The translations under genes were made by a program, and so were the position numbers. A DNA stretch of 64,000 bases from the human T2T-CHM13v2.0 reference genome, Homo sapiens. Below the pieces are notes generated by a model, which was given only the letters and a program-made list of their open reading frames with translations, was not told the DNA's origin and searched no databases. Below are positions 1 to 64,000 of the stretch, piece after piece. How positions within the stretch are numbered: position 1 is the stretch's first letter; each line of letters starts with the position of its first letter. The stretch lies in NCBI GenBank assembly GCA_009914755.4, contig CP086569.2, forward strand, positions 11,104,001 through 11,168,000. The letters are read 5' to 3'.

Positions 1-775
1 TACCATTCCGTTCCATTGTATTCGAATCCACTTTTTCCATTCCTTTCCAGTCCATTCCATTCCACTCCATTCTACTCCATTCCAGTCCACTCCATTCCAA
101 TCCACCTTACTCCAGTACAATCCACTCAAATCAACTCCATTCCACTCCATTCCATTCCTTTCCATTCCCTTCCATTCCATTCCACTGCATTCCGATCCAC
201 TGCACTGAACTCCACTCCACTCCACTCCATTCTGTACCATTTGATTCCGTTCCATTCTATTCAATTTCATTCCATTCTACTCCACTCCATTCCATTCCAC
301 TTTATTACATAACATTCCACTCCACTCCACTCTATTCCATTCCATTCTATTCTGTGCACTCCGATCCATTCCACTGAACTCCATTCCACTCCATTCTATT
401 CAGTTCCATTCCGTTCCGTTCCGTATCATTCCTTTCCACTCCATTCCATGCCACTTCACTCCATTCCACTCTACTCATCCAGTCCATTCAATTACACTCC
501 ATTCCATTCCATTACACTTTGTTCCATTACACTCCATTCTACACCATTCCAATCCATTCCACTCCACTCCATTCCAGTCCTCTCCATTCCACTCTACTCA
601 ACTCCATTCCACTCCATTCAATTCCATTCCACTCCATTCCATTACTTTAAATTCCAACCCATTCTCCTCCACTCCATTGCACTTCATTTCGTTAGACTCC
701 TCTCCACTTCGTTCCACTCCATTCCATTCCACTCCACTCCATTGCATTTCATTCTACTCCATTCCATTCTGTAAG

Positions 776-838
776 TTTATTTCGACTGGATCTCACCCTG
801 TCACCCACACTGGAGTGCAGTGGCACAATCTTAGCTTA
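776..838 (-). mobile_element. Alu 3'-end-derived fragment (antisense), variant A
   Basis: tttatttcgactggatctcaccctgtcacccacactggagtgcagtggcacaatcttagc matches the reverse complement of Alu ...GAGACGGAGTCTCGCTCTGTCGCCCAGGCTGGAGTGCAGTGGCGCGATCTCGGCTCAC with all CpGs decayed. Confidence 0.8.
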
Positions 839-927
839 TATTTCATTCCACCGTTCCATTGCATTCCACTCCACTCCAGTCCGCTCCACTCCATTCCATT
901 GCATTCTTCTCCATTCCATTCCATATA

Positions 928-991
928 TTTATTTTGACCGGATCACACTATGTCAACCATACTGGAATGAAGTGGCACAATCTTAGCTCAC
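928..991 (-). mobile_element. Alu 3'-end fragment, variant A (diverged)
   Basis: atttattttgaccggatcacactatgtcaaccatactggaatgaagtggcacaatcttagctcac. Confidence 0.7.
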
Positions 992-1899
992 TTTTCATTT
1001 CACCTTTCCATTCCATTCCATTCCATTCCACTTCATTCCACTCCATTCCACTCCACTCCAATCCACTCGACTTCATTCCATTCAATTCCACTCCAATCTA
1101 CTCCATTCCACTTCACTCCTTTCCATTCCACTCCAATCCACACCATTGCTTTTCACTCCACTACAATCAATTCCATTCCATTTCATTAAATTCCAATCTT
1201 TTGCATTCCATTCCATTCCATTCCATTCCATTGCATTCCATTCCATTCCATTCCTTTCCACTCCATTATATTCCATTCAACTCCATTGCGGTCCATTTTT
1301 CTCCACTACACTCCATGCCAATCCACTCCACTCAACTACACAGCACTCCACTCCATTCCATTCCACTCCACTCCATTCTATCCCATTCCATTCCATTCCA
1401 TTCCATTCCATTCCATTAAATTCCATTCCATTCTACTCTACTCCTATCCATTTCACTCCACTCCGCTCCACTTCACTCAGTTCCATTCCATTCCATTATA
1501 TTCCATTCCATTCCATTACGTTCCATTACATTATATTCCACTCCACTCGATTCCATTCCACTCCATTCCCCTCCATTCCACTGCACTCCACTCCACTCCA
1601 CTCCCATCTACTCCATTCCATAGCACTCCATTCCATTCCAGTGTACTCCAATCCACTCCACAGAACTGTACTCCACTTCACTCCTTTCCATTCCGTTCCG
1701 TTCCATTCCATTCCTTTTGATTCCACTGCTTTCCCTTTCATGCCACTCCACTCCACTCCGATTCATTTCACTCCTTTCCACTCCATGCCACTCCATTCCT
1801 CTCCACTCCACTCCGCTACACTACACTCCACTACATTCCACTCCATTTCACTCTATTCCATTGCATTCCAATTCTTTCCACTCCATTTCACTCCCCTCC

Positions 1900-2700
1900 A
1901 GTACACACCACTCCACTCCATTCTATTCCACTTCTCTCCATTCCATTCCATTCCCTTCCATTCCATTCCACTGCACTCCGATCCACTCCACTCCACTCCA
2001 CTCTACTCCATTGCAGTCCATTACATGTGATTCCATTACACTCCATTCCACTTCTCTCCACTCCACTGCACTCTACTCCACTCCATTCCACTCCATCCCA
2101 TTCCATTCCACTCCATTCCACTGCACTCGTCTTCACCCAATATCTCTCCACCTCATTCCATTCCATTCCATTCCACTGCCCTCCACCACATTCCACTCCA
2201 CTTCACTCCACTCCACTCCACTCTACTCCAGCACACTCCATTCCATTCCATTCTATTCCATTCCATTCCATTCCATTTTATCCTATTCCATTCCTTTCCA
2301 ATCCATTCCATTCCATTCCTTTGCTTTCCATTCCATTCCATTCCATTAAATTCCTTTCCACTCTATTCTCTTCCATTCCACTCCATTCCATTCCACTCCT
2401 CTCCATTCTATTCCAGCCCATTGCACTCCTCTCTACTCCATTCCATTCCATTCCATTCCATTCCACTTCACTGCACTCCATTCCATTCCATTCCTTTCCA
2501 TTCCAGTCCATTCCCCTCTACTCCATTCCTTTCCAATCCATTCCTCTCGACTGCACTCCATTCCATTCCACTCCACTCCTTTCCATTCCATTCCACTCCA
2601 CTCCACTCTACTCCACTCCATTCCACTCCACTCCATTCCATTCTATTCCATTCGATTCCACTGAACTCCATTCCATTCCATTCCATTCCATTCCATTCCA
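1900..2700. repeat. Dispersed paralogue (about 0.8 kb) of the 9,700-13,030 HOR unit.
   Basis: ccattacatgtgattccatt...cactcgtcttcacccaatatctctccacctc at about 2,020-2,160 and cattcctttgctttccattccattccattccattaaattcctttccactctattc at about 2,300-2,360 match the 10,400-10,560 and 9,750-9,810 segments. Confidence 0.7.
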
Positions 2701-3495
2701 TTCATTCCATTCATTCCATTCCATTCCTCTCCATTCCATTCCTTTCCATTCCATTCCATTGCACTTCACTCCAATCCACTTCAATCAAATACAGTCTACT
2801 CCACTCCACCCCACTCTGTTCTGTTCAATTCCATTCCAGTCCGTTCCATTCAATTCCCTTCCATTACATTTCATTCTATTCCACTCCACTCCATTCCATT
2901 CTCCTCCATTCCACACCATTCCTCTCCACTCCACTGCACTCCACTTCACTAAATTCCACTCTACTCCACTCTATTCCATTCCACTCCACTCCAATCTATT
3001 CTACTCCATTACACTCCGATCCACTCCACTCCACTCCCCTCTGCTATACTCCAGTCCATTCCATTCTGTTCCATTCCATTCCATTCCACTACATTCCAAT
3101 GCACTCCACTCAGTTCTACTCCACTCCATTTCACAACATTCCACTCCATTCCACTCCACTCCACTCTACTCCACTCTCCTCTACTCCATTCCATTCCATT
3201 TACTACGTTCCATTTCATTTCTCTCCATTCCATTGCATTTCAATCCTTTCCATTCCATTCCATTCTTTTCCACTCAATTCCACTCCATTCCATACCACTC
3301 CACTCCATTCTTTTTCACTCCACTCCATTCTTTTTCACTCCACTCCATTCCACTCCATTCCATTCCATTCTACTTCATTGCATTCCAATCCGTGCCACTC
3401 CATTGCCTTCCACTCCATTCCCTGTACTGCATTCAACAGCTCTCCACTCTATGCAACTCTATTCCTTTCCATTCTACTCCATTCCTTTCCATTTC

Positions 3496-3559
3496 TTTAT
3501 TTCGACTGGATGTAATTCTGTCACTCAGACTGGAGTGCAGTGGCACAATCTCAGCTCAC
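3496..3559 (-). mobile_element. Alu 3'-end fragment, variant A/C
   Basis: tttatttcgactggatgtaattctgtcactcagactggagtgcagtggcacaatctcagctcac. Confidence 0.8.
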
Positions 3560-4736
3560 ATTTCCTTTCAACATTGCACTCCATTAAATACCTTTGCATA
3601 CCACTGAACTCATTTCCACTCCACTCCACTCCATTCAATTCCAATCCACTGCACTAAAATCAAATCCACTCATCTCCACTTCTGTCCACCCAACTCCACT
3701 CCATTCCATTGCATTCCTTTCCATTGTGTTCCGTTTTGTTCCATTCCACTGCATTCTATTCCATTACACACCATTCCACTCTACTCCGTTTCACTCCATT
3801 CCATTCCATTTCACTCAAGTCCACTCCACTCCTCTTCACTCTGGTCCGTTACATTCCATTTGATTCGATTCGATTCCATTCGATTCCATTCAATTCCATT
3901 CCACTCCGATCAACTCCAATCAACTCGACTCCACTCCACTCCGTTCCATTCCATTCCATTCCATTCCACTGCACTCTAATCTACTCCTCTCAACTCCTTT
4001 CCTTTCAATTCCACTCCATTACATTTCATTCCACTCCACTCCTTTCTACGCCACTCCATTTCACTACATTCCTCTCCATTCTAATCTATTCCACTCCACT
4101 CATCTCCTTTCCATTCCATTCCATTTCATTCCATTCTTCTGCACTCCAATCCTCTCCACTCAACTCTTCTCCACTCCAAACCCTTTGATTCTGTTCCATT
4201 CCATTCTATTCTGTTCCATTGCATTCCATTCTAATCCTCCCCATTCCTTTCCACTCCTCTGCACTCCACTCCACTACCCTCCACCCCATTCCCTTCCATT
4301 CCTTTCTATTCCAGGACACTTCAGTCCAATCCACTCCACTCCACTCCACTCCATTCCGTTGCATTCCCTTTTGTAACGTTCCGTTCCATTCCATTAAACT
4401 CCATACCATTCCACTCCACTCCAGTCCACTCCACTGCATCCAAGTCAATTCAATTCCACTCAATTCTATTCCATTCCACTCTGTTCTATTTCATTCCATT
4501 CCACTCCATTCCACTACCTTCCAATCCACTCGATTCCCCTACTCTCCATTCCACTCCACTCAACTCCATTCCATTCCATTGTACTACATTTCCTTCCTTT
4601 CCATTCCACTCCGTTCCACTCCATTATCCTCCAGTCCATTCCACTTCATTCCTTTAGACACCATTCCACTCCATTCCACGCTATTCCATTCCACTATACT
4701 CCAATCCTTTCCATTCTACTCCATTCCATTCCGAAA

Positions 4737-4801
4737 CTTTATTTCGACTGGATCTCACTCTGTCACTCAGACGGTAGTGCAGTAGCACAATCTTTGGTCA
4801 C
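4737..4801 (-). mobile_element. Alu 3'-end fragment, variant A
   Basis: ctttatttcgactggatctcactctgtcactcagacggtagtgcagtagcacaatctttggtcac. Confidence 0.8.
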
Positions 4802-4958
4802 ATTTCATTTCACCATTCCATTCCATTCCATTCCATTCCATTCCATTCCATTCCATTCCATTCCATTCCAATCTACTCCACACCACTCCACTCTATTCCA
4901 CTACATTTCATTCCAATCTACTCCATTCCATTCCATTCCACTCCATTCCATTCCATAA

Positions 4959-5023
4959 CTTTATTTCGACTGGCTCTCACTCTGTCACCCAGACTGGAAT
5001 GTAGTGGCACAATCTTAGCTCAC
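4959..5023 (-). mobile_element. Alu 3'-end fragment, variant A
   Basis: ctttatttcgactggctctcactctgtcacccagactggaatgtagtggcacaatcttagctcac. Confidence 0.8.
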
Positions 5024-5344
5024 TTTTCATTTCCCCTTTCCGTTACATTCCATTCCACTTCATTCCATTCCATTCCATTTCATGCCATTCCACTCCAATC
5101 TACTCCACTACAATCCACTCCACTTCACTCCATTCTGTTCCACTTCATTCCACTTCAATCCAGTCCACTCCATTCCATTCCACTCCAATCAACTGCATTG
5201 CTTTACACTCCACTCAATTCTATTCCACTCCATTCCATTCAATTTCACTCCAGTCCATTCTATTCTATTGCACTCTACTCAACTCCACTCCACTCCACAA
5301 CACTACACTCCATTCCATCCCATTTTGCTCCATTCCATTCCATT

Positions 5345-5410
5345 CCTTTATTTCGACTGGATCTCACTCTGTCACCAAGATCAGAGTGCAGTGGCAGAGT
5401 CTTAGCTCAC
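5345..5410 (-). mobile_element. Alu 3'-end fragment, variant A
   Basis: ctttatttcgactggatctcactctgtcaccaagatcagagtgcagtggcagagtcttagctcac. Confidence 0.8.
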
Positions 5411-6026
5411 ATTTCATTCCACCATTCCACTCCACTCCACTCCATTCCATTCCACTCCACTCCATTCCATTCCACTCCACTCCATTCCATCCCATTCCAT
5501 TCCATTCCACTCCATTCCATTCCATTCCACTCAACTTCATTGTTTTTCACCCCACTCAATTCTATTCCACTCCATTCCATTCCATTTCACTCCAGTCCAT
5601 TCGATTCCATTCCATTCCACTCCACTCCATGCTATTCCATTTGGCACCATTCTATTCCTTTCCAATGCACTGCACTCCAATTCACTCCACACCATGCTAC
5701 TCCATTCCATTCCACTCCACTCCACTCCACTACAATCCATTCCCTTCCATTCCAGTCCACTCCATTCCATTCCTTTCCATTCCATTCCATTCTGTTCCAC
5801 TCCATTCCTTTCCGTTCCATTCCATTCTATTCCATTGCATTGCATTGAATTCCATTGCATTCCATTCCTTTGAATTCCACTGCACTCTGATCCACTTCAG
5901 TCAACTCCCTTCCATTCCTCTCCACTCCATTCATCTCCACTCTTTCCACTCCACTCCACCCCATTCCACTCCATTCTATTCAACTCCACTCCTTTTCATT
6001 CTATTCTACTCCATTCCATTGCAATC

Positions 6027-6091
6027 CTTTATTTTGAGTGGATCTCACTCTGTCACCAGGACTGGAGTGAAGTGGTACTATTTTAGCTCAC
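6027..6091 (-). mobile_element. Alu 3'-end fragment, variant A
   Basis: ctttattttgagtggatctcactctgtcaccaggactggagtgaagtggtactattttagctcac. Confidence 0.75.
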
Positions 6092-7232
6092 ATTTCATTT
6101 CACCATTCCATTCCATTCCACTCCATTCCACTCCACTCCACTCCACTCCGTTCCACTCCTCTCCATTTCATTCCACTCATCTCCATTCCATTCCACTCCA
6201 CTCCACTCCGTTCCTCTCCACTCCATTCCATTTCATTCCATACCATTCCATTCATATCCACTCCATTCCATTCCACTCCAATCATCTCCATTTCTTTTCA
6301 TTCCACTCAATTGTATTCCACTCCATTCTATTCCATTTCACTCCAGTCCATTTCATTCCTCTCCACTCCATTCTATTCCATTTGACACCGTTCCATTCCA
6401 TACCACTCCACTGCTCTCCAATTCACTCCAAACTATGCCACTCCATTCCATTCCACTCCACTCCACTACACTGCAATCCGTTCTCTTCCATTCCACTCTA
6501 TTGCATTCCATTCCATTTCATTACATTCCATTCCTGTACATTGCATTCCATTCCATTCCTTTCAGTTCCACTGCACTCTGATCCACTTCAGTCAACTCCT
6601 CCCCACTCCACTCCATTCAACTCCACTCCTTTCCACTCCACTCCATTCCATTCCACTCCACTCCCATACATTACAATCCATTCCCTTCCATTCCACTCCA
6701 ATCAATTCCATTCCATTCCATTCCATTCCATTCCATTCCATTCCATGCCATGCCATGCCATGCCATTCCATTCCATTCCATTCCATTCCATTCCATTCAA
6801 ATCCTTTCAATTCCACTGCAGTCTGATCCACTTCAGTCAACTCCTCCCCACTCCACTCCATTCAACTCCACTCCTTTCCACTCCACTCCATTCCATTCCA
6901 CTCCACTCCCATACATTACAATCCATTCCCTTCCATTCCACTCCAATCAATTCCATTCCATTCCATTCCATTCCATTCCATTCCATTCCATGCCATGCCA
7001 TGCCATGCCATTCCATTCCATTCCATTCCATTCCATTCCATTCCATTCCATTCCATTCAAATCCTTTCAATTCCACTGCAGTCTGATCCACTTCAGTCAA
7101 CTCAACTCCATTCCATTCAACTCCACTCCTTTCCAATCCACTCCAATCCATTCCACCCCACTTCACCCAATTCCACTCCATTCCATTCCACTCCCCTACT
7201 TTTCATTCTATGCTACTCCATTCCATTCCTTT

Positions 7233-7298
7233 CATTTATTTCGACTGGATCTCACTCTGTCACACAGACTAGAGTGCAGTGGCACAATCTTAGATCAC
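7233..7298 (-). mobile_element. Alu 3'-end fragment, variant A
   Basis: catttatttcgactggatctcactctgtcacacagactagagtgcagtggcacaatcttagatcac. Confidence 0.8.
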
Positions 7299-7673
7299 AT
7301 TTCATTTCACCATTCCATTGCATTCCTTTCCACTCCACTCAATTCCATTCCATTCCAGTCCTTTCCACTCCACTCAACTCTACTCCAGTCCACTCCTTTC
7401 CATTCTGCTCCATTCCGTTCTGTTCCATTCCACTCCATTCCTTTCTATTCCGTTCCCTTCCATTATATTCCATTCCATTAAATTCCATTCCATTCCATTC
7501 CATTCCATTCCATTCCATTCCATTCCATTCCATTCCATTCCACTGCAATCCAATCCACTTCACTCAACTCCACTTCACTCCAGTCCACTCGGTTATCATC
7601 CATTCCATTCCATTCCATTCCACTGCATTCCATTCCATTCCATTTCATTCCACTGCATTCCATTCCATTGCTT

Positions 7674-7730
7674 TCCTCGAAAATATCTCACTCTGTCACC
7701 CAGCCTGGAGTGCTGTGGCACAATGTCAGC
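7674..7730 (-). mobile_element. Alu 3'-end fragment (5' part diverged)
   Basis: tcctcgaaaatatctcactctgtcacccagcctggagtgctgtggcacaatgtcagc. Confidence 0.75.
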
Positions 7731-8680
7731 TTTCATTTCACTTCGCCTGTCCATTCAAATCCATTCTATTCTCTTCCATTCCATTCCACTCCACTAGACT
7801 CCACTCCAGTCAATTCCACTCCACTCCACTTCAATCCATTCCAGTACACTCCACTCATTTCCTTCCAATCCAATTCCATTGCACTCCTTCCCACTCCACT
7901 GCACTCCACTCCATTCCATTCCATTCCATTGCAATCCACTGCACTCCACTCCACTCAAATCCATTTTACTCATTACATTTCTGTTCCCCTCCATTCCATT
8001 CCATTCCACTCCATTCCACTCTACTCCATTGCAGTCTACTCCATTCCACTCCACTCCATTCCACTCCACTCCACTCCAATCCAGTACATTCCTTTCCACT
8101 TTACTTCATTCCACTACACTGCACTCCATTCCACACCACTCCACTCCATTCCATTCCTGTCTATTCCACTCCATTGCAGTTCAATCCCCTCCATTGTATT
8201 CCACGACACTCCGTTCCACTCCACTCCACTCCTTTCCACTCCACTCCACTCCATTTCATTCCATTCCATTCCACCCCACTACACTCGAAACAACTATACT
8301 CCTTTCCATTGCATTCCATTCCATTCCATTCCATTCCATTCCATTCCATTGCATTCCATTCCACTCCACATCACTCCACTCCACTCCACTCCATTCCACT
8401 TCACTCCACTGTACTCCACTCCACTTCACCCCACAACACTCCATTCCATTTCACTCCACTCCACTTCATTCCACTCCACTCTATTCCATTCCACTCCAAT
8501 CTATTCCATTCCATTCCATTCCATTCAAACCCGTTCCATTCCACTGCACTCCATTCCATACCACTCCACTCCACTCCATTACACCCCATTCCATTCCGTT
8601 CCACTCCAATTCAGTCCACTCCTCTCCACTCTCCTGCCTTCCACTCCATTCCATTCCACTACATTCAATTTCATTCATTT

Positions 8681-8741
8681 CTTTACACAAGATCTCTCTC
8701 TGTCACAAAGGCTGGAGTGCAGTGGCACAATATCAGCTCAG
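8681..8741 (-). mobile_element. Alu 3'-end fragment, variant C
   Basis: ctttacacaagatctctctctgtcacaaaggctggagtgcagtggcacaatatcagctcag. Confidence 0.75.
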
Positions 8742-9018
8742 TTTACTTTTCACTATTCCTTTGCATTCCATTCCATCCCATTTCATTCCACACTTTCTCA
8801 CTCCATTCCACTCCACTCCATTTCAATACATCCCAGTCCATTCGACTCCATTCCACTCCACTCCTTTCCACTCTTTTCCACTCCACTTCACTCCATTCCA
8901 ATCCATTCCATTCCATTCCATTCCACTCCATTTCATTCCATTCCATTCCATTCCATTCCATTCCATTCCATTCCATTCCATTCCATTCCATTCCATTTCT
9001 CATCATTGAATTCCATTC

Positions 9019-9083
9019 CTTTCTTTCGACACGATATCACTGTGTCACCCAGGCTAAAGTGCAGTGGCATAATCTCAGCTCAC
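9019..9083 (-). mobile_element. Alu 3'-end fragment, variant B (followed by a GCATT tract)
   Basis: cctttctttcgacacgatatcactgtgtcacccaggctaaagtgcagtggcataatctcagctcac, followed by attacatgacaactttccattgcattg. Confidence 0.8.
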
Positions 9084-9180
9084 ATTACATGACAACTTTC
9101 CATTGCATTGCCTTCTATTCTATTACATCACATTATATTGCATAGCTTTGCATTGCGTTGCATTGCATTGCATTCCATAC
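9084..9180. repeat. (GCATT)n/(CATTG)n variant tract downstream of an Alu-fragment variant B.
   Basis: attacatgacaactttccattgcattgcc...cattgcgttgcattgcattgcattcc. The same composite structure recurs at 16,525-16,625, 17,651-17,745, 18,147-18,232 and 19,685-19,800. Confidence 0.7.
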
Positions 9181-9699
9181 CATTCCATTCCATTCCATAC
9201 CATTCCATTGCATTCCACTCCATTCTATTCCATTCCAATCCACTCCTATTCACTCCACTCCACTCCAATCCAATCCAATCCATTCCATTCCATTAAAATC
9301 TACTCCATTCACCTCAATTCCACTAAACTCTACTCCACTCTTCTCCACTCTACTCCACTCCAATCCATTCCATTCCATTCCATTCCACTCCATTCTCCTC
9401 CATTACACTCCATTATACTCCATTCCATTCAACTTCACTCCACTCCACTCCACTCCACCTCATTCCATTCCCGTTCACTACACTTCACTCAATTCCACTC
9501 CATTCCCCTCCAATCCATTCCATTCCAATCCACTCCACACGACTCCACTCCACTCCATTCCATTGGATTCTATTCCACTCCGCTCCACACAATTTCATCC
9601 CATTCCACTCCATTCATTTCCACTCCACTCCACCTCACTCTAGTCCACCCCACTCCAATCCACTGCATTCCATTCCATTCCAGTGCAATCCACTCCACT

Positions 9700-12600
9700 C
9701 AAATCAATCCCACTCCTCTTCTCTACTCCCTTCCATTTCATTCCATTCCATTCCATTCCATTCCTTTGCTTTCCATTCCATTCCATTCCATTAAATTCCT
9801 TTCCACTCTATTCCCTTCCATTCCACTCCATTCCATTCCACTCCTCTCCATTCCATTCCAGCCCATTGCACTCCTCTCTACTCCAGTCCATTCCATTCCA
9901 TTCCACTTCACTGCACTCCATTCCATTCCATTCCTTTCCATTCCAGTCCATTCCCCTGTACTCCATTCCTTTCCAATCCATTCCTCTCGACTGCACTCCA
10001 TTCCCTTCCCTTCCATTCCCTTCCTTTCCATTCCATTCCATTCTATTCCTTTCCACTCCACTGCACTACACTCCATTCCTTTCCATTTCACTCCAATCCA
10101 ATCCACTCCATTCCACTACACTTTTCTTATTTCCTTTCCACTTCCTCCATTCTATTCCTCTCCATTCCATTCCATTCCATTCCATTCCATTCCATTCCAT
10201 TCCATTCCATTCTCTCCACTCTATTACATTCCACTCCACTACATTTCATTCCATTTCACTCCACTCCCCTCCACTCCATTAACCTAAACCCCACTACTCT
10301 CCACTCCATTCTTTTCCACTTCTCTCCATTCCATTCCATTCTCTTCCATTCCATTCCACTGCACTCCGATCCACTCCACTCCACTCCACTCTACTCCATT
10401 GCATTCCGTTACATGTGATTCCATTCCACTCCATTCCACTTCTCTCCACTCCACTGCACTCTACTCCACTCCATTCCACTTCATCCCATTCCATTCTACT
10501 CCATTCCACTGCACTCGTCTTCACCCAATATCTCTCCACCTCATTGCATTCCATTCCATTCCACTGCCCTCCACCCTATTCCACTCCACTTCAGTCCACT
10601 CCACTCCACTCTACTCCAGTACACTCCATTCTATTCCATTCCATTCCTTTCTATCCTATTCCATTCCTTTCTAATCCATTCCATTCCATTCATTTGCTTT
10701 CCGTTCCATTCCATTCCATTAAATTCGTTTCCACTCTATTCCATTCCATTCCACTCCTCTCCATCCCATTCCAGCCCATTGCTCTCCTCTCTACTCCATT
10801 CCATTCCATTCCATTCCATTCCATTCCATTCCATTCCATTACATTCCACTCCACTGCACTCCATTCCATTCCCTTCCATTCCCTTCCATTCCATTCCATT
10901 CCGTTCCATTCAATTCCATTCTATTCCTTTCCACTCCACTGCACTACACTCCATTCCATTCCATTTCACTCCCACCCAATCCACTCCATTCCACTACACT
11001 TCTCTTATTTCCTTTCCATTTCCTCCATTATATTCCTCTCCATTCCATTCCGTTCCATTCCATTGAATTCCATTCCATTCCATTCCACTCCGTTCCATTC
11101 TCTCCACTCTATCACATTCCACTCCACTACATTCCATTTCATTTCACTCCACTCCCTGCCACTCCATTAACCTAAACCCCACGACTCTCAACTCCATTCT
11201 ATTCCACTCCATTCCATTCCATTCCATTCCATTCCACTGCACTCCGATCCACTCCACTCTACTCCATTGCATTCCGTTATATGTGATTCCATTCCACTCC
11301 ATTCCACTTCTCTCCACTCCACTGCACTCTACTCCACTCCATTCCACTCTATCCCATTCCATTCTACTCCATTCCACTGCACTCGTCTTCACCCAATATC
11401 TCTCCACTTCATTCCATTCCATTCGATTCCACTGCCCTCCACCCCATTCCACTCCACTTCACTCCACTCCACTCCACTCTACTCCAGTACACTCCATTCC
11501 CTTCCATTCCATTCCATTCCATTCCATTCAATTCTATCCTATTCCATTCCTTTCTAATCCATTCCATTCCTTTGTATTCCATTCCATTAAATTCCTTTCC
11601 ACTCTATTCCATTCCATTCCACTCTGTTCCATTCCACTCCTCTCCATTCCATTCCAGCCCATTGCACTCCTCTCTACTCCAGTCAATTCCATTCCATTCC
11701 ACTGCACTGCACTCCATTCCATTCCATTCCATTCCATTCCATTCCATTCCATTCCATTCCTTTCCATTCCAGTCCATTCCCCTCTACACCATTCCTTTCC
11801 AATCCATTCCTCTTGACTGCACTCCATTCCATTCCCTTCCATTCCCTTCCATTCCATTCCATTCCATTCCATTCCATTCCATTCCATTCCATTCCATACC
11901 ATTCTGTTCCTTTCCACTCCACTGCACTACACTCCATTCCATACCATTCCACTCCCATCCAATCCACTCCATTCCACTACACTTCTCTTATTTCCTTTCC
12001 ACTTCCTCCATTCTATTCCTCTCCACTCCATTCCATTGCATTCCAATCCATTCCACTCCATTCCATTCTCTCCACTCTATTACATTCCACTCCACTACAT
12101 TCCATTCCATTTCTCTCCACTCCCCTGCACTCCATTAACCTAAACCCCACGACCCTCCACTCCATTCTGTTCCACTTCTCTCCATTCCATTCCATTCCAT
12201 TCTCTTCCATTCCATTCCACTGCACTCCGATCCACTCCACTCCACTCCACTCTACTCCATTGCATTCCGTTACATGTGATTCCATTCCACTCCATTCCAC
12301 TTCTCTCTACTCCACTGCACTCTACTCCACTCCATTCCACTCTAACCCATTCCATTCTACTCCATTCTACTGCACTCGTCTTCACCCAATATCTCTCCAC
12401 CTCATTCCATTCCAATCCATTCCACTGCCCTCCACCCCATTCCATTCCACTCCACTTCACTCCACTGCACTCCACTCTACTCCAGTACTCTCCATTCCGT
12501 TCCATTCCATTCCATTCCATTTTATCCTATTCCATTCCTTTCCAATCCATTCCATTCCATTCCTTTGCTTTCCATTCCATTCCATTCCATTAAATGCCTT

Positions 12601-13030
12601 AACACTCTATTCCATTCCATTGCACTCCATTCCATTCCACTCCTCTCCATTCCATTCCAGCCCATTGCACTCCTCTTTACTCCAGTCTATTCCATTCCAT
12701 TCCATTTCACTCCTCTGCACTCCATTCCATTCCATTCCATTCCAGTCCATTCCCCTCTACTCCATTCCTTTCCAATCCATTCCTCTCGACTGCACTCCAT
12801 TCCATTCCCTTCCATTCCATTCCATTCCATTCCATTCCATTCCATTCCATTCCATACCATTCTATTCCTTTCCACTCCACTGCACTACACTCCATTCCTT
12901 TCCATTTCACTCCCATCCAATCCACTCCATTCCACTACACTTCTGTTATTTCCTTTCCACTTCCTCCATTCTATTCCTCTCCATTCCATTCCATTCCATT
13001 CCATTCCATTCCATTCCATTCCATTCCTTC
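9700..13030. repeat. Local HSat3 higher-order repeat, about 0.88-1.0 kb unit, about 3.5 copies, with no Alu fragment inside it.
   Basis: Marker ttaaattc(c/g)tttccactctattcc at 9,791, 10,711, 11,587 and 12,588. Marker taacctaaaccccac at about 10,281, 11,168 and 12,137. Marker ccgtta(c/t)atgtgattcc at about 10,405, 11,275 and 12,270. The ORF track shows near-identical translated peptides in the successive copies. Confidence 0.8.
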
Positions 13031-13089
13031 CTCGAGAGTATCTCACTCTGTCACCCAGCCTGGATTGCCGTGACACAATATCAGCTCTC
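13029..13089 (-). mobile_element. Alu 3'-end fragment, variant C. It terminates the 9.7-13.0 kb HOR.
   Basis: tcctcgagagtatctcactctgtcacccagcctggattgccgtgacacaatatcagctctc. Confidence 0.75.
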
Positions 13090-13730
13090 ATTTCATTTCA
13101 CCATTCCATTACATTCTATTCCACTCCACTAGACTCCACTCCATTCCATTCCACTCCACTCCACTTCATTGCATTCCAGTCCATTCCACTCATTTCCTTT
13201 CCTTCGAATTCCATTGCACTCCTTTCCTCTCCACTGCACTCCACTGCACTGCACTCCATTCCATTCTGTTCCACTCCATTGCATTCCATTCCAGTCTTCT
13301 CCACTCCACTCAACTCCATTCCACTAATTTCCTTTCTGTTCCACTCCATTCCATTCTATGCCATTCCACTCTACTCCATTGCAGTCTACTGCATTCCACT
13401 CCACTCTACTCCTTTCCACTCCTCTTCAGTCCACTCCAGTCCACTCCATTCAAATACTCTCTACTCCTATCCATTCCACTCCACTTCAGACCGCTCCCCT
13501 CCATTCCATTTCCCTGCCCTCCGATCCACTCCACACAACTCCACTCCACTCCGCTCCACTCTGTTCCATTCCATTCGGTTTGTTTTGTTCTGTTCCTTTC
13601 CACTCCAATCCACTCCATTTCACTGTACTCAACTACATTCCATTACATCTGATTCCATTTCACTACATTCCAGTCCTTTCCATTTCACTACACTCCATTC
13701 CATACCATACCACTGCATTCCATTCCAATA

Positions 13731-13823
13731 TTTTCTTTTGGCAGGATTTCCCTGTGTCACCAAGGCTGGATTGCAGTGGCACAGTCACCAAGGCTGGATT
13801 GCAGTGGCACAATCTCAGCTCAC
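13731..13823 (-). mobile_element. Alu 3'-end fragment, variant C, with an internal 27-bp tandem duplication
   Basis: tcaccaaggctggattgcagtggcaca occurs twice, at 13,756-13,782 and 13,784-13,810, then atctcagctcac follows. Confidence 0.75.
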
Positions 13824-13915
13824 ATTTCATTTCACCATTCCATTAGCCTCCATTCCATTACATTCCACTCCACTCCTCTCCATTCCTCTCCACTCCACTC
13901 AATTCCATTCCATTC

Positions 13916-13979
13916 CTTTATTTCGATTGGATTTCACACTATCACCCTGACTGCAGTGCAATAGCACAATCTTAGCACA
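13916..13979 (-). mobile_element. Alu 3'-end fragment, variant A (diverged)
   Basis: ctttatttcgattggatttcacactatcaccctgactgcagtgcaatagcacaatcttagcacat. Confidence 0.7.
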
Positions 13980-14218
13980 TATTTTATTTCACCATTGCAT
14001 TCCATTCCATTCCACTCCATTCCATTCCATTCAACTCCATTCCATTCCATTCCGTTCCTCTCCATTCCATTCCATTCCATTCCACTCCATTCCATTCCAT
14101 TCCATTCCATTCCATTCCATTCCATTCCATTCCACTGCATTGCACTCAGCTCCACTCAATTCCACTCCACTCCAATCCATTCCTTACCATTCCATTTAAA
14201 TCCCTTCCATTCCACTCC

Positions 14219-14280
14219 TTTCTTTCAACACATTGTCCCTGTCACACAGGTTGTAGCGCAGTGGCACAAACTCAGCACAC
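14219..14280 (-). mobile_element. Alu 3'-end fragment, variant C (diverged)
   Basis: cttctttcaacacattgtccctgtcacacaggttgtagcgcagtggcacaaactcagcacac. Confidence 0.7.
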
Positions 14281-14444
14281 TTCACTTTTCTCCATATCAT
14301 TCCTTTCCACTCCACTCCCCTCCTCTCCTTTCCACTCCACTCCATTCCACTCCACTCCACTCCAATCCATTTCATTCCATCCCATTCCATTCCACTCCTT
14401 TCAAATCCACTCCACTCCATTCCATTTTATTCCACTGTATTCTA

Positions 14445-14508
14445 TTCCTTGATTTTCTTTCTACAGGATCGCAATCTGTCACACAGGCTGGAGTGCAGTG
14501 GCACAATC
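14445..14508 (-). mobile_element. Alu 3'-end fragment, variant C
   Basis: ttctttctacaggatcgcaatctgtcacacaggctggagtgcagtggcacaatctcaacccac. Confidence 0.75.
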
Positions 14509-14684
14509 TCAACCCACATTTTGTTTCACCCTTCCATTAAATTCCATTCCATTCCATTCCATTCCATTCCATTCCATTCCATTCCATTCCATTCCATTCC
14601 ATTCCCCTCCATTCCATTCCCTTCCACTCCACTCCAATGCACTCCACTCCACTCCACTCTAATGAATTCAATTCTTCTTCATTC

Positions 14685-14753
14685 AATTGCATTCTTTTTT
14701 TTTTTTGGACTGGATATCACGCTCTCACCAAGACAGGAGTGCAGTGGCACAAT
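14685..14753 (-). mobile_element. Alu 3'-end fragment that retains a 12-nt poly-T run, the remnant of the Alu poly(A) tail
   Basis: tttttttttttt ggactggatatcacgctctcaccaagacaggagtgcagtggcacaatctaagcttac. Confidence 0.8.
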
Positions 14754-15464
14754 CTAAGCTTACATTACATTTCACCATTCCATTCCATTTCATTCCATTC
14801 CATTCCATTCCATAGCATTCAATTACACACTACTCCGTCCATCCCATTCCACTCCACTCCATTCCATTCCACTCCACTCCCCTCCAATCCATTCCACTCT
14901 ACTCCAATCAATTCCAATCCACTCCACTCCATTCCACTACACTCCATTCTATTCAATTCTTTTTCATGCTATTCCATTCAACTGCTTTGCATTTCATTCC
15001 ACTCCACTGAACTCCACTTCATTCCATTCCACTTCTCTCTACCCCACAGCACTCCATTCCCTTCCACTCCACTGCACTCCACCCCACTCCACTCTGATCT
15101 GCTCCATTCCATTCCACTCCACTGCATTCCATCCCACACTTCAGTCCCCTCCATTCCATTGCATTCCGTTCCATTCTTTTCCATTCCATTCCTCTCCTCT
15201 CCTTTTCATTCAATTCCACTTCACTCTACTCAACTCTATTCCATTCCATTCTTCTCCAATCCATTACTTTCCACTCCATTCCATTCCATTCCACTCCACT
15301 CCACTCCACTCCACTCCATTCCACTCCACTCCACTCCATTCTATTACAATCCACTCCATTATATTCCATTCCACTAGACTCCACACCACTCCAGTCCCCT
15401 CCAATCTACCTCACGGCACTGCATTCCATTCCATTAAATTCCACTCCTTTACATCCCATTCCTT

Positions 15465-15524
15465 TCCTTCAACAGAATCTCATTCTGCAACCAGGCTGGA
15501 GTGCAGTGGCAAAATCTCAGCTCA
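15465..15524 (-). mobile_element. Alu 3'-end fragment, variant C
   Basis: ccttcaacagaatctcattctgcaaccaggctggagtgcagtggcaaaatctcagctcat. Confidence 0.75.
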
Positions 15525-16460
15525 TATTTCATTTATCATTCCATTCTATTCCATTCCATTTTTATCCATTCTATTCCCGTCTACTACATTCCATTCCACT
15601 CCACTCCACTCCATTCCACTCAATTTCATTCCATTCCATTCCATTCCATTCCATTCCATTCCATTCCACTCTACTGCACTCCTCTCCACCACACTCCTAT
15701 CCACTGCATTCCATTCCATTAAATTGCATTCCAGGCATTTCATTCCACTCCACTCCACTAAACTCCAATACGTTCCATTCTTCACCAGTCTACTCGATTT
15801 CACTCCATTCCACTCCACCCCAGTCCATTCCACTCCATTCCACAACACTCCAGTACATTCCTTTCCACTCCACTCCATTCTCTTCCATTCCATTCCATTC
15901 AATTTCTCTTCATTTCATTCCATTCCCCTCTATTCCATTCAACTTCACTCCATTAGATTCCAGTCAACTCCATTCCACTCCACTCCACTCCATTCCATTC
16001 CATTCCATTCTATTCTATTCCATTCTATTCCATTCCACTCCACTCCACTCCTTTCCGTTACAATACATTCCACTCCATTCCACTCTACTCCACTCCACTG
16101 AACTCCATTCCATTGCATTCCACTCCATTTTATTCCATTACATTCCACTCCACTCCACACCACTCCACTCCATTCCACTCCATTCCACTCCATTCCTTTC
16201 CATTCCACTCCACTCTACTCCACTCCTCTTCACTATGCTCCATTCCATTGCATTCCAATCCACTCCATTCCACTCCACTCCCTTCCTTTCCATTGCACTA
16301 CACCCAATTCCACTCCACTCCACTCCATTCCCCTTCAGTCCAGTCCACTCCACCCCATGCCACTCCTCTGTAGTGCATTCCACTCCACTGCACTCCACTC
16401 TACTCCAATCCACTCCATTACATTCCATTCCGTTTGATTTCACTCCACTGCATTCCATTC

Positions 16461-16524
16461 CTTTCTTTCAACAAGATATCATTGTATCACCCAGACTGGA
16501 GTGCAGTGGCACAGTCTCAACTGA
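16461..16524 (-). mobile_element. Alu 3'-end fragment, variant B (GCATT tract follows to about 16,625)
   Basis: ctttctttcaacaagatatcattgtatcacccagactggagtgcagtggcacagtctcaactgac, followed by attacatgtcctctttcttttgcattgcatt. Confidence 0.8.
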
Positions 16525-17586
16525 CATTACATGTCCTCTTTCTTTTGCATTGCATTCTATTCCATTGCCTTGCATTGCATTGCATTGCGTTGCATTCCAG
16601 AGCATTGTATTGCATTCCATTCCATTCCATTCCTTTCCATCCCATTCCATTCCATTCCACTTCCTTCCATTCCATTCAACCCCATTCACCTCCACTCCAC
16701 TCCACTCCACCCCACTCCATTGCATTCCATTCCATTACAGTGCACTCCACTGCACTCCATTCCATTCCACTTCAATCCACTCCACTCCACTCCTCTCCAT
16801 TAAATTCCATTCCATTCCACTCTATTCCACTCTTCTCCACCACACTTAACTCCATTCCATTCCATTCCATTCCACTCCATTCCATTCCATCCCACTCCAT
16901 TCCAGTCCATTCCACTCCACTCCACTCCACTCCACTATATTACTTTCCATTCCTCTCACTCCACTCCATTCCACTCCATTCCACTTCACTCCACTCCATT
17001 CCAGTCCACTCCACTGCATCCCACTGCACTCCACTGCATTCCATTCCACTCCACTCCATTCCCTTCCATTCAATTCCACCCCCTTCCACTCCACTCCATT
17101 CCACTCCCCTCTGTTCCATTTCACCCCACTCATTTCCATTCCTGTCAACTCCATTCTACTCCACTCTACTCCATTCCTTTCCTTTCTATTCCACTCCATA
17201 CCACTCCATTCCATTCCATTCTACTCCACTCAAATCCACTTCATTCCACTCCATTCCACTCCAGTGAACTCCTTTCCACTCCATTCCATTACCTTCCACT
17301 CCACTCCTCTCCGTTCCGTTCCATTCTACTCCATTCCACTCTACTCCACTTCACTCCACTCCAATTCACTCCGCTCCATTCCATTCCAATCCTTTCCACT
17401 GCATTCCACTTCACTCCATTCCATTCCATTCCACTCCACCCCATTCCACTCCTCTCCATTCCATTCCAATCCAGTTCAATCCGCTCCACCCCATTCCAAT
17501 CCACCCCACTGTATACCACTCCAATCCACTCCATTCTACTCCAATCCAGTCCATTCCATTCCATTTCTCTCCACTGTATTCCATTC

Positions 17587-17650
17587 CTTTCTTTCAACAG
17601 GATGTCACTGTGTTACCCAGGCTGGAGTGCAGTTACAGTATCTCAGCTCA
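17587..17650 (-). mobile_element. Alu 3'-end fragment, variant B (GCATT tract follows to about 17,745)
   Basis: ctttctttcaacaggatgtcactgtgttacccaggctggagtgcagttacagtatctcagctca, followed by aattgaatgtcaactttccattgcgttgcatt. Confidence 0.8.
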
Positions 17651-17843
17651 AATTGAATGTCAACTTTCCATTGCGTTGCATTCTATTTCATTGCCTTACA
17701 ATGCTTTGCGTTGCATGGCATTCCATTGCATTGCAAAGCATTCCATTCCATTCCATTCCATTCCATTCCATTCCATTCCATTCCATTCCATTCCATTCCA
17801 TTCCATTCGTTTCCATTCCATTCCACTCCATTCCATTCCATTC

Positions 17844-17907
17844 CTTTCTTTAAACAGGATCTCTCTCTGTCACAAAGGCAAGAGTGCAGTGGCAGATTCT
17901 CAGCTTA
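17844..17907 (-). mobile_element. Alu 3'-end fragment, variant C
   Basis: cctttctttaaacaggatctctctctgtcacaaaggcaagagtgcagtggcagattctcagcttac. Confidence 0.75.
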
Positions 17908-18083
17908 CATTTATTTTCACCATTCCATTGTATTCCATTCCATCCCATTCCATTCTACTCTATTTCACTCCACTCCACTTCTCTCCATTCCTTTCCAATC
18001 GACTCCATTGCACTCCATTCCAATCCACTCCACTCCACTCCATTCCATTCCATTCCATTTCACTCCATTGCATTCCATTCCTT

Positions 18084-18146
18084 CCTTTCGACAGGATATC
18101 ACTGTGTCACCAAGACTTAATTGTAGTGGCACAATCTCACCTCACA
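18084..18146 (-). mobile_element. Alu 3'-end fragment, variant B (GCATT tract follows to about 18,232)
   Basis: cctttcgacaggatatcactgtgtcaccaagacttaattgtagtggcacaatctcacctcac, followed by attacatgtcaactttccattgcattgtatt. Confidence 0.8.
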
Positions 18147-18996
18147 TTACATGTCAACTTTCCATTGCATTGTATTCTACTCCATTGCATTCCATTGCAT
18201 TCCCTTCCATTCCTTTGTATTTCATTCCACTCCACTCCATTGCACTCCATTTCACTCCACTCCTTTGCTCTCCACTGCATTCCACTACATTCCTTTTCAC
18301 TCTACTCCATTCCACTCCAATAGACTCCACTAAACGCCACTCCATTCCATTCCACTCCACTCCACTCCAGGCCAATCCAGTCCACTCCATTCCACTCCAC
18401 TCCAATCCATTCCATTTGACTCCACTCCATTCCATTCCACTTCACTCCATTACAATCCTATCTACTCCACTCCATTCCACTCCACTCCACTCCATTCCAT
18501 TCCTGTCCAATCCACTCCATTCCTCTCCACTCCACCCCACTCCACTCCATTTCATTCCACTCTACTCCATTCCACTCCACTCCACTGGATTCCAATCCAC
18601 TCCACCCCACTGCATCCATTCCATTCCATTCCACTGCACTCCACTCCTCTCCATTCCACTCCATTCCATTCCATTCCACTCCATTCCACTCTACTCCCCT
18701 ACTCTCCACTCCAATCCACTCCACTCCTTTCCATTCCATTACATTCCACTCTATTCCACTGCTCTCCATCCCATTCCATTCTTCTCCTCCCCATTCCACA
18801 CCTCTCCACTCCTTTCCTCTCCTGTCCCATCCACTCTAACCCATTCCACTCCACCCCATTCCACTCCACCCCACTGCATTCCACTCCACTCCATGCCATT
18901 CCATTCCACTGCATTCCACTCCAATCCCCTCTACTTCACTCCACTCCACTCCTCTCCAGTACAGTCTGTTCCTTTCCACTGCATTAATTTCCATTC

Positions 18997-19060
18997 CTTT
19001 TTTTGGAAGGATCTCACTCTGTCACCCAGGCTGCTGTGCAGTGGCACAATCTCAGCTCAC
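18997..19060 (-). mobile_element. Alu 3'-end fragment, variant C
   Basis: cctttttttggaaggatctcactctgtcacccaggctgctgtgcagtggcacaatctcagctcac. Confidence 0.8.
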
Positions 19061-19183
19061 ATTTCATTTCTCCTTTCCGTTCCATTCCATTCCACTGCAC
19101 TCCACTCCAACCCACTTAATTGCATTCCACTCCACTCCAATCCGTTACATTCCATTCCTATCCAATCCCTTACATTCCACTCC

Positions 19184-19247
19184 TTTCTTTTGAAAGTATA
19201 TCCCTCTGTCACCGATGCTGTAGCATAGTCATGCAATCTCAGCACAC
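19184..19247 (-). mobile_element. Alu 3'-end fragment, variant C (diverged)
   Basis: cctttcttttgaaagtatatccctctgtcaccgatgctgtagcatagtcatgcaatctcagcac. Confidence 0.65.
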
Positions 19248-19618
19248 ATTTCTTTTCACCATTCCATTGCGTTCCATTCCATTTCTCTCCACTCCCTTCC
19301 ACTGCTTTCCATTCCACTCCACTCAACTCCATTCCATTGCAATCCACTGCACTCGACTCCACTCAGTTTCATTCCATTCCACTCCATTCCCCTCCCCTCC
19401 TCTCCTTTCCATTCCAATCCTCTCCATTCCACTCCATTCCATTCCATTCCATTCCATTCCATTCAACTCGTTTTCACTCCACTCCACTCCACTCCTTCCC
19501 ATTCCACTCCATCCCATTCCATTCGACTCCATTCCACTCCACTCCACTCCTCTCTTTTCTAATCCACTTCATGCGATTCCATTCCATTCCATTCCATTTC
19601 AAACCGTTGCATTCCATT

Positions 19619-19684
19619 CCTTTCTTTTGAGAGGATATCACTATGTCACCCAGGCTGGTGTGCAGTGGTATAATCTCAGCTAAC
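19619..19684 (-). mobile_element. Alu 3'-end fragment, variant B (GCATT tract follows to about 19,800)
   Basis: cctttcttttgagaggatatcactatgtcacccaggctggtgtgcagtggtataatctcagctaac, followed by attacatgtcaactttccattgcattgcatt. Confidence 0.8.
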
Positions 19685-22600
19685 ATTACATGTCAACTTT
19701 CCATTGCATTGCATTCTATTCCTTTGCTTTGCATTGCATTGCATTGTTTTCCATTACCTTGCATTCTATTCCATTCCGTTTCATTCCAGGGCATTCCTTT
19801 GCATTCCACTCCTTTCCATTCCATTCCACTCCACTCCATTTCACTCAACTTCACTCCACTCCATTCCATTCCATTCCATTACACTCACTCCACTCCATAC
19901 CATCCCACCCTTTCCACTCCATTCCACTCAATTCCAGTTCACTTCACTCCAGTCCAATCCACTCGATTCCACTTCAATCCATTCCGTTCCATTCCACTCC
20001 ATTCCATTCCACTCCACTTCATTCCATTCCACTCCACCCCATTCCATTCCAGTCCACTGCACTCCATCGACTCCATTTCATTCCATTCCATTCCACTCCA
20101 CTGCACACCACTCCATTCCATTACACACCATTCCTTTCCACTCCACCCCACTCCAATCCATTCTTGTCCACTCCACTCCAATGGGGGCATTGTTACATAT
20201 TTCTGCACTGATCACCCAGGTAATGCAACTGTTGTCTACACTCTGCCTACAGGGGCATTGTGACATATCACTACACTGATCCCACAGGTGATGAGACTCT
20301 TCTCCACGCTCTGCCTACAGGGGTCTTTGTGACATATCACTGCACTGATCACTCAGGTGATGGGACTCTTCTCTATACTCTGCCTAGAGGGGGATTTGTA
20401 ACATAGTTTTGCTCTGACCACCCAGGAGATGGAAGTCTTGTCTAGGCTCTATCTATGGGGGCATTGTGTCAAATATCCGCACTGATCATCGAGGGGATTT
20501 AACGTTGTCAAGGCTCTGTCTACAGGGATTTTTGTGGCATATCACTGCATTAATCACCAAGATGATGTAACTCTTCTCTAGGCTCTGTTTACATGGGCAT
20601 TTTCACCTATCACTGCACTGATCACCCAGGTGATGTAACCCTTGTCTAGGCTCTGCCTACCAGGGCTTTGTGACACATCTCTACACTGATCACCCGGGTG
20701 ATGTAAGTCTTTGTTGGATCTGCCTATGGGAGCATGCGACATATCTCTGCAGTGATCACCCAGGTGACAGGACCCTTTTCTAGGCTCTCTGTATGGGGGA
20801 TTTGTGACATATCTCCGCACTGATCACCAAGGTGATGTAACGTTTGACTAGGCTCTGCCTACTGGGGCATAGTGACATATCACTGCACTAATCACCGAGC
20901 TGATGTACCTCTTACCCAGGCTCTGCCAATACGGGGTCTTTTGACATATCTCTGCACTGATTGTCTAGGTGATGTTACTCTTGATTACGTTCTGCCTGCA
21001 GGGGCATTGTGAAATATATATTTACTGATCAAACAGGATATGTAACTCTTCTCTAATCTCTGTCTACAGGTGGCATTGTGGCATAACACTGCACTGATCA
21101 CCCAGGTGATGGGACTCTTCTCCAGGTTATGCCTACTGGGGACACTGTCACATATTTCTGCAGTGATCACCCAGGTGACGGACTTTTGTCTTGGATCTGG
21201 CTATGGGTGCAATGTGACATATCTCTGCATTGATCATCCAGGTCATGTAACTCTGGTCTAAGCACTGCCTAAAGGGACATTGTGACAGATCTCTGCACTG
21301 ATCACTCAGGTGATCTAACTATTGTCTAGGTTCTGCTTAAAGGAGCCTTGTCACATACCTCTGCACTGATTACCGAGGTGATGTAACTCTTGTCAAGGAT
21401 CTCCTTTCAGGGGGTATTGTTACACGTCTCTGAACTGATCACCTAAGTGATGTGACACTAGCGTAGGCTTTGCCTACAGGGGCATTTTGACATATCTCTG
21501 CACTGTTAACCGAGGTGATGTAACTATTTTCTAGGCTGTGACCACAGGGGGATCGAGACATATATCTGCACTAATCGCCAGGTGATCCAACTGTTGTCTG
21601 GGCTCTGCCTACTGGGGACATTGTGACATATCTCTGCACTGATCTCCCAAGTGATGTAACTTTTGTCTAGGCTCTGGCTACGCGGCATTTTGACATATCA
21701 CTGCACTGGACACCCAAGTGATATAACTCGTGTCTAGGCTCTGCCTACAGGGGGCCTGTGACATACCTCTGCACTGATCACCCAAGTGATGTAACTCTTG
21801 TCTGGGATCTGCCTGCAGGTTGCTTTGTGACATATCCCGTCAATGATCACCCAGGTGATGTACCACTTGTCAAGGCTCTGCCTACAGGGGCATTGTGAAG
21901 TATCTCTGCACTGATCACCTAGGTCATATAACCCTTGTCTAGGATCTCTCTGCAGTGGCATTGTGACATATCTCTGCAGTGATCACCCAGGTAATGTAAC
22001 TCTTGTCTAGGATCTGCCTATAGGGTGCTTTGTGACATTTCCCTGCAATGATCACCCAGGTGATATGCCATTTGTCTAGGCTCTGCCTACAGGGACATTA
22101 CGATGTATCTCTGAACTGATCACCTAGATCACGTATTTTTTTCTAGGTTCTGCCTACAGTGGCACTGTGGCATATCTCTGCAGTGATCACCCAGGTGATG
22201 TAACTCTTGTCTAGAATCTGACTACATGGTGCTTTGTGACATATCCCTGCAATGTTCACCAAGGTGTTGTACCACTTGTCAAAGCTCTGCCTGCTGGAGC
22301 ACTGCGACGTATCTCTACACTAATCACCTAGGTCATGTAATTCTTTTCTAGGATCTTCCAACAGTGGCATTGTGACATATCTCTGCACTGATCACCCAGG
22401 TGATGTAACACTTGTCTAGGATCTGTCTAAAAAGACTTTGTGACATAACTTTGCGCTGATCCCCCAGGTGAAGGGACTTTTGTCTATGCTCTGCTACGGT
22501 GGCATTGTGACATATCTCTACACTGATCACCCAGGTGTTGTAACTCTTGTGTTGGATCTGCCTACTGGGCATTGCGACATATTGCTGCACTGATCACCAA

Positions 22601-25600
22601 GGTGATGTGACTCTTGTCTTGTCTAGGCTCGGTGTATGGGGGATTTGTGACTTATCTCTGCACTGATTACCCAGGTGATGTAACGCTTGACTAGGCTCTG
22701 CCTACTGGGACACAGAGACAGATCATTGCATTGATCATCAAGCTGATTTGTCTGTTGTCCAGGATCTGTCTACAGGGGGCCTTGTGACGTATCTCTGCAC
22801 TGATCATCTAGGTGCTGTATCTCTTGCTTACGTTCTTTTTGCAGGGGCTTTGTGAAATATCTCTGTATTGATCAACCAGGTGATGTAACTCTTGTCTAGG
22901 CTCTGCCTACAGGGGGCATTGTGGAATAACTCTGCACTGATCACCCAGGTGATGTAACTCATCTGAGCTCTGCCTACAGGGGCCTTGTGACATATCACTG
23001 CACTAATCACCCCGGGGAGAGAATTCCTCTCTAGGCTCTACTTACAGGGGGCTTTGTGACCTGTCTCTGCAATGATCACCCAGTGATGTAACACTTGTCT
23101 AGGATCTGCGTTAAGGGACTTTGAGACATAACTCTGCACTGATCATCCAGGTGTTGGGGCTTTTATCTAGGCTCTGCCTACAGGGGCATTGTGACGTATT
23201 TCTGCACTGAACACCCAGGTGACGGACTCTTGTCTTGCATATGCCTATTTGGGATTTCTGGCATATCTCTGCACTGATCACCCAGGTAATGAAACTGTGC
23301 TATAAGCTCTGCCTACAGGGGAATTTTGAGAGATCTCTCCACTGTTCACCCAAGTGACGTAACTATTTTCTAGGCTTTGCCTACAGGGGGTTTGTGACAT
23401 ATCTTTGCACTGATCACCCAGTGATGTAACTCCTCTAAGCTCTTCCTTCAGGGGCCTTGTGACATTTCTCTGCCATGCTTACCCTGGGGAGAGAATTCTT
23501 GTCTACGCTCTGCCTACAGGGGTCTCTGTGACATATCACTGCACTGATCTTGAAGGTGATGTAACAGTTTTATAAGCTCTGCCTACAGAGTGTATAGTGA
23601 AATATATCTGCACTGATCACCTAGGTGATGTAACTCTTGTCTACCCTCTGCCTGCAGGGGGCATTGTGAAATATCTCTGCACTGATCAACTAGGTGACGT
23701 AACCCTTCTCTAGTCTCTGCCTACAGGGGCGTTTTGACATATCTCTGAACTGGTGACAAAGGTGATGTAACTCTTGCCTAGGCTTTGCCTGCAGGAGACA
23801 TTGTGACATATCTCTGCACTGATCACACAGGTGATGTAACTCTTGTCTAGTCTTTGCCTACAGAGGGCGTTGTGGCATATCTCTGTACTGATCTCTCAGG
23901 CGAGGTAACTCTTGTCTAGTCTCTGCCTACAGAGGGCATTGTGACATCACTCTGCAATGATCACCCAGGTGATGTAACTCTTGTCTAGGCTCTGCCTACC
24001 GGGGCATTTTAACATATCACTGCACTGATCACTGAGATGATGTAACTCTTGTATATGCTTCGCTGACAGGGGGCATTGAGACATATCTCTCTGTTGATCA
24101 CCGAGGTGATGCTAGTCTTGTCTAGGATCTGCCTGTAGAGGGCATTGTGAAATATCTCTGACCTGATCATCCAGGTGATGTAATTCTGGTCTAGGCTCTG
24201 CCTACTGGAGACACTGTGACTTATCTCTGCACTGATCACACAGGTGATGTAACTCTTGTCTAGTCTTTGCCTACAGAGGGCGTTGTGGCATATCTCTGCA
24301 CTGATCTCTCAGGTGAGGTAACTCTTGTCTAGTCTCTGCCTGCAGAGTGAGTTGTGACATCACTCTGCAATGATCACCCAGGTGACGTAACTCTTGCCTA
24401 GGCTCTGCCTACATGGATATTGTGACATGTCTGTTCACTGATCACCCAGGTGATGTAAATTTTGTCTAGTCTCTGCCCACATGAGGATTTTGATATATCC
24501 CTGCACTGATCACCGAGATGATGTAACTCTTTTCTGGGCTTTTCTGACAGGAGGCATTGAGACATATCTCTGCACTGATCACTGAGGTGATGCAACTCTT
24601 GTGTGGGCTCAGCCTACAGGGGGCATTGTGACATACCTCGGCCCTGATCACCCAGGTGATGTAACTCTTGTCTAGGCTCAGCCTAAAGGTGGTATTGTGA
24701 CATATCTCTGCACTGATAACCCAGGTGATGCAATTCTTCTCTAGGATCTGCCTACAGGGGCATTGTGACATATCTCTGCACTGATCACAAAGGTGATGTA
24801 ACTCTTCTTTAGGCTCTGCCTGCAAGGTGCTTTGTGAAATCAATCTGTATTGATAATCCAGGTGATGTAACATTTGTCTAGGCTCTGCCTAAGGGGGCAC
24901 TGTGACACATCTCTGCACTGATCACTGAAGTGATGTGACCCCTGTCTAAGTTCCCCCTATGGGTGCATTGTGAGATATCTCATCACTGATTCCCCAAATT
25001 ATGTAACCCTTTTCTAGGGTTTGCCTAAAGGGGGATTTGCCACATATGTCTGTACTGATCACCCAGGTGGTGTAACCCTTTTCTGGGGTCTGCCTACAGG
25101 GAAGTTGTGACATATCACTGCACTGATCACCCAGGTGATGTAACTTTTCTCTGGGCTGTACTTTCATGGGTCTTTGTGACATATCTCTGCACTGACCAAC
25201 TAGGTGATGTAACTCTTTTCTAGGCTTTTCCCGGAGGAGGCATTATTACATATCTCTACAATGATCACTGAGGTAGTGCAACTCTTGTCTACGCTATGCC
25301 TACAAGGGCATTGTGACATATCCCTACACTCATAACACAGGTGATGTCACTCTTGTCTAAGCTCTGCCAACCGGGGTCTTAGTGACATAACTCTGCACTG
25401 ATCACTCAGATGATGGTACTCTTCTCAATACTCTGACTAGAGGAGGATTTGTGACATATCCCTGCACTGATCACCCAGGTGATCGAAGTCTTGTCTAGGC
25501 TCTGTCTAAGGGGGCATTGTGTCAAATATCTGCACTGATCACCCAGGTGATGTAACTCTTTTCTAGGCTCTGTCTACAGGGATTTTTGTGATATATCACT

Positions 25601-28600
25601 GCACTGATGACCTCGATGACGTAACTCTTGTCTAGGCTCTGCCTACAAGGGCATTTTGACTTATCACTGCGCTGATCACCCAGGTGATGTAACAGTTGTC
25701 TAGGCTCTGCCTATAGGGGGCATTGTGACATATCTCTACACTGATCATCCAGGTGATTTAACTTTTGTCTAGGCTTTGACTGCAGTAGTTTTTGACATAT
25801 CTCTGCACTGATCACTGACGAGATGGAACACTTGTCTAGGCTCTGCCTAAATGGGCATTGTGACACATCTCTGAACTGATCAACCAAGTGATGTAACACT
25901 TGTCTAGGCTCTGCCTACAGGGCTTTGTGACATATCTCTGTACTGATCACCCAGGTAATGGGACTTGTGTCTAGGTTCTGCCAACGGGGGCATTGTGACA
26001 TATCTGTAAACTGATCACCCAGGTGATGTAACCCTTGTGTTGGATTTGCCTATGGTGGCATTGCGACATATTTCTGCACTGATCACCAAGGTGATGGGAC
26101 TATTTTCTAGGCTCTGCCTGTGGGGGCTTTGTGACTTATCCCTGCACTGATCACCCAGGTGATGTAACACTTGACTAGGCTCTGCCTACTGGGGCATAGT
26201 GACATATCACTGCATTGATCACTCAGATGTTGTAACTATTGTCTAGGCTCTGCTTAAAGGGGTCTTGTCACATATCTCTGCACTGATCACCCAACTGATG
26301 AAACACTTGTCTAGGCTCTGCCTACACGGGCATTGTGACACATCTCTGAACTGATCAACCAATTGATGCAACTCTTGTCTAGGCTCTGCCTACAGGGACT
26401 CTGTAACATATCTCTGCACTGATAACCCAGGTTATGGGACTTTTGTCTAGGCTCTGCCTATGGGGGAATTGTGACGTATCTCTACACTGATCACCCAAGT
26501 GATGTAACTCTTGTGTTGGATCTGTCTATGGGGGCATTGCGACATATTTCTGCCCTGATCACCCAGGTGGTGAGACCCTTTTCTAGTCTTTGTGTAGGGG
26601 GGCTTTGTGACATATCTCTGCACTGATCACACAGGTTATGTAACACTTGACTAGGTTCTGCCTACTGGGGCATTGTGAAATATCACTGCATTGTTCACTC
26701 AGATGATGTAACTATTTTCTAGACTGTCTAGGTGATGTAACAATTTTATAAGCTGAGCATATAGGGAATTTTGACAAACCTCTGCACTGATCACCTGGGT
26801 GATATACCTGTTGTATACCCTCTACCTACAGGGGGTATTGTGAAATATCTCCGCAATGATCACCTAGGTGATGTAACTGTTGTCTACCCTATGCCTACAG
26901 GGGGCATTGTGAAATATCTCTGCACTGACCACCAGGTGAGGCATCTCTTGTCTAGCATCTGCCTACATGGGATATTGTGAAATATCTCTGCACTGATCAA
27001 CTAGGTGATGTAACTCTTGCCTAGGCTCTGCCTACAGGGGCTTTTTGACATATCTCTGAACTGATGGCAAAGGTGATGAAACTCTTGCCTAGGCTTTGCC
27101 TTCAGGGGACATTGTGACATATCTCTGCACTGAGCACTCACGTGATGCAACTCTTCTCTATGCTCTGCCTACAGGGGGCATTGTGACATATCTCTGCACT
27201 GATCACCCAGGTGATGTAACTCTTTTCTAATCTCTGCCTACAGAAGGCTTTGTGACATCACTCTACACGGATCACCAGGGTTATGTAACTCTTGTCTACC
27301 GTCTGCCTACAGGGGGCATTGTGAAATATCTCGCACTGATCACCCAGGTGATGCAACTCTTGTCTAGGATCTGCCTGCAGGGGTTATTGTGAAATGTCTC
27401 CGCACTGGTCAACTAGGTGATGTAACTATTGTTTAGGCTCTGCCTACATGGGCGGTTTGACATATTTCTGAACTATGACAAAGGTGATGTAACTCTTGCC
27501 TAAGCTTAGCCTACAGGGGACATTGTGACATATCTCTGCACTGATCACCTAGGTGATGTATCTCTTTTCTAGTCTCTGCCTACAGAGGGGGTTGTGACAT
27601 CACTCTGTATGGATCACCCGGGTTATGTAACTCTTGTCTAGGCTCTGCCTATGGGGGCATTGTGACGTATCTCTGCACTGATCACCCAGGAGATGTGACT
27701 CTTGTTTAAGCTCTGCCTACAGGGGCTTTGGGAAATATCTCTGCACTGATCACTGAGCTGACATAACTCTTGTCTAGTCTTTGACTACAGTGGGATTTAT
27801 GACATATATCTGCATTGATCACCCAGGTGATGTAACTCTTGTCTAGGCTCTGCCTACTGGGATATTTTAACATATCAGTGCACAGATCACCGAGATGATG
27901 TAACTCTTGTATAGGCTTCACGGATAGGGGGCATTGAAACATAACTCTGCACTGATGACCGAGTTGATGCAACTCTTGTCTGGGATCTGCCTACAGGGGG
28001 CATTGTGACAAATTTCTGACTTGATCACCCAGGTGATTTTACTCTTTTCTAGGCTCTGCCTACTGGAGACATTGTGACTTATCTCTGCACTGATCACCCA
28101 GGTGATGTAACTCTTGGCTAGATCTGGCCACAGGGACATTGTGACATATATCTGCACTGATCACACAGGTGATGTAACTGTTGTCTAGTCTTTGCCTACA
28201 GAGGGGGTTGTGACATATCTCTGCACTGATCTCTCATGTGAGGTAACTCTTGTCTATTCTCTGCCTACAGAGGATGTTGTGACATCAGTCTGCCGTGATT
28301 GCCCTGATGATGTAACTCTTGTCTGGGCTCTGCCTACATGGACATTGTGACATGTCTCTGCACTGATCATTCAGGTGATGTAAATTGTGTCTAGGCTTTG
28401 CCCACAGGGGCATTTTGACATATATCCACAGTGATCACCGAAATGATGGAACTGTTGTGTAGCCTTTGCCAACAGGAGGCATTGAGACATATCTCTGAGC
28501 TGATCACTGAGGTGATGCAACTCTTGTCTGGGCTCTGCTGACAGGAGGCATTGAGACATATCTCTGCACTGATCACCGAGGTGATGCAACTCTTGTCTGG

Positions 28601-29408
28601 GCTCTGCCTACAGGGGGCGATGTGACATATATCTGTCCTGATCACCCAGGTGATGTAACTCTTCTCTAGGCTCTGCTTAAAGTGGGTATAGTGACATATT
28701 TCTGCACTGATCACCTAGGTGATGTAACTCTTTTCTAGACTCTGCCTACAGGGGCATTTTGACATATCTCTGAAGTGATCACTGAGGTGATGTAACTCTT
28801 GTCTAGGCCTTGCCTACAGGGGGCATTATAACATATCTGTGCACTGATCACCCAATTGATGTAACTCTTGTCTAGGCTCTGCTTTCAGGGGGTATTGTGA
28901 GATATCTCTGCACTGATCACCCAGGTGATGAAACTCTTGTCTAGGCTCTGCCAACAGGGGCATTTTAACATATCACTGCACTGATAACTGAGATGATATA
29001 ATTCTTTCATAGGCTTCGCCGACAGTGGGCATTGAGACATATCTCAGCGTTGATCGCCAAATGATGCAACTGTTTTCTGGGATCTGCCTAAAGGGGACAT
29101 TTTGATATATCTCTGATCTGATCTCCCAGGAGATGTAACTCGTGTCTAGTCTCTGGCCACAGGGACATAGTGGCATATATCTGCACTGATCACACAGGTG
29201 ATGTAATTTGTCTAGTCTTTGCCTACAGGGAGCGTTGTGAAATATCTCTGCACTGATCTCTCAGGTGAGGTAACTCTTGTCTAATCTCTGCCTACAGAGT
29301 GCTTTGTGACATCAGTCTGCAATGATCACCCAGGTGATGTAACTCTTGTCTAGGCTCTGCCAACATGGAGATTTTGACATGTCTCCGCACTGATCACATT
29401 GTGACATA

Positions 29409-32400
29409 GGTCGCAATGCCCCATAGGCAGATCCAACACAAGAGTTACATCACCTGGGTGATCAGTGTAGAGATATGTCACAATGCCCCCGTAGGCAGAG
29501 CCTAGAGAAAAGTCCCATCACCTTGCTGATCATTGCAGGAATATGTCACAAAGCAACCTGTAGGCAGATCCCAGACAAAAGTTATATCACCTGGGTGATC
29601 ACTGCAGAGATATGTCACAATACCACCGCAGGCAGAGCCTAGGCAAGAGTTACATGCCCTAGGTGACCCGTTCAGAGATACATCACAATGCCCCTGTAGT
29701 CAGAGCCTTGACAAGTGGCACATCACCTGGGTGATCATTGCAGGGATATGTCACAAAGCACCCTGTAGGCAGATCCAAGGCAAGAGTTACATCACCTGGG
29801 TGGTCAGTGCAGAGATATGTCACAAGCCCCCTTTATACAAAGCCTAGACAAGAGTTATATCAGCTGGGTGATTAGTGCAGTGATATGTCACAATGCCGTG
29901 TTGCCAGAGTCTAGACAAAAGTTACATCACCTGAGAGATCAGTGCAGAGATATATCACAATATCCCCAGTGGGTAGAGCCCAGACAAGAGATAGATCACC
30001 TTGGGATCAGTGCAGAGAGCTGTCTCAATCACCCTGTGGGCACAGCCTAGACAAGAGTTACATCACCTCGGTTAACAGTCCAGAGATATGTCAAAATGCC
30101 GCTATACTCAGAGCCTACACAAGTGTTTCATCACTGAGGTGATCAATGGAGAGATATGTCACAATACTCCCTATAAGCTGAGCCTAGACAAGAGTTACAT
30201 CACCTGGGTGATCAGTGCAGAGATATGTGACCAGGCCCCTTTAACCAGAGCTTAGACAATAGTTCCATCACCTGAGTGATCAGTGAAGAGATCTGTCACA
30301 AAGCCCCTTTAGGCAGAGCTTAGACCAGAGTTACATCACCTGTGTGATCAGTGCAGTGAAATGTCACAATGCCCCCATAGGCAGATCCAAGACAAGAGTC
30401 CATCACCTGGGTGATCAGTGCAGAAATATATGACAGTTCCCCCAGTAGGCAGAGCCTAGAGATGACTCCCATCACCTGGGTGATCAGTGCAGAGTTATGC
30501 CAAAATGCCCTCTGTAGGCAGAGCCTAGACAAGAGTTACATCACCTGGTGTATCAGTAAGAGACATTTCACAATGCCCCTGCAGGCAGAGCGTAAGCAAG
30601 AGTTACATTACCTAGATGATCAGTGCAGAGATATGTCACTAGGCCCCCTATAGGCAGAGCCTGGAGAAGAGTTACATCATCTCGGTGATCAATGCAGCAA
30701 TATGTCACTATGCTCCAGTAGGCAGAGGCTAGTCAAGTGTTACATCACCTGGGTGATCAGTGCAGATATATGTCACAAAGCCCCCATGCAAATAGCCTAG
30801 ACAAGAGTCCTATCACCTTGGTGATCAGTGCAGAAATATGTCGCAATGCACCATAGGCAGATCCAACACAAGAGTTACATCACCAGGCTGATCAGTGTAG
30901 AGATATGTCACAATGCCCCCGTAGGCAGAGCCTAGACAAAAGTCCCATGACCTGGGTGATCAGTGCAGAGATATATCACAAAGCCCCTGTAGGCAGAGCC
31001 TAGACAAGAGTTACATAATTTGGTTGATCAGTTCAGAGATGTGTCACAATGCCCACGTAGGCAGAGCCCAGACTAGAGTTCCAACAGCTGGGTGATCAGC
31101 GGAAAGATATGTAACAAGACCTCTTTAAGCAGAACCTAGACAATAGTTACATCATCTGAGTGATCAGTGCAGTGATATGTCACAATGCCCCCGTCGGCAG
31201 AGCCTAGACAAAAGTCCCATCACTTGGGTGGTCATTTCAGGGACATGTCACAAAGCCCCTGTAGGCAGAGCCTAGACAAGAGTTACATCATTTGGTAGAT
31301 CAGTTCAGAGATGTGTCACAATGCCCATGTAGGCAGAACCTAGACAAGTGTTACATCACCTGTGTGATCAGTGCAGAGATATGTCACAAAACCCCTGCAG
31401 GCAAAGCCTAGACAAGAGTCGCATAACCTGGATGATCAGTGCAGAGTTATGTCACAAAGTCCCTTTAGGCAGATCCTAGGCAAGAGTTACATCAGCAGGG
31501 TGATCACTGTAGAGATATGTCTCTCTGCCACTTTAGGTGGAGCCTAAATAAGAGTTACATGACCTAGGTGATCAGTGCAGAGATACATCGCAATACCCCT
31601 GTAGGCAGAGCCTTAACAAATGGTATATCACCTGGGTGATTATTGCAGGGATATGTAAAAAAGCACCCTGTAGGCAGATCCCAGACAAGAGTTGCATCAC
31701 CTCGGTGATCAGTCCAAAGATATGTCTCAATGTCCCCTGTCAGCGAAGCCTATACAAGAGTTACATCATCTCGGTGATCAGTGCAGTGATATGTTAACAT
31801 GCCCATGTAGGCAGAGCATAGAAAAGAGTTACATCACCTGGGTGATCCGTGCCGAGATATCTCACAATACCCCCTGTAAGCAGAGCCTAGACAAGAGTTA
31901 CACCAACGGGGTGATCAGTGCAGGTAGATGTCATAAATCCCACTGTAGGCAAAGCCTAGACAAGTGTTACATCACCTCAGTGATCAGTAAAGATATATGT
32001 CCCATGCCCCTGTAGGCAGAGCTTAGTCAAGAGTCACATCTCCTTGGTGATCATTGCAGAGATACGTCACAATGTCCCCATAGGCAGAGCCTAGACAAGA
32101 GTTACATAACCTGTGTGATCCACGCAGAGTGATGTCACAATGCCCTCTGTAAGCAGAGACTAGAAAAGAGTTACATCACCTGGGTGATCAGTGCACAGAT
32201 ATGTCACAATTTCCCCAGTAGGCAGAGCCTACACAAGTGTTACATCACTTTGGTGATCAGTGTAGAGATATGTCACAATACCCCCTGTAGGCAGAGCCTA
32301 GACAAGAGTTACATCACCTGGGTGATCAATGCAGAGATATGTGACAAGGCCCCATTAAGCAGAGCCTACACAATAGTTACATCTTCTGAGTGATCAGTGC

Positions 32401-34043
32401 AGAGATCTGTCACAGTGCCCCTTTAGGCAGAGCTTAGACCATAGTTACATCATTTGGGTGATAAGTGCAGAGACAGATCAGAATGCCCCATAAGCAGATC
32501 CAAGAAAAGAGTCCGTCACCTGGGTGATCAGTGCAGAAATATGTGACCATGCCACCAGTAGGCAGAGCCTAGAGAAGAGTCCCATCACCTGGCTGATGAG
32601 TGCAGAGTTATGCCCCAATGCCCCCTGTAGGCAGAGCCTAGACAATGGTTACATCACCTGGTTGATCAGTAAAGAGATATTTCACAATGCCCCTGCAGGC
32701 AGAGAGTAAGCAAGAGTTGCATCACTTAGATGATCAGTGCAGAGATGTGTCACAAGGCCCCCTATAGGCAGAGCTTGGACAAGAGTTACATCACCTCGGT
32801 GATCAATGCAGTCGTATGTCACTATGCCCCAGTAGGCAGAGCTTATTCAAGCGTTACATCACCTGGGTGATCAGTGCAGAGATATGTCACAAAGCCCCCA
32901 TAAACAGAGCCTAGACAAGCGTCCCATTAGCTGGGTGATCAGTGCAGAAATATGTCACAATGTCCCCATAGGCAAAGCCTAGACAAAAGTCCCATCACCT
33001 GGATGATCAGTACAGAGATATGTCAGAAAACCCCTGTAGACAGAGCCTAGAGAAGAATTACATCACTTGGTTGATCAGTTCAGAGATGTGTCACATTGCC
33101 CACGTAGGCAGCGCCTACACACGTTTTCCATCACCTCGGTGATCAGTGCAGAGATATGTCACAAAAACCCTGCAGGCAAAGCCTAGAAAAGGGTTACATC
33201 ACCTGCTTGATCAGTGCAGATATATGTCAGAAAGCCCCCATACACGGAGCCTAGATAAGAGTCCCTTCTCCTGGATGTTTAGTGCAAAAATATGTCGCAA
33301 TGCCCCATAGGCAGATACAACACAAGAGATACATCACCTGGGTGATCAGGGTAGAGATATGTCACAATGCCCCCGTAGGCAGAGCCTAGACAAAAGTCCC
33401 TTCAAATGGGTGATCAGTGCAGAGATATGTCACAAAGCCCCTGTAGGCAGATCCTAGACAAGGGTTACATCACTTTGTTGATCAGTTCAGAGAGGTGTCA
33501 CAAGTGCCCATGTAGGCAGAACACAGATAAATGTTCCATCAGCGGCGTGATCAGTGAAGAGATATGTGACAAGGCCCCTTAAGCAGAACCTAGACAATAG
33601 TTACATCATCTGAGTGATCAATGCAATGATATGTCACTATGCCCCAGTAGGCAGAGCCTAGTCAAGCTTTACATCACCTGGGTTATCAGTGCAGAGTTAT
33701 GACACAATGCCCACTGTAGGGAGAGCCCAGGCAATATTTACATCACCTGATTGATCAGTAAAGAGATGTTTCACAATGCCCCTGCAGGCGGAGCGTAAGC
33801 AAGAGTTACATCACCTTGATGATCAGTGCAGAGATATGTCAAAAGGTCCCCTGTAGGCAAAGCCTGGACAAGAGTTACATCACCTCGGTGATCAATGCAG
33901 TGATATGTCACTATGCCCCAGTAGGCAGAGCCTAGTCAAGCATTACATCACCTGGGTGATCAGTGCAGTGATATGTCAAAAAGTCCCCAGACACACAGCC
34001 TAGACAAGAGTCCCATCACCCTTGTGATCAGTGATATGTCAGC
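29409..34043 (-). repeat. Inverted segment (about 4.6 kb, about 68 monomers) inside the BSAT array. Monomers read as the reverse complement (gagttacatcacctgggtgatcagtgcagagatatgtcacaatgccc).
   Basis: Seen directly. Orientation flips at about 29,398-29,417: the forward text ...gcactgatcac is followed by attgtgac-atag-gtcgcaat, an inverted repeat with 8-bp arms and a 4-bp spacer. It flips back at about 34,026-34,052: tgatcagtg-atatgtcag-cactgatca, a perfect 9-bp inverted repeat with a 9-bp spacer. Confidence 0.88.
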
Positions 34044-34420
34044 ACTGATCACCCAGGTGATGTACATTTTGTCTAGGCTATGCCCACAGGGGCATTTTGA
34101 CATATCTCTGCACTGATCACCGAGATGATGTAACTCTTGTCTCGGCTTTGCCAATAGGAGGCATTGAGATATATCTCTGCATTGATCTCCGAAGTGATGC
34201 AACTCTTGCCTGGACTCTGCCTACAGGGGCCATTGTGACATATCTCTGCCGTGATCACCCAGGTGATGTAACTCTTGTCTAGGCTCTGCCTAAAGGGGGT
34301 ATTGTGACATATCTCTGCACTGATCACCTAGGTGCTGTAACTCTTTTCTAGGCTTTTCCTACAGGGGCATTTTGACATATCAGTGAAGTGATCACCATGG
34401 TGACGTAAGTCTCATCTAGG

Positions 34421-34485
34421 ATCAATACAGAGTAATGTCACAAAGCACCTTGCATGCAGAGCCTAGAGAAGAGTTACATTACCTG
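34421..34485 (-). repeat. Single-monomer (about 65 bp) micro-inversion in BSAT, about 380 bp distal to the large inversion.
   Basis: The forward monomer ends ...gtctcatctagg. Then atcaatacagagtaatgtcacaaagcaccttgcatgcagagcctagagaagagttacattacctg reads as the reverse-complement monomer. Forward orientation resumes at cataactctgcactgatcac. The junction is flanked by gagtta...taactc, a 6-bp inverted repeat. Confidence 0.75.
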
Positions 34486-37400
34486 CATAACTCTGCACTG
34501 ATCACCCAGGTGATGGGACTCTTCTCTAGGCTATGCCAGCTGTGGGCATTGTCACATATTTCTGCACTGATCACTGAGGTGACGGACTCTTGTCTTGGAT
34601 CTGACTATGGGGGCATTATGACATATCTGTGCACTGATCACCCAGGTGATGTAACTCTGGTCTAAGCTCTGCCTAAAGGGGCATTGTGACAGATCTCTGC
34701 ACAGATCACTCAGGTGATTTAACTATTTTCCAGGTTCTGCTTAAAGGGGCCTTGTCACATATCTCTGCACTGATCACCCTGGTGATGTAACTCTTGTCTA
34801 GACTCTGCTTACAGGGGGTATTGTGACATATCTCTGCACTGATTACCTACTTGATGTAACACTTGTGTAGGCTCTGCCTACAGGGGCTTTTTGACATCTC
34901 TCTGCACTGTTAACCGAGGTGATGTAACTCTTGTCTAGGCTGTGCCCACAGGGGGATTGAGACATATCTCTGCACTGATCCTGAGGTGATCCAACTCTTG
35001 TCCGGGCTCTGCCTATTGGAGACATAGTGACATACCTCTGCAGTGATCTCCCAGGTGATCTATCTTTTGTCAAGGTTCTGGCTACATGGCTTTGTGACAT
35101 ATCACTGCACTGATCTCCCAGGTGATATAACTCTTGTCTATGCTGTGCCTACCGGGGACTTGTGACATATCTCTGCACTGAACACCTAGGGGATGTAACT
35201 ATTGTCTAGGGTCTGCCTACAGTGTGCTTTGTGACATATCCCTGCAATGATCACCCAGGTGATGTAACACTTGTCAACGCTCTCCCTACAGGGGCATTGC
35301 GATGTATATCTGAACTGATCACCTAGGTCAAGTAACTCTTGTCGAGGCTCTGCCTGCAGTGACATTGTGACATATCTCTGCACTGATCACACAGGTGATG
35401 TAACACTTGACTACGATTTGCCTACAGGGTGCTTTGTGACATATCCCTGAAATGATCACCCACGTGGTGTACGACTTTTCAAGGCTCTGCCAGAGGGGCA
35501 TGTGATCTATCTCTGTGCTGATTACCTAGGTCATGTAATTCTTTTTTAGGCTCTGCCTACAGTGGCATTGTGACATTTCTCTGCACTGATCACCGAGGTG
35601 ATGGAACTCTTGTCTAGGATCTGCCTGAAGGGACTTTGTGTCATAACTCTTCACTGATCATCCAGGTGATAGGGCTTTTGTCTAGGTTCTGCCTACAGGG
35701 GTATTGTGACTTATTTCTGCACTGATCACCAAGGTGACAGACTCTTCCTGTATCTGCCTATGGGGGCATTGTGACATATCTCCTCACTGATCACCCAAGT
35801 GATGTAACTGTTTCATAAGCTCTGCCTACAAGGGAATTGTGAGCTCTCTCCACTGATCCCGAAAGTGATGTAATTATTGTCTAGTCTTTGCCTACAGGGG
35901 ACTTTGTGACATATCTTTGCACTGATCACTCAGGTGATGTAACACATCTAAGCTCTGCCTACTGGGACATTGTGACATATCTCTGCACTGATCACCCCGT
36001 TGATGCAACTCTTCTCTATGCTCTGCCTACAGGGGCATTGTGACATATCACTGAACTGATAACCCTGGTGATGTACCTCTTTTCTAGTCTCTGCTTACAG
36101 AGGGTGTTGTGACATCACTCTGCACGGATCACCCGGGTCATATAACTCTTGTCTAGGCTCTGCATATGGGGGCTTTGTGACGTATCTCTGCAATGATCAC
36201 CCAGGAGTTGTGACTATTGTCTAAGCTCTGCCTACAGGGAGACTGGGACATATCTCTGCAATGATCACTGAGGTGATGTATCACTTGTCTAGGCTTTGCC
36301 TACAGTGGGATTTATGACATATCTCTGCACTGCTCACCCAGTTGATGTAACTCTTGTCTAGACTCTGCTTACAGTGGGTATTGTGAGATATCTCTGCACT
36401 GACCACCCAGGTGATGTAACTCTTGTCTGGGCTCTGCCTACAGGGTCATTTTAACATAGCACTGCACTGATCACCTAGATAATGTAACTCTTGTATAGGC
36501 TTTGCCGAAAGAGGCATTGAGACATATCTCTGCACTTATCACCGAGGTGATACAACTCTTGTCTGGGATCTGCCTGCAGGAGACATTTTTACATATCTCT
36601 GAAATGATCATCGAGGTGATGTTACTCTTGTCTAGGCTCTGCCTACTGGAGACATTGTGACTTATCTCTGCACTGATCACCCAGGTGATGTAACTCTTGT
36701 CTAGAGTCTGGCCACAGGGACAGAGTGACATATATCTGCACTGATCACACAGGTGATGTACTTCTTGTAAAGTCTTTGCCTACAGGGGGTGTTGTGACAT
36801 ATCTCTGCACTGATCTCTGAGGGGAGGTAACTCTTGTCTAGTCTCTGTCTACAGAGGGCGTTGTGACATCACTCTGCAATGATCACCTTGTTGATGTAAC
36901 TCTTGTCTAGGCTCTGCCTACATGGACATTATGACATATTTCTGCACTGATCACCGCGGTGATGTAGATTTTGTCTAGGCTCTGCCCACAGGGGCATTTT
37001 GACATAACTATGCACTGATCACCGAGGTGATGCAACTCTTCTCAAGGCTCTACCTACACGGGGCATTGTGACATATCTCTGCACTGATCTTGCAGGTGAT
37101 GTAACTCTTCTCTAGGCTCTGCCTGCAAGGTGCTTTGTGACATCACTGTATTGATCATTAAGGTGATGTAACTTTTGTCTAGGCTCTGCCTATGGGGGAA
37201 TTGTGACACATCTCTGCACTGATCACTGAGGTGATGTGACCCCTCTCTAAGCTCTCCCTATGGGTGCATTTTGAGATATCTCTGCAATGATTCCCCAGAT
37301 GATGTAACTTTTCTCTAGGCTTTGCCTAAAGCTGGATTTGCCGCATGTCTCTGTACTGATCACCCAGCTGATGTAACACTTTTCTAGCCTCTACCTACAG

Positions 37401-40400
37401 GGGAATTTTAACATATCACTGCACTGATCACCGAGATGTTGTAACTCTTGTATAGGCTTTGCCAACAGTGGGCTTTGAGACATATTTCTGTACTGATCAC
37501 CGAGGTGATGCAACTCCTGTCTGGGACCTGCCTACAGGGGGCATTTTGACAGATCTCTGCCCTGATCACCCAGGTGATGTAACTCTTCTGTAGGGTCTGC
37601 CTCCAGGGGTTATTGTGACATATCTCTGCACTGATCACGCAGGTGAGGTAACTCTTCTCTAGGCTCTGCCTACAAGGTGCTTTGTGACTTCACTCCTTAT
37701 TAAACATCCAGGTGAAGTAACTTTTGTCTAGGCTCTGCCTAAGGGGGCTTTGTGACCCATCTCTGCACTGATCATTCAGGTGATGTGACCCCTGTCTAAG
37801 CTCTCCCTATGGGTGCATTTTGAGATATCTCTGTACTGATTCCCCAGATGATGTAACTCTTTTCAAGGCTTTGCCTAAGGGGGATTTGCCACATATCTCT
37901 GTACTGATCACCTAGGTGATATAATACTTTCCTAGGTTCTTCCTACAGCGGAATTGTGACATATCACTGCACTGATCACCCAGATGATGTAACTCTTCTG
38001 TAGGCTGTACTTTCAGGGGGCTTTGTGACATACCTCTTCACTGATCAACTAGGTGATGTAACTCTTTTCTAGGCTTTGCCCAGAGGGGGCATTGTAACAT
38101 ATCTCTGCACTGATCACCCAGGTGATGTAACTCTTGTCCAGGCTCTGCCAATAGGTGCCCTTGTGACATATCTCTGCACTGATCATCTAGGTGATGTAAC
38201 ACTTGCTTACGCTCTGCCTGCTGGGGCATTGTGAAATATCCCTTTACTGATCAACCAGATGATGTACCTCTTGTCTAGGCTGTGCTTACATGGGGCATTG
38301 TGGCATAACTGCACTGATCACTCAGGTGATGGGACTTTTCTTTAGGCTCTGACTACTAGAGGCATTGTCACATATTTCTGCACTGATCACCGAAGTGATG
38401 GACTCTTGTCTTGTATCTGCCTATGGGGGGCATTGTGACATATCTCTGCGCTGATCACCCAGGCGATGTAACTCTGGTCTAAGCTCTGCCTAAAGAGGCA
38501 TTGTGACAGATCTCTGCACTGGTCACTCAGGTGATGTAATTATTTTCTAGGCTCTGCTTAAGGGGTCTTGTCACATATCTCTGCACTGATCACCCAGGTG
38601 ATGTAATTCTTGTCTAGGCTTGGCTTACAGGGGATATTGTGACATATCTCTCCACTGATCACCTAAGTAATGTAATACTTGTGTACGCTCTGCCTACAGT
38701 GGCATTTTGACATATCTCTGCACTGTTAACTGAAGCGATGTAACTCTTGTATAGGCTTCACTGACAAGTGGCATTGAGACTTATGTCTGCATTGATCACC
38801 TAGGTGATGCAGCTCTTGTATGGGATCTGCCTACAGGGGGCATTGTGACTTATCTCTGATGTGATCACCCAAGTGATGTAACTCTTGTCTTGGCTCTGCC
38901 TACTGGAGACATTGTGACTTATCTATGTACTGATCACCCAGGTGATTTAACTCTTGTCTAGGCTCTGGCCACAGGGACAAAGTGACATATATCTGCCCTG
39001 ATCACACAACTGAAGTAACTCTTTTCTAGTCTTCGCCTACATAGGGTGTTGTGACATATCTCTGCACTGATCTCTCAGGTGAGGTAACTCTTGTCTAGTC
39101 TCTACCTACAGAGGGCTTGTGACATCACTGTGCAATGCTCACCCAGGTAATGTAACTCTTGTCTAGCCTCTGCCGACATGGAGATTTTGAGATGTCTCTG
39201 CACTGATCACCCAGGTGATGTAAATTTTGTCTAGCCTCTGCCCACAGGGGCATTTTGACATATCTCTGCACTGATCACAGAGATGATGTATCTCTTGTCT
39301 GGGCTTTGCCAACAGGAGGCATTGAGACATAGCTCTGCACTGATCACCAAGGTGATGCAACTCTTGTCTGGGCTATGCCTACTTAGGGCATTGTGACATA
39401 TCTCTGCCCTGATCACCCAGGTGATGTAACTCTTGTCTAGGCTCTGCCAAAAGGGGGTATTGTGAAATATGCCTGCACTGATCACCTAGGTGATGTAACT
39501 CAATTCTAGGCTCTGCCTGCAGGGGCGTTTTGACATATCTCTGAAGTGATCACCGAGGTGATGTAACTCTTGTCTAGGGTTTGCCTACAGGGGGCATTGT
39601 AATATATCTCTGGACTTATCACCCAGGTGATGCAACTCTTCTCTAGGCTCTGCCTACAGGGGGCATTGTGACATATCTCTGCACTGATCACGCAGGTGAT
39701 GTAACTCTTCTCCAGTCTGTACTTTCACGGGGCTTTGTGACATACCTCTGCACTGATAACCTAGGCGTTGTAACTCTTTTCTAGGCTTTGTCCAGAGGTG
39801 GCATTTTTACATATCTCTCTGCACGGAGCATTAAGATAATGCAACTCTTGTCTATGCTCTGCCTACAGGAGCATTGGGAAATATCATTACACTGATCACA
39901 CAGGTGATGGTACTCTTGTCTAAGCTCTGCCTAAAGGGGTCTTTGTGACATATCTCTGCACTGTTCACTCAGGTGATGGGACTCTTCTCTATATTCTGCC
40001 TAGAGGGGGATTTGTGACATATCTCTACACTTATCACGCAGGTGATGGAAGACTTGTCTAGGCTCTGTCTGTTGGGGTATTGTGTCAGATATCTGCACTG
40101 ATCACTCAGGTGATGTAACTCTTGTCTGAGCTCTGCCTACAGAGATTTTTGTGACATATCACCGCACTGATCACCTAGATGATGGAACTCTTGACTAGGC
40201 TCTTCCTACAGGGACATTTGGATGTATCACTGCACTGATCACCCAGGTGATGTAACTCTTTTGTAGCCTCTGCCTATAGGGGCATTGTGACATATCTCTG
40301 CACTGATCAATCAGGTGATGTAACTTTTGTCTAGGCTTTGACTGCAGGGTTTTTTTTGACATATCTCCTCACCGATCACCCAGGTGATGGAATATTTTAC

Positions 40401-41763
40401 TAGGCTCTGCCTACATGGGCATTGTGACACATCTCTGAACTGATCAACCTAGTGATGTTAACTCTTCTTTAGGCTCTGCCTATTGGGTCTTCGTGACATA
40501 TCTCTGCACTGATCACCCAAGAGGTGGGACCTTTGTCTAGGCTGTGCCTATGGGGGCATTGTGACATATCTTTACACTGATCACCCAGGTTATGTAACAC
40601 TTGTGTGGGATCAACCTCTGGGAGCATTGTGGCATATTTCTGTACTGATCACCCAGGTGATGGGACGCTTTCCTAGGCTCTGTATATGGGGGCTTTGTGA
40701 CATATCTCTGCTCTGATCACTCAGGTGATGTAACGCTTGACTAGGCTCTGCCTATTGGGGCAAAGTGACATGTCACTGCATTAATCACTCAGATGATGTA
40801 ACTATTGTCTAGCCTCTGTTTAAGGAGACTTGTCACATATCTCTGCACTGATTACACAGCTGATGGAACACTTGTCTAGGCTCTGCCTACATGGGCATTG
40901 TGACACATCCCTGAGCTGATCAACCAAGTGATGTAACAATTGCCTAGGCTCTGCCTACAGTGGCATTGTGACATATCTCTGCACTAATCACCCAGGTGAT
41001 GTAACTCTTGTATAGGATCACTCCACTCCACGCCATTCTGCTCCACTCCACTCCAGTCCAGTCGACTCCACTGAATTCCATTCCACTCCCCGCCATTCCA
41101 CTCAACTCGATTCCACTCCAGTCCAGTATATTCCACTCCACTCCACTCCATTCCACTTCACTCCATTCCATTTCACAGCACCTCATTCCATTCCACTCCA
41201 CTCCATTCCATTCCATTCCATTCCATTCCATTCCATTCCATTCCATTCCTTTCCATTATACTCCGTTCCATTCCATTCCACTCAATTCCACTCAACTCCT
41301 TTCCACTCCACTCCATTCCATTCTATTCCATTCCATTCCATTCCATACCACTATAATCCATTCCACTTCATTATTTTCCATTCAACTGCATTCCATTCCA
41401 CTCCACTCCACTTCAATCCACTACATTCCATTCCACTCCACCCCCCTCCAATGCACTCCACTCCACTCCACTAAATTCCATTCCACTCCATTCCATTCCA
41501 CTACATTCCCTTCCAGTCCACTCCATTCCACACCACTCCATTCCACTCAACTCCATTCCATTCCACACCATTCCAATCCATTCCATTCCATTCCATTCCA
41601 TCCCATTCTATTCCATTCCATTCCATTACACTCCATTCCATTCAATTCCATTCTATTGCACTCCATTCCACTATCCGTCATTCCACTCCACTCCATTCCA
41701 ATCCACTCCACTCCATTCCATTCTACTCCATTCCATTTCATTCTACGCCATTCCATTCAATTG

Positions 41764-41828
41764 CTTTATTTCGATTAGATCTCACTCAGTCACCCAGACT
41801 GGAGTGCACTGGCACAATCTTAGCTCAC
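41764..41828 (-). mobile_element. Alu 3'-end fragment, variant A
   Basis: ctttatttcgattagatctcactcagtcacccagactggagtgcactggcacaatcttagctcac. Confidence 0.8.
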
Positions 41829-42716
41829 ATGTCATTTCATCATTCAATTCCATTCCATATCATTCCATTCCACACCATTCCATTCAATTCCACTCCACTC
41901 CACACCATTCAACTCTATTCAATTCCATTCCACTCTTTTTCATTCCATTCCATTCCATTCCACTGCACTCCGATCCACTCCACTCAACTCTGCTCAACTC
42001 CAATCGACTCCCGTTCATTCCTTTCCATTCCATTCTAATCCATTCAATTCCACTCCACTCCAATCCACTCTACTGCACTCCACTCCACTCCATTCCATAA
42101 CATTCCACTGCACTCTGATTAACTACACGCCATTCCACTGCACTCTGATTAACTACACGCAACTCCACTCCACTCCTGTCCACTCCACTCCATTCCATTC
42201 CACTCCACTCCATTCCATTCCATGCCACCTCATTCCATTCCACTCCACCTCATTCCATTCCACTCCACTCCATTTCATTCCATTCCATTCCATTCCATAC
42301 CACTACAATCCATTCCACTTCATTCCATTCCATTCAACTGCATTCCATTCCACTCCACTCCACTCCACTCCCACTCCATTCCATTCCACTCCACTCTCCT
42401 CCACTTCAATCCACTCCACTCCACTAAATTCCATTCTACTCCATTCCACTCCATTCCACTCCAGTCCACTCCACTCCACACCACTCCATTCCACTCGACT
42501 CCATTCCATTCCAAACCATTCCACTCCATTCCACTCCATGCCATTCCATTCCATTCCTTTCCATTCCATTCCATTCCATTCCATTCCATTCTACTGCACT
42601 CCATTCCACTACCCTTCATTCCACTCCACTCCATTCCAATCCACTCCACTCCATTCTACTCCATACCATTCTGCTCCACTCCATTCCATTCCATTCTACT
42701 CCATTCCATTCAATTC

Positions 42717-42781
42717 CTTTATTTCAATTAGATCTCACTCAATCACCCAGACTGGAGTGCAGTGACACAATCTTAGCTCAC
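42717..42781 (-). mobile_element. Alu 3'-end fragment, variant A (HOR paralogue of the 41,764 copy)
   Basis: ctttatttcaattagatctcactcaatcacccagactggagtgcagtgacacaatcttagctcac. Confidence 0.8.
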
Positions 42782-43540
42782 ATGTCATTTCATCATTTGA
42801 TTCCATTCCATATCATTCCATTCCACACCATTCCATTGCATTCAATTCCCCTCCACTCCACACCCCTCTACTCTACTCCATTTCATTCCACTCTTTTTCA
42901 TTCCATTCCATTCCATTCCACAGCACTCCGATCCACTCCACTGAATTCCGCTCAGCTCCAGCCGACTCCCGTTTGTTCCTTTCCGTTACATTCCCTTCCA
43001 TTCAATTCCACTCCACTCCACTCCACTGCACTCCATTCAACTCCATTCCATTCCTTTCCATAACATTCCACTGCACTCCGATTAACTCCACAAAACTCCA
43101 CTCCACTCCACTCCTGTCCATTCCACTCCACTCCATTCCACTGCACTCCACTACACTCCACACAACTCCACTCCACTTCCATCCAGTTCAGTCCATTCCT
43201 TCCACTCCAGTCCATTCCATTCCACTCCACTCCATTCCATTCCATTCAATTCTATTCATTCAATTCCACTCCACTCATTTCCACTCCACTCCACTGCACT
43301 CCATTCCACTCCACTCCACTTCATTCCACTCCACTCCACTCCAAACCAATCCAGTCCACTCCATTACACTCTACTCCACTCTGCTCCCTTCCATTCCACT
43401 GCACTCCACTCCACTCCACTCCATTCCATTCCACTCCAGTCTAATCCTTTCCACTCCATTCCAGTCCACTCCATTCCATTCTACTCCATTCCACTTCACT
43501 CCACTCCACTCAATTCCATTCCACTCGATTCCATTCCATT

Positions 43541-43605
43541 CCTTTGTTTCCACAGGATCTCTCTCTATCACACAGGCGGGAGTTCAGTGGCACAATCTCA
43601 GCTCA
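43541..43605 (-). mobile_element. Alu 3'-end fragment, variant C
   Basis: cctttgtttccacaggatctctctctatcacacaggcgggagttcagtggcacaatctcagctca. Confidence 0.75.
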
Positions 43606-43732
43606 AATTTCTTTACACCATTCCACTGCATTCCATTCCATCCCATTTCATTCCACTTTATTTCATTCCACTCCACCCCACTCCACTCCATTCCAGTCCA
43701 ATTTATTCCATTTCATTCCATTGCTTTCCATT

Positions 43733-43798
43733 CTTTTCTTCCAACAGGACATTACTTTTTCACACATGATGGAGTGCAGTGGCACAATCTCAGCTCAC
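43733..43798 (-). mobile_element. Alu 3'-end fragment, variant B
   Basis: ttcttttcttccaacaggacattactttttcacacatgatggagtgcagtggcacaatctcagctcac, followed by attacatgtcaactttccattgcaatcc. Confidence 0.75.
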
Positions 43799-44343
43799 AT
43801 TACATGTCAACTTTCCATTGCAATCCGTTCCAATCCGTTCCACTCCGTTCCACTCCACTCCAATTAATTTCATTACACTTCTTTCCACTCCACGCCATTC
43901 CATTCCATTACACTCTACTCCGTTCCACTCCACTCCACTCCTATCCACTCCAGTCCACTCTACTCAATTCCATTCCACTCCAGTCCACTCAACCCCACTC
44001 CACTCCACTTCACTCCATTCCACTACACTCTACTGATTCAATTCCATTCCACTCCATTCCATTCCACTCAACTCCTCTCCATTCCATTCCACTCGACTCT
44101 ATTCCATTCCACTCCACTCCACTCCACTCCATTCCACTCCACTCCACTTTATTCCACTCCACTCCACTCCATTCCACTCCACTCCACTCCATTTGATTCC
44201 AATCCATTCCATTCAACTTCACTATAATCCATTCCACTGCAATCCATCCCATTCCATTCGACTCCATTCCACTCCACTCCACTCCATTCCATTCCATTTC
44301 ATTCCTTTCATTCCATTCCATTTCACTCCACTTCATTCCATTC

Positions 44344-44409
44344 CTTTCTTTCAACAGGATATCACAGTGTCACCCAGGTGAGAGTGCAATGGCATAATCT
44401 CAGGTAAGA
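44344..44409 (-). mobile_element. Alu 3'-end fragment, variant B
   Basis: ctttctttcaacaggatatcacagtgtcacccaggtgagagtgcaatggcataatctcaggtaag, followed by attacatgtcaactttacattgcattgcatt. Confidence 0.8.
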
Positions 44410-44629
44410 TTACATGTCAACTTTACATTGCATTGCATTCTATTCCATTCCACTCCACTCCATTCCATGCCATTCCATTCCATTCCATTCCATTCCATTC
44501 CACTCCACTTTACGACATTTCATTCCACTCCACTCCCCTCCACGCCAATCCACTCTACTCCAGTCCTTTCCATTCCACTCCATTCCATTCCTTTCATTCC
44601 ATTCCATTTAACTCCACTGCATTCCATTC

Positions 44630-44692
44630 CTTATTTCGAGAGGATAACACCGTGTCACCCAGGCTGGAGTGCAGTGGCATAATCTCAGCTAA
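44630..44692 (-). mobile_element. Alu 3'-end fragment, variant B
   Basis: ttatttcgagaggataacaccgtgtcacccaggctggagtgcagtggcataatctcagctaag, followed by attacatgtcaactttatattgcattgcatt. Confidence 0.8.
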
Positions 44693-44958
44693 GATTACAT
44701 GTCAACTTTATATTGCATTGCATTCTATTTCATTCCACTCCACTCCATTCCATTCCATTCCATTCCACTCCATTCCATTCCATTGCACTCCATTCAATTC
44801 CATTCCATTCCACACCATTCCCTTCAATTCCATTCCATTACATTCCATTCCTCTACCTTTCATTCCACTCCACTCTATTCAAATCCACTCCACTCCATTA
44901 AACTGCATTCCATTCCGCTGCACTCCTTTCCACTCCCTTCTACTCCATTCATTCCATT

Positions 44959-45023
44959 CCTTTATTTCGACTGGATGTCACACTGTCACGCAGACTGGAG
45001 TGCAGTGGCAAAATCTTAGCTCA
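44959..45023 (-). mobile_element. Alu 3'-end fragment, variant A
   Basis: cctttatttcgactggatgtcacactgtcacgcagactggagtgcagtggcaaaatcttagctcac. Confidence 0.8.
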
Positions 45024-45550
45024 CATTTCATTTCATCATTCGATTCCATTCCATTTCATTCCATTTCACCCCATTCCATTCCATTCCACTCCATTCCACT
45101 CCACTCCACTCCATTCTACTTCATTCAATTCCACTCCATTCCATTCCATTCCACTGCACTTCGATCCACCCCACTCAACTCCACTCCATTCCAATCGAGT
45201 CTACTCCGTTCTGTTCCATTCCATTCCATTCCACTCCACTACATTCCACTCCACTCCATTCCATTCCATTCCATTCCATTCCATTCCATTCCATTCCATT
45301 CCATTCCAATGCACTCCGATCCACTCCACTCAACTCTACTCTACTCCACTCCACTCTGTTCCATACTGTTCCGTTCCCTTCCATTCCATTCCATTTCACT
45401 CCATTCCATTCCACTCCACTCCATCCCACTCCATCCCATTCCATTCCACTCCACTCCATTCCACTCCACTACATTCCATTCCACTCCACTGAATTGCACT
45501 CCATTCTATTACACTGAAATCCATTTCAATTCATTCTATTCCATTCCATT

Positions 45551-45615
45551 CCTTTATTTCTACTGGATCTCACTCTGTCACCCATACTGCCATGCTGTGG
45601 CACAATCTTAGCACA
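45551..45615 (-). mobile_element. Alu 3'-end fragment, variant A
   Basis: cctttatttctactggatctcactctgtcacccatactgccatgctgtggcacaatcttagcacac. Confidence 0.8.
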
Positions 45616-46333
45616 CAATTCATTTCACCATTCCATTCCATTGTATTTTATTCCATCCCATTGCATTCCATTCCATTCCATTCCATTTCATTCCTTTCCA
45701 TTCCAATCCATTACATTCCATTTCATTCCACTCCACTCCACTTCACTCCACTCCACTTCTTTCCATTCCGCTCCATTCCATTCCATTCAATTCCATTTCA
45801 CTGAACTCTGATCCACTCCCCTCACCTACACTCCACTAAACTCCACTCCTTTCCTTTCCATTCCATTCCATTCCACAACTTTCCATTTCATCCCACTCCA
45901 TTTCACTCCATTCAAGTCCACTCCACTCCACTCTTCTCCACTCCATTCCACTACACAAAACTCCACTCCATTCCTTTCCATTCCATTCTATTGCACTGCA
46001 CTCCGATCAACTCCATTCAAATCCACTCCACTCCACTCCACTCAACTCTGTTCCTTTCCATTCCATTCCATTTCACTCCATTCCATTACACTCCACTCCC
46101 TTCCACTCCTCTCCATTTCACTCCATTCCCCTACATTACACTCCATTCCACTCCACTCTACTCCATTGCATTCCACTCCATTCCATTCCATTCCAAAATA
46201 TTCCACTCCAATAAACTCCACTCCATTCTGCTCCACTCCATTACACTCCATTCCATTCCATTCCATTCAATTTGATTCCACTCCTTTCTATTCCTCTCCA
46301 TTCCATTCCATTTTACTCCATTCCATTTCATTC

Positions 46334-46398
46334 CTTCATTTCGACTGGATCTCACTCTGTCACCCAGACTGGAGTGCAGTGGTACAATCTTAGTTCAC
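46334..46398 (-). mobile_element. Alu 3'-end fragment, variant A
   Basis: cttcatttcgactggatctcactctgtcacccagactggagtgcagtggtacaatcttagttcac. Confidence 0.8.
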
Positions 46399-47263
46399 AT
46401 TTCATTTCACCATTCCATTCCATTCCGTTGCATTCCATTCCATTCCGTTGCATTCCATTCCATTCCATTCCATTCCATTCCATTCCATTCCATTCCATTC
46501 CATTCCGTTCATTTCCATTCCACTCCATTTCATTCAATTCCATTCCACTCCGTTCAATTCGATTCCACTCCACACTGATACACTCCACTCCACTGCATTC
46601 CATTCCACTCAACTGCTTTCCATTCCATTCCACTCAATTCTACTCCACTCCACTCCATTCCATTCTATTCCATTCCACTGCACAAGCATCCACTCAAAAC
46701 AACTCCACTCCAATCCACTCCATTCAGTTCCATTTCATTACATTCCCCTCCATTGCATTCCATTCCACTCCATTCCACTCCACTCTATTTCACTCCATTC
46801 CCCTCAATTCCAGTCCACTCCATTCCACCCTACTCCATTTCATTCCACTGCATTCCATTCCATTCCCATAAATTCCATTCAATTTCATTCAACTCCATGC
46901 CACTCCACTCCATTCCACTAAACTCCGTTCCACTACATGCCATTCCTTTCCATTCAATTGCACTCCAATCCATTCCACTCAACTCCATTCCATTCCATTC
47001 CATTCCACTGCAATCCGATCCACTGCACTCAACTCCACTCCACTCCACTTCAGTGAACTTATTACATTCCATTCCGTTCCTTTCCGTTCCATTCCGCTCA
47101 AGTCCATTCCAGTCCACTCCATTCTACCCCACTCCATTTCAATCAATTCCACTCCACTCCACTCCATTCCATTCCACTCCATTCCACTTCATTCTATTGC
47201 ATTCCACTCCATTCCATTCCACTCCACTCCATTCCATTCCAATTTACTCCCTTCCATTCCATT

Positions 47264-47328
47264 CTTTAATTTCTACTGGATTTCACTCTGTCACCCAGAC
47301 TGAAGTGCAGTGGCACAATCTTAGCTCT
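47264..47328 (-). mobile_element. Alu 3'-end fragment, variant A
   Basis: ctttaatttctactggatttcactctgtcacccagactgaagtgcagtggcacaatcttagctct. Confidence 0.8.
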
Positions 47329-48183
47329 TATTTCATTTCATCGTTCCATTCCATTCCTTTCCACTCCATTCCATTCCATTGCATTCCACTCCACTCCACT
47401 CTGCTGCACTCCACTCCATTCCATTCCACTCCACTCCCTTCCATTCCATTCCATTAAATTCCATTCCTTTCATTTCCATTCCATTCCAGTGTACTACGAT
47501 CCACTCCACTCCACTACACTCCTCTCTGTTCCGTTCCATTCCTTTCCATTCCATTCCATTCTGCTCCTTTCCATTACATTCCTCTCCACTCCTTTCCATT
47601 CCACTCCATTCCACTCCATTGCACTACAGTCCACTCCACTCCACTCCATTCCATTCCATTGCATTCCATTCCATTCCATTCCATTCCACTGCACTCTCAT
47701 CCACTCCAGTTATCTCCACCCCACTCCACTCCAATCCACTTCATTCCATTTTGTCTCATTCCATTCCGTTTCATTCCACTCCATTGAATTCCACTCCACT
47801 CCATTTCACTCGTTCCACTCCATTCCACTCCACTCCACTGCACTCCACTCCATTCTATTCCACTCTCTTCCATTCCACTCCACTCCATTTCATTCTACTC
47901 CACTCCACTCCATTCTATTCCCCTCCATTCCATTCTACTCCAATCCATTCCACTCAACTCCATTCCACTCCACTCCATTCCATTCTAATCCATTCCAGTC
48001 CTACCAAATCCATTCCAATCCACTCCACTCCATTCCATTCCACTCCATTCCTCTCCTTTCCACTACAATCCAGTTTTATTCCACTCTATTCCAGTTCACT
48101 CCATTCCACTCCAATCAACTTCATTCCTGTCCATCCCATTCCATACATTCCATTCGATTACATTCTAATCAATTCCATGACAT

Positions 48184-48250
48184 TCTTTATTTCTACTGGA
48201 TCTCACTCTGTAACTCAGACTGGAGTGCCATGGCACAATCTTAGCTCACA
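48184..48250 (-). mobile_element. Alu 3'-end fragment, variant A
   Basis: tctttatttctactggatctcactctgtaactcagactggagtgccatggcacaatcttagctcac. Confidence 0.8.
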
Positions 48251-49579
48251 TTTCATTTCAACAATCCATTCCATTCCATTCCATTTCTTTCCATTCCATT
48301 GCATTCCATTAAATTACATTACCTTACATTACCTTCCACTCCACACCACCTCACTCCACTCCACTAGACTCCATTCCATTCCACTCCATTCCATTCCAGT
48401 TCACTCCATTCCATTCCATTCTATTCAACTCCATACCACTCCATTACACTCTGCTCCATTCCACTCAACTCCATTTCACTCCTCTCCATTCGATTCCACT
48501 TCATTCCTTTCCATTTGACTCCATTCCATTGAACTCTACTCCATTTTACTCCATTCCACTCCACTCCACTCCTTTCCACTCCACTCCACCCAACTCCATT
48601 CAACTCCACTTCACTCCACTCCATTCCATTCCACTCCACTCCCTTCCATTTCACTCCATCCCATTCCACTTCACACCACTACATTCCACTCCAATCCACG
48701 CCACTCCAATTCACTCCACTGAACTCCATTGCATTCCATTCCTTTCCACTTCACTCCATACCCTTCCATTCCACACCATTCCATGCCATTCCATTCCACT
48801 GCACTTCGATCCAATCAACCCCACTGCACTCCACTTCATTCCGTTCTGTTCCTTTCCATTCCGTTCCATTCCATTCAGTTCTGTTCAATTTGATTCCATT
48901 CCACTCCACTCCATTCCATTCCCTCCATTCCACTCCATTCCTCTCTGCTGCACTCCACTCCACTCCCCTCCATTCCATTCCATTCCATTCCGTTCCATTC
49001 CATTCCGTTCCTTTCCACGCTATTCAGATCCACTCCACTCAAAACCACTCCACTCCAATTGACTCTATTCCGTTACAATCTGTTCTGTTCCAGTCCATTC
49101 CATTCCATTCTATTCTGTTCCATTCCATTACGTTCATTTACTTTCCATTCTATGCTATTGCGTTCCACTGCACTTCGATCCATTCCACTCAATTCCACTC
49201 CACTCCACTCCACCCTGTTCTGTTCCGTTTCATTCCATTCCGATCCGTTACGCTCAACTCCGTTCCGTTCTAATCCATTCCACTCCACTGCATTCTATTC
49301 CACTTTACTCCACTGCACTCCAATCCAATCCACTCCACTCCTTTTCATTCCATTCCATTCCATTCCTTTCCATTGCACTCCATTCCATTCCATTCCTTTC
49401 AACCCCATTCCGTTACATTACTGTCCACTCCACTCCACTCCACTCCACCCCAATCCAATCCCTTCCACTCCACTACAGTCCACTCCACTCTATTCCACTC
49501 CACTCCAATCCACTCAATTCCACTTCATTCCATTCCACTCCACTCCATTCCATTCCATTCTAGTACATTCCATTCCATT

Positions 49580-49645
49580 GTTCTATGTCGACTGGATCTC
49601 ACTCCGTCACCCAGACTGAAGTGCAGTGGCACAATCTAAGCTCAC
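49580..49645 (-). mobile_element. Alu 3'-end fragment, variant A
   Basis: gttctatgtcgactggatctcactccgtcacccagactgaagtgcagtggcacaatctaagctcac. Confidence 0.8.
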
Positions 49646-50207
49646 ATTTCATTTCGCCCCTCCATTCCATTCCATTCCGTTCCACTGCTCTTGGATCCGC
49701 TCCGCTCCACTACCCTCCACTTAACTCCACTCCACTCTGTTCCAGACCATTCCATTCTGTTCCATTCCATTCCATTCCACTCCACTCCATTCCATTCCAC
49801 TCCATTTCTGTCCATTCCACTCCAGTCCACTCCATTCCATTCCATTTCATTCCATGCCTCTGCACTCCGATCCACTCCACTCAACTCCACTGCACTCTTC
49901 ACCTCTTTGTTCCATTCCATTCTGTTCTATTCCCTTCCTTACCATTCTATTCCATTCCATTTCATTCCACTCCACTCGATTCCACTCCACTCCATTTCAC
50001 TCCATTCCACTCAATTCCACTCCACTCTACTCTACTCCACTACACCCAATTCCATTCTACTCCATTTCATTCCATTCCACTGCATTCCATTTGATTCCAT
50101 TCCACTCCATTCCACTTCATTCCTTTCCACTCCACTCCACTCCATTCCACTCCATTCCATTGCCCACCACTCCATTACAATACATTCTATTCCATTCCAT
50201 TCCATTC

Positions 50208-50271
50208 GTTTATTGCATCTGGAACTCACTTTGTCACAGAGACTGGAGTGCAGTGGCACAATCATAGCTGA
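50208..50271 (-). mobile_element. Alu 3'-end fragment, variant A (diverged)
   Basis: cgtttattgcatctggaactcactttgtcacagagactggagtgcagtggcacaatcatagctgac. Confidence 0.75.
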
Positions 50272-51834
50272 CATTTCATTTCACCTTTCCGTTTCATTCC
50301 ATTCTATTCCATTCCATTGCATTCCATTCCCTTCCATTCCACTCCACTCCATTCCACCTCATTCCACTCTACTCCGATCCACTCCACTCCACTCCACCCC
50401 GTTCCATTCCATTCCGTTCCATTCCATTCCATTCCGTTCCATTCGATTGCATTCAACATCACTCCATTCCACTCCACTCCACTCAATTCAACTCCAGTCC
50501 ACTCCACTTCATTCCTTTCCACTCCACTCCACCCCACTCCACTCCACTCCTTTCCATTGCACTCCATTCCACTCCATTCCACTCCAATCCACTCCTTTTC
50601 ATTTCATTTCACTCCATTCTGTTCCACTCCATTCCTCTCCAGTCCACTTCATTCCACCCCTTTCCACTCCATTCCACCCCAATCCACTCCATTCCACTCC
50701 ACTACACTCCATTTCATTCCACTACACTCCTTTTCATTCCTTTCCCTTCCACTCCTTTCCACTCCATTCCATTCCATCCCATTCTATTCCACTCAAGTCC
50801 ACTCCATTCAACTCCACTCCACTCCATTCCACTCCATTCCATTCCATTTCATGCCATTCTACCCCATTCCATTAAATTCCATTCCACTCCATTCCCCTCC
50901 ATTCCACTCTCTTCCACTCCATTCCATTCCATTCCACTCCACTCCTTTCCAATCCGTTCCAATACATTTCATTCCACTCCACTCCACTCCTCTCCATTCC
51001 ACTATTCCACTCCAGTTCCTTTTACTCAACTCCATTCAACTCCTTTTGACTCCACTCCAGTCCACTTCTTTCCTTTCCATTCCACTACATTCCTCTGCAG
51101 TCCACTTTACTCCATTGCATTCCACTCCACTCCAATCCATTACACTCCACTCCTCTCCACTCCCCTCCATCCCATTCCACTCCTTTTCAGTCCAATCCAC
51201 TCCACTACATTCCTATCCATGACACTCCATTTCACTCTACTCCACTCCTCTCCAGTCCACTACATTCCAATACACTCCAATCCATTCATCTCCACTCCAT
51301 TACATTCAACTCTACTGCATTCCATTCCATTTCACTTCATTCCATTCCGTTCCTTTTGACTGCATTCCATTCCACTGCATTCCATTCCACTCTACTCCTT
51401 TACATTCCATGCCATTCCATTGTATTCCATTCAATTTCATTCCATTCCATTCCATTCCACTACATTCCCTTACACTTCATTCCATTCCATTCAACTCCAT
51501 TCCATTCCACTCCACTCCACTGCACTCCGCGCCACTCCATTGCACTCCACTCCCCTCCACCCCAATCGACTCCCATTCAGTCCATTTCTTTCCACTCTTT
51601 TCCACTCCATTCCCCTGCATTCCACTCCAATCCAATCCACTCAACACCAATCCACTTCCCTCCATTATATTCCATTCCACTACTTTCCATTCCATTGCAC
51701 TCCATTCCATTTTATTCCATTCCATTGCACTCCATTCCACTACCCTTCATTCCTCTCCACTCAATTCCAATCCATTTCACTCCATTGCATTCCGCTCCAC
51801 TCCATTCCATTCCCTTCTACTCCCTTCATTCCAT

Positions 51835-51900
51835 TATTTATTTCGACTATATCTCACTCTGTTACCCAGACGGGAGTGCAGTGGCACAATCTTAGCTCAC
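51835..51900 (-). mobile_element. Alu 3'-end fragment, variant A
   Basis: atttatttcgactatatctcactctgttacccagacgggagtgcagtggcacaatcttagctcac. Confidence 0.8.
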
Positions 51901-52190
51901 ATTTTATTTCATCATTTGATCCCATTCCATTTCATTCCATTCCACTCCATTCCATTCCATTCCAATCCACTCCACACTACTCCACTCAACAGCAATCCAC
52001 TCCACTCCATTCCGTTCCACTCTATTCCATTCCATTGCATTGCATTCCATTCCTTTCCATTCCATTCTATTCCATTCCATTGCACTTCATTCCACTACCC
52101 TTCCTTCCACTCCATTCCAATCCAATCCATTCCACTCCTTTACACTCTATTTCATTCTGCTCCACTCCATTCCATTGCCTTCTATTCCAT

Positions 52191-52256
52191 TCTTTATTTT
52201 GACTGGATCTCACTCTGTCACCCAGACTGGGGTGCAGTGGCATAATCTTAGCTCAC
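52191..52256 (-). mobile_element. Alu 3'-end fragment, variant A
   Basis: tctttattttgactggatctcactctgtcacccagactggggtgcagtggcataatcttagctcac. Confidence 0.8.
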
Positions 52257-52818
52257 ATTTCATTTCATCATTCAATTCCATTCCATTTCATTCCGTTCCC
52301 CTCCATTCCCTTCCATTCCAGTCCACTCCACACCACTCCACTCCACTCTACTCCATTCCATTCCATTCCATTCCCATCCTTTCCATTCCATTCCTTTCCA
52401 CTGCACTGCGATCCAATCCACTCAACTCCACTTCTCTGCAATCAACTCTAGTCTGTTCCGTTCCATTCCATTCCTTTCCATTCCATTCCATTCCACTCCA
52501 CTCCATTCCACTCAACTCCACTGCACTCCACTCTACTCCATTCCCTTCCATTCCATTCCACTGTACTCTTATCCGCTCCACTCAACTCCACTCTACTGAA
52601 CTCCACTCCATTCAATTCTGTTCCATTCCCTACCATTCCATTCCATTCCACTTCATTCCATTGCACTCCACTCCACTCCATTCCACACCATTCCACTCCA
52701 TTCCACTCCACTCAATTCCACTCCACTACATTCCACTCCACTACACTCCATTGCATTCCATTCTATTCCATTCCACTACATTACATTCTATTCCACTCTA
52801 TTCCATTATATTACATTC

Positions 52819-52876
52819 CTTTATTTCGAATGGATCTCACTCTGTCACCCATATTGGAGTGCACAATCTTAACTCA
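52819..52876 (-). mobile_element. Alu 3'-end fragment, variant A, with an internal deletion of about 6 bp
   Basis: cctttatttcgaatggatctcactctgtcacccatattggagtgcacaatcttaactcat. The gtggca hexamer is missing. Confidence 0.75.
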
Positions 52877-53671
52877 TTATTCATTTCACCATTCCATCCA
52901 TTGCATTGCATTCCATTCTATTCTGTTGCATTCCATTCCTTTCCATTCCATTCCATTTCATTCCTTTGCATTGCATTGCATTCCATTCCATTCCATTCTA
53001 TTCCGTTGCATTCCATTCCATTCCTTTCCATACCATGCTAATCCATTCCATTCCATGTCATTCCAGTCCACTCCACTTCACTTCTCTCCATTCCATTCCA
53101 TTCAATTCTCTTCCACTGAACACCGATCCAGTCCACTCCACTCCACTCCACTCCATGGCATTCTTTTCCGTTCCATTCCATTCCACACCACTCCATTCCA
53201 TCCCACTCCATTTCCCTCCATTCAACTCCACTCCACTCCATTCCTCTTCTCTCCATTTCACTACACAAAATTTCACTCCATTCCTTTCCATTCCATTCCG
53301 TTCCACAGCACTCGGATCAACTCCATTCAACTCCACTCCACTCCACTCCACTACATTGAATTCCATTCCGTTCTTTTCAGTTCCATTCCACTAAATTCCA
53401 TTACACTCCACTCCCTTCCACTCCTCTCCATTTCAATCCATTACATTTCATTATATTCCGTTCCACTCCACTCCACTCAACCCTCCACTCCAATCCATTC
53501 AATTCCACTCCACTCCACTCCAATCCATTCCATTCCAATCCATACCACTCCGTTAAACTCGACTCCATTCCACTCCACTCCATTCCACTTCGTTCCATTC
53601 CATTCCATTCTATTCCACTCCATTCTTCTCCTCTCCATGCCATTCCATTTTCCTCCATTCCACTCCATTCC

Positions 53672-53735
53672 TTCATTTTGACTGGATCCCAATCTGTCAC
53701 CCAGACTGGAGTGCAGAGGTACAATCTTAGTTCAC
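53672..53735 (-). mobile_element. Alu 3'-end fragment, variant A
   Basis: cttcattttgactggatcccaatctgtcacccagactggagtgcagaggtacaatcttagttcac. Confidence 0.8.
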
Positions 53736-54518
53736 ATTTCATTTCTTTCTATTCCATTCCATTCCTTTCCACTGCATTCCTTTCCCTTCCTCTCCATTCC
53801 ATTCCATTCCACTCTACTCCACTCCACTCGACTACACTTCATTCCATTCAATTCCACTACCCTCCATTCCATTCCATTCCACTCCTTTCTACTACACTCC
53901 ACCACACTACACTCCATTCCATCACATTACATTCCACAGCACTGGTATCCACTTCAATCAACTCCACTCCACTCCACTCAGTTGTGTTCCATTCCCTTCC
54001 CCTCCATTACATTCCATTCCACTCCACTCCATTTCACTCCATTCCACTCCATTCAACTCCACTCATCTCCACGCCATTCCACTATATTTCATACCATTCC
54101 CCTTCATTCATTTCAATTCCATTCCCCTCCCTGCCACTTCTTTCTACTCCGCTCCATTCCACTCAACTCCATTCCGCTCCATTCCATTCCTTTCCACTCC
54201 ACTTCACTCTATTCCACTCCAATCCATTCCACTACACTACATTCCATTCCATTCCACTATAATCCGATCCACTTCACTCCACTCCACTCCTCTGCACTTC
54301 GTTCCATTCTTTTCTGTTCCCTTCTGTTTCATTCCGTTCCATTCCGCTCAATTCCATTCCACTTCACTCCATTCAATGCCACTCCATTTCAATAAATCCC
54401 ACTCCATTTCAATAAATTCCACTTCATTCCTCTCCAATCCACTCCACTCCACTTCACTCCACTTCATTCCATTCCACTACACTCCATTCCATTCCGTTTT
54501 ACTCCTTTCTATTCCATT

Positions 54519-54583
54519 CCTTTATTTCGACTGAGTCTCACTCTGTCACCCAGACTGGAGTGCAGTGGCACAATCTTAGCTAA
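54519..54583 (-). mobile_element. Alu 3'-end fragment, variant A
   Basis: cctttatttcgactgagtctcactctgtcacccagactggagtgcagtggcacaatcttagctaac. Confidence 0.8.
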
Positions 54584-55424
54584 CATTTCATTTCACCATT
54601 CCATTCCATTCCATTCCATTCCATTCCATTCCATTCCATTGCATTCCATCCCACTCAACTCAACTCCACTGCATTCCATTCCACTCCCTTCCATTCCATT
54701 CCATTCCATTCCAGTACAGTCAAGTGTAATCGTATCCACTTCACTCAACTCCACTCCACTGCACTCCGTTCCGTTCCATTCCATACCATTCCTTTACATT
54801 CCATTCCATTCCACCCCACTCCATTCCATTCCACTTCATTAAAATGCATTACACTCCAATCCACTGCACTATACTCTACTTCATTCCACTCCATTCCATT
54901 CCATTGTACTGCACTCTGATCCACTCCACTCATCTCCACCCCACTGCACTCCCATCAACTCCATTCCAATTTGTTCCATTCCATTCCATTCTCTTTCATT
55001 CCATTGCATTCCCCTCCACTCCATTCCACTCCACTGTATTTCACTCGTTCCTCTCCTTTCAACACCACTCCACTCCAATCCACTCCACTCCATTCCACTC
55101 CATTCCATTCCAATCCACTCCATTCTATTCCTCTGCAGCCCACTCCATTCTATTGCACTCCATCCCATTCCACTCCAATCATTTCCACTCCACTTCATTC
55201 CAATTCACTCCATTCCACTCCACTCCATTCCAGTCCACTCCAATCCCTTCCAATCCACTCCACTCCATTCCAGTCCACTCCATTCCACTCCTTTCCACTA
55301 CATTCCATTCCACTCCACTCCATTCCAGTCCATTCCATTCCACTCCACTCCATTCCATTCCATTCCATTCCATTCCATTCCATTCCATTCCATTCCATTC
55401 CATTCCAATCCATTCAATTCCATT

Positions 55425-55490
55425 CCTTTATTTCGACTGGACCTCACTCTGTAACACAGACTGTAGTGCAGAGGCCAAATCTTAGCTCAG
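55425..55490 (-). mobile_element. Alu 3'-end fragment, variant A
   Basis: cctttatttcgactggacctcactctgtaacacagactgtagtgcagaggccaaatcttagctcag. Confidence 0.8.
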
Positions 55491-56804
55491 ATTTCATTTC
55501 AATATTCTATTCCACTTCATTTGATTCCATTCCATTCCATTTTATTCCACTCGACTCCACACCACTTCTATCGACACCATTTCATTCCACTCCATTCTAT
55601 TCCATTTCACTCCATTCTATTCAACTCCATTCCACTACATTACACTTCACTCCATTTCACTCAACTGCATTCCACTACTCTCTACTCCATTCCAATTCAT
55701 TCCATTCAATTTCACTCCATTCCTTTGCACTCCACTACATTCCACTCCACTCCATTTCACTCCACTCCACTCCATTGCCCTCCACTCCACTCCACTCAAT
55801 TCCAATCTACTCCACTTCACTCACTCCATTCCATTCCACTCCATTCCATTCCATTTCACTCCATCCCATTCCACTCCACCCATTCCATTCCACTCTACTC
55901 CAGTAGACTTAACTCTAATCCACTCCACTTCACTGCACTCCGTTCCATCCCAGTCCATTCCATAACATTCCATTCCGTTCCATTCCTTTCCATTCCACTG
56001 CACTTTGATCCACTCCACTCAACTCCACTCCACTCCAATCCACTCTGTTCTGTCGCATTCCATTCCATTCTTTTAGATTCCATTCCATTCTGTCGCATTC
56101 CTTTCCATTCTGTTAGATTCCATTCCATTCTGTTCAATTCCATTCCATTCCACTTCACTCCATTCCATTCCAAGCCATTCCACTCCATTCCGCTCTACTC
56201 CCCTCCAATCCATTCCACTCCACTCCACTCCATTCCATTCCATTCCCAACCATTCCACTGAACTCTGATCCACTCCACTCAAATCCACTGCATTCTACTC
56301 CACTCCATTTTGTAACATTCCGTTCTGTTTCAGTCTGTTCTATTCCATTCTGTCCAATTCCATTCCATTCTGTTCCATTCCATTACATTCCATTGCATTC
56401 CACTGCAGTGTGATCCTCTCCACTGAATTCCACTCCACTCCAATCCACTCCACCCTGTTCCGTTCCATTCCATTCCATTCCAATCCATTCCCTTCCATTC
56501 TGTTCCATTCCAATCTATTCTAATCCACTGAATTCCATTCCACTCCACTCCACTGCACTCCACTCCAATCCACTGCACTTCATTCCATTCCATTCTTTTC
56601 CATTTCATTCCATTCAATTTCACTTCATTCCATTGCATTCCATTCCACTCCATTCCATTCCATTACCCTCCACTGCACTCCACTCCATCCAACTCCACTC
56701 CATTCCACCGAACTCCATTCCACTCCACTCAATTCCACTCCACTCCACTCCATTCCATTCATCTCTGCTCAATTGCGTTCCATTCTACTACATTGCCTTC
56801 CCTT

Positions 56805-56869
56805 CCTTTATTTCGACTGGATCTCACTCTCTCACCCAGACTGAAGTGCGTGGCATAATTTTAGCTCAC
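56805..56869 (-). mobile_element. Alu 3'-end fragment, variant A
   Basis: cctttatttcgactggatctcactctctcacccagactgaagtgcgtggcataattttagctcac. Confidence 0.8.
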
Positions 56870-57068
56870 ATTTCATTTCGTCCTTCTATTCCATTCCATT
56901 ACATTCCATTTCACTCCATTCCATTCCACTGCATGCAACTCAATACCACTCCATTCGGCTCCACTCCATATCACTCGACTGTATTCTACTCCACTCCACT
57001 CCATTCCACACACTTGCTTTACAATCCAATCCATGCCATTCCCTTCTACTCAATTCCATTTCATTCCT

Positions 57069-57131
57069 CTATTTTGACCAGGTCTAACTCTGTCATTCAG
57101 ACTGGGATTCAGTGGCACAACCTAAGCTCAC
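57069..57131 (-). mobile_element. Alu 3'-end fragment, variant A (diverged)
   Basis: ctattttgaccaggtctaactctgtcattcagactgggattcagtggcacaacctaagctcac. Confidence 0.7.
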
Positions 57132-57835
57132 GTTTTCTTTCACAATTCCATTCCATTCCATTCCATTCCATTCCATTCCATTCCATTCCATTCCACTCCA
57201 CTGCACTCCAATCAATTCCATTCCACTCCACTCCATTCCATTCCAATCCATTCCATTCCACTGCACTCTGATACACTCCATTCAAATCCACTCCACTCCA
57301 TTCCACTCCGTGCTGTTCTGCTCCATTCCATTCCATTACATTCCACTCAATTCCAGTCCACTCCACTCCACTCTACTCAAGTCCACTCTACTCCACTCCA
57401 CAGCACTCCTCTCCACTCCACTCCATTCCAGTCCATTCCACTCCACTCAACTCCATTCCATTCCACTCTATTACATTCCATTCCACTGCACTCCGATCCA
57501 CTCCACTCAACTCTAATCCACTCCACTTTACTCCACTCCGTTTTTTTCCATTCCATTCTGTTCCAATCCATTCCATTCCATTCCATTCCATTCCACTCCA
57601 TTCCATTTAATTCCACTGTACTCCAATCCACTCCACTCCACTCCATTCTATACCATTCCATTCCACTTTACCCCGGTCAACTCCAGTCAACTCCACTCCA
57701 CCCCACTCCATTCCTTTCCAGTCCGTTCCATTCCTTTCCACTCTACTCCATTTCACTCCACTCCATTCCACTCAACACCATTCCACTCCACTCCATTCCA
57801 TTCCATTTCATTCTACTCCATTCCATTCCTTTCCA

Positions 57836-57898
57836 TTACTTCCACTGGATCGCACTCTGTCACCCATACTGCAGTACAGTGGAACAATCTTAGCTCAC
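57836..57898 (-). mobile_element. Alu 3'-end fragment, variant A (5' part diverged)
   Basis: ttacttccactggatcgcactctgtcacccatactgcagtacagtggaacaatcttagctcac. Confidence 0.75.
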
Positions 57899-58255
57899 CT
57901 TTCATTTCACCATTCCATTCCATTCCATTCTATTCCTAACCAATCCACACCACACAACTCCACTGAATTCCACTCCAGTCCGTTCTTTTCCGTTCTATTC
58001 CATTCCGTTCCATGACATTCCATTCCGATTCATTCCATTTCATTGCAGTCCACTCCATTCCACTGCACTCCACTCCATTTCATTCCACTCCATTCCATTC
58101 CACTACAGTCCTTTCCACCCCATTCCATTCCATTCCATTCCATTCCAGTCCATTCCATTCCATTCCAATCCATTCCATTCCATTCCATTCCACTCCATTA
58201 TACTCCATTCCTCTGCACTTCATTCCAATCCATTCTACTCTATTCCATTCCATTC

Positions 58256-58320
58256 CTCTGTTTCGACTGGACCACACTTTGTCACCGAGATTGGAGTGCA
58301 GTGGCACAATCTTAGCTCAC
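58256..58320 (-). mobile_element. Alu 3'-end fragment, variant A
   Basis: ctctgtttcgactggaccacactttgtcaccgagattggagtgcagtggcacaatcttagctcac. Confidence 0.8.
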
Positions 58321-58566
58321 ATTTTATTTCATCATTGCATTCCACTCCTTTCCATTTCATTCCATTCCATTCCATTCCATTCCACTCCACTCCACTCCAT
58401 TCCATTCCACTCCATTCGATTCTATTCTATTCCATTCCAGTGCATTCCACTCCATTGCACTCCACTCCAATTTTCTCCACTCCATTCCACTCCACTCCAC
58501 TCCATTCAACTTCATTCCATTCCACTCCACTGCATTCCAAACTTTTCTACTCCATTCCACTCACTT

Positions 58567-58631
58567 GCTTTATTTCCACTGGATCCCACACTGTCTCCCA
58601 GAGTGGAGTGCCGTGGCACAATCTTACCTCT
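58567..58631 (-). mobile_element. Alu 3'-end fragment, variant A
   Basis: gctttatttccactggatcccacactgtctcccagagtggagtgccgtggcacaatcttacctct. Confidence 0.75.
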
Positions 58632-58878
58632 CATTTCTCTTCACCATTCCATTCTATTCCATAGCATTCCACTCCACTCCATGCCAGTCCAAGCCACTCC
58701 CATCCACTCCACTGAAGTCCACTCGTCTCCATTCCACTCCACTCCACTGTATTCCACTCCATTTCATCCCACTCCCCTCCCTTCCACTCCACTCCATTCC
58801 ACTCCACTCCACTTCATTCCACTCCATTCCATTCCACTCCACTCTTTTCCATTCCATTGTACCCCATTCCATTCTATT

Positions 58879-58942
58879 CCTTTATTTCAACTGGATCTCA
58901 GTGTGTCACCCAGAGTGGAGTGCAGTGGCACAATCTTAGCAG
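58879..58942 (-). mobile_element. Alu 3'-end fragment, variant A
   Basis: cctttatttcaactggatctcagtgtgtcacccagagtggagtgcagtggcacaatcttagcagc. Confidence 0.8.
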
Positions 58943-60368
58943 CATTTCATTTTGTCTTTCCATTCCATTCCATTGTTTTCCTTTCCATTCCACAGCATTC
59001 CAAAACAATCCACTGAAGTCCACTCCACTTCTCTCCTCTCCACTCCATTCCATTCCATTTCGTTCCATTCCATTCCACTCCACTCAACTACTTTCCACTC
59101 CATTCCATTCCATACCACTCCATTCCTCTCCATTCCTATCCACTCCACTCTGCTCCAGTCCTCTCTATTCTACTCCAATCCTCTCCTCTCCACTCCCTTC
59201 CACCCCACTCAACTCCATCGCATTCTGTTCCGTTCAATTCCGTTCCATTCCATTACACTCCATTGCATTCCACTCCATTCCACTCCACTCTACTCCACTC
59301 CTCTCCCTTCCATTGCATTCCATTCGAGTCCATTCCAATCCATTCGACCACATTCCATTCCACTCCACTCCATTTCACTCCACTCCACTCCATCCCATTC
59401 CATTCCACGCCATTCCATTCCATTCCAGTCCATTCCATTCCACTCCATTCCACTCCAATCCACTACAATATACTCCAATCCACTTCATTGCAGTCCACTC
59501 CACTCCACTCTACTTCACTTCACCCCAGTCCTCTCCATTCCATTACACTCCACTCCATTCCATTCCATTCCATTCCACTCCATTCCAGTCCATTCCATTC
59601 CACCACAGTATGCTCTATTCCATTCCATTCCATTCCATTCCACACCAATCCACACCACTCTAATCCATTCCATTCCATTCAATTTCACTCCACTCCACTA
59701 CACTCCATTCCTCTCCAATCCATTCCAATCCACTGAACTCCACTCTACTCCACTCCACTTTACTCCACTCCACTCCTCTTCACTCCTTTCCATTCCACTC
59801 CACTTCACTCCACTCCACTCCATTCCACTCCATTTTATTCCACTGCATTCCACTCCACTCCATGTCATTCCATTCCACGCCACTCCATTTCACTCCACTC
59901 CATTCCTTTCCTTTCCATCCCATGCTATTCTGCTACACTCCATTTCACTCCATTTCATTCCACTCCATTCCTCTTTATTTCATTCCATTCCACTCCAGTG
60001 CACTGCATTCCACTCCACTGCACTTCTTACATTCAATTACATTCCATTCCACTCAATTCCTTTCCACTCCACTCCAATCCACTCCAATCCACTCCATTCC
60101 ACTCCCCTCCACTTCACTCCACGCCACTCCACTCCAGTCCACTCCACTCCACTCCATTCCACTCCATTCCACTCCACTCCATTCCATTCCATTCCACTCC
60201 ACTCAACACCCCTCCACTCCTTTCCACTCCACTGCACTCTACTCCTTTCCACTGAACTCTACTACGCTCCACTCCACTCCATTTCTTTCCATCTGATTCA
60301 ATTCCACTTTTTTCCACTCCACTCCAGTACATTCCATTCCATTCCATTCCATTCCATTGCATTCCAAT

Positions 60369-60434
60369 ATTTTCTTTCGACAGGATCTCACTCTGTCACC
60401 CATGGTGGAGAGCAGTGGCACAATCTCAGCTCAC
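60369..60434 (-). mobile_element. Alu 3'-end fragment, variant C
   Basis: attttctttcgacaggatctcactctgtcacccatggtggagagcagtggcacaatctcagctcac. Confidence 0.8.
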
Positions 60435-61022
60435 ATTTCATTTCCCCTTCCATTCCATTACGTTCCATTCCGTTTCATTCCATTCCATTGCATTTTCCTT
60501 CATTCTATTCCATTCCACTCCACTCCACTCCACTCCATCCACTCCATTTCATTTTATTACACTCCACTCAATTCCATTCCACTCCACTGCACTCCATTCT
60601 ATTCCACTCCACACCACTCCATTGTATTCCACTCAACTCCACTCCATTACAATCCACTGCACTCCATTCCATTCCACTCCACTCCCCTCCATTCCAATCC
60701 ACTCCACTCCACTCCCTTCCATTCCATTCTATTTCACTCCATGCCACTCCATTCCATTCCACTCTACTCCACTCCACTCCACTCCAATGCATTCCTCTCC
60801 ACTCCACTTCATTCTACTCAACTCCTCTCCTCTCCACTCTACTCAACTCTGCTCCACTCCTCTCCATTCCATTCAACTCCATTCCATTCCACTCCACTCC
60901 ACTACATTGCATTCCATTCGACTCCACTGCACTCTACTCCACTCCACTTCATTCCATTGCATTCCACTCCACTCCATTCCATTCTATTCCATTCCATTGC
61001 ATGCCATTCCATTCCATTCCAT

Positions 61023-61088
61023 TTCTTTCTTTCAACAGGATCTCACTATTTCACCCTGGCTGGAGTGCTGTGTACAATCTCAGCTAAC
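61023..61088 (-). mobile_element. Alu 3'-end fragment, variant C
   Basis: ttctttctttcaacaggatctcactatttcaccctggctggagtgctgtgtacaatctcagctaac. Confidence 0.75.
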
Positions 61089-61728
61089 ATTTCTTTTCAC
61101 CATTCCATTTCATTCCGTTAAATTGCATTTAATTCCACTCAACTCCACTCCACTCAAATCCACTGCATTCCACTCCACTCCATTCCATTCGGTACCACTA
61201 CTCTCCAATCCATTCCACTCCACTCCACTCTATTCCACTCCTCTTCACTCCATTCCACTCCACTCCACTCCATTCCTCTGCACACCGTTCCATTCCATTA
61301 AGTTCCATTCCATTCCACTCCACTCCATTCCACTCCACTCCATGGCATTTCACTCCACTCCACTCTATTCCATTGCATTCCACTCCAATCCTTTCCATTC
61401 TACTGCATTCCACTACATTCCTTTCCTTTCCTCTGCACTACACTGCATTCCACTCCACTCCACTTCATTCCACTCCAATTCACTCCAATCCACTGTATTC
61501 CAGTCCACTCCATGATACTCCATTCCACTCCACTCCACTTCACTCCATTCCACTCCACTCTATTCCAATGCACTCCACTCCCGTCCACTCATTTCCACCC
61601 AACACCACTCCACTCCATTCCATTCCCCTCTACTCCACTCCATTCCACACCATTTCATTCTGTCCCATTCAATTCTATTCCTTTCACTCCACTCCACTCC
61701 ATGCCATTCAAATTCATTCCATTCCAAT

Positions 61729-61794
61729 ATTTTCTTTAGACAGTATCTCACTCGGTCACCCATGCTGTAGTGCAGTGGCACAATCTCAGTTCAC
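61729..61794 (-). mobile_element. Alu 3'-end fragment, variant C
   Basis: attttctttagacagtatctcactcggtcacccatgctgtagtgcagtggcacaatctcagttcac. Confidence 0.8.
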
Positions 61795-61940
61795 ATTTCA
61801 TTTCCCCTTCAATTCAATTCTATTGCATTTCATTCCATTCCATTCCTTTTTGCTCCACTCAATTCCATTCCACTCTACTCTACTCCACTCCTCTCCCATC
61901 CACTCCGTTCCATTTCATTCTACTCCATTCCATTCCATTA

Positions 61941-62004
61941 CTTTCTTTTGACTGGATCTCCCTTTGTCGCCCAGACTGAAGAGCAGCGGCACAATCTTGG
62001 CTGA
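61941..62004 (-). mobile_element. Alu 3'-end fragment that retains two ancestral CpGs (gtcgcccag, cagcggcac)
   Basis: ctttcttttgactggatctccctttgtcgcccagactgaagagcagcggcacaatcttggctgac. Confidence 0.8.
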
Positions 62005-64000
62005 CATTACATTTCTCCACTCCGTTCCATTCCATTCCACTATATTCTATTCCACTGTACCCTATTCCATTCCATTCCAATCCACTCCACTCCACTCCAT
62101 TCCATTCCATCTCCTTGTATTCCGTTTCACTGCACCGCACTCCAACCTAAGCACTTAACTCCACTCCACTCCACTCCTCTCCAATCCATTCCATTCCATT
62201 CCACTCCACTTCATTCCATTCCAGTCCACCGATTCCACTCCACTCCACTCCACTCCAATCCATTCCATTCCCCTCCACTCCATTGCATTCCACTCCACTG
62301 CACTAAATTCCATTTCACTTTTCTCCAATCCATTCCATTCCATTCCACTCCACTACATTCCACTCGAATCCACTCCACTCCTCTTCACTCTGCTCCACTC
62401 CATTCCATTTCACTCCATTCCATTCCACTACATTCCACTTCATTCTATTCCACTCCACTCCACTCCATTCCATTCCACTCCACTCCATTCCATTCCACTC
62501 CTTTCTACTCCATTCCACTCCACTCATTCCATTCCAATCCAATCCACTCCACTCCAATCCACTCCACCCCACTCCATTACACTCCATTCCACTTCATTTC
62601 ATTCCACTCCATTCCATTCTATTCCACTTCCATTCCATTGTATTCCATTCCACTACACTCCATTTCACTCCATTTCACTCCACTCCATTCCTCTCCATTC
62701 CATTCCATTCCACTCCACTCCCCTCCATTCCGTTCCTCTCCACTCCACTCCATTCTGTTCCATTCCATTCCCTTCGATTAAATTCCATTCCATTCCTTTC
62801 AACTCCACTGCATTCCATTCCACTCCACTTTTCTCCATTCCATTCCAATCCACTCTACTCCACTGCACTCCACTCCACTCCATTCCATTCCACTTCATTC
62901 CACTGCACTCCACTCCTGTCCACTCCATACCATTCCATTCCATTCCACTCACCTGCACTTCAGTCAACTACACTCCACTACAGTCCATTGCATTCCACTC
63001 CACTCCACTCAACTCCATCACATTGCACTGTGTTCCATTCCATTCTACACGTTTCCACTCCACTCTATACACTCCATTCCATTTCATCCCATTCCACTCC
63101 ACTCCACTCCATTCCACTCCATTCCACTACACTCCACTCTACTACACTCCATTTCATTCCATTCCATTCCACTCCATTCTACACCACTCCACTCCACTCC
63201 TCTGCACTCCTTTCCATTCAACTACACTCCACTTCATTGTTCTCCTCTCCACTTCAATCCACTCCATTCCATTCCATTCCACTGCACTCTATTCCACTCC
63301 ACTACTCTCCCATCCATTCCATTCCACTCATTTCCTTTCCATTCCACTCCTTTCCCGTCCACTTCACTGCACTGCCCTCCGTTCCACTTCACTCTGCTCC
63401 ACTGCACTCCACTCCATTCCATTGCACTCTATTCAATTTCACTTCATTCCACTCCAGTTCACTCCATTCTATTACATTCCATTCCACTCCGCTGCATTCC
63501 AGTCCACTCCACTCCACTTCATTCCACTCCATTCCATTCCAGTCCACCCACTCTACTCCATTCTATTCAATTCCATTTCATTCCGCTCCACTCTACTCAC
63601 TTGCATTCCACTGCTCTCCACTCCACTCCTTTGCACTCCACTTCACTCTTCTCCATTCCTCTCCACTCCACTTCACTCCCTACCATTTCTCTCCACTCCA
63701 TTTCATTCCACTCCACTGCACTCACTTGCATTCCACTCCACTTCACTCCAATCCATTCCATTCTACTCCACTACATTTCACACCACTCCACTCCTTTCTA
63801 CTCAAATCCAATCCATTCCACTCCATTCCATTCCACTCCACTACAGTCTATTCCAATCCACTGCACTCCACTCCATTAAACACTTTTCCATTCCATTCCA
63901 TTCCATTTCATTCCATTCCACTATATTCCATTCAATTCCATTGCATTCCAATCCATTTCATTCCATTCCATTCCATTCACTTCCATTCACTTCCTCTCCA

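What the first reader, a model, noticed from the sequence alone, without database searches (positions are those of the whole stretch)
8680..19800. Three fragment variants mark distinct HSat3 sub-domains, and variant B is fused to a (GCATT)n tract
Variant A (tttatttcgactggatctcac...aatcttagctcac) dominates 776-7,300 and 44,959-58,942. Variant C (ctttctttcaacaggatctc...aatctcagctcacatttcatttc) and variant B (the C-like 5' part followed by acattacatgtcaactttccattgcattg and an 80-110 bp (GCATT)n/(CATTG)n tract) dominate 8,680-9,180, 13,029-19,800, 43,541-44,730 and 60,369-61,794. The arrays are therefore mosaics of sub-arrays that descend from different founder units. The B composite (Alu fragment plus GCATT tract) behaves as a single unit.
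Basis: seen in the sequence. Interest (0 to 1): 0.5.

Follow-up and report, generated by a model that had tools for sequence, protein, structure and literature searches.

The report
Alu-fragment variants in a pentamer satellite
A CATTC/CACTC pentamer satellite (HSat3-like) is punctuated by 54 same-strand copies of one old 64-bp Alu tail fragment, and the fragment's sequence variants sit in blocks along the array; this is real but is ordinary satellite evolution by local duplication.

Summary
A profile search finds 54 copies of a ~92-bp element, all on the + strand. Each holds 64 bp of antisense Alu 3' end plus junctions. They lie in the two pentamer-satellite arms (1-20,183 and 41,017-64,000) that flank a 20.8-kb beta-satellite block.

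A and non-A copies form 11 runs against 27.7 expected (p about 1e-5).

Corrections:
- B and C do not occupy separate domains. They are interleaved in one B/C domain.
- The two A-type copies at C/B-domain positions (13,909 and 61,934) each directly follow an 'n'-type C copy, the same n-then-A order seen in outside contigs.
- B is not a fusion. It is colinear with C and differs by four substitutions in the tail, after which CCATT pentamers read GCATT.
- Only the five left-arm B copies carry a long GCATT-rich block (35-70 bp). The three right-arm copies carry 0-2 units.

Sixty metagenome contigs, presumably human contamination, carry the same B element, always with the Alu head. There A, B and C types are interleaved in fixed multi-fragment orders.

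Published T2T work already reports Alu fragments inside HSat3 units. Interest is low.

The parts
772..7318 (+). A-only sub-domain 1, with 8 A-type fragment copies at 772-859, 921-1011, 3488-3578, 4731-4821, 4952-5042, 5339-5429, 6022-6111 and 7228-7318
   Evidence: nhmmer hits. Diagnostic columns score 3-4 of 4 as A. K-means places them in the A cluster.
7665..7754 (+). C-type copy of the CTCGAAAATATC subtype. Its nearest relative is the copy at 13,023.
8671..8759 (+). C-type copy. Its nearest external type is 'j', and it is the first half of a C-then-B pair.
9012..9103 (+). B-type copy (Alu head plus CATTACATG(A)CAACTTTCCATT tail)
   Evidence: It is 5.4% from the external type 'a' consensus.
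9105..9174 (+). GCATT-rich block of 14 pentamers that follows the B copy at 9,012
9200..13026 (+). Fragment-free sub-domain. It is a tandem repeat of a unit of about 0.88-0.97 kb, in about 4 copies at 76-81% identity, and is related to 1,010-2,777.
   Evidence: shared 18-mer chains; blastn self-alignment
13023..13109 (+). C-type copy
13724..13843 (+). C-type copy whose nearest external type is 'n'. It carries an internal 28-bp tandem duplication (13,755-13,810).
   Evidence: two overlapping nhmmer hits; duplication shown
13909..13999 (+). A-type copy inside the C/B domain, directly after the 'n'-type copy. This matches the external n-then-A order.
14212..14298 (+). C-type copy, diverged
14447..14537 (+). 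C-type copy
14694..14783 (+). Hybrid copy: A-like at 2 of the 4 diagnostic columns, with a long T run at the 5' end
15456..15543 (+). C-type copy
16454..16542 (+). B-type copy
16547..16616 (+). GCATT-rich block of 14 pentamers after the B copy at 16,454
17580..17671 (+). B-type copy
17673..17742 (+). GCATT-rich block of 14 pentamers after the B copy at 17,580
17837..17928 (+). C-type copy whose nearest external type is 'j'. It lies between two B copies.
18074..18165 (+). B-type copy
18167..18201 (+). Short GCATT-rich block (35 bp) after the B copy at 18,074
18991..19079 (+). C-type copy
19176..19267 (+). C-type copy, diverged
19613..19704 (+). B-type copy
19706..19765 (+). GCATT-rich block (about 60 bp) after the B copy at 19,613
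20184..41016 (.). Context: a beta-satellite block (68-bp unit) that separates the two pentamer arms. It has an internal inverted segment at 29,406-34,033.
   Evidence: Tandem Repeats Finder; AT-skew sign change
41019..43495 (+). Two copies of a ~0.94-kb unit at 81% identity. Each carries one A-type fragment, at 41,758-41,847 and 42,711-42,799.
   Evidence: The two fragments are each other's nearest relatives at 7.9% distance.
43535..44724 (+). Right-arm C/B sub-domain. It holds one C copy (type j, 43,535-43,625) and three B copies at 43,727-43,818, 44,337-44,427 and 44,624-44,710, followed by only 0, 2 and 2 GCATT units.
44953..58963 (+). A-only sub-domain 2, with 19 copies (18 A and 1 hybrid at 57,061). 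It contains an old duplication at an offset of about 7.3 kb (44,859-49,684 against 52,101-56,908).
   Evidence: The duplicated stretches are 76-77% identical against a background of about 73%, with a top bit score of 1638. Nearest-relative fragment pairs sit at 7.2-8.2 kb offsets.
60363..62024 (+). Distal C sub-domain. C copies lie at 60,363-60,449, 61,018-61,108 and 61,723-61,809, followed by an A-like hybrid at 61,934-62,024, which again gives the n-then-A order.

Best explanation
One old Alu inserted, antisense to the CATTC strand, into a CATTC/CACTC pentamer satellite. Only its last ~58 bp plus A-tail remained, giving 64 bp in all. That piece was then carried along as a passenger while the surrounding satellite was amplified by unequal exchange or tandem duplication.

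This produced monomers of the form 'Alu fragment plus 100-1,500 bp of pentamers'. The monomers diverged into sequence types:
- C is closest to Alu.
- A is a derived type with four linked substitutions.
- B is a derived type with substitutions in the head and four in the tail, followed by pentamers in which CCATT became GCATT.

Later duplications copied either single monomers or multi-monomer blocks. The window is therefore a patchwork:
- Two A-only stretches. The larger contains an old ~7.3-kb duplication.
- C/B stretches that keep ancestral neighbour pairs (C 'j' then B; C 'n' then A).
- Fragment-free ~0.9-kb tandem units.
- An inserted beta-satellite block.

Shown here: single strand, shared boundaries, discrete types, positional clustering, and the presence and order of the same types in outside contigs. 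Inferred: the insertion-then-amplification history, the C to A and C to B polarity, and unequal exchange as the mechanism. No cellular function is implied. The variants are lineage markers.
For: - All 54 window copies and 492 of 494 external copies are on the same strand relative to CATTC.
- All copies share the same Alu boundary (...GCTCAC|ATT...) and the same T-rich end.
- The C consensus scores highest against the Alu 3' end (86-88). A scores 76-84 and B 74-76.
- The diagnostic columns are almost perfectly linked. In the window, A:C scores are 4:0 or 3:0-1 versus 0-1:3-4, apart from two hybrids at 2:0. In the outside copies 266 score (0,4), 21 score (4,0) and few are intermediate.
- K-means recovers A, B and C. 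The runs test gives p about 1e-5.
- Local tandem units exist of about 0.9 kb, 0.94 kb x2 and about 7.3 kb.
- Every external B-tail hit with enough upstream sequence has the Alu head.
- The external consensus of type 'a' differs from the window B consensus at one column only.
- The external contigs show fixed orders of 40 or more types. The 'b-c-e-d' block occurs in four different upstream contexts at 96-99.9% identity, so the family is truly multicopy.
- Window copies map to external types of the same class and keep the j-a and n-C neighbour order.
Against:
- Identity of the window j-a and n-C pairs to the external pairs (82-89%) lies within the upper range of random-window background (mean 79%, maximum 88%). 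The conserved-neighbour argument therefore rests on type assignment and order, not on identity.
- The external contigs were selected for a B motif, so they cannot show whether A-only arrays exist elsewhere.
- Different contigs may sample the same locus in different people.
- No decay of similarity with distance was found within domains (Mantel test). Apart from a few pairs, the amplifications are old.
- The pentamer composition around the fragments does not differ clearly between domains.
Confidence: 0.85

Rival explanations
1. The three variants mark three independent arrays. Each would have grown from its own founder unit and later been juxtaposed.
For: A-only stretches of 8 and 19 consecutive copies exist, and the boundaries are sharp.
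Against: - B and C are interleaved wherever either occurs.
- A-type copies occur inside C/B stretches at positions that match the external n-then-A order.
- In the external contigs all three classes alternate within single contigs in reproducible orders.
Confidence: 0.1
2. B arose by recombination or fusion. In this model a C-type Alu fragment was joined to an unrelated GCATT microsatellite.
For: GCATT is rare in the rest of the satellite (0.44 per 110 bp) but occurs 3-8 times after the left-arm B copies.
Against: - The B tail occupies the same alignment columns as the C/A tail with no gap and differs at four positions.
- B also has its own substitutions in the Alu head (GATATCACTGTG), so the differences are spread along the element rather than starting at a breakpoint.
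- GCATT differs from CCATT by one base and keeps the pentamer phase.
- A GCATT tract also follows an A copy.
Confidence: 0.05
3. The fragments are many independent Alu insertions, or gene conversions from dispersed Alus, and the variant blocks reflect different source Alus.
For: One external copy (L052) has a longer, more Alu-like T run and GAGACAGGGTCTC at its 5' end. Some 'x' types (GACGGGGTCTC) are also more Alu-like.
Against: - The truncation point and orientation are the same in 54 of 54 window copies and 492 of 494 external copies.
- All CpG sites show the same CpA state in all three consensus sequences.
- No target-site duplications or longer Alu parts were seen.
Confidence: 0.03

Closest known systems
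HSat3 arrays that contain ancient transposon or Alu fragments in their repeat units, organised as nested tandem repeats (Altemose et al. 2021 preprint 10.1101/2021.07.12.452052, citing Bandyopadhyay et al. 2001; Rhie et al. 2023 preprint 10.1101/2022.12.01.518724)
   Same: - It is a pentamer (CATTC-derived) satellite with embedded Alu pieces that are part of the repeating unit.
- It has kilobase-scale nested repeat units.
- It is associated with beta satellite that shows mosaic inversion, as described for acrocentric short arms (PMC9186530).
- It is rich in ACTCC pentamers, which in T2T-CHM13 localise to chromosomes 13, 14, 15, 21 and 22 and are nearly absent from chromosome 9 (PMC11305138).
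   Different: - Rhie et al. report no local homogenisation and no clustering of HSat3-associated Alu fragments. Here the variants are clearly clustered along 5-15 kb stretches.
- The classical satellite 3 decamer (CAACCCGA / CGGGTTG) is absent, and none of the 14 published top subfamily 24-mers occurs exactly, so the subfamily is unassigned.
- The species and chromosome of the window are not known.
HSat1B / DYZ2 composite satellite (Alu subunit plus AT-rich and GC-rich parts)
   Same: A single old Alu piece became part of a satellite repeat unit and was amplified with it.
   Different: DYZ2 is a homogeneous ~2.4-2.5-kb unit with a much longer Alu part and AT-rich sequence. The element here has 64 bp of Alu within pentamer repeats and variable spacing.
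Alpha-satellite organisation: monomer types, higher-order repeats, and older diverged 'monomeric' layers
   Same: - There are discrete monomer types in fixed orders in homogeneous arrays (external contigs).
- The window by contrast holds diverged stretches, with about 18-19% pairwise distance within A and within B, and about 23% within C.
   Different: Monomer length is not fixed here (spacing 150-2,600 bp). The monomer is defined only by the Alu landmark. No centromere role is known.
WaluSat (64-nt satellite next to AluSx3 on acrocentric short arms; Hoyt et al. preprint 10.1101/2021.07.12.451456)
   Same: A 64-nt length, an association with Alu, and an acrocentric setting.
   Different: WaluSat is a non-Alu 64-mer repeated head to tail beside an Alu. 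Here the 64 bp is itself Alu sequence, occurs singly, and is separated by pentamers. The shared length is a coincidence as far as the evidence goes.

Membership tests
Human satellite 3 (HSat3) | Arrays derived from the (CATTC)n pentamer, strongly strand-asymmetric | tested here: met
   ATTCC is 27-28% and ACTCC 19-22% of all pentamer positions. GC skew is about -0.8 across both arms.
Human satellite 3 (HSat3) | Classical satellite 3 decamer (CAACCCGAGT / A(T/C)TCGGGTTG) interspersed among the pentamers. This definition is from memory of Prosser et al. 1986. | tested here: not met
   CGGGTTG, CAACCCGA and CCCGAGT each occur 0 times on either strand.
Human satellite 3 (HSat3) | Carries subfamily-specific 24-mers of Altemose et al. 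2014 (A1-A6, B1-B5) | tested here: inconclusive
   Only the single most common 24-mer per subfamily (Table 1 of PMC4022460) could be tested. None matches exactly in the window, and only 2A2 matches, three times, in the 201 kb of external contigs. The full 24-mer sets were not available.
Alu element | A ~300-bp dimeric SINE with a left arm, internal promoter boxes, A-tail and target-site duplication | tested here: not met
   Only the last ~58 bp plus a tail remnant is present (fragment columns 9-72), and all copies share that boundary. It is an Alu-derived fragment, not an Alu copy.
Beta satellite | A 68-bp tandem unit with Sau3A (GATC) sites | tested here: met
   Tandem Repeats Finder gives a period of 68-69 bp and about 300 copies over 20,184-41,016. 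The consensus contains TGATCACC.
Nested tandem repeat / higher-order repeat organisation | A multi-monomer unit repeated head to tail at high identity | tested here: inconclusive
   - The window shows only old, short examples: a ~0.9-kb unit in about 4 copies at 76-81%, a 0.94-kb unit x2 at 81%, and a ~7.3-kb duplication at 76-77%.
- The external contigs show fixed type orders and a block at 96-99.9% identity in four contexts. One contig (L023) shows a 1.57-kb period.
- No contig is long enough to show several full periods.
Acrocentric short-arm satellite III | Location on chromosomes 13, 14, 15, 21 or 22 | not testable with these tools
   No human or ape genome assembly can be searched here. 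The only support is indirect: an ACTCC-rich composition and an adjacent beta satellite with an inversion (PMC11305138, PMC9186530).

The most novel reading that the evidence does not exclude
The Alu-punctuated pentamer satellite may be a family with its own monomer-type system. It would have 40 or more types grouped in the A, B and C classes, organised like alpha satellite. Homogeneous multi-monomer arrays would exist elsewhere in the genome, with old diverged layers such as this window next to beta satellite. If so, the Alu landmark would give a usable 'monomer' coordinate system for dating and ordering expansions in HSat3-like arrays. It would also qualify the published statement that HSat3-associated Alu fragments show no local homogenisation or clustering.
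Probability: 0.3. Interest if true: 0.35.

Novelty: already known. Interest (0 to 1): 0.18.

Why it matters
The finding matters little beyond annotation. The Alu piece is a convenient landmark in a satellite that otherwise has no fixed unit length. Typing it (A, B, C and finer types) gives a simple way to delimit sub-arrays, to order duplication events, and to design probes or unique markers for such regions. It adds nothing new in principle to what T2T studies report for HSat3. It only modestly qualifies the statement that these Alu fragments show no local structure.

Tried and rejected
- **Average-linkage clustering:** on the 92-column distances it only split off two diverged outliers. K-means and Ward clustering were used instead.
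- **Published 24-mers:** the single top 24-mer per HSat2/3 subfamily gave no exact hit, so the subfamily stays unassigned.
- **Pentamer composition:** 1-kb bins with the fragments masked do not separate A from C/B domains. There is only a weak excess of ATTGC and ACTCC in some C/B bins.
- **Flank motif test:** a fuzzy-motif test of type-specific upstream flanks was too permissive in pentamer sequence and was dropped.
- **Spacing:** the A-A versus non-A spacing difference is not significant (p = 0.14).
- **Mantel tests:** there is no decay of similarity with distance within domains.
- **blastn between arms:** left arm against right arm gives only the generic ~72-75% pentamer background, with no long paralogy.
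- **Scans for an A-specific junction motif:** Genome contigs and viral contigs each returned 0 hits. Whether A-only arrays exist elsewhere remains open.
- **Rfam:** a gathering-threshold search of the whole window returned 0 matches.
- **WaluSat:** it was considered because of the shared 64-nt length and rejected on its published description.
- **Literature:** Jarmuz et al. 2007 could not be read because it is not held. A search for Altemose's 2022 HSat review did not return the review itself. Hoyt et al. do not mention HSat3 or pentamers.

Full report
**What the window is**

Composition and Tandem Repeats Finder show two strongly C-over-G skewed pentamer-satellite arms, at 1-20,183 and 41,017-64,000. 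They are on the same strand. Between them lies a 20.8-kb beta-satellite block (68-bp unit, 20,184-41,016) that contains an inverted segment at 29,406-34,033.

The arms are a mixture of ATTCC (27-28% of positions) and ACTCC (19-22%) pentamers. The classical satellite 3 decamer is absent, and none of the 14 published top subfamily 24-mers occurs exactly (24-mers from Table 1 of PMC4022460). 'HSat3' is therefore correct in the broad sense of a CATTC-derived pentamer satellite, but the subfamily is unassigned.

**Checking the observation**

A fuzzy search for the Alu core GGCTGGAGTGCAGTGGC found 49 + strand sites. A profile HMM built from these and run with nhmmer found 55 strong + strand hits (E 1e-14 to 1e-28). 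These make 54 elements, because the copy at 13,724 is split by an internal duplication. No credible - strand hits appeared, and none fell in the beta satellite.

In the 92-column alignment, four columns are almost perfectly linked:
- A copies read TTTATTT, GACTGG, CAGACTGG and AATCTTAGC.
- C and B copies read TTTCTTT, GACAGG, CAGGCTGG and AATCTCAGC.
- B copies have in addition the tail CATTACATGTCAACTTTCCATTGCATTG.

K-means with k=3 on the one-hot alignment reproduces these labels for every copy and has the best silhouette of k=2-5.

The order along the window is AAAAAAAACCBCCACCxCBBCBCCB, then the beta satellite, then AACBBBAAAAAAAAAAAAAAxAAAACCCA. A versus non-A gives 11 runs where permutation gives 27.7 on average. 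Only 1 of 100,000 permutations was as low.

**Corrections to the observation**

- Two A copies at 41,758 and 42,711, and a C copy at 7,665, were not listed.
- A-type or hybrid copies sit at C/B-domain positions at 13,909, 14,694 and 61,934.
- There are eight B copies.
- Only the five in the left arm are followed by a GCATT-rich block: 70 bp at 9,105, 16,547 and 17,673, about 60 bp at 19,706, and 35 bp at 18,167.
- The three in the right arm have 0, 2 and 2 GCATT units.
- The three 70-bp blocks are colinear, pentamer by pentamer (GCATT GCATT CTATT NCATT GCNTT ...). Within that sub-lineage the block was inherited, not grown independently.
- A GCATT tract also follows one A copy, at 52,903-52,982.

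**What the fragment is**

The consensus sequences were aligned to Alu consensus sequences. Columns 9-72 (64 bp) match the reverse complement of the last ~58 bp of Alu plus the A-tail. The match ends sharply at ...GGCTCAC, after which the sequence reverts to pentamer-like ATTTCATTTCACCATTCC.

C matches Alu best (score 86-88), then A (76-84), then B (74-76). All Alu CpG sites read CpA in all three consensus sequences. The same boundaries and strand are found in 54 of 54 window copies and 492 of 494 outside copies. This points to one insertion that was then amplified with the satellite.

The B tail lies in the same columns as the C tail, with no gap and four substitutions. B also has its own changes in the Alu head (GATATCACTGTG). 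B is therefore a diverged lineage of the same element, not a fusion product.

**Outside evidence**

A scan of metagenome contigs for CATGTCAACTTTNNATTGCATTG returned 60 contigs (201 kb) with 63 matches. They are presumably human contamination.

- Every match with enough upstream sequence has the Alu head.
- The contigs have the same pentamer mix as the window and one fragment per ~400 bp, 494 in all. Of the 483 copies complete enough to type, 356 are C, 71 B, 22 A and 34 intermediate.
- Clustering at 6% distance gives 40 or more recurrent fragment types. These appear in fixed orders across contigs, for example m-b-c-e-d-g-u-x-v-G-a-o-p-q-r-s-t-y-H-I-w-F-j-a and l-i-a-h-B-f-n-C-Q. B types (a, b), A types (u, C) and C types are interleaved.
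- The b-c-e-d block occurs behind four different neighbours at 96-99.9% identity, so these are real multicopy arrays rather than one locus sampled repeatedly.
- Window copies map to outside types of their own class. All eight B copies map to 'a', at 5-15% distance.
- Three C copies that directly precede a B copy (8,671, 17,837, 43,535) map to 'j'. Type j is directly followed by a in all 11 places where it is seen in these contigs.
- The C copies at 13,724 and 61,723 map to 'n' and are each followed by an A-type copy, as in the outside n-C pairs.
- The identity of these pairs to the outside pairs (82-89%) is not clearly above the pentamer background (mean 79%, maximum 88%). This point therefore rests on type and order only.

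None of the outside copies is the window's own locus; the nearest is 5-6% away. Species and chromosome thus remain open.

**Structure inside the window**

- Shared rare 18-mers and blastn show a fragment-free tandem unit of about 0.88-0.97 kb over 9,200-13,026 at 76-81% identity. It is related to 1,010-2,777.
- Two copies of a 0.94-kb unit lie at 41,019-43,495 at 81% identity, each with an A fragment.
- A 245-bp tandem lies at 6,577-7,136.
- The large A domain contains an old duplication at an offset of about 7.3 kb (44,859-49,684 against 52,101-56,908). It is 76-77% identical against a background of about 73%. It is also visible as nearest-relative fragment pairs at 7.2-8.2 kb.
- Apart from that, similarity among copies does not fall with distance within domains.
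- Mean pairwise distance within a class is 18-23%. The window is therefore an old, decayed part of the family.
- The bulk pentamer make-up does not distinguish A from C/B domains.
- The two arms share no long paralogy.

**Interpretation**

The best reading has four stages:
1. One 5'-truncated old Alu landed in a pentamer array.
2. It was amplified with its flanks by unequal exchange or tandem duplication.
3. The resulting monomers diverged into types.
4. Later duplications of single monomers (the A-only stretches) or of multi-monomer blocks (the C/B stretches, and the outside arrays) built the present mosaic.

The 'B plus GCATT tract' unit holds as Alu head plus tail plus about four pentamers everywhere. 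The long tract is limited to one sub-lineage. No function is suggested by any result. Rfam finds nothing in the window.

**Relation to what is known**

- The T2T centromere paper states that HSat3 often includes fragments of ancient transposons in its repeating units, citing Bandyopadhyay et al. 2001 on acrocentric satellite III. It introduces nested tandem repeats for HSat2/3.
- The T2T-Y paper describes HSat3 blocks intermingled with Alu fragments on the Y and the acrocentrics. It reports no local homogenisation or clustering of those fragments. The block structure seen here qualifies that statement at the kilobase scale but is not a new kind of thing.
- ACTCC repeats localise to the acrocentric centromeric regions and are nearly absent from chromosome 9.
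- Acrocentric short arms carry HSat3 next to beta satellite with mosaic inversions.

An acrocentric short arm is therefore a reasonable guess for the window, at roughly even odds, but it is untested. WaluSat, also 64 nt and Alu-associated, is a different sequence type by its description.

**Verdict**

The phenomenon is an ordinary and already described feature of HSat3-type satellites, and interest is low.

Noticed in passing
window 20184-41016 (inverted part 29406-34033): A 20.8-kb beta-satellite block (68-bp unit) is inserted between two pentamer arms of the same orientation. It contains a 4.6-kb internal inversion. The junctions with the pentamer satellite are abrupt, at ...ccactccaa|tggggg... 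on the left and ...cttgtataggat|cactccactcc... on the right.
   Followed up: partly
window, all fragment copies (alignment columns 9-72): Every CpG of the Alu-derived part reads CpA on the + strand in the A, B and C consensus sequences; none reads TpG. The decay is strand-asymmetric and fits the extreme G-poverty of this strand. With five or six sites the chance of one direction only is about 3-6%.
   Followed up: no
window 13755-13810: There is a 28-bp tandem duplication inside one Alu fragment (tgtcaccaaggctggattgcagtggcac x2, one mismatch).
   Followed up: yes
window 44859-49684 and 52101-56908: An old duplication at an offset of about 7.3 kb lies inside the large A-only domain. Each half carries a matching series of A fragments. 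Identity is 76-77%, against about 73% for unrelated pentamer alignments.
   Followed up: partly
window 9200-13026 and 1010-2777: These are fragment-free stretches built from a ~0.9-kb tandem unit. The same unit type appears once about 10 kb away inside the first A domain.
   Followed up: partly
window 52814-52982: An A-type copy has a 6-bp deletion in the Alu core and is followed by two GCATT runs. These resemble the start of the B-associated block although the B tail is absent. This may be independent origin or exchange between types.
   Followed up: no
L030 1-14034: This external contig has about 2 kb of non-satellite sequence, then about 10 kb of a different, lower-GC HSat type (CATTCGAGTCC / GATTCCATTCG motifs). 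Only from about 12.1 kb does it carry the Alu-punctuated satellite. It is a junction between satellite subfamilies that might help place the family on a chromosome.
   Followed up: no
L052 1-105; external types 'e' and 'r': One external B copy has a longer T run and GAGACAGGGTCTC at its 5' end, which is closer to a real Alu. Type 'r' is C-like at diagnostic columns 12 and 20 but A-like at columns 42 and 65. It could be an intermediate between C and A, or a conversion hybrid.
   Followed up: no
L023, L047, L020, L035, L012: The external block b-c-e-d(-g) follows four different neighbours (z-m, f-k, a-k, d-g) at 96-99.9% identity. In L023 it shows a 1.57-kb period. This points to structural variants of a homogeneous higher-order unit.
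   Followed up: partly

What the first reader, a model, noticed from the sequence alone, without database searches (positions are those of the whole stretch)
29380..34060. A 4.6-kb inversion inside the BSAT array with palindromic breakpoints
About 68 monomers read as the reverse complement. The proximal junction is attgtgac-atag-gtcgcaat at 29,398-29,417 (8-bp arms with one mismatch, 4-bp spacer). The distal junction is tgatcagtg-atatgtcag-cactgatca at 34,026-34,052 (perfect 9-bp arms, 9-bp spacer). Junctions that lie on short inverted repeats are the classic footprint of template switching during replication or of hairpin-mediated repair, not of non-allelic homologous recombination. The inverted block carries the same multi-monomer HOR markers as the forward flanks, so it is an in-situ inversion or inverted duplication of local array material. 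Orientation switches inside satellite arrays are rare. They are relevant to array stability and can also arise from assembly errors.
Basis: seen in the sequence. Interest (0 to 1): 0.7.

Follow-up and report, generated by a model that had tools for sequence, protein, structure and literature searches.

The report
Inverted block inserted in beta satellite
A 4.6-kb stretch of 68 beta-satellite repeats does lie backwards inside its array, but it was inserted backwards into a single repeat unit (duplicating 11 bp of the target) rather than flipped in place, and such strand switches are already known to be common in this satellite.

Summary
A 68-bp beta-satellite (βSat) array (20184-41016), embedded in pentamer satellite, reads in reverse for 68 monomers (29410-34041). 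Both junction palindromes exist.

The interpretation needs revision:
- **Insertion, not in-place inversion.** Four older paralogous copies in the same array (near 24.4, 28.3, 36.9 and 39.2 kb) run without a gap from the left-flank sequence into the right-flank sequence, through one intact monomer. At this locus that monomer is split. GCACTGATCAC sits on both sides of a 4644-bp reversed insert.
- **Compound junctions.** A 12-nt filler that hairpins with the insert end sits at the left junction. An 8-nt filler after a 5-bp skip sits at the right junction. Such discontinuities occur almost nowhere else in 305 monomers. Together with the duplication, this points to template switching or polymerase-assisted end joining.
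- **Distal palindrome is geometric.** About one in five simulated junctions gives one.
- **No HOR and no recent donor.** The best paralogs are 82-91% identical, so the event is old or the donor lies elsewhere.
- **Second reversed piece missed.** A 65-bp segment lies at 34421-34485.

Published T2T and pangenome work reports hundreds of βSat strand switches. This is an ordinary member of a known class, with one useful mechanistic detail.

The parts
35..20163 (+). Left flanking pentamer (TTCCA)n satellite of HSat2/3 type, in the same orientation as the right flank
   Evidence: TRF period 5; GC skew about -0.8
20184..29397 (+). Forward βSat array, left part (about 134 monomers). It ends at monomer position 32 of a split monomer.
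   Evidence: TRF period 68; monomer HMM hits
29387..29397 (+). Left copy of the 11-bp target duplication GCACTGATCAC (monomer positions 22-32)
   Evidence: Identical 11-mers on both sides of the insert. The paralogs carry a single copy at this site.
29398..29409 (+). 12-nt filler ATTGTGACATAG (forward monomer positions 6-17). It follows a 41-position phase jump and forms the left arm and loop of the proximal palindrome.
   Evidence: HMM phases; palindrome scan. Only one other phase jump occurs in the whole array.
29410..34033 (-). Core of the reversed insert: 68 βSat monomers running from reverse position 13 to reverse position 24
   Evidence: AT-skew reversal
34034..34041 (-). 8-nt filler ATATGTCA (reverse positions 17-10), following a 5-position skip. 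It belongs to the reverse strand, so the true distal switch is at 34041|34042.
   Evidence: TATGTCA occurs 0 times in forward orientation in the forward blocks. The only internal deletion of >=4 columns among 305 monomers is in this monomer.
34042..34052 (+). Right copy of the 11-bp target duplication GCACTGATCAC
34042..34420 (+). Forward βSat, 5.6 monomers. It is the continuation of the monomer split at 29397.
   Evidence: Its homologs 39200-39578 (89.4%), 24436-24805 (87.3%) and 28360-28738 (83.1%) abut the homologs of 28990-29397.
29397..29418 (.). Proximal palindrome CATTGTGAC-ATAG-GTCGCAATG (9-bp arms, 1 mismatch at a CpG/TpG site)
34024..34052 (.). Distal palindrome GTGATCAGTG-ATATGTCAG-CACTGATCAC (10-bp perfect arms, monomer positions 24-33 in both orientations)
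   Evidence: A geometric origin is shown by simulation.
34421..34485 (-). Second reversed segment of 65 bp (reverse positions 32-1 then 68-35). It is an inverted filler at a junction between two different ancestral segments.
   Evidence: 92.3% identical to the reverse complement of 37093-37155 and 90.6% to that of 24791-24854 (a semi-global alignment places the latter at 24790-24854). Its two flanks have non-collinear homologs.
34486..41016 (+). Forward βSat array, right part (about 96 monomers)
38829..39578 (+). Paralogous 'empty site' copy. An uninterrupted monomer lies around 39200-39210.
   Evidence: 85.9% over 779 columns; 75/81 identical and 0 gaps around the healed junction
24034..24805 (+). 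Paralogous 'empty site' copy
   Evidence: 85.6%; 70/81; 0 gaps
27989..28738 (+). Paralogous 'empty site' copy
   Evidence: 82.8%; 72/81; 0 gaps
36617..37045 (+). Paralogous 'empty site' copy (fourth, shorter)
   Evidence: 81.0%; 71/81; 0 gaps
41042..63988 (+). Right flanking pentamer satellite

Best explanation
The reversed block is a non-reciprocal, inverted insertion. About 68 βSat monomers (4644 bp, 29398-34041) were copied or captured in reverse orientation into one monomer of a forward βSat array, and 11 bp of the target (GCACTGATCAC) were duplicated.

The most likely mechanism is repair of a break or collapsed fork by microhomology-mediated template switching (FoSTeS/MMBIR type). The inferred sequence of events is:
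1. The extending 3' end left the target monomer after position 32.
2. It made a short, poorly processive excursion, which produced the 12-nt filler that hairpins with the insert end.
3. It copied about 4.6 kb of βSat from a template in the opposite orientation.
4. It made another short slip (a 5-bp skip followed by the 8-nt filler).
5. It returned to the original template 11 bp upstream of where it had left, which created the duplication.

Shown directly: the insertion architecture, the duplication, the fillers, and the absence of a recent local donor. Inferred: the polymerase-based route and the order of steps.

The block has no function. It is one of the many strand switches that accumulate in βSat arrays.
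For: Empty site:
- The best homologs of the left flank (24034-24445, 38829-39210, 27989-28369) directly abut the best homologs of the right flank (24436-24805, 39200-39578, 28360-28738), overlapping by 10-11 bp.
- The homology offset jumps by 4654-4655 bp, which equals the 4644-bp insert plus 11 bp.
- The multiple alignment shows one uninterrupted monomer in four paralogs. They share rare variants: CATGGA..ATGTCT, GTAAATTTTG, CCGAGATGATG.
- After excising 29398-34052 in silico, the healed locus aligns over about 780 columns at 81-86% identity. There are 0 gap columns and 70-75/81 identities within +-40 nt of the junction. The healed monomer scores 52.7 bits, against an array median of 59.1.

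Compound junctions:
- TATGTCA occurs 0 times in forward orientation in the forward blocks.
- The only internal deletion of >=4 columns among 305 monomers is in the J2 monomer.
- Only one other phase jump exists in 20.8 kb.
- The extra discontinuities therefore belong to the event itself.

Local family origin: the block has no diagnostic variants (minimum p 0.0026, inside the null distribution). It shows mirrored multi-monomer paralogy to both flanks.

Not a recent duplication: best-paralog identity has median 88.1% and maximum 90.6%, the same as forward windows (Mann-Whitney p=0.063).
Against: - No collinear donor is present in the window. Different parts of the block match different places at 82-91%. 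A copying (duplicative) origin therefore cannot be shown directly.
- The same architecture could come from end-joining capture of a free fragment.
- Microhomologies at the individual switch points are at most 1-3 nt and are ambiguous in a repeat.
- The 11-bp duplication is the most conserved part of the monomer. Its identity in the two copies therefore says nothing about age.
- The empty-site inference rests on paralogs within one haplotype, not on orthologous or allelic empty sites.
Confidence: 0.5

Rival explanations
1. Capture of an extrachromosomal βSat fragment. A linear fragment or a linearised circle (spcDNA/eccDNA) excised from a βSat array was ligated in reverse orientation into a staggered break in one monomer, by NHEJ or polymerase-theta-mediated end joining. 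Fill-in of the stagger gave the 11-bp duplication, and snap-back synthesis gave the fillers.
For: - It has the same insertion architecture as the best explanation.
- No donor copy is retained in the window.
- The insert without the 12-nt filler spans 68 whole monomers plus 4 nt. Its two ends overlap in phase (positions 10-13), as expected for a unit-length circle cut once (phases). Such an overlap would arise by chance about 13% of the time.
- The two termini of the block map 10 bp apart in one paralog, at 22578|22588, though only at 83-85% identity.
- Precedent from the literature: βSat is found in small polydisperse circular DNA, and an 18-monomer βSat block inserted into TMPRSS3 (PMC8997349).
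Against: - An 11-nt staggered break is unusual for ordinary double-strand breaks.
- The phase coincidence is weak.
- The terminal adjacency rests on second- and third-best hits.
- Nothing in the sequence distinguishes ligation from copying.
Confidence: 0.27
2. In-place two-break inversion. Sixty-eight monomers between two breaks at similar monomer phase were flipped and rejoined, perhaps through the 7-bp inverted microhomology TGACATA/TATGTCA.
For: Re-inverting the block gives acceptable monomers along a ridge of breakpoint pairs from 29402/34041 to 29410/34033. A 7-bp inverted match bounds the block.
Against: - Four paralogs show the two flanks contiguous within one monomer, with an 11-bp overlap. 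An in-place inversion does not predict this.
- The model needs a forward monomer carrying TATGTCA, which is seen 0 times in forward orientation in the forward blocks.
- It also needs two unrelated indels of kinds that occur once or never elsewhere, lying 8 and 12 bp from the junctions.
- Old homology does not become more continuous across the junctions after restoration.
Confidence: 0.06
3. Assembly or read artefact: a mis-join or a fold-back chimeric read incorporated into the assembly.
For: Satellite arrays are hard to assemble, and no reads are available here to check.
Against: - The array is diverged enough to be nearly unique. Only 52 of 20773 61-mer positions recur, and about 80% of 25-mers within 300 bp of each junction are unique. 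There is therefore no long exact overlap on which to mis-join.
- Fold-back chimeras give perfect long palindromes. Here the mirror identity falls to family level beyond 9-10 bp: 0.55-0.64 at J1 and about 0.74-0.80 at J2.
- An 11-bp duplication with short fillers is a biological junction signature.
- Strand switches in βSat are reported in large numbers in the T2T-CHM13 assembly and across many other assemblies.
Confidence: 0.04
4. Fold-back (palindromic) inverted duplication: a broken end folded on itself at a short inverted repeat and copied the adjacent array backwards.
For: Short palindromes lie at both junctions. The proximal one is nearly a zero-spacer 20-bp palindrome centred on ATAT.
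Against: The sequences either side of each junction are not mirror copies. The five-monomer mirror identity about J2 is 0.744, against a background of 0.713 with sd 0.034, and J1 gives 0.55-0.64. The best relatives of the block are scattered rather than adjacent.
Confidence: 0.03

Closest known systems
Strand switches ('inversion breakpoints') in human βSat arrays, catalogued in T2T-CHM13 and pangenome centromere studies
   Same: This is an orientation change inside a 68-bp βSat array with no other sequence class at the junction. Altemose et al. [quoted passage not shown] A 2026 preprint (10.64898/2026.07.22.740206) reports hundreds across assemblies. It finds that their number correlates with array length (r=0.90) and that they are randomly placed.
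   Different: In the passages I read, those studies count switches at annotation scale and call them inversions or by-products of array expansion. They give no nucleotide-level junction anatomy there. Here the paralogous empty site, the 11-bp duplication and the fillers show that this switch pair is an inverted insertion.
Ectopic βSat insertion in TMPRSS3 (DFNB10), and βSat in small polydisperse circular DNA
   Same: A multi-monomer block of βSat was inserted as a unit into a new site (18 monomers in TMPRSS3). The proposed source is extrachromosomal βSat circles (PMC8997349).
   Different: Here the target is another βSat monomer in the same array family, the insert is 68 monomers and reversed, and an 11-bp target duplication is present. 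The source of the insert is unknown.
Replication-based complex rearrangements (FoSTeS/MMBIR) and polymerase-theta templated insertions
   Same: These events feature inverted copied segments, short templated fillers at the junctions, minimal microhomology, and small duplications where synthesis returns to the original template. This comparison rests on general knowledge of these pathways, not on a test made here.
   Different: Those events are usually defined by a demonstrable donor copy and a copy-number gain. No donor above 91% identity exists in this window.

Membership tests
Beta satellite (68-bp Sau3A family) | Tandem monomer of about 68 bp | tested here: met
   TRF period 68-69 over 20184-41016. 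The modal monomer spacing is 68 bp.
Beta satellite (68-bp Sau3A family) | Sau3A site (GATC) in most monomers | tested here: met
   GATC is present at HMM columns 27-30 in 239 of 305 monomers.
Beta satellite (68-bp Sau3A family) | Sequence match to the published βSat consensus | not testable with these tools
   No reference βSat sequence or human genome is available in the tools. The match to the consensus rests on my memory of the family only.
Higher-order-repeat (HOR) satellite array | Regular multi-monomer periodicity, with copies much more alike than adjacent monomers | tested here: not met
   Lag profiles are flat at 0.71-0.73 to lag 30 and show no dominant peak to lag 100. All long self-alignments are at 77-84% identity.
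Balanced in-place (two-break) inversion | The flanks were not adjacent before the event, and the inverted material originally lay between them | tested here: not met
   Four paralogs show the flanks contiguous within one monomer.
Balanced in-place (two-break) inversion | Reciprocal junctions without gain or loss | tested here: not met
   There is an 11-bp duplication, plus 12-nt and 8-nt fillers. The model needs a forward variant that occurs 0 times in forward orientation in the forward blocks.
Insertion with target-site duplication | An empty site exists in related sequence, and a short direct repeat of the target flanks the insert | tested here: met
   GCACTGATCAC lies at 29387-29397 and 34042-34052, and each paralog has a single copy. 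The healed locus aligns gap-free. The empty sites are paralogous, not allelic.
Inverted duplication (copy of a retained donor) | A collinear forward-strand donor is identifiable | tested here: inconclusive
   No collinear donor is present in the window. The best piecewise matches are 82-91% and scattered. The rest of the genome could not be searched.
NAHR between inverted repeats | Long inverted homologous segments at both ends of the inverted block | tested here: not met
   Only a 7-bp inverted match bounds the block. The array was unidirectional before the event, according to the empty sites.
Fold-back inverted duplication | Mirror-image identity of the sequences on the two sides of a junction | tested here: not met
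   Mirror identity is at family level beyond 9-10 bp.
FoSTeS/MMBIR-type template switching | Multiple closely spaced switch points with short templated fillers and little homology | tested here: met
   There are two discontinuities within 12 bp at J1 and within 8 bp at J2. Such discontinuities are otherwise nearly absent from 305 monomers. This pattern is compatible with the pathway but not exclusive to it.
L1-mediated retrotransposition (TPRT) | A poly(A) tail at one end of the insert, together with a target-site duplication | tested here: not met
   There is no A- or T-run at either end of the insert. Only the duplication is present.

The most novel reading that the evidence does not exclude
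βSat strand switches in general may not be inversions at all. They could be footprints of reinsertion of multi-monomer array fragments, by template-switch copying or by capture of extrachromosomal βSat circles, each leaving a short target duplication and filler nucleotides. If this holds across the hundreds of catalogued switches, it would identify insertion of array fragments as a major mode of βSat array growth. It would also explain why the number of switches scales with array length.
Probability: 0.2. Interest if true: 0.55.

Novelty: new member of a known kind. Interest (0 to 1): 0.3.

Why it matters
Strand switches in βSat and HSat3 arrays are counted in the hundreds per genome. In the passages I read they are described only at annotation scale, as 'inversion breakpoints' or by-products of array expansion. 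This locus happens to be old and diverged enough that paralogous copies serve as empty sites. One switch pair could therefore be resolved to the base. It turns out to be an inverted insertion with an 11-bp target duplication and short fillers, not an inversion.

That offers a concrete, testable signature for a genome-wide survey of how satellite arrays acquire reversed blocks:
- flanks that heal into one monomer;
- a short duplication of the target;
- compound junctions with filler nucleotides.

The case also carries a caution. Short palindromes at orientation junctions inside a tandem repeat arise largely from geometry and should not be read as a mechanistic footprint without a simulation control.

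As a single instance it is ordinary.

Tried and rejected
1. **Simple two-break inversion.** Re-inverting the block over a 20x20 grid of breakpoints gave a ridge of acceptable restorations. I rejected the model because it needs a forward TATGTCA variant (seen 0 times in forward orientation in the forward blocks) and two coincident rare indels. The empty sites also contradict it.
2. **Continuity test at 6-10-monomer scale.** Homology across the restored junctions was compared with homology across the current junctions. The result was inconclusive, because the signal is too diluted at that scale. The 340-400-bp scale then worked.
3. **Fold-back or mirror duplication at J1 and J2.** Negative.
4. 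**Nested or paired inversion models.** I tried combining the four switch points by monomer phase (J1/J4 outer with J2/J3 inner, and J3/J4 as a simple inversion). The phases are not reciprocal (phases).
5. **In-place flip of the 65-bp unit.** The left flank and the unit are collinear with 24621-24854, but the right flank is not. Its collinear positions rank 201 and 112 of 229, and its best relatives are 38371+ and 21151+. The unit is therefore a filler at a junction between two different segments.
6. **Foreign subfamily origin of the block.** There are no diagnostic columns.
7. **Expansion from a small inverted seed.** The block is only marginally more homogeneous than the flanks (0.726 against 0.713). 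Only 26 of 69 of its monomers have their best match inside the block.
8. **Donor search within the window.** No collinear donor was found, and the maximum identity is 90.6%.
9. **L1/TPRT.** Rejected, because there is no poly(A) tail.

The microbial, phage and protein tools do not apply to this sequence and were not used.

Full report
**What the window is.** TRF and base composition show a 20.8-kb array of a 68-bp repeat (20184-41016). It lies between two long tracts of diverged (TTCCA)n pentamer satellite that share one orientation, with GC skew about -0.8 on both sides. The 68-bp unit has the hallmarks of human beta satellite (βSat): the 68-bp period, and a Sau3A site (GATC) in 239 of 305 monomers. 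I could not compare it with a reference βSat sequence, so that part of the identification rests on recall.

**Checking the observation.** The orientation switch is real.
- TRF reports the reverse-complement consensus for 29406-34033, with 67.9 copies.
- AT skew is about -0.16 across the array but +0.15 to +0.17 between 30 and 34 kb.
- A monomer HMM built from the array minus-strand monomers between 29410 and 34041.

Both palindromes exist. The proximal one is CATTGTGAC-ATAG-GTCGCAATG at 29397-29418, with 9-bp arms and one mismatch. The distal one is GTGATCAGTG-ATATGTCAG-CACTGATCAC at 34024-34052, with 10-bp perfect arms. Inside the uninterrupted array such palindromes are rare. There are 27 centres with arms >=8 (<=1 mismatch) and only one perfect >=9 in 20.3 kb.

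**No HOR.** Mean monomer-to-monomer identity is 0.71. The identity-versus-lag profile is flat (0.71-0.73) in all three blocks and has no dominant peak out to lag 100. Long self-alignments are all at 77-84%.

What does exist is an irregular patchwork of old multi-monomer segmental copies. They reach 80-86% over eight monomers and 82-91% over 340-400 bp. They link the reversed block to both flanks on anti-diagonals, as expected for opposite orientation. The reversed block has no diagnostic base variants: its minimum p is 0.0026, inside the null distribution for random 68-monomer flank blocks. It is therefore ordinary material of the same array family.

**Are the palindromes a mechanistic footprint?** I simulated 6618 blunt two-break inversions in the forward parts of the array.
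- A junction palindrome with arms >=8 appears at about 20% of single junctions.
- It appears at both junctions in 8.9% of simulations.
- When the two breaks fall within +-10 positions of the same monomer phase, the both-junction figure is 27-35%. Otherwise it is 0.6%.

The distal palindrome is of this geometric kind. Its arms are the most conserved monomer segment (positions 24-33) facing itself in opposite orientation. The arms did not exist before the event.

The proximal palindrome is different. The left flank ends at monomer position 32, and the reversed block starts at position 13, so the two are out of phase. The palindrome exists only because a 12-nt filler (ATTGTGACATAG, forward positions 6-17) sits between them and pairs with the first 9 nt of the block. 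The one mismatch in the arms is a CpG/TpG difference.

**Junction anatomy.**
- J1 reads: forward to position 32 | forward 6-17 (29398-29409) | reverse from position 13.
- J2 reads: reverse to position 24 | reverse 17-10 (ATATGTCA, 34034-34041) | forward from position 22.

The 8 nt at J2 belong to the reverse strand, because TATGTCA occurs 0 times in forward orientation in the forward blocks.

The extra discontinuities are not background noise. Only one of 305 monomers has an internal deletion of >=4 columns, and it is the J2 monomer. Apart from the junctions, the whole array has a single phase jump, a 28-bp intra-monomer duplication at 26.7 kb. Both junctions are therefore compound, and the fillers belong to the event.

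**The decisive result: an empty site.** At 400-bp resolution the best homologs of the left flank (28990-29397) are 24034-24445, 36617-36954, 38829-39210 and 27989-28369, at 85-87% identity. The best homologs of the right flank (34042-34420) are 39200-39578, 24436-24805 and 28432-28807, followed by 28360-28738, at 83-89%.

In three copies the homolog of the left flank directly abuts the homolog of the right flank, overlapping by 10-11 bp. The homology offset jumps by 4654-4655 bp. A multiple alignment shows that in four paralogs one uninterrupted monomer runs from the left-flank sequence into the right-flank sequence. The copies share rare variants (CATGGA..ATGTCT, GTAAATTTTG, CCGAGATGATG). At the locus itself, the flanks overlap in exactly GCACTGATCAC.

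Excising 29398-34052 in silico heals an ordinary monomer (52.7 bits, against an array median of 59.1). The healed locus aligns to the four paralogs over about 780 columns at 81-86% identity. Within +-40 nt of the junction there are no gap columns and 70-75 of 81 positions are identical.

The flanks were therefore contiguous. The 4644-bp reversed block is an insertion with an 11-bp target duplication, not an in-place inversion.

**Models considered and discarded.**
- *Two-break inversion.* It gives acceptable restored monomers along a ridge of breakpoint pairs. However, it needs the never-observed forward TATGTCA variant and two coincident rare indels, and the empty sites contradict it.
- *Fold-back duplication.* It fails because the sequences either side of the junctions are not mirror copies.
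- *Nested or paired inversion schemes* for the four switch points. The monomer phases do not fit.
- *NAHR.* It has no substrate.
- *L1-mediated insertion.* There is no poly(A) tail.
- *Growth from a small inverted seed.* The block is only marginally more homogeneous than the flanks, and most of its monomers have their closest relative outside it.

**Age and donor.** Best-paralog identity of 340-bp windows has median 88.1% (maximum 90.6%) in the block, against 86.6% and 86.7% in the two forward parts (p=0.063). Different parts of the block match different, non-collinear places.

Two readings remain. The event may be about as old as the segmental copies that make up the array. Alternatively, the donor lies outside the window. 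A recent local inverted duplication is excluded.

**The 65-bp reversed unit.** It is 92.3% identical to the reverse complement of 37093-37155 and 90.6% to that of 24791-24854, against a background of 75%. Its left flank is collinear with 24621-24813, and the unit overlaps that homolog by 24 bp. Its right flank belongs to a different ancestral segment: its best matches are 38371+ at 92.1% and 21151+ at 89.7%, while its collinear positions rank 201 and 112 of 229.

It is thus an inverted filler at a junction between two unrelated segments. Whether it arose in the same complex event as the large insertion, 380 bp away, or independently cannot be decided. The chance of such proximity is roughly 8%, which is my own estimate.

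**Mechanism.** The insertion architecture, the duplication and the fillers are shown directly. The route is inferred.

- I favour microhomology-mediated template switching during repair of a break or collapsed fork (confidence 0.5). Closely spaced switch points, short fillers and a return 11 bp upstream of the departure point are what that pathway produces.
- The main rival is capture of a free βSat fragment or linearised circle by end joining (0.27). It is supported weakly by the insert being 68 whole monomers plus a 4-nt terminal overlap. It is also supported by precedent: βSat occurs in small circular DNA, and an 18-monomer βSat block inserted into TMPRSS3 (PMC8997349).
- In-place inversion (0.06), an assembly artefact (0.04) and fold-back duplication (0.03) are unlikely.

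Against an artefact:
- The array is nearly unique at k=61, and about 80% of 25-mers around each junction are unique.
- The mirror identity is not that of a chimeric fold-back read.
- An 11-bp duplication with fillers is a biological signature.

Reads are still needed to settle the artefact question.

**Comparison with what is known.** The claim that orientation switches in satellite arrays are rare does not hold for this family. [quoted passage not shown] A 2026 pangenome preprint reports hundreds of βSat strand switches across assemblies. It finds that their number correlates with array length (r=0.90) and that they are randomly placed, and it interprets them as by-products of array expansion.

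This locus is one more member of that class. What it adds is base-level resolution showing that this switch pair is an inverted insertion. It also adds a control showing that junction palindromes in tandem repeats are largely geometric.

**Verdict.** The finding is a new member of a known kind, and I score its interest at about 0.3.

Noticed in passing
It is 92.3% identical to the reverse complement of 37093-37155 and 90.6% to that of 24791-24854. It sits at a junction between two non-collinear ancestral segments, so it looks like an inverted templated filler.
   Followed up: yes
window 26726-26763: This is the only other phase discontinuity in the βSat array. Monomer positions about 33-60 are repeated in tandem, giving a 97-bp monomer spacing. 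It is a small intra-monomer duplication.
   Followed up: partly
window 35-20163 and 41042-63988 (e.g. 760-840, 13740-13830): An Alu-like fragment (core GCAGTGGCACAATCT, with flanking ...GTCACCCACACTGGAGTGCAGTGGCACAATCTTAGCT...) recurs 47 times with <=2 mismatches. It is always on the + strand, occurs only in the pentamer satellite, and is irregularly spaced (shuffle expectation 0.13). It appears to be part of this satellite subfamily's own repeat structure rather than a set of independent Alu insertions.
   Followed up: partly
window 20184-41016: The βSat array has no HOR, but it is a patchwork of old segmental copies at 82-92% identity, with recurrent irregular lags (about 31-33 and 56 monomers). 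No 340-bp window has a paralog above 91% anywhere in the array.
   Followed up: partly
window 21013-21220 and 38304-38440: The 190-bp segment to the right of the 65-bp filler matches in-phase positions shifted by one and two monomers almost equally well (0.885-0.92 at 21013, 21082, 21151, 38304 and 38371). This suggests a short run of locally homogenised adjacent monomers in those copies.
   Followed up: no
window 20163-20184 and 41016-41042: Both βSat/pentamer-satellite boundaries are abrupt, and the pentamer satellite has the same orientation on both sides. This suggests that the whole βSat array is itself an island inserted into, or expanded within, the pentamer satellite.
   Followed up: no
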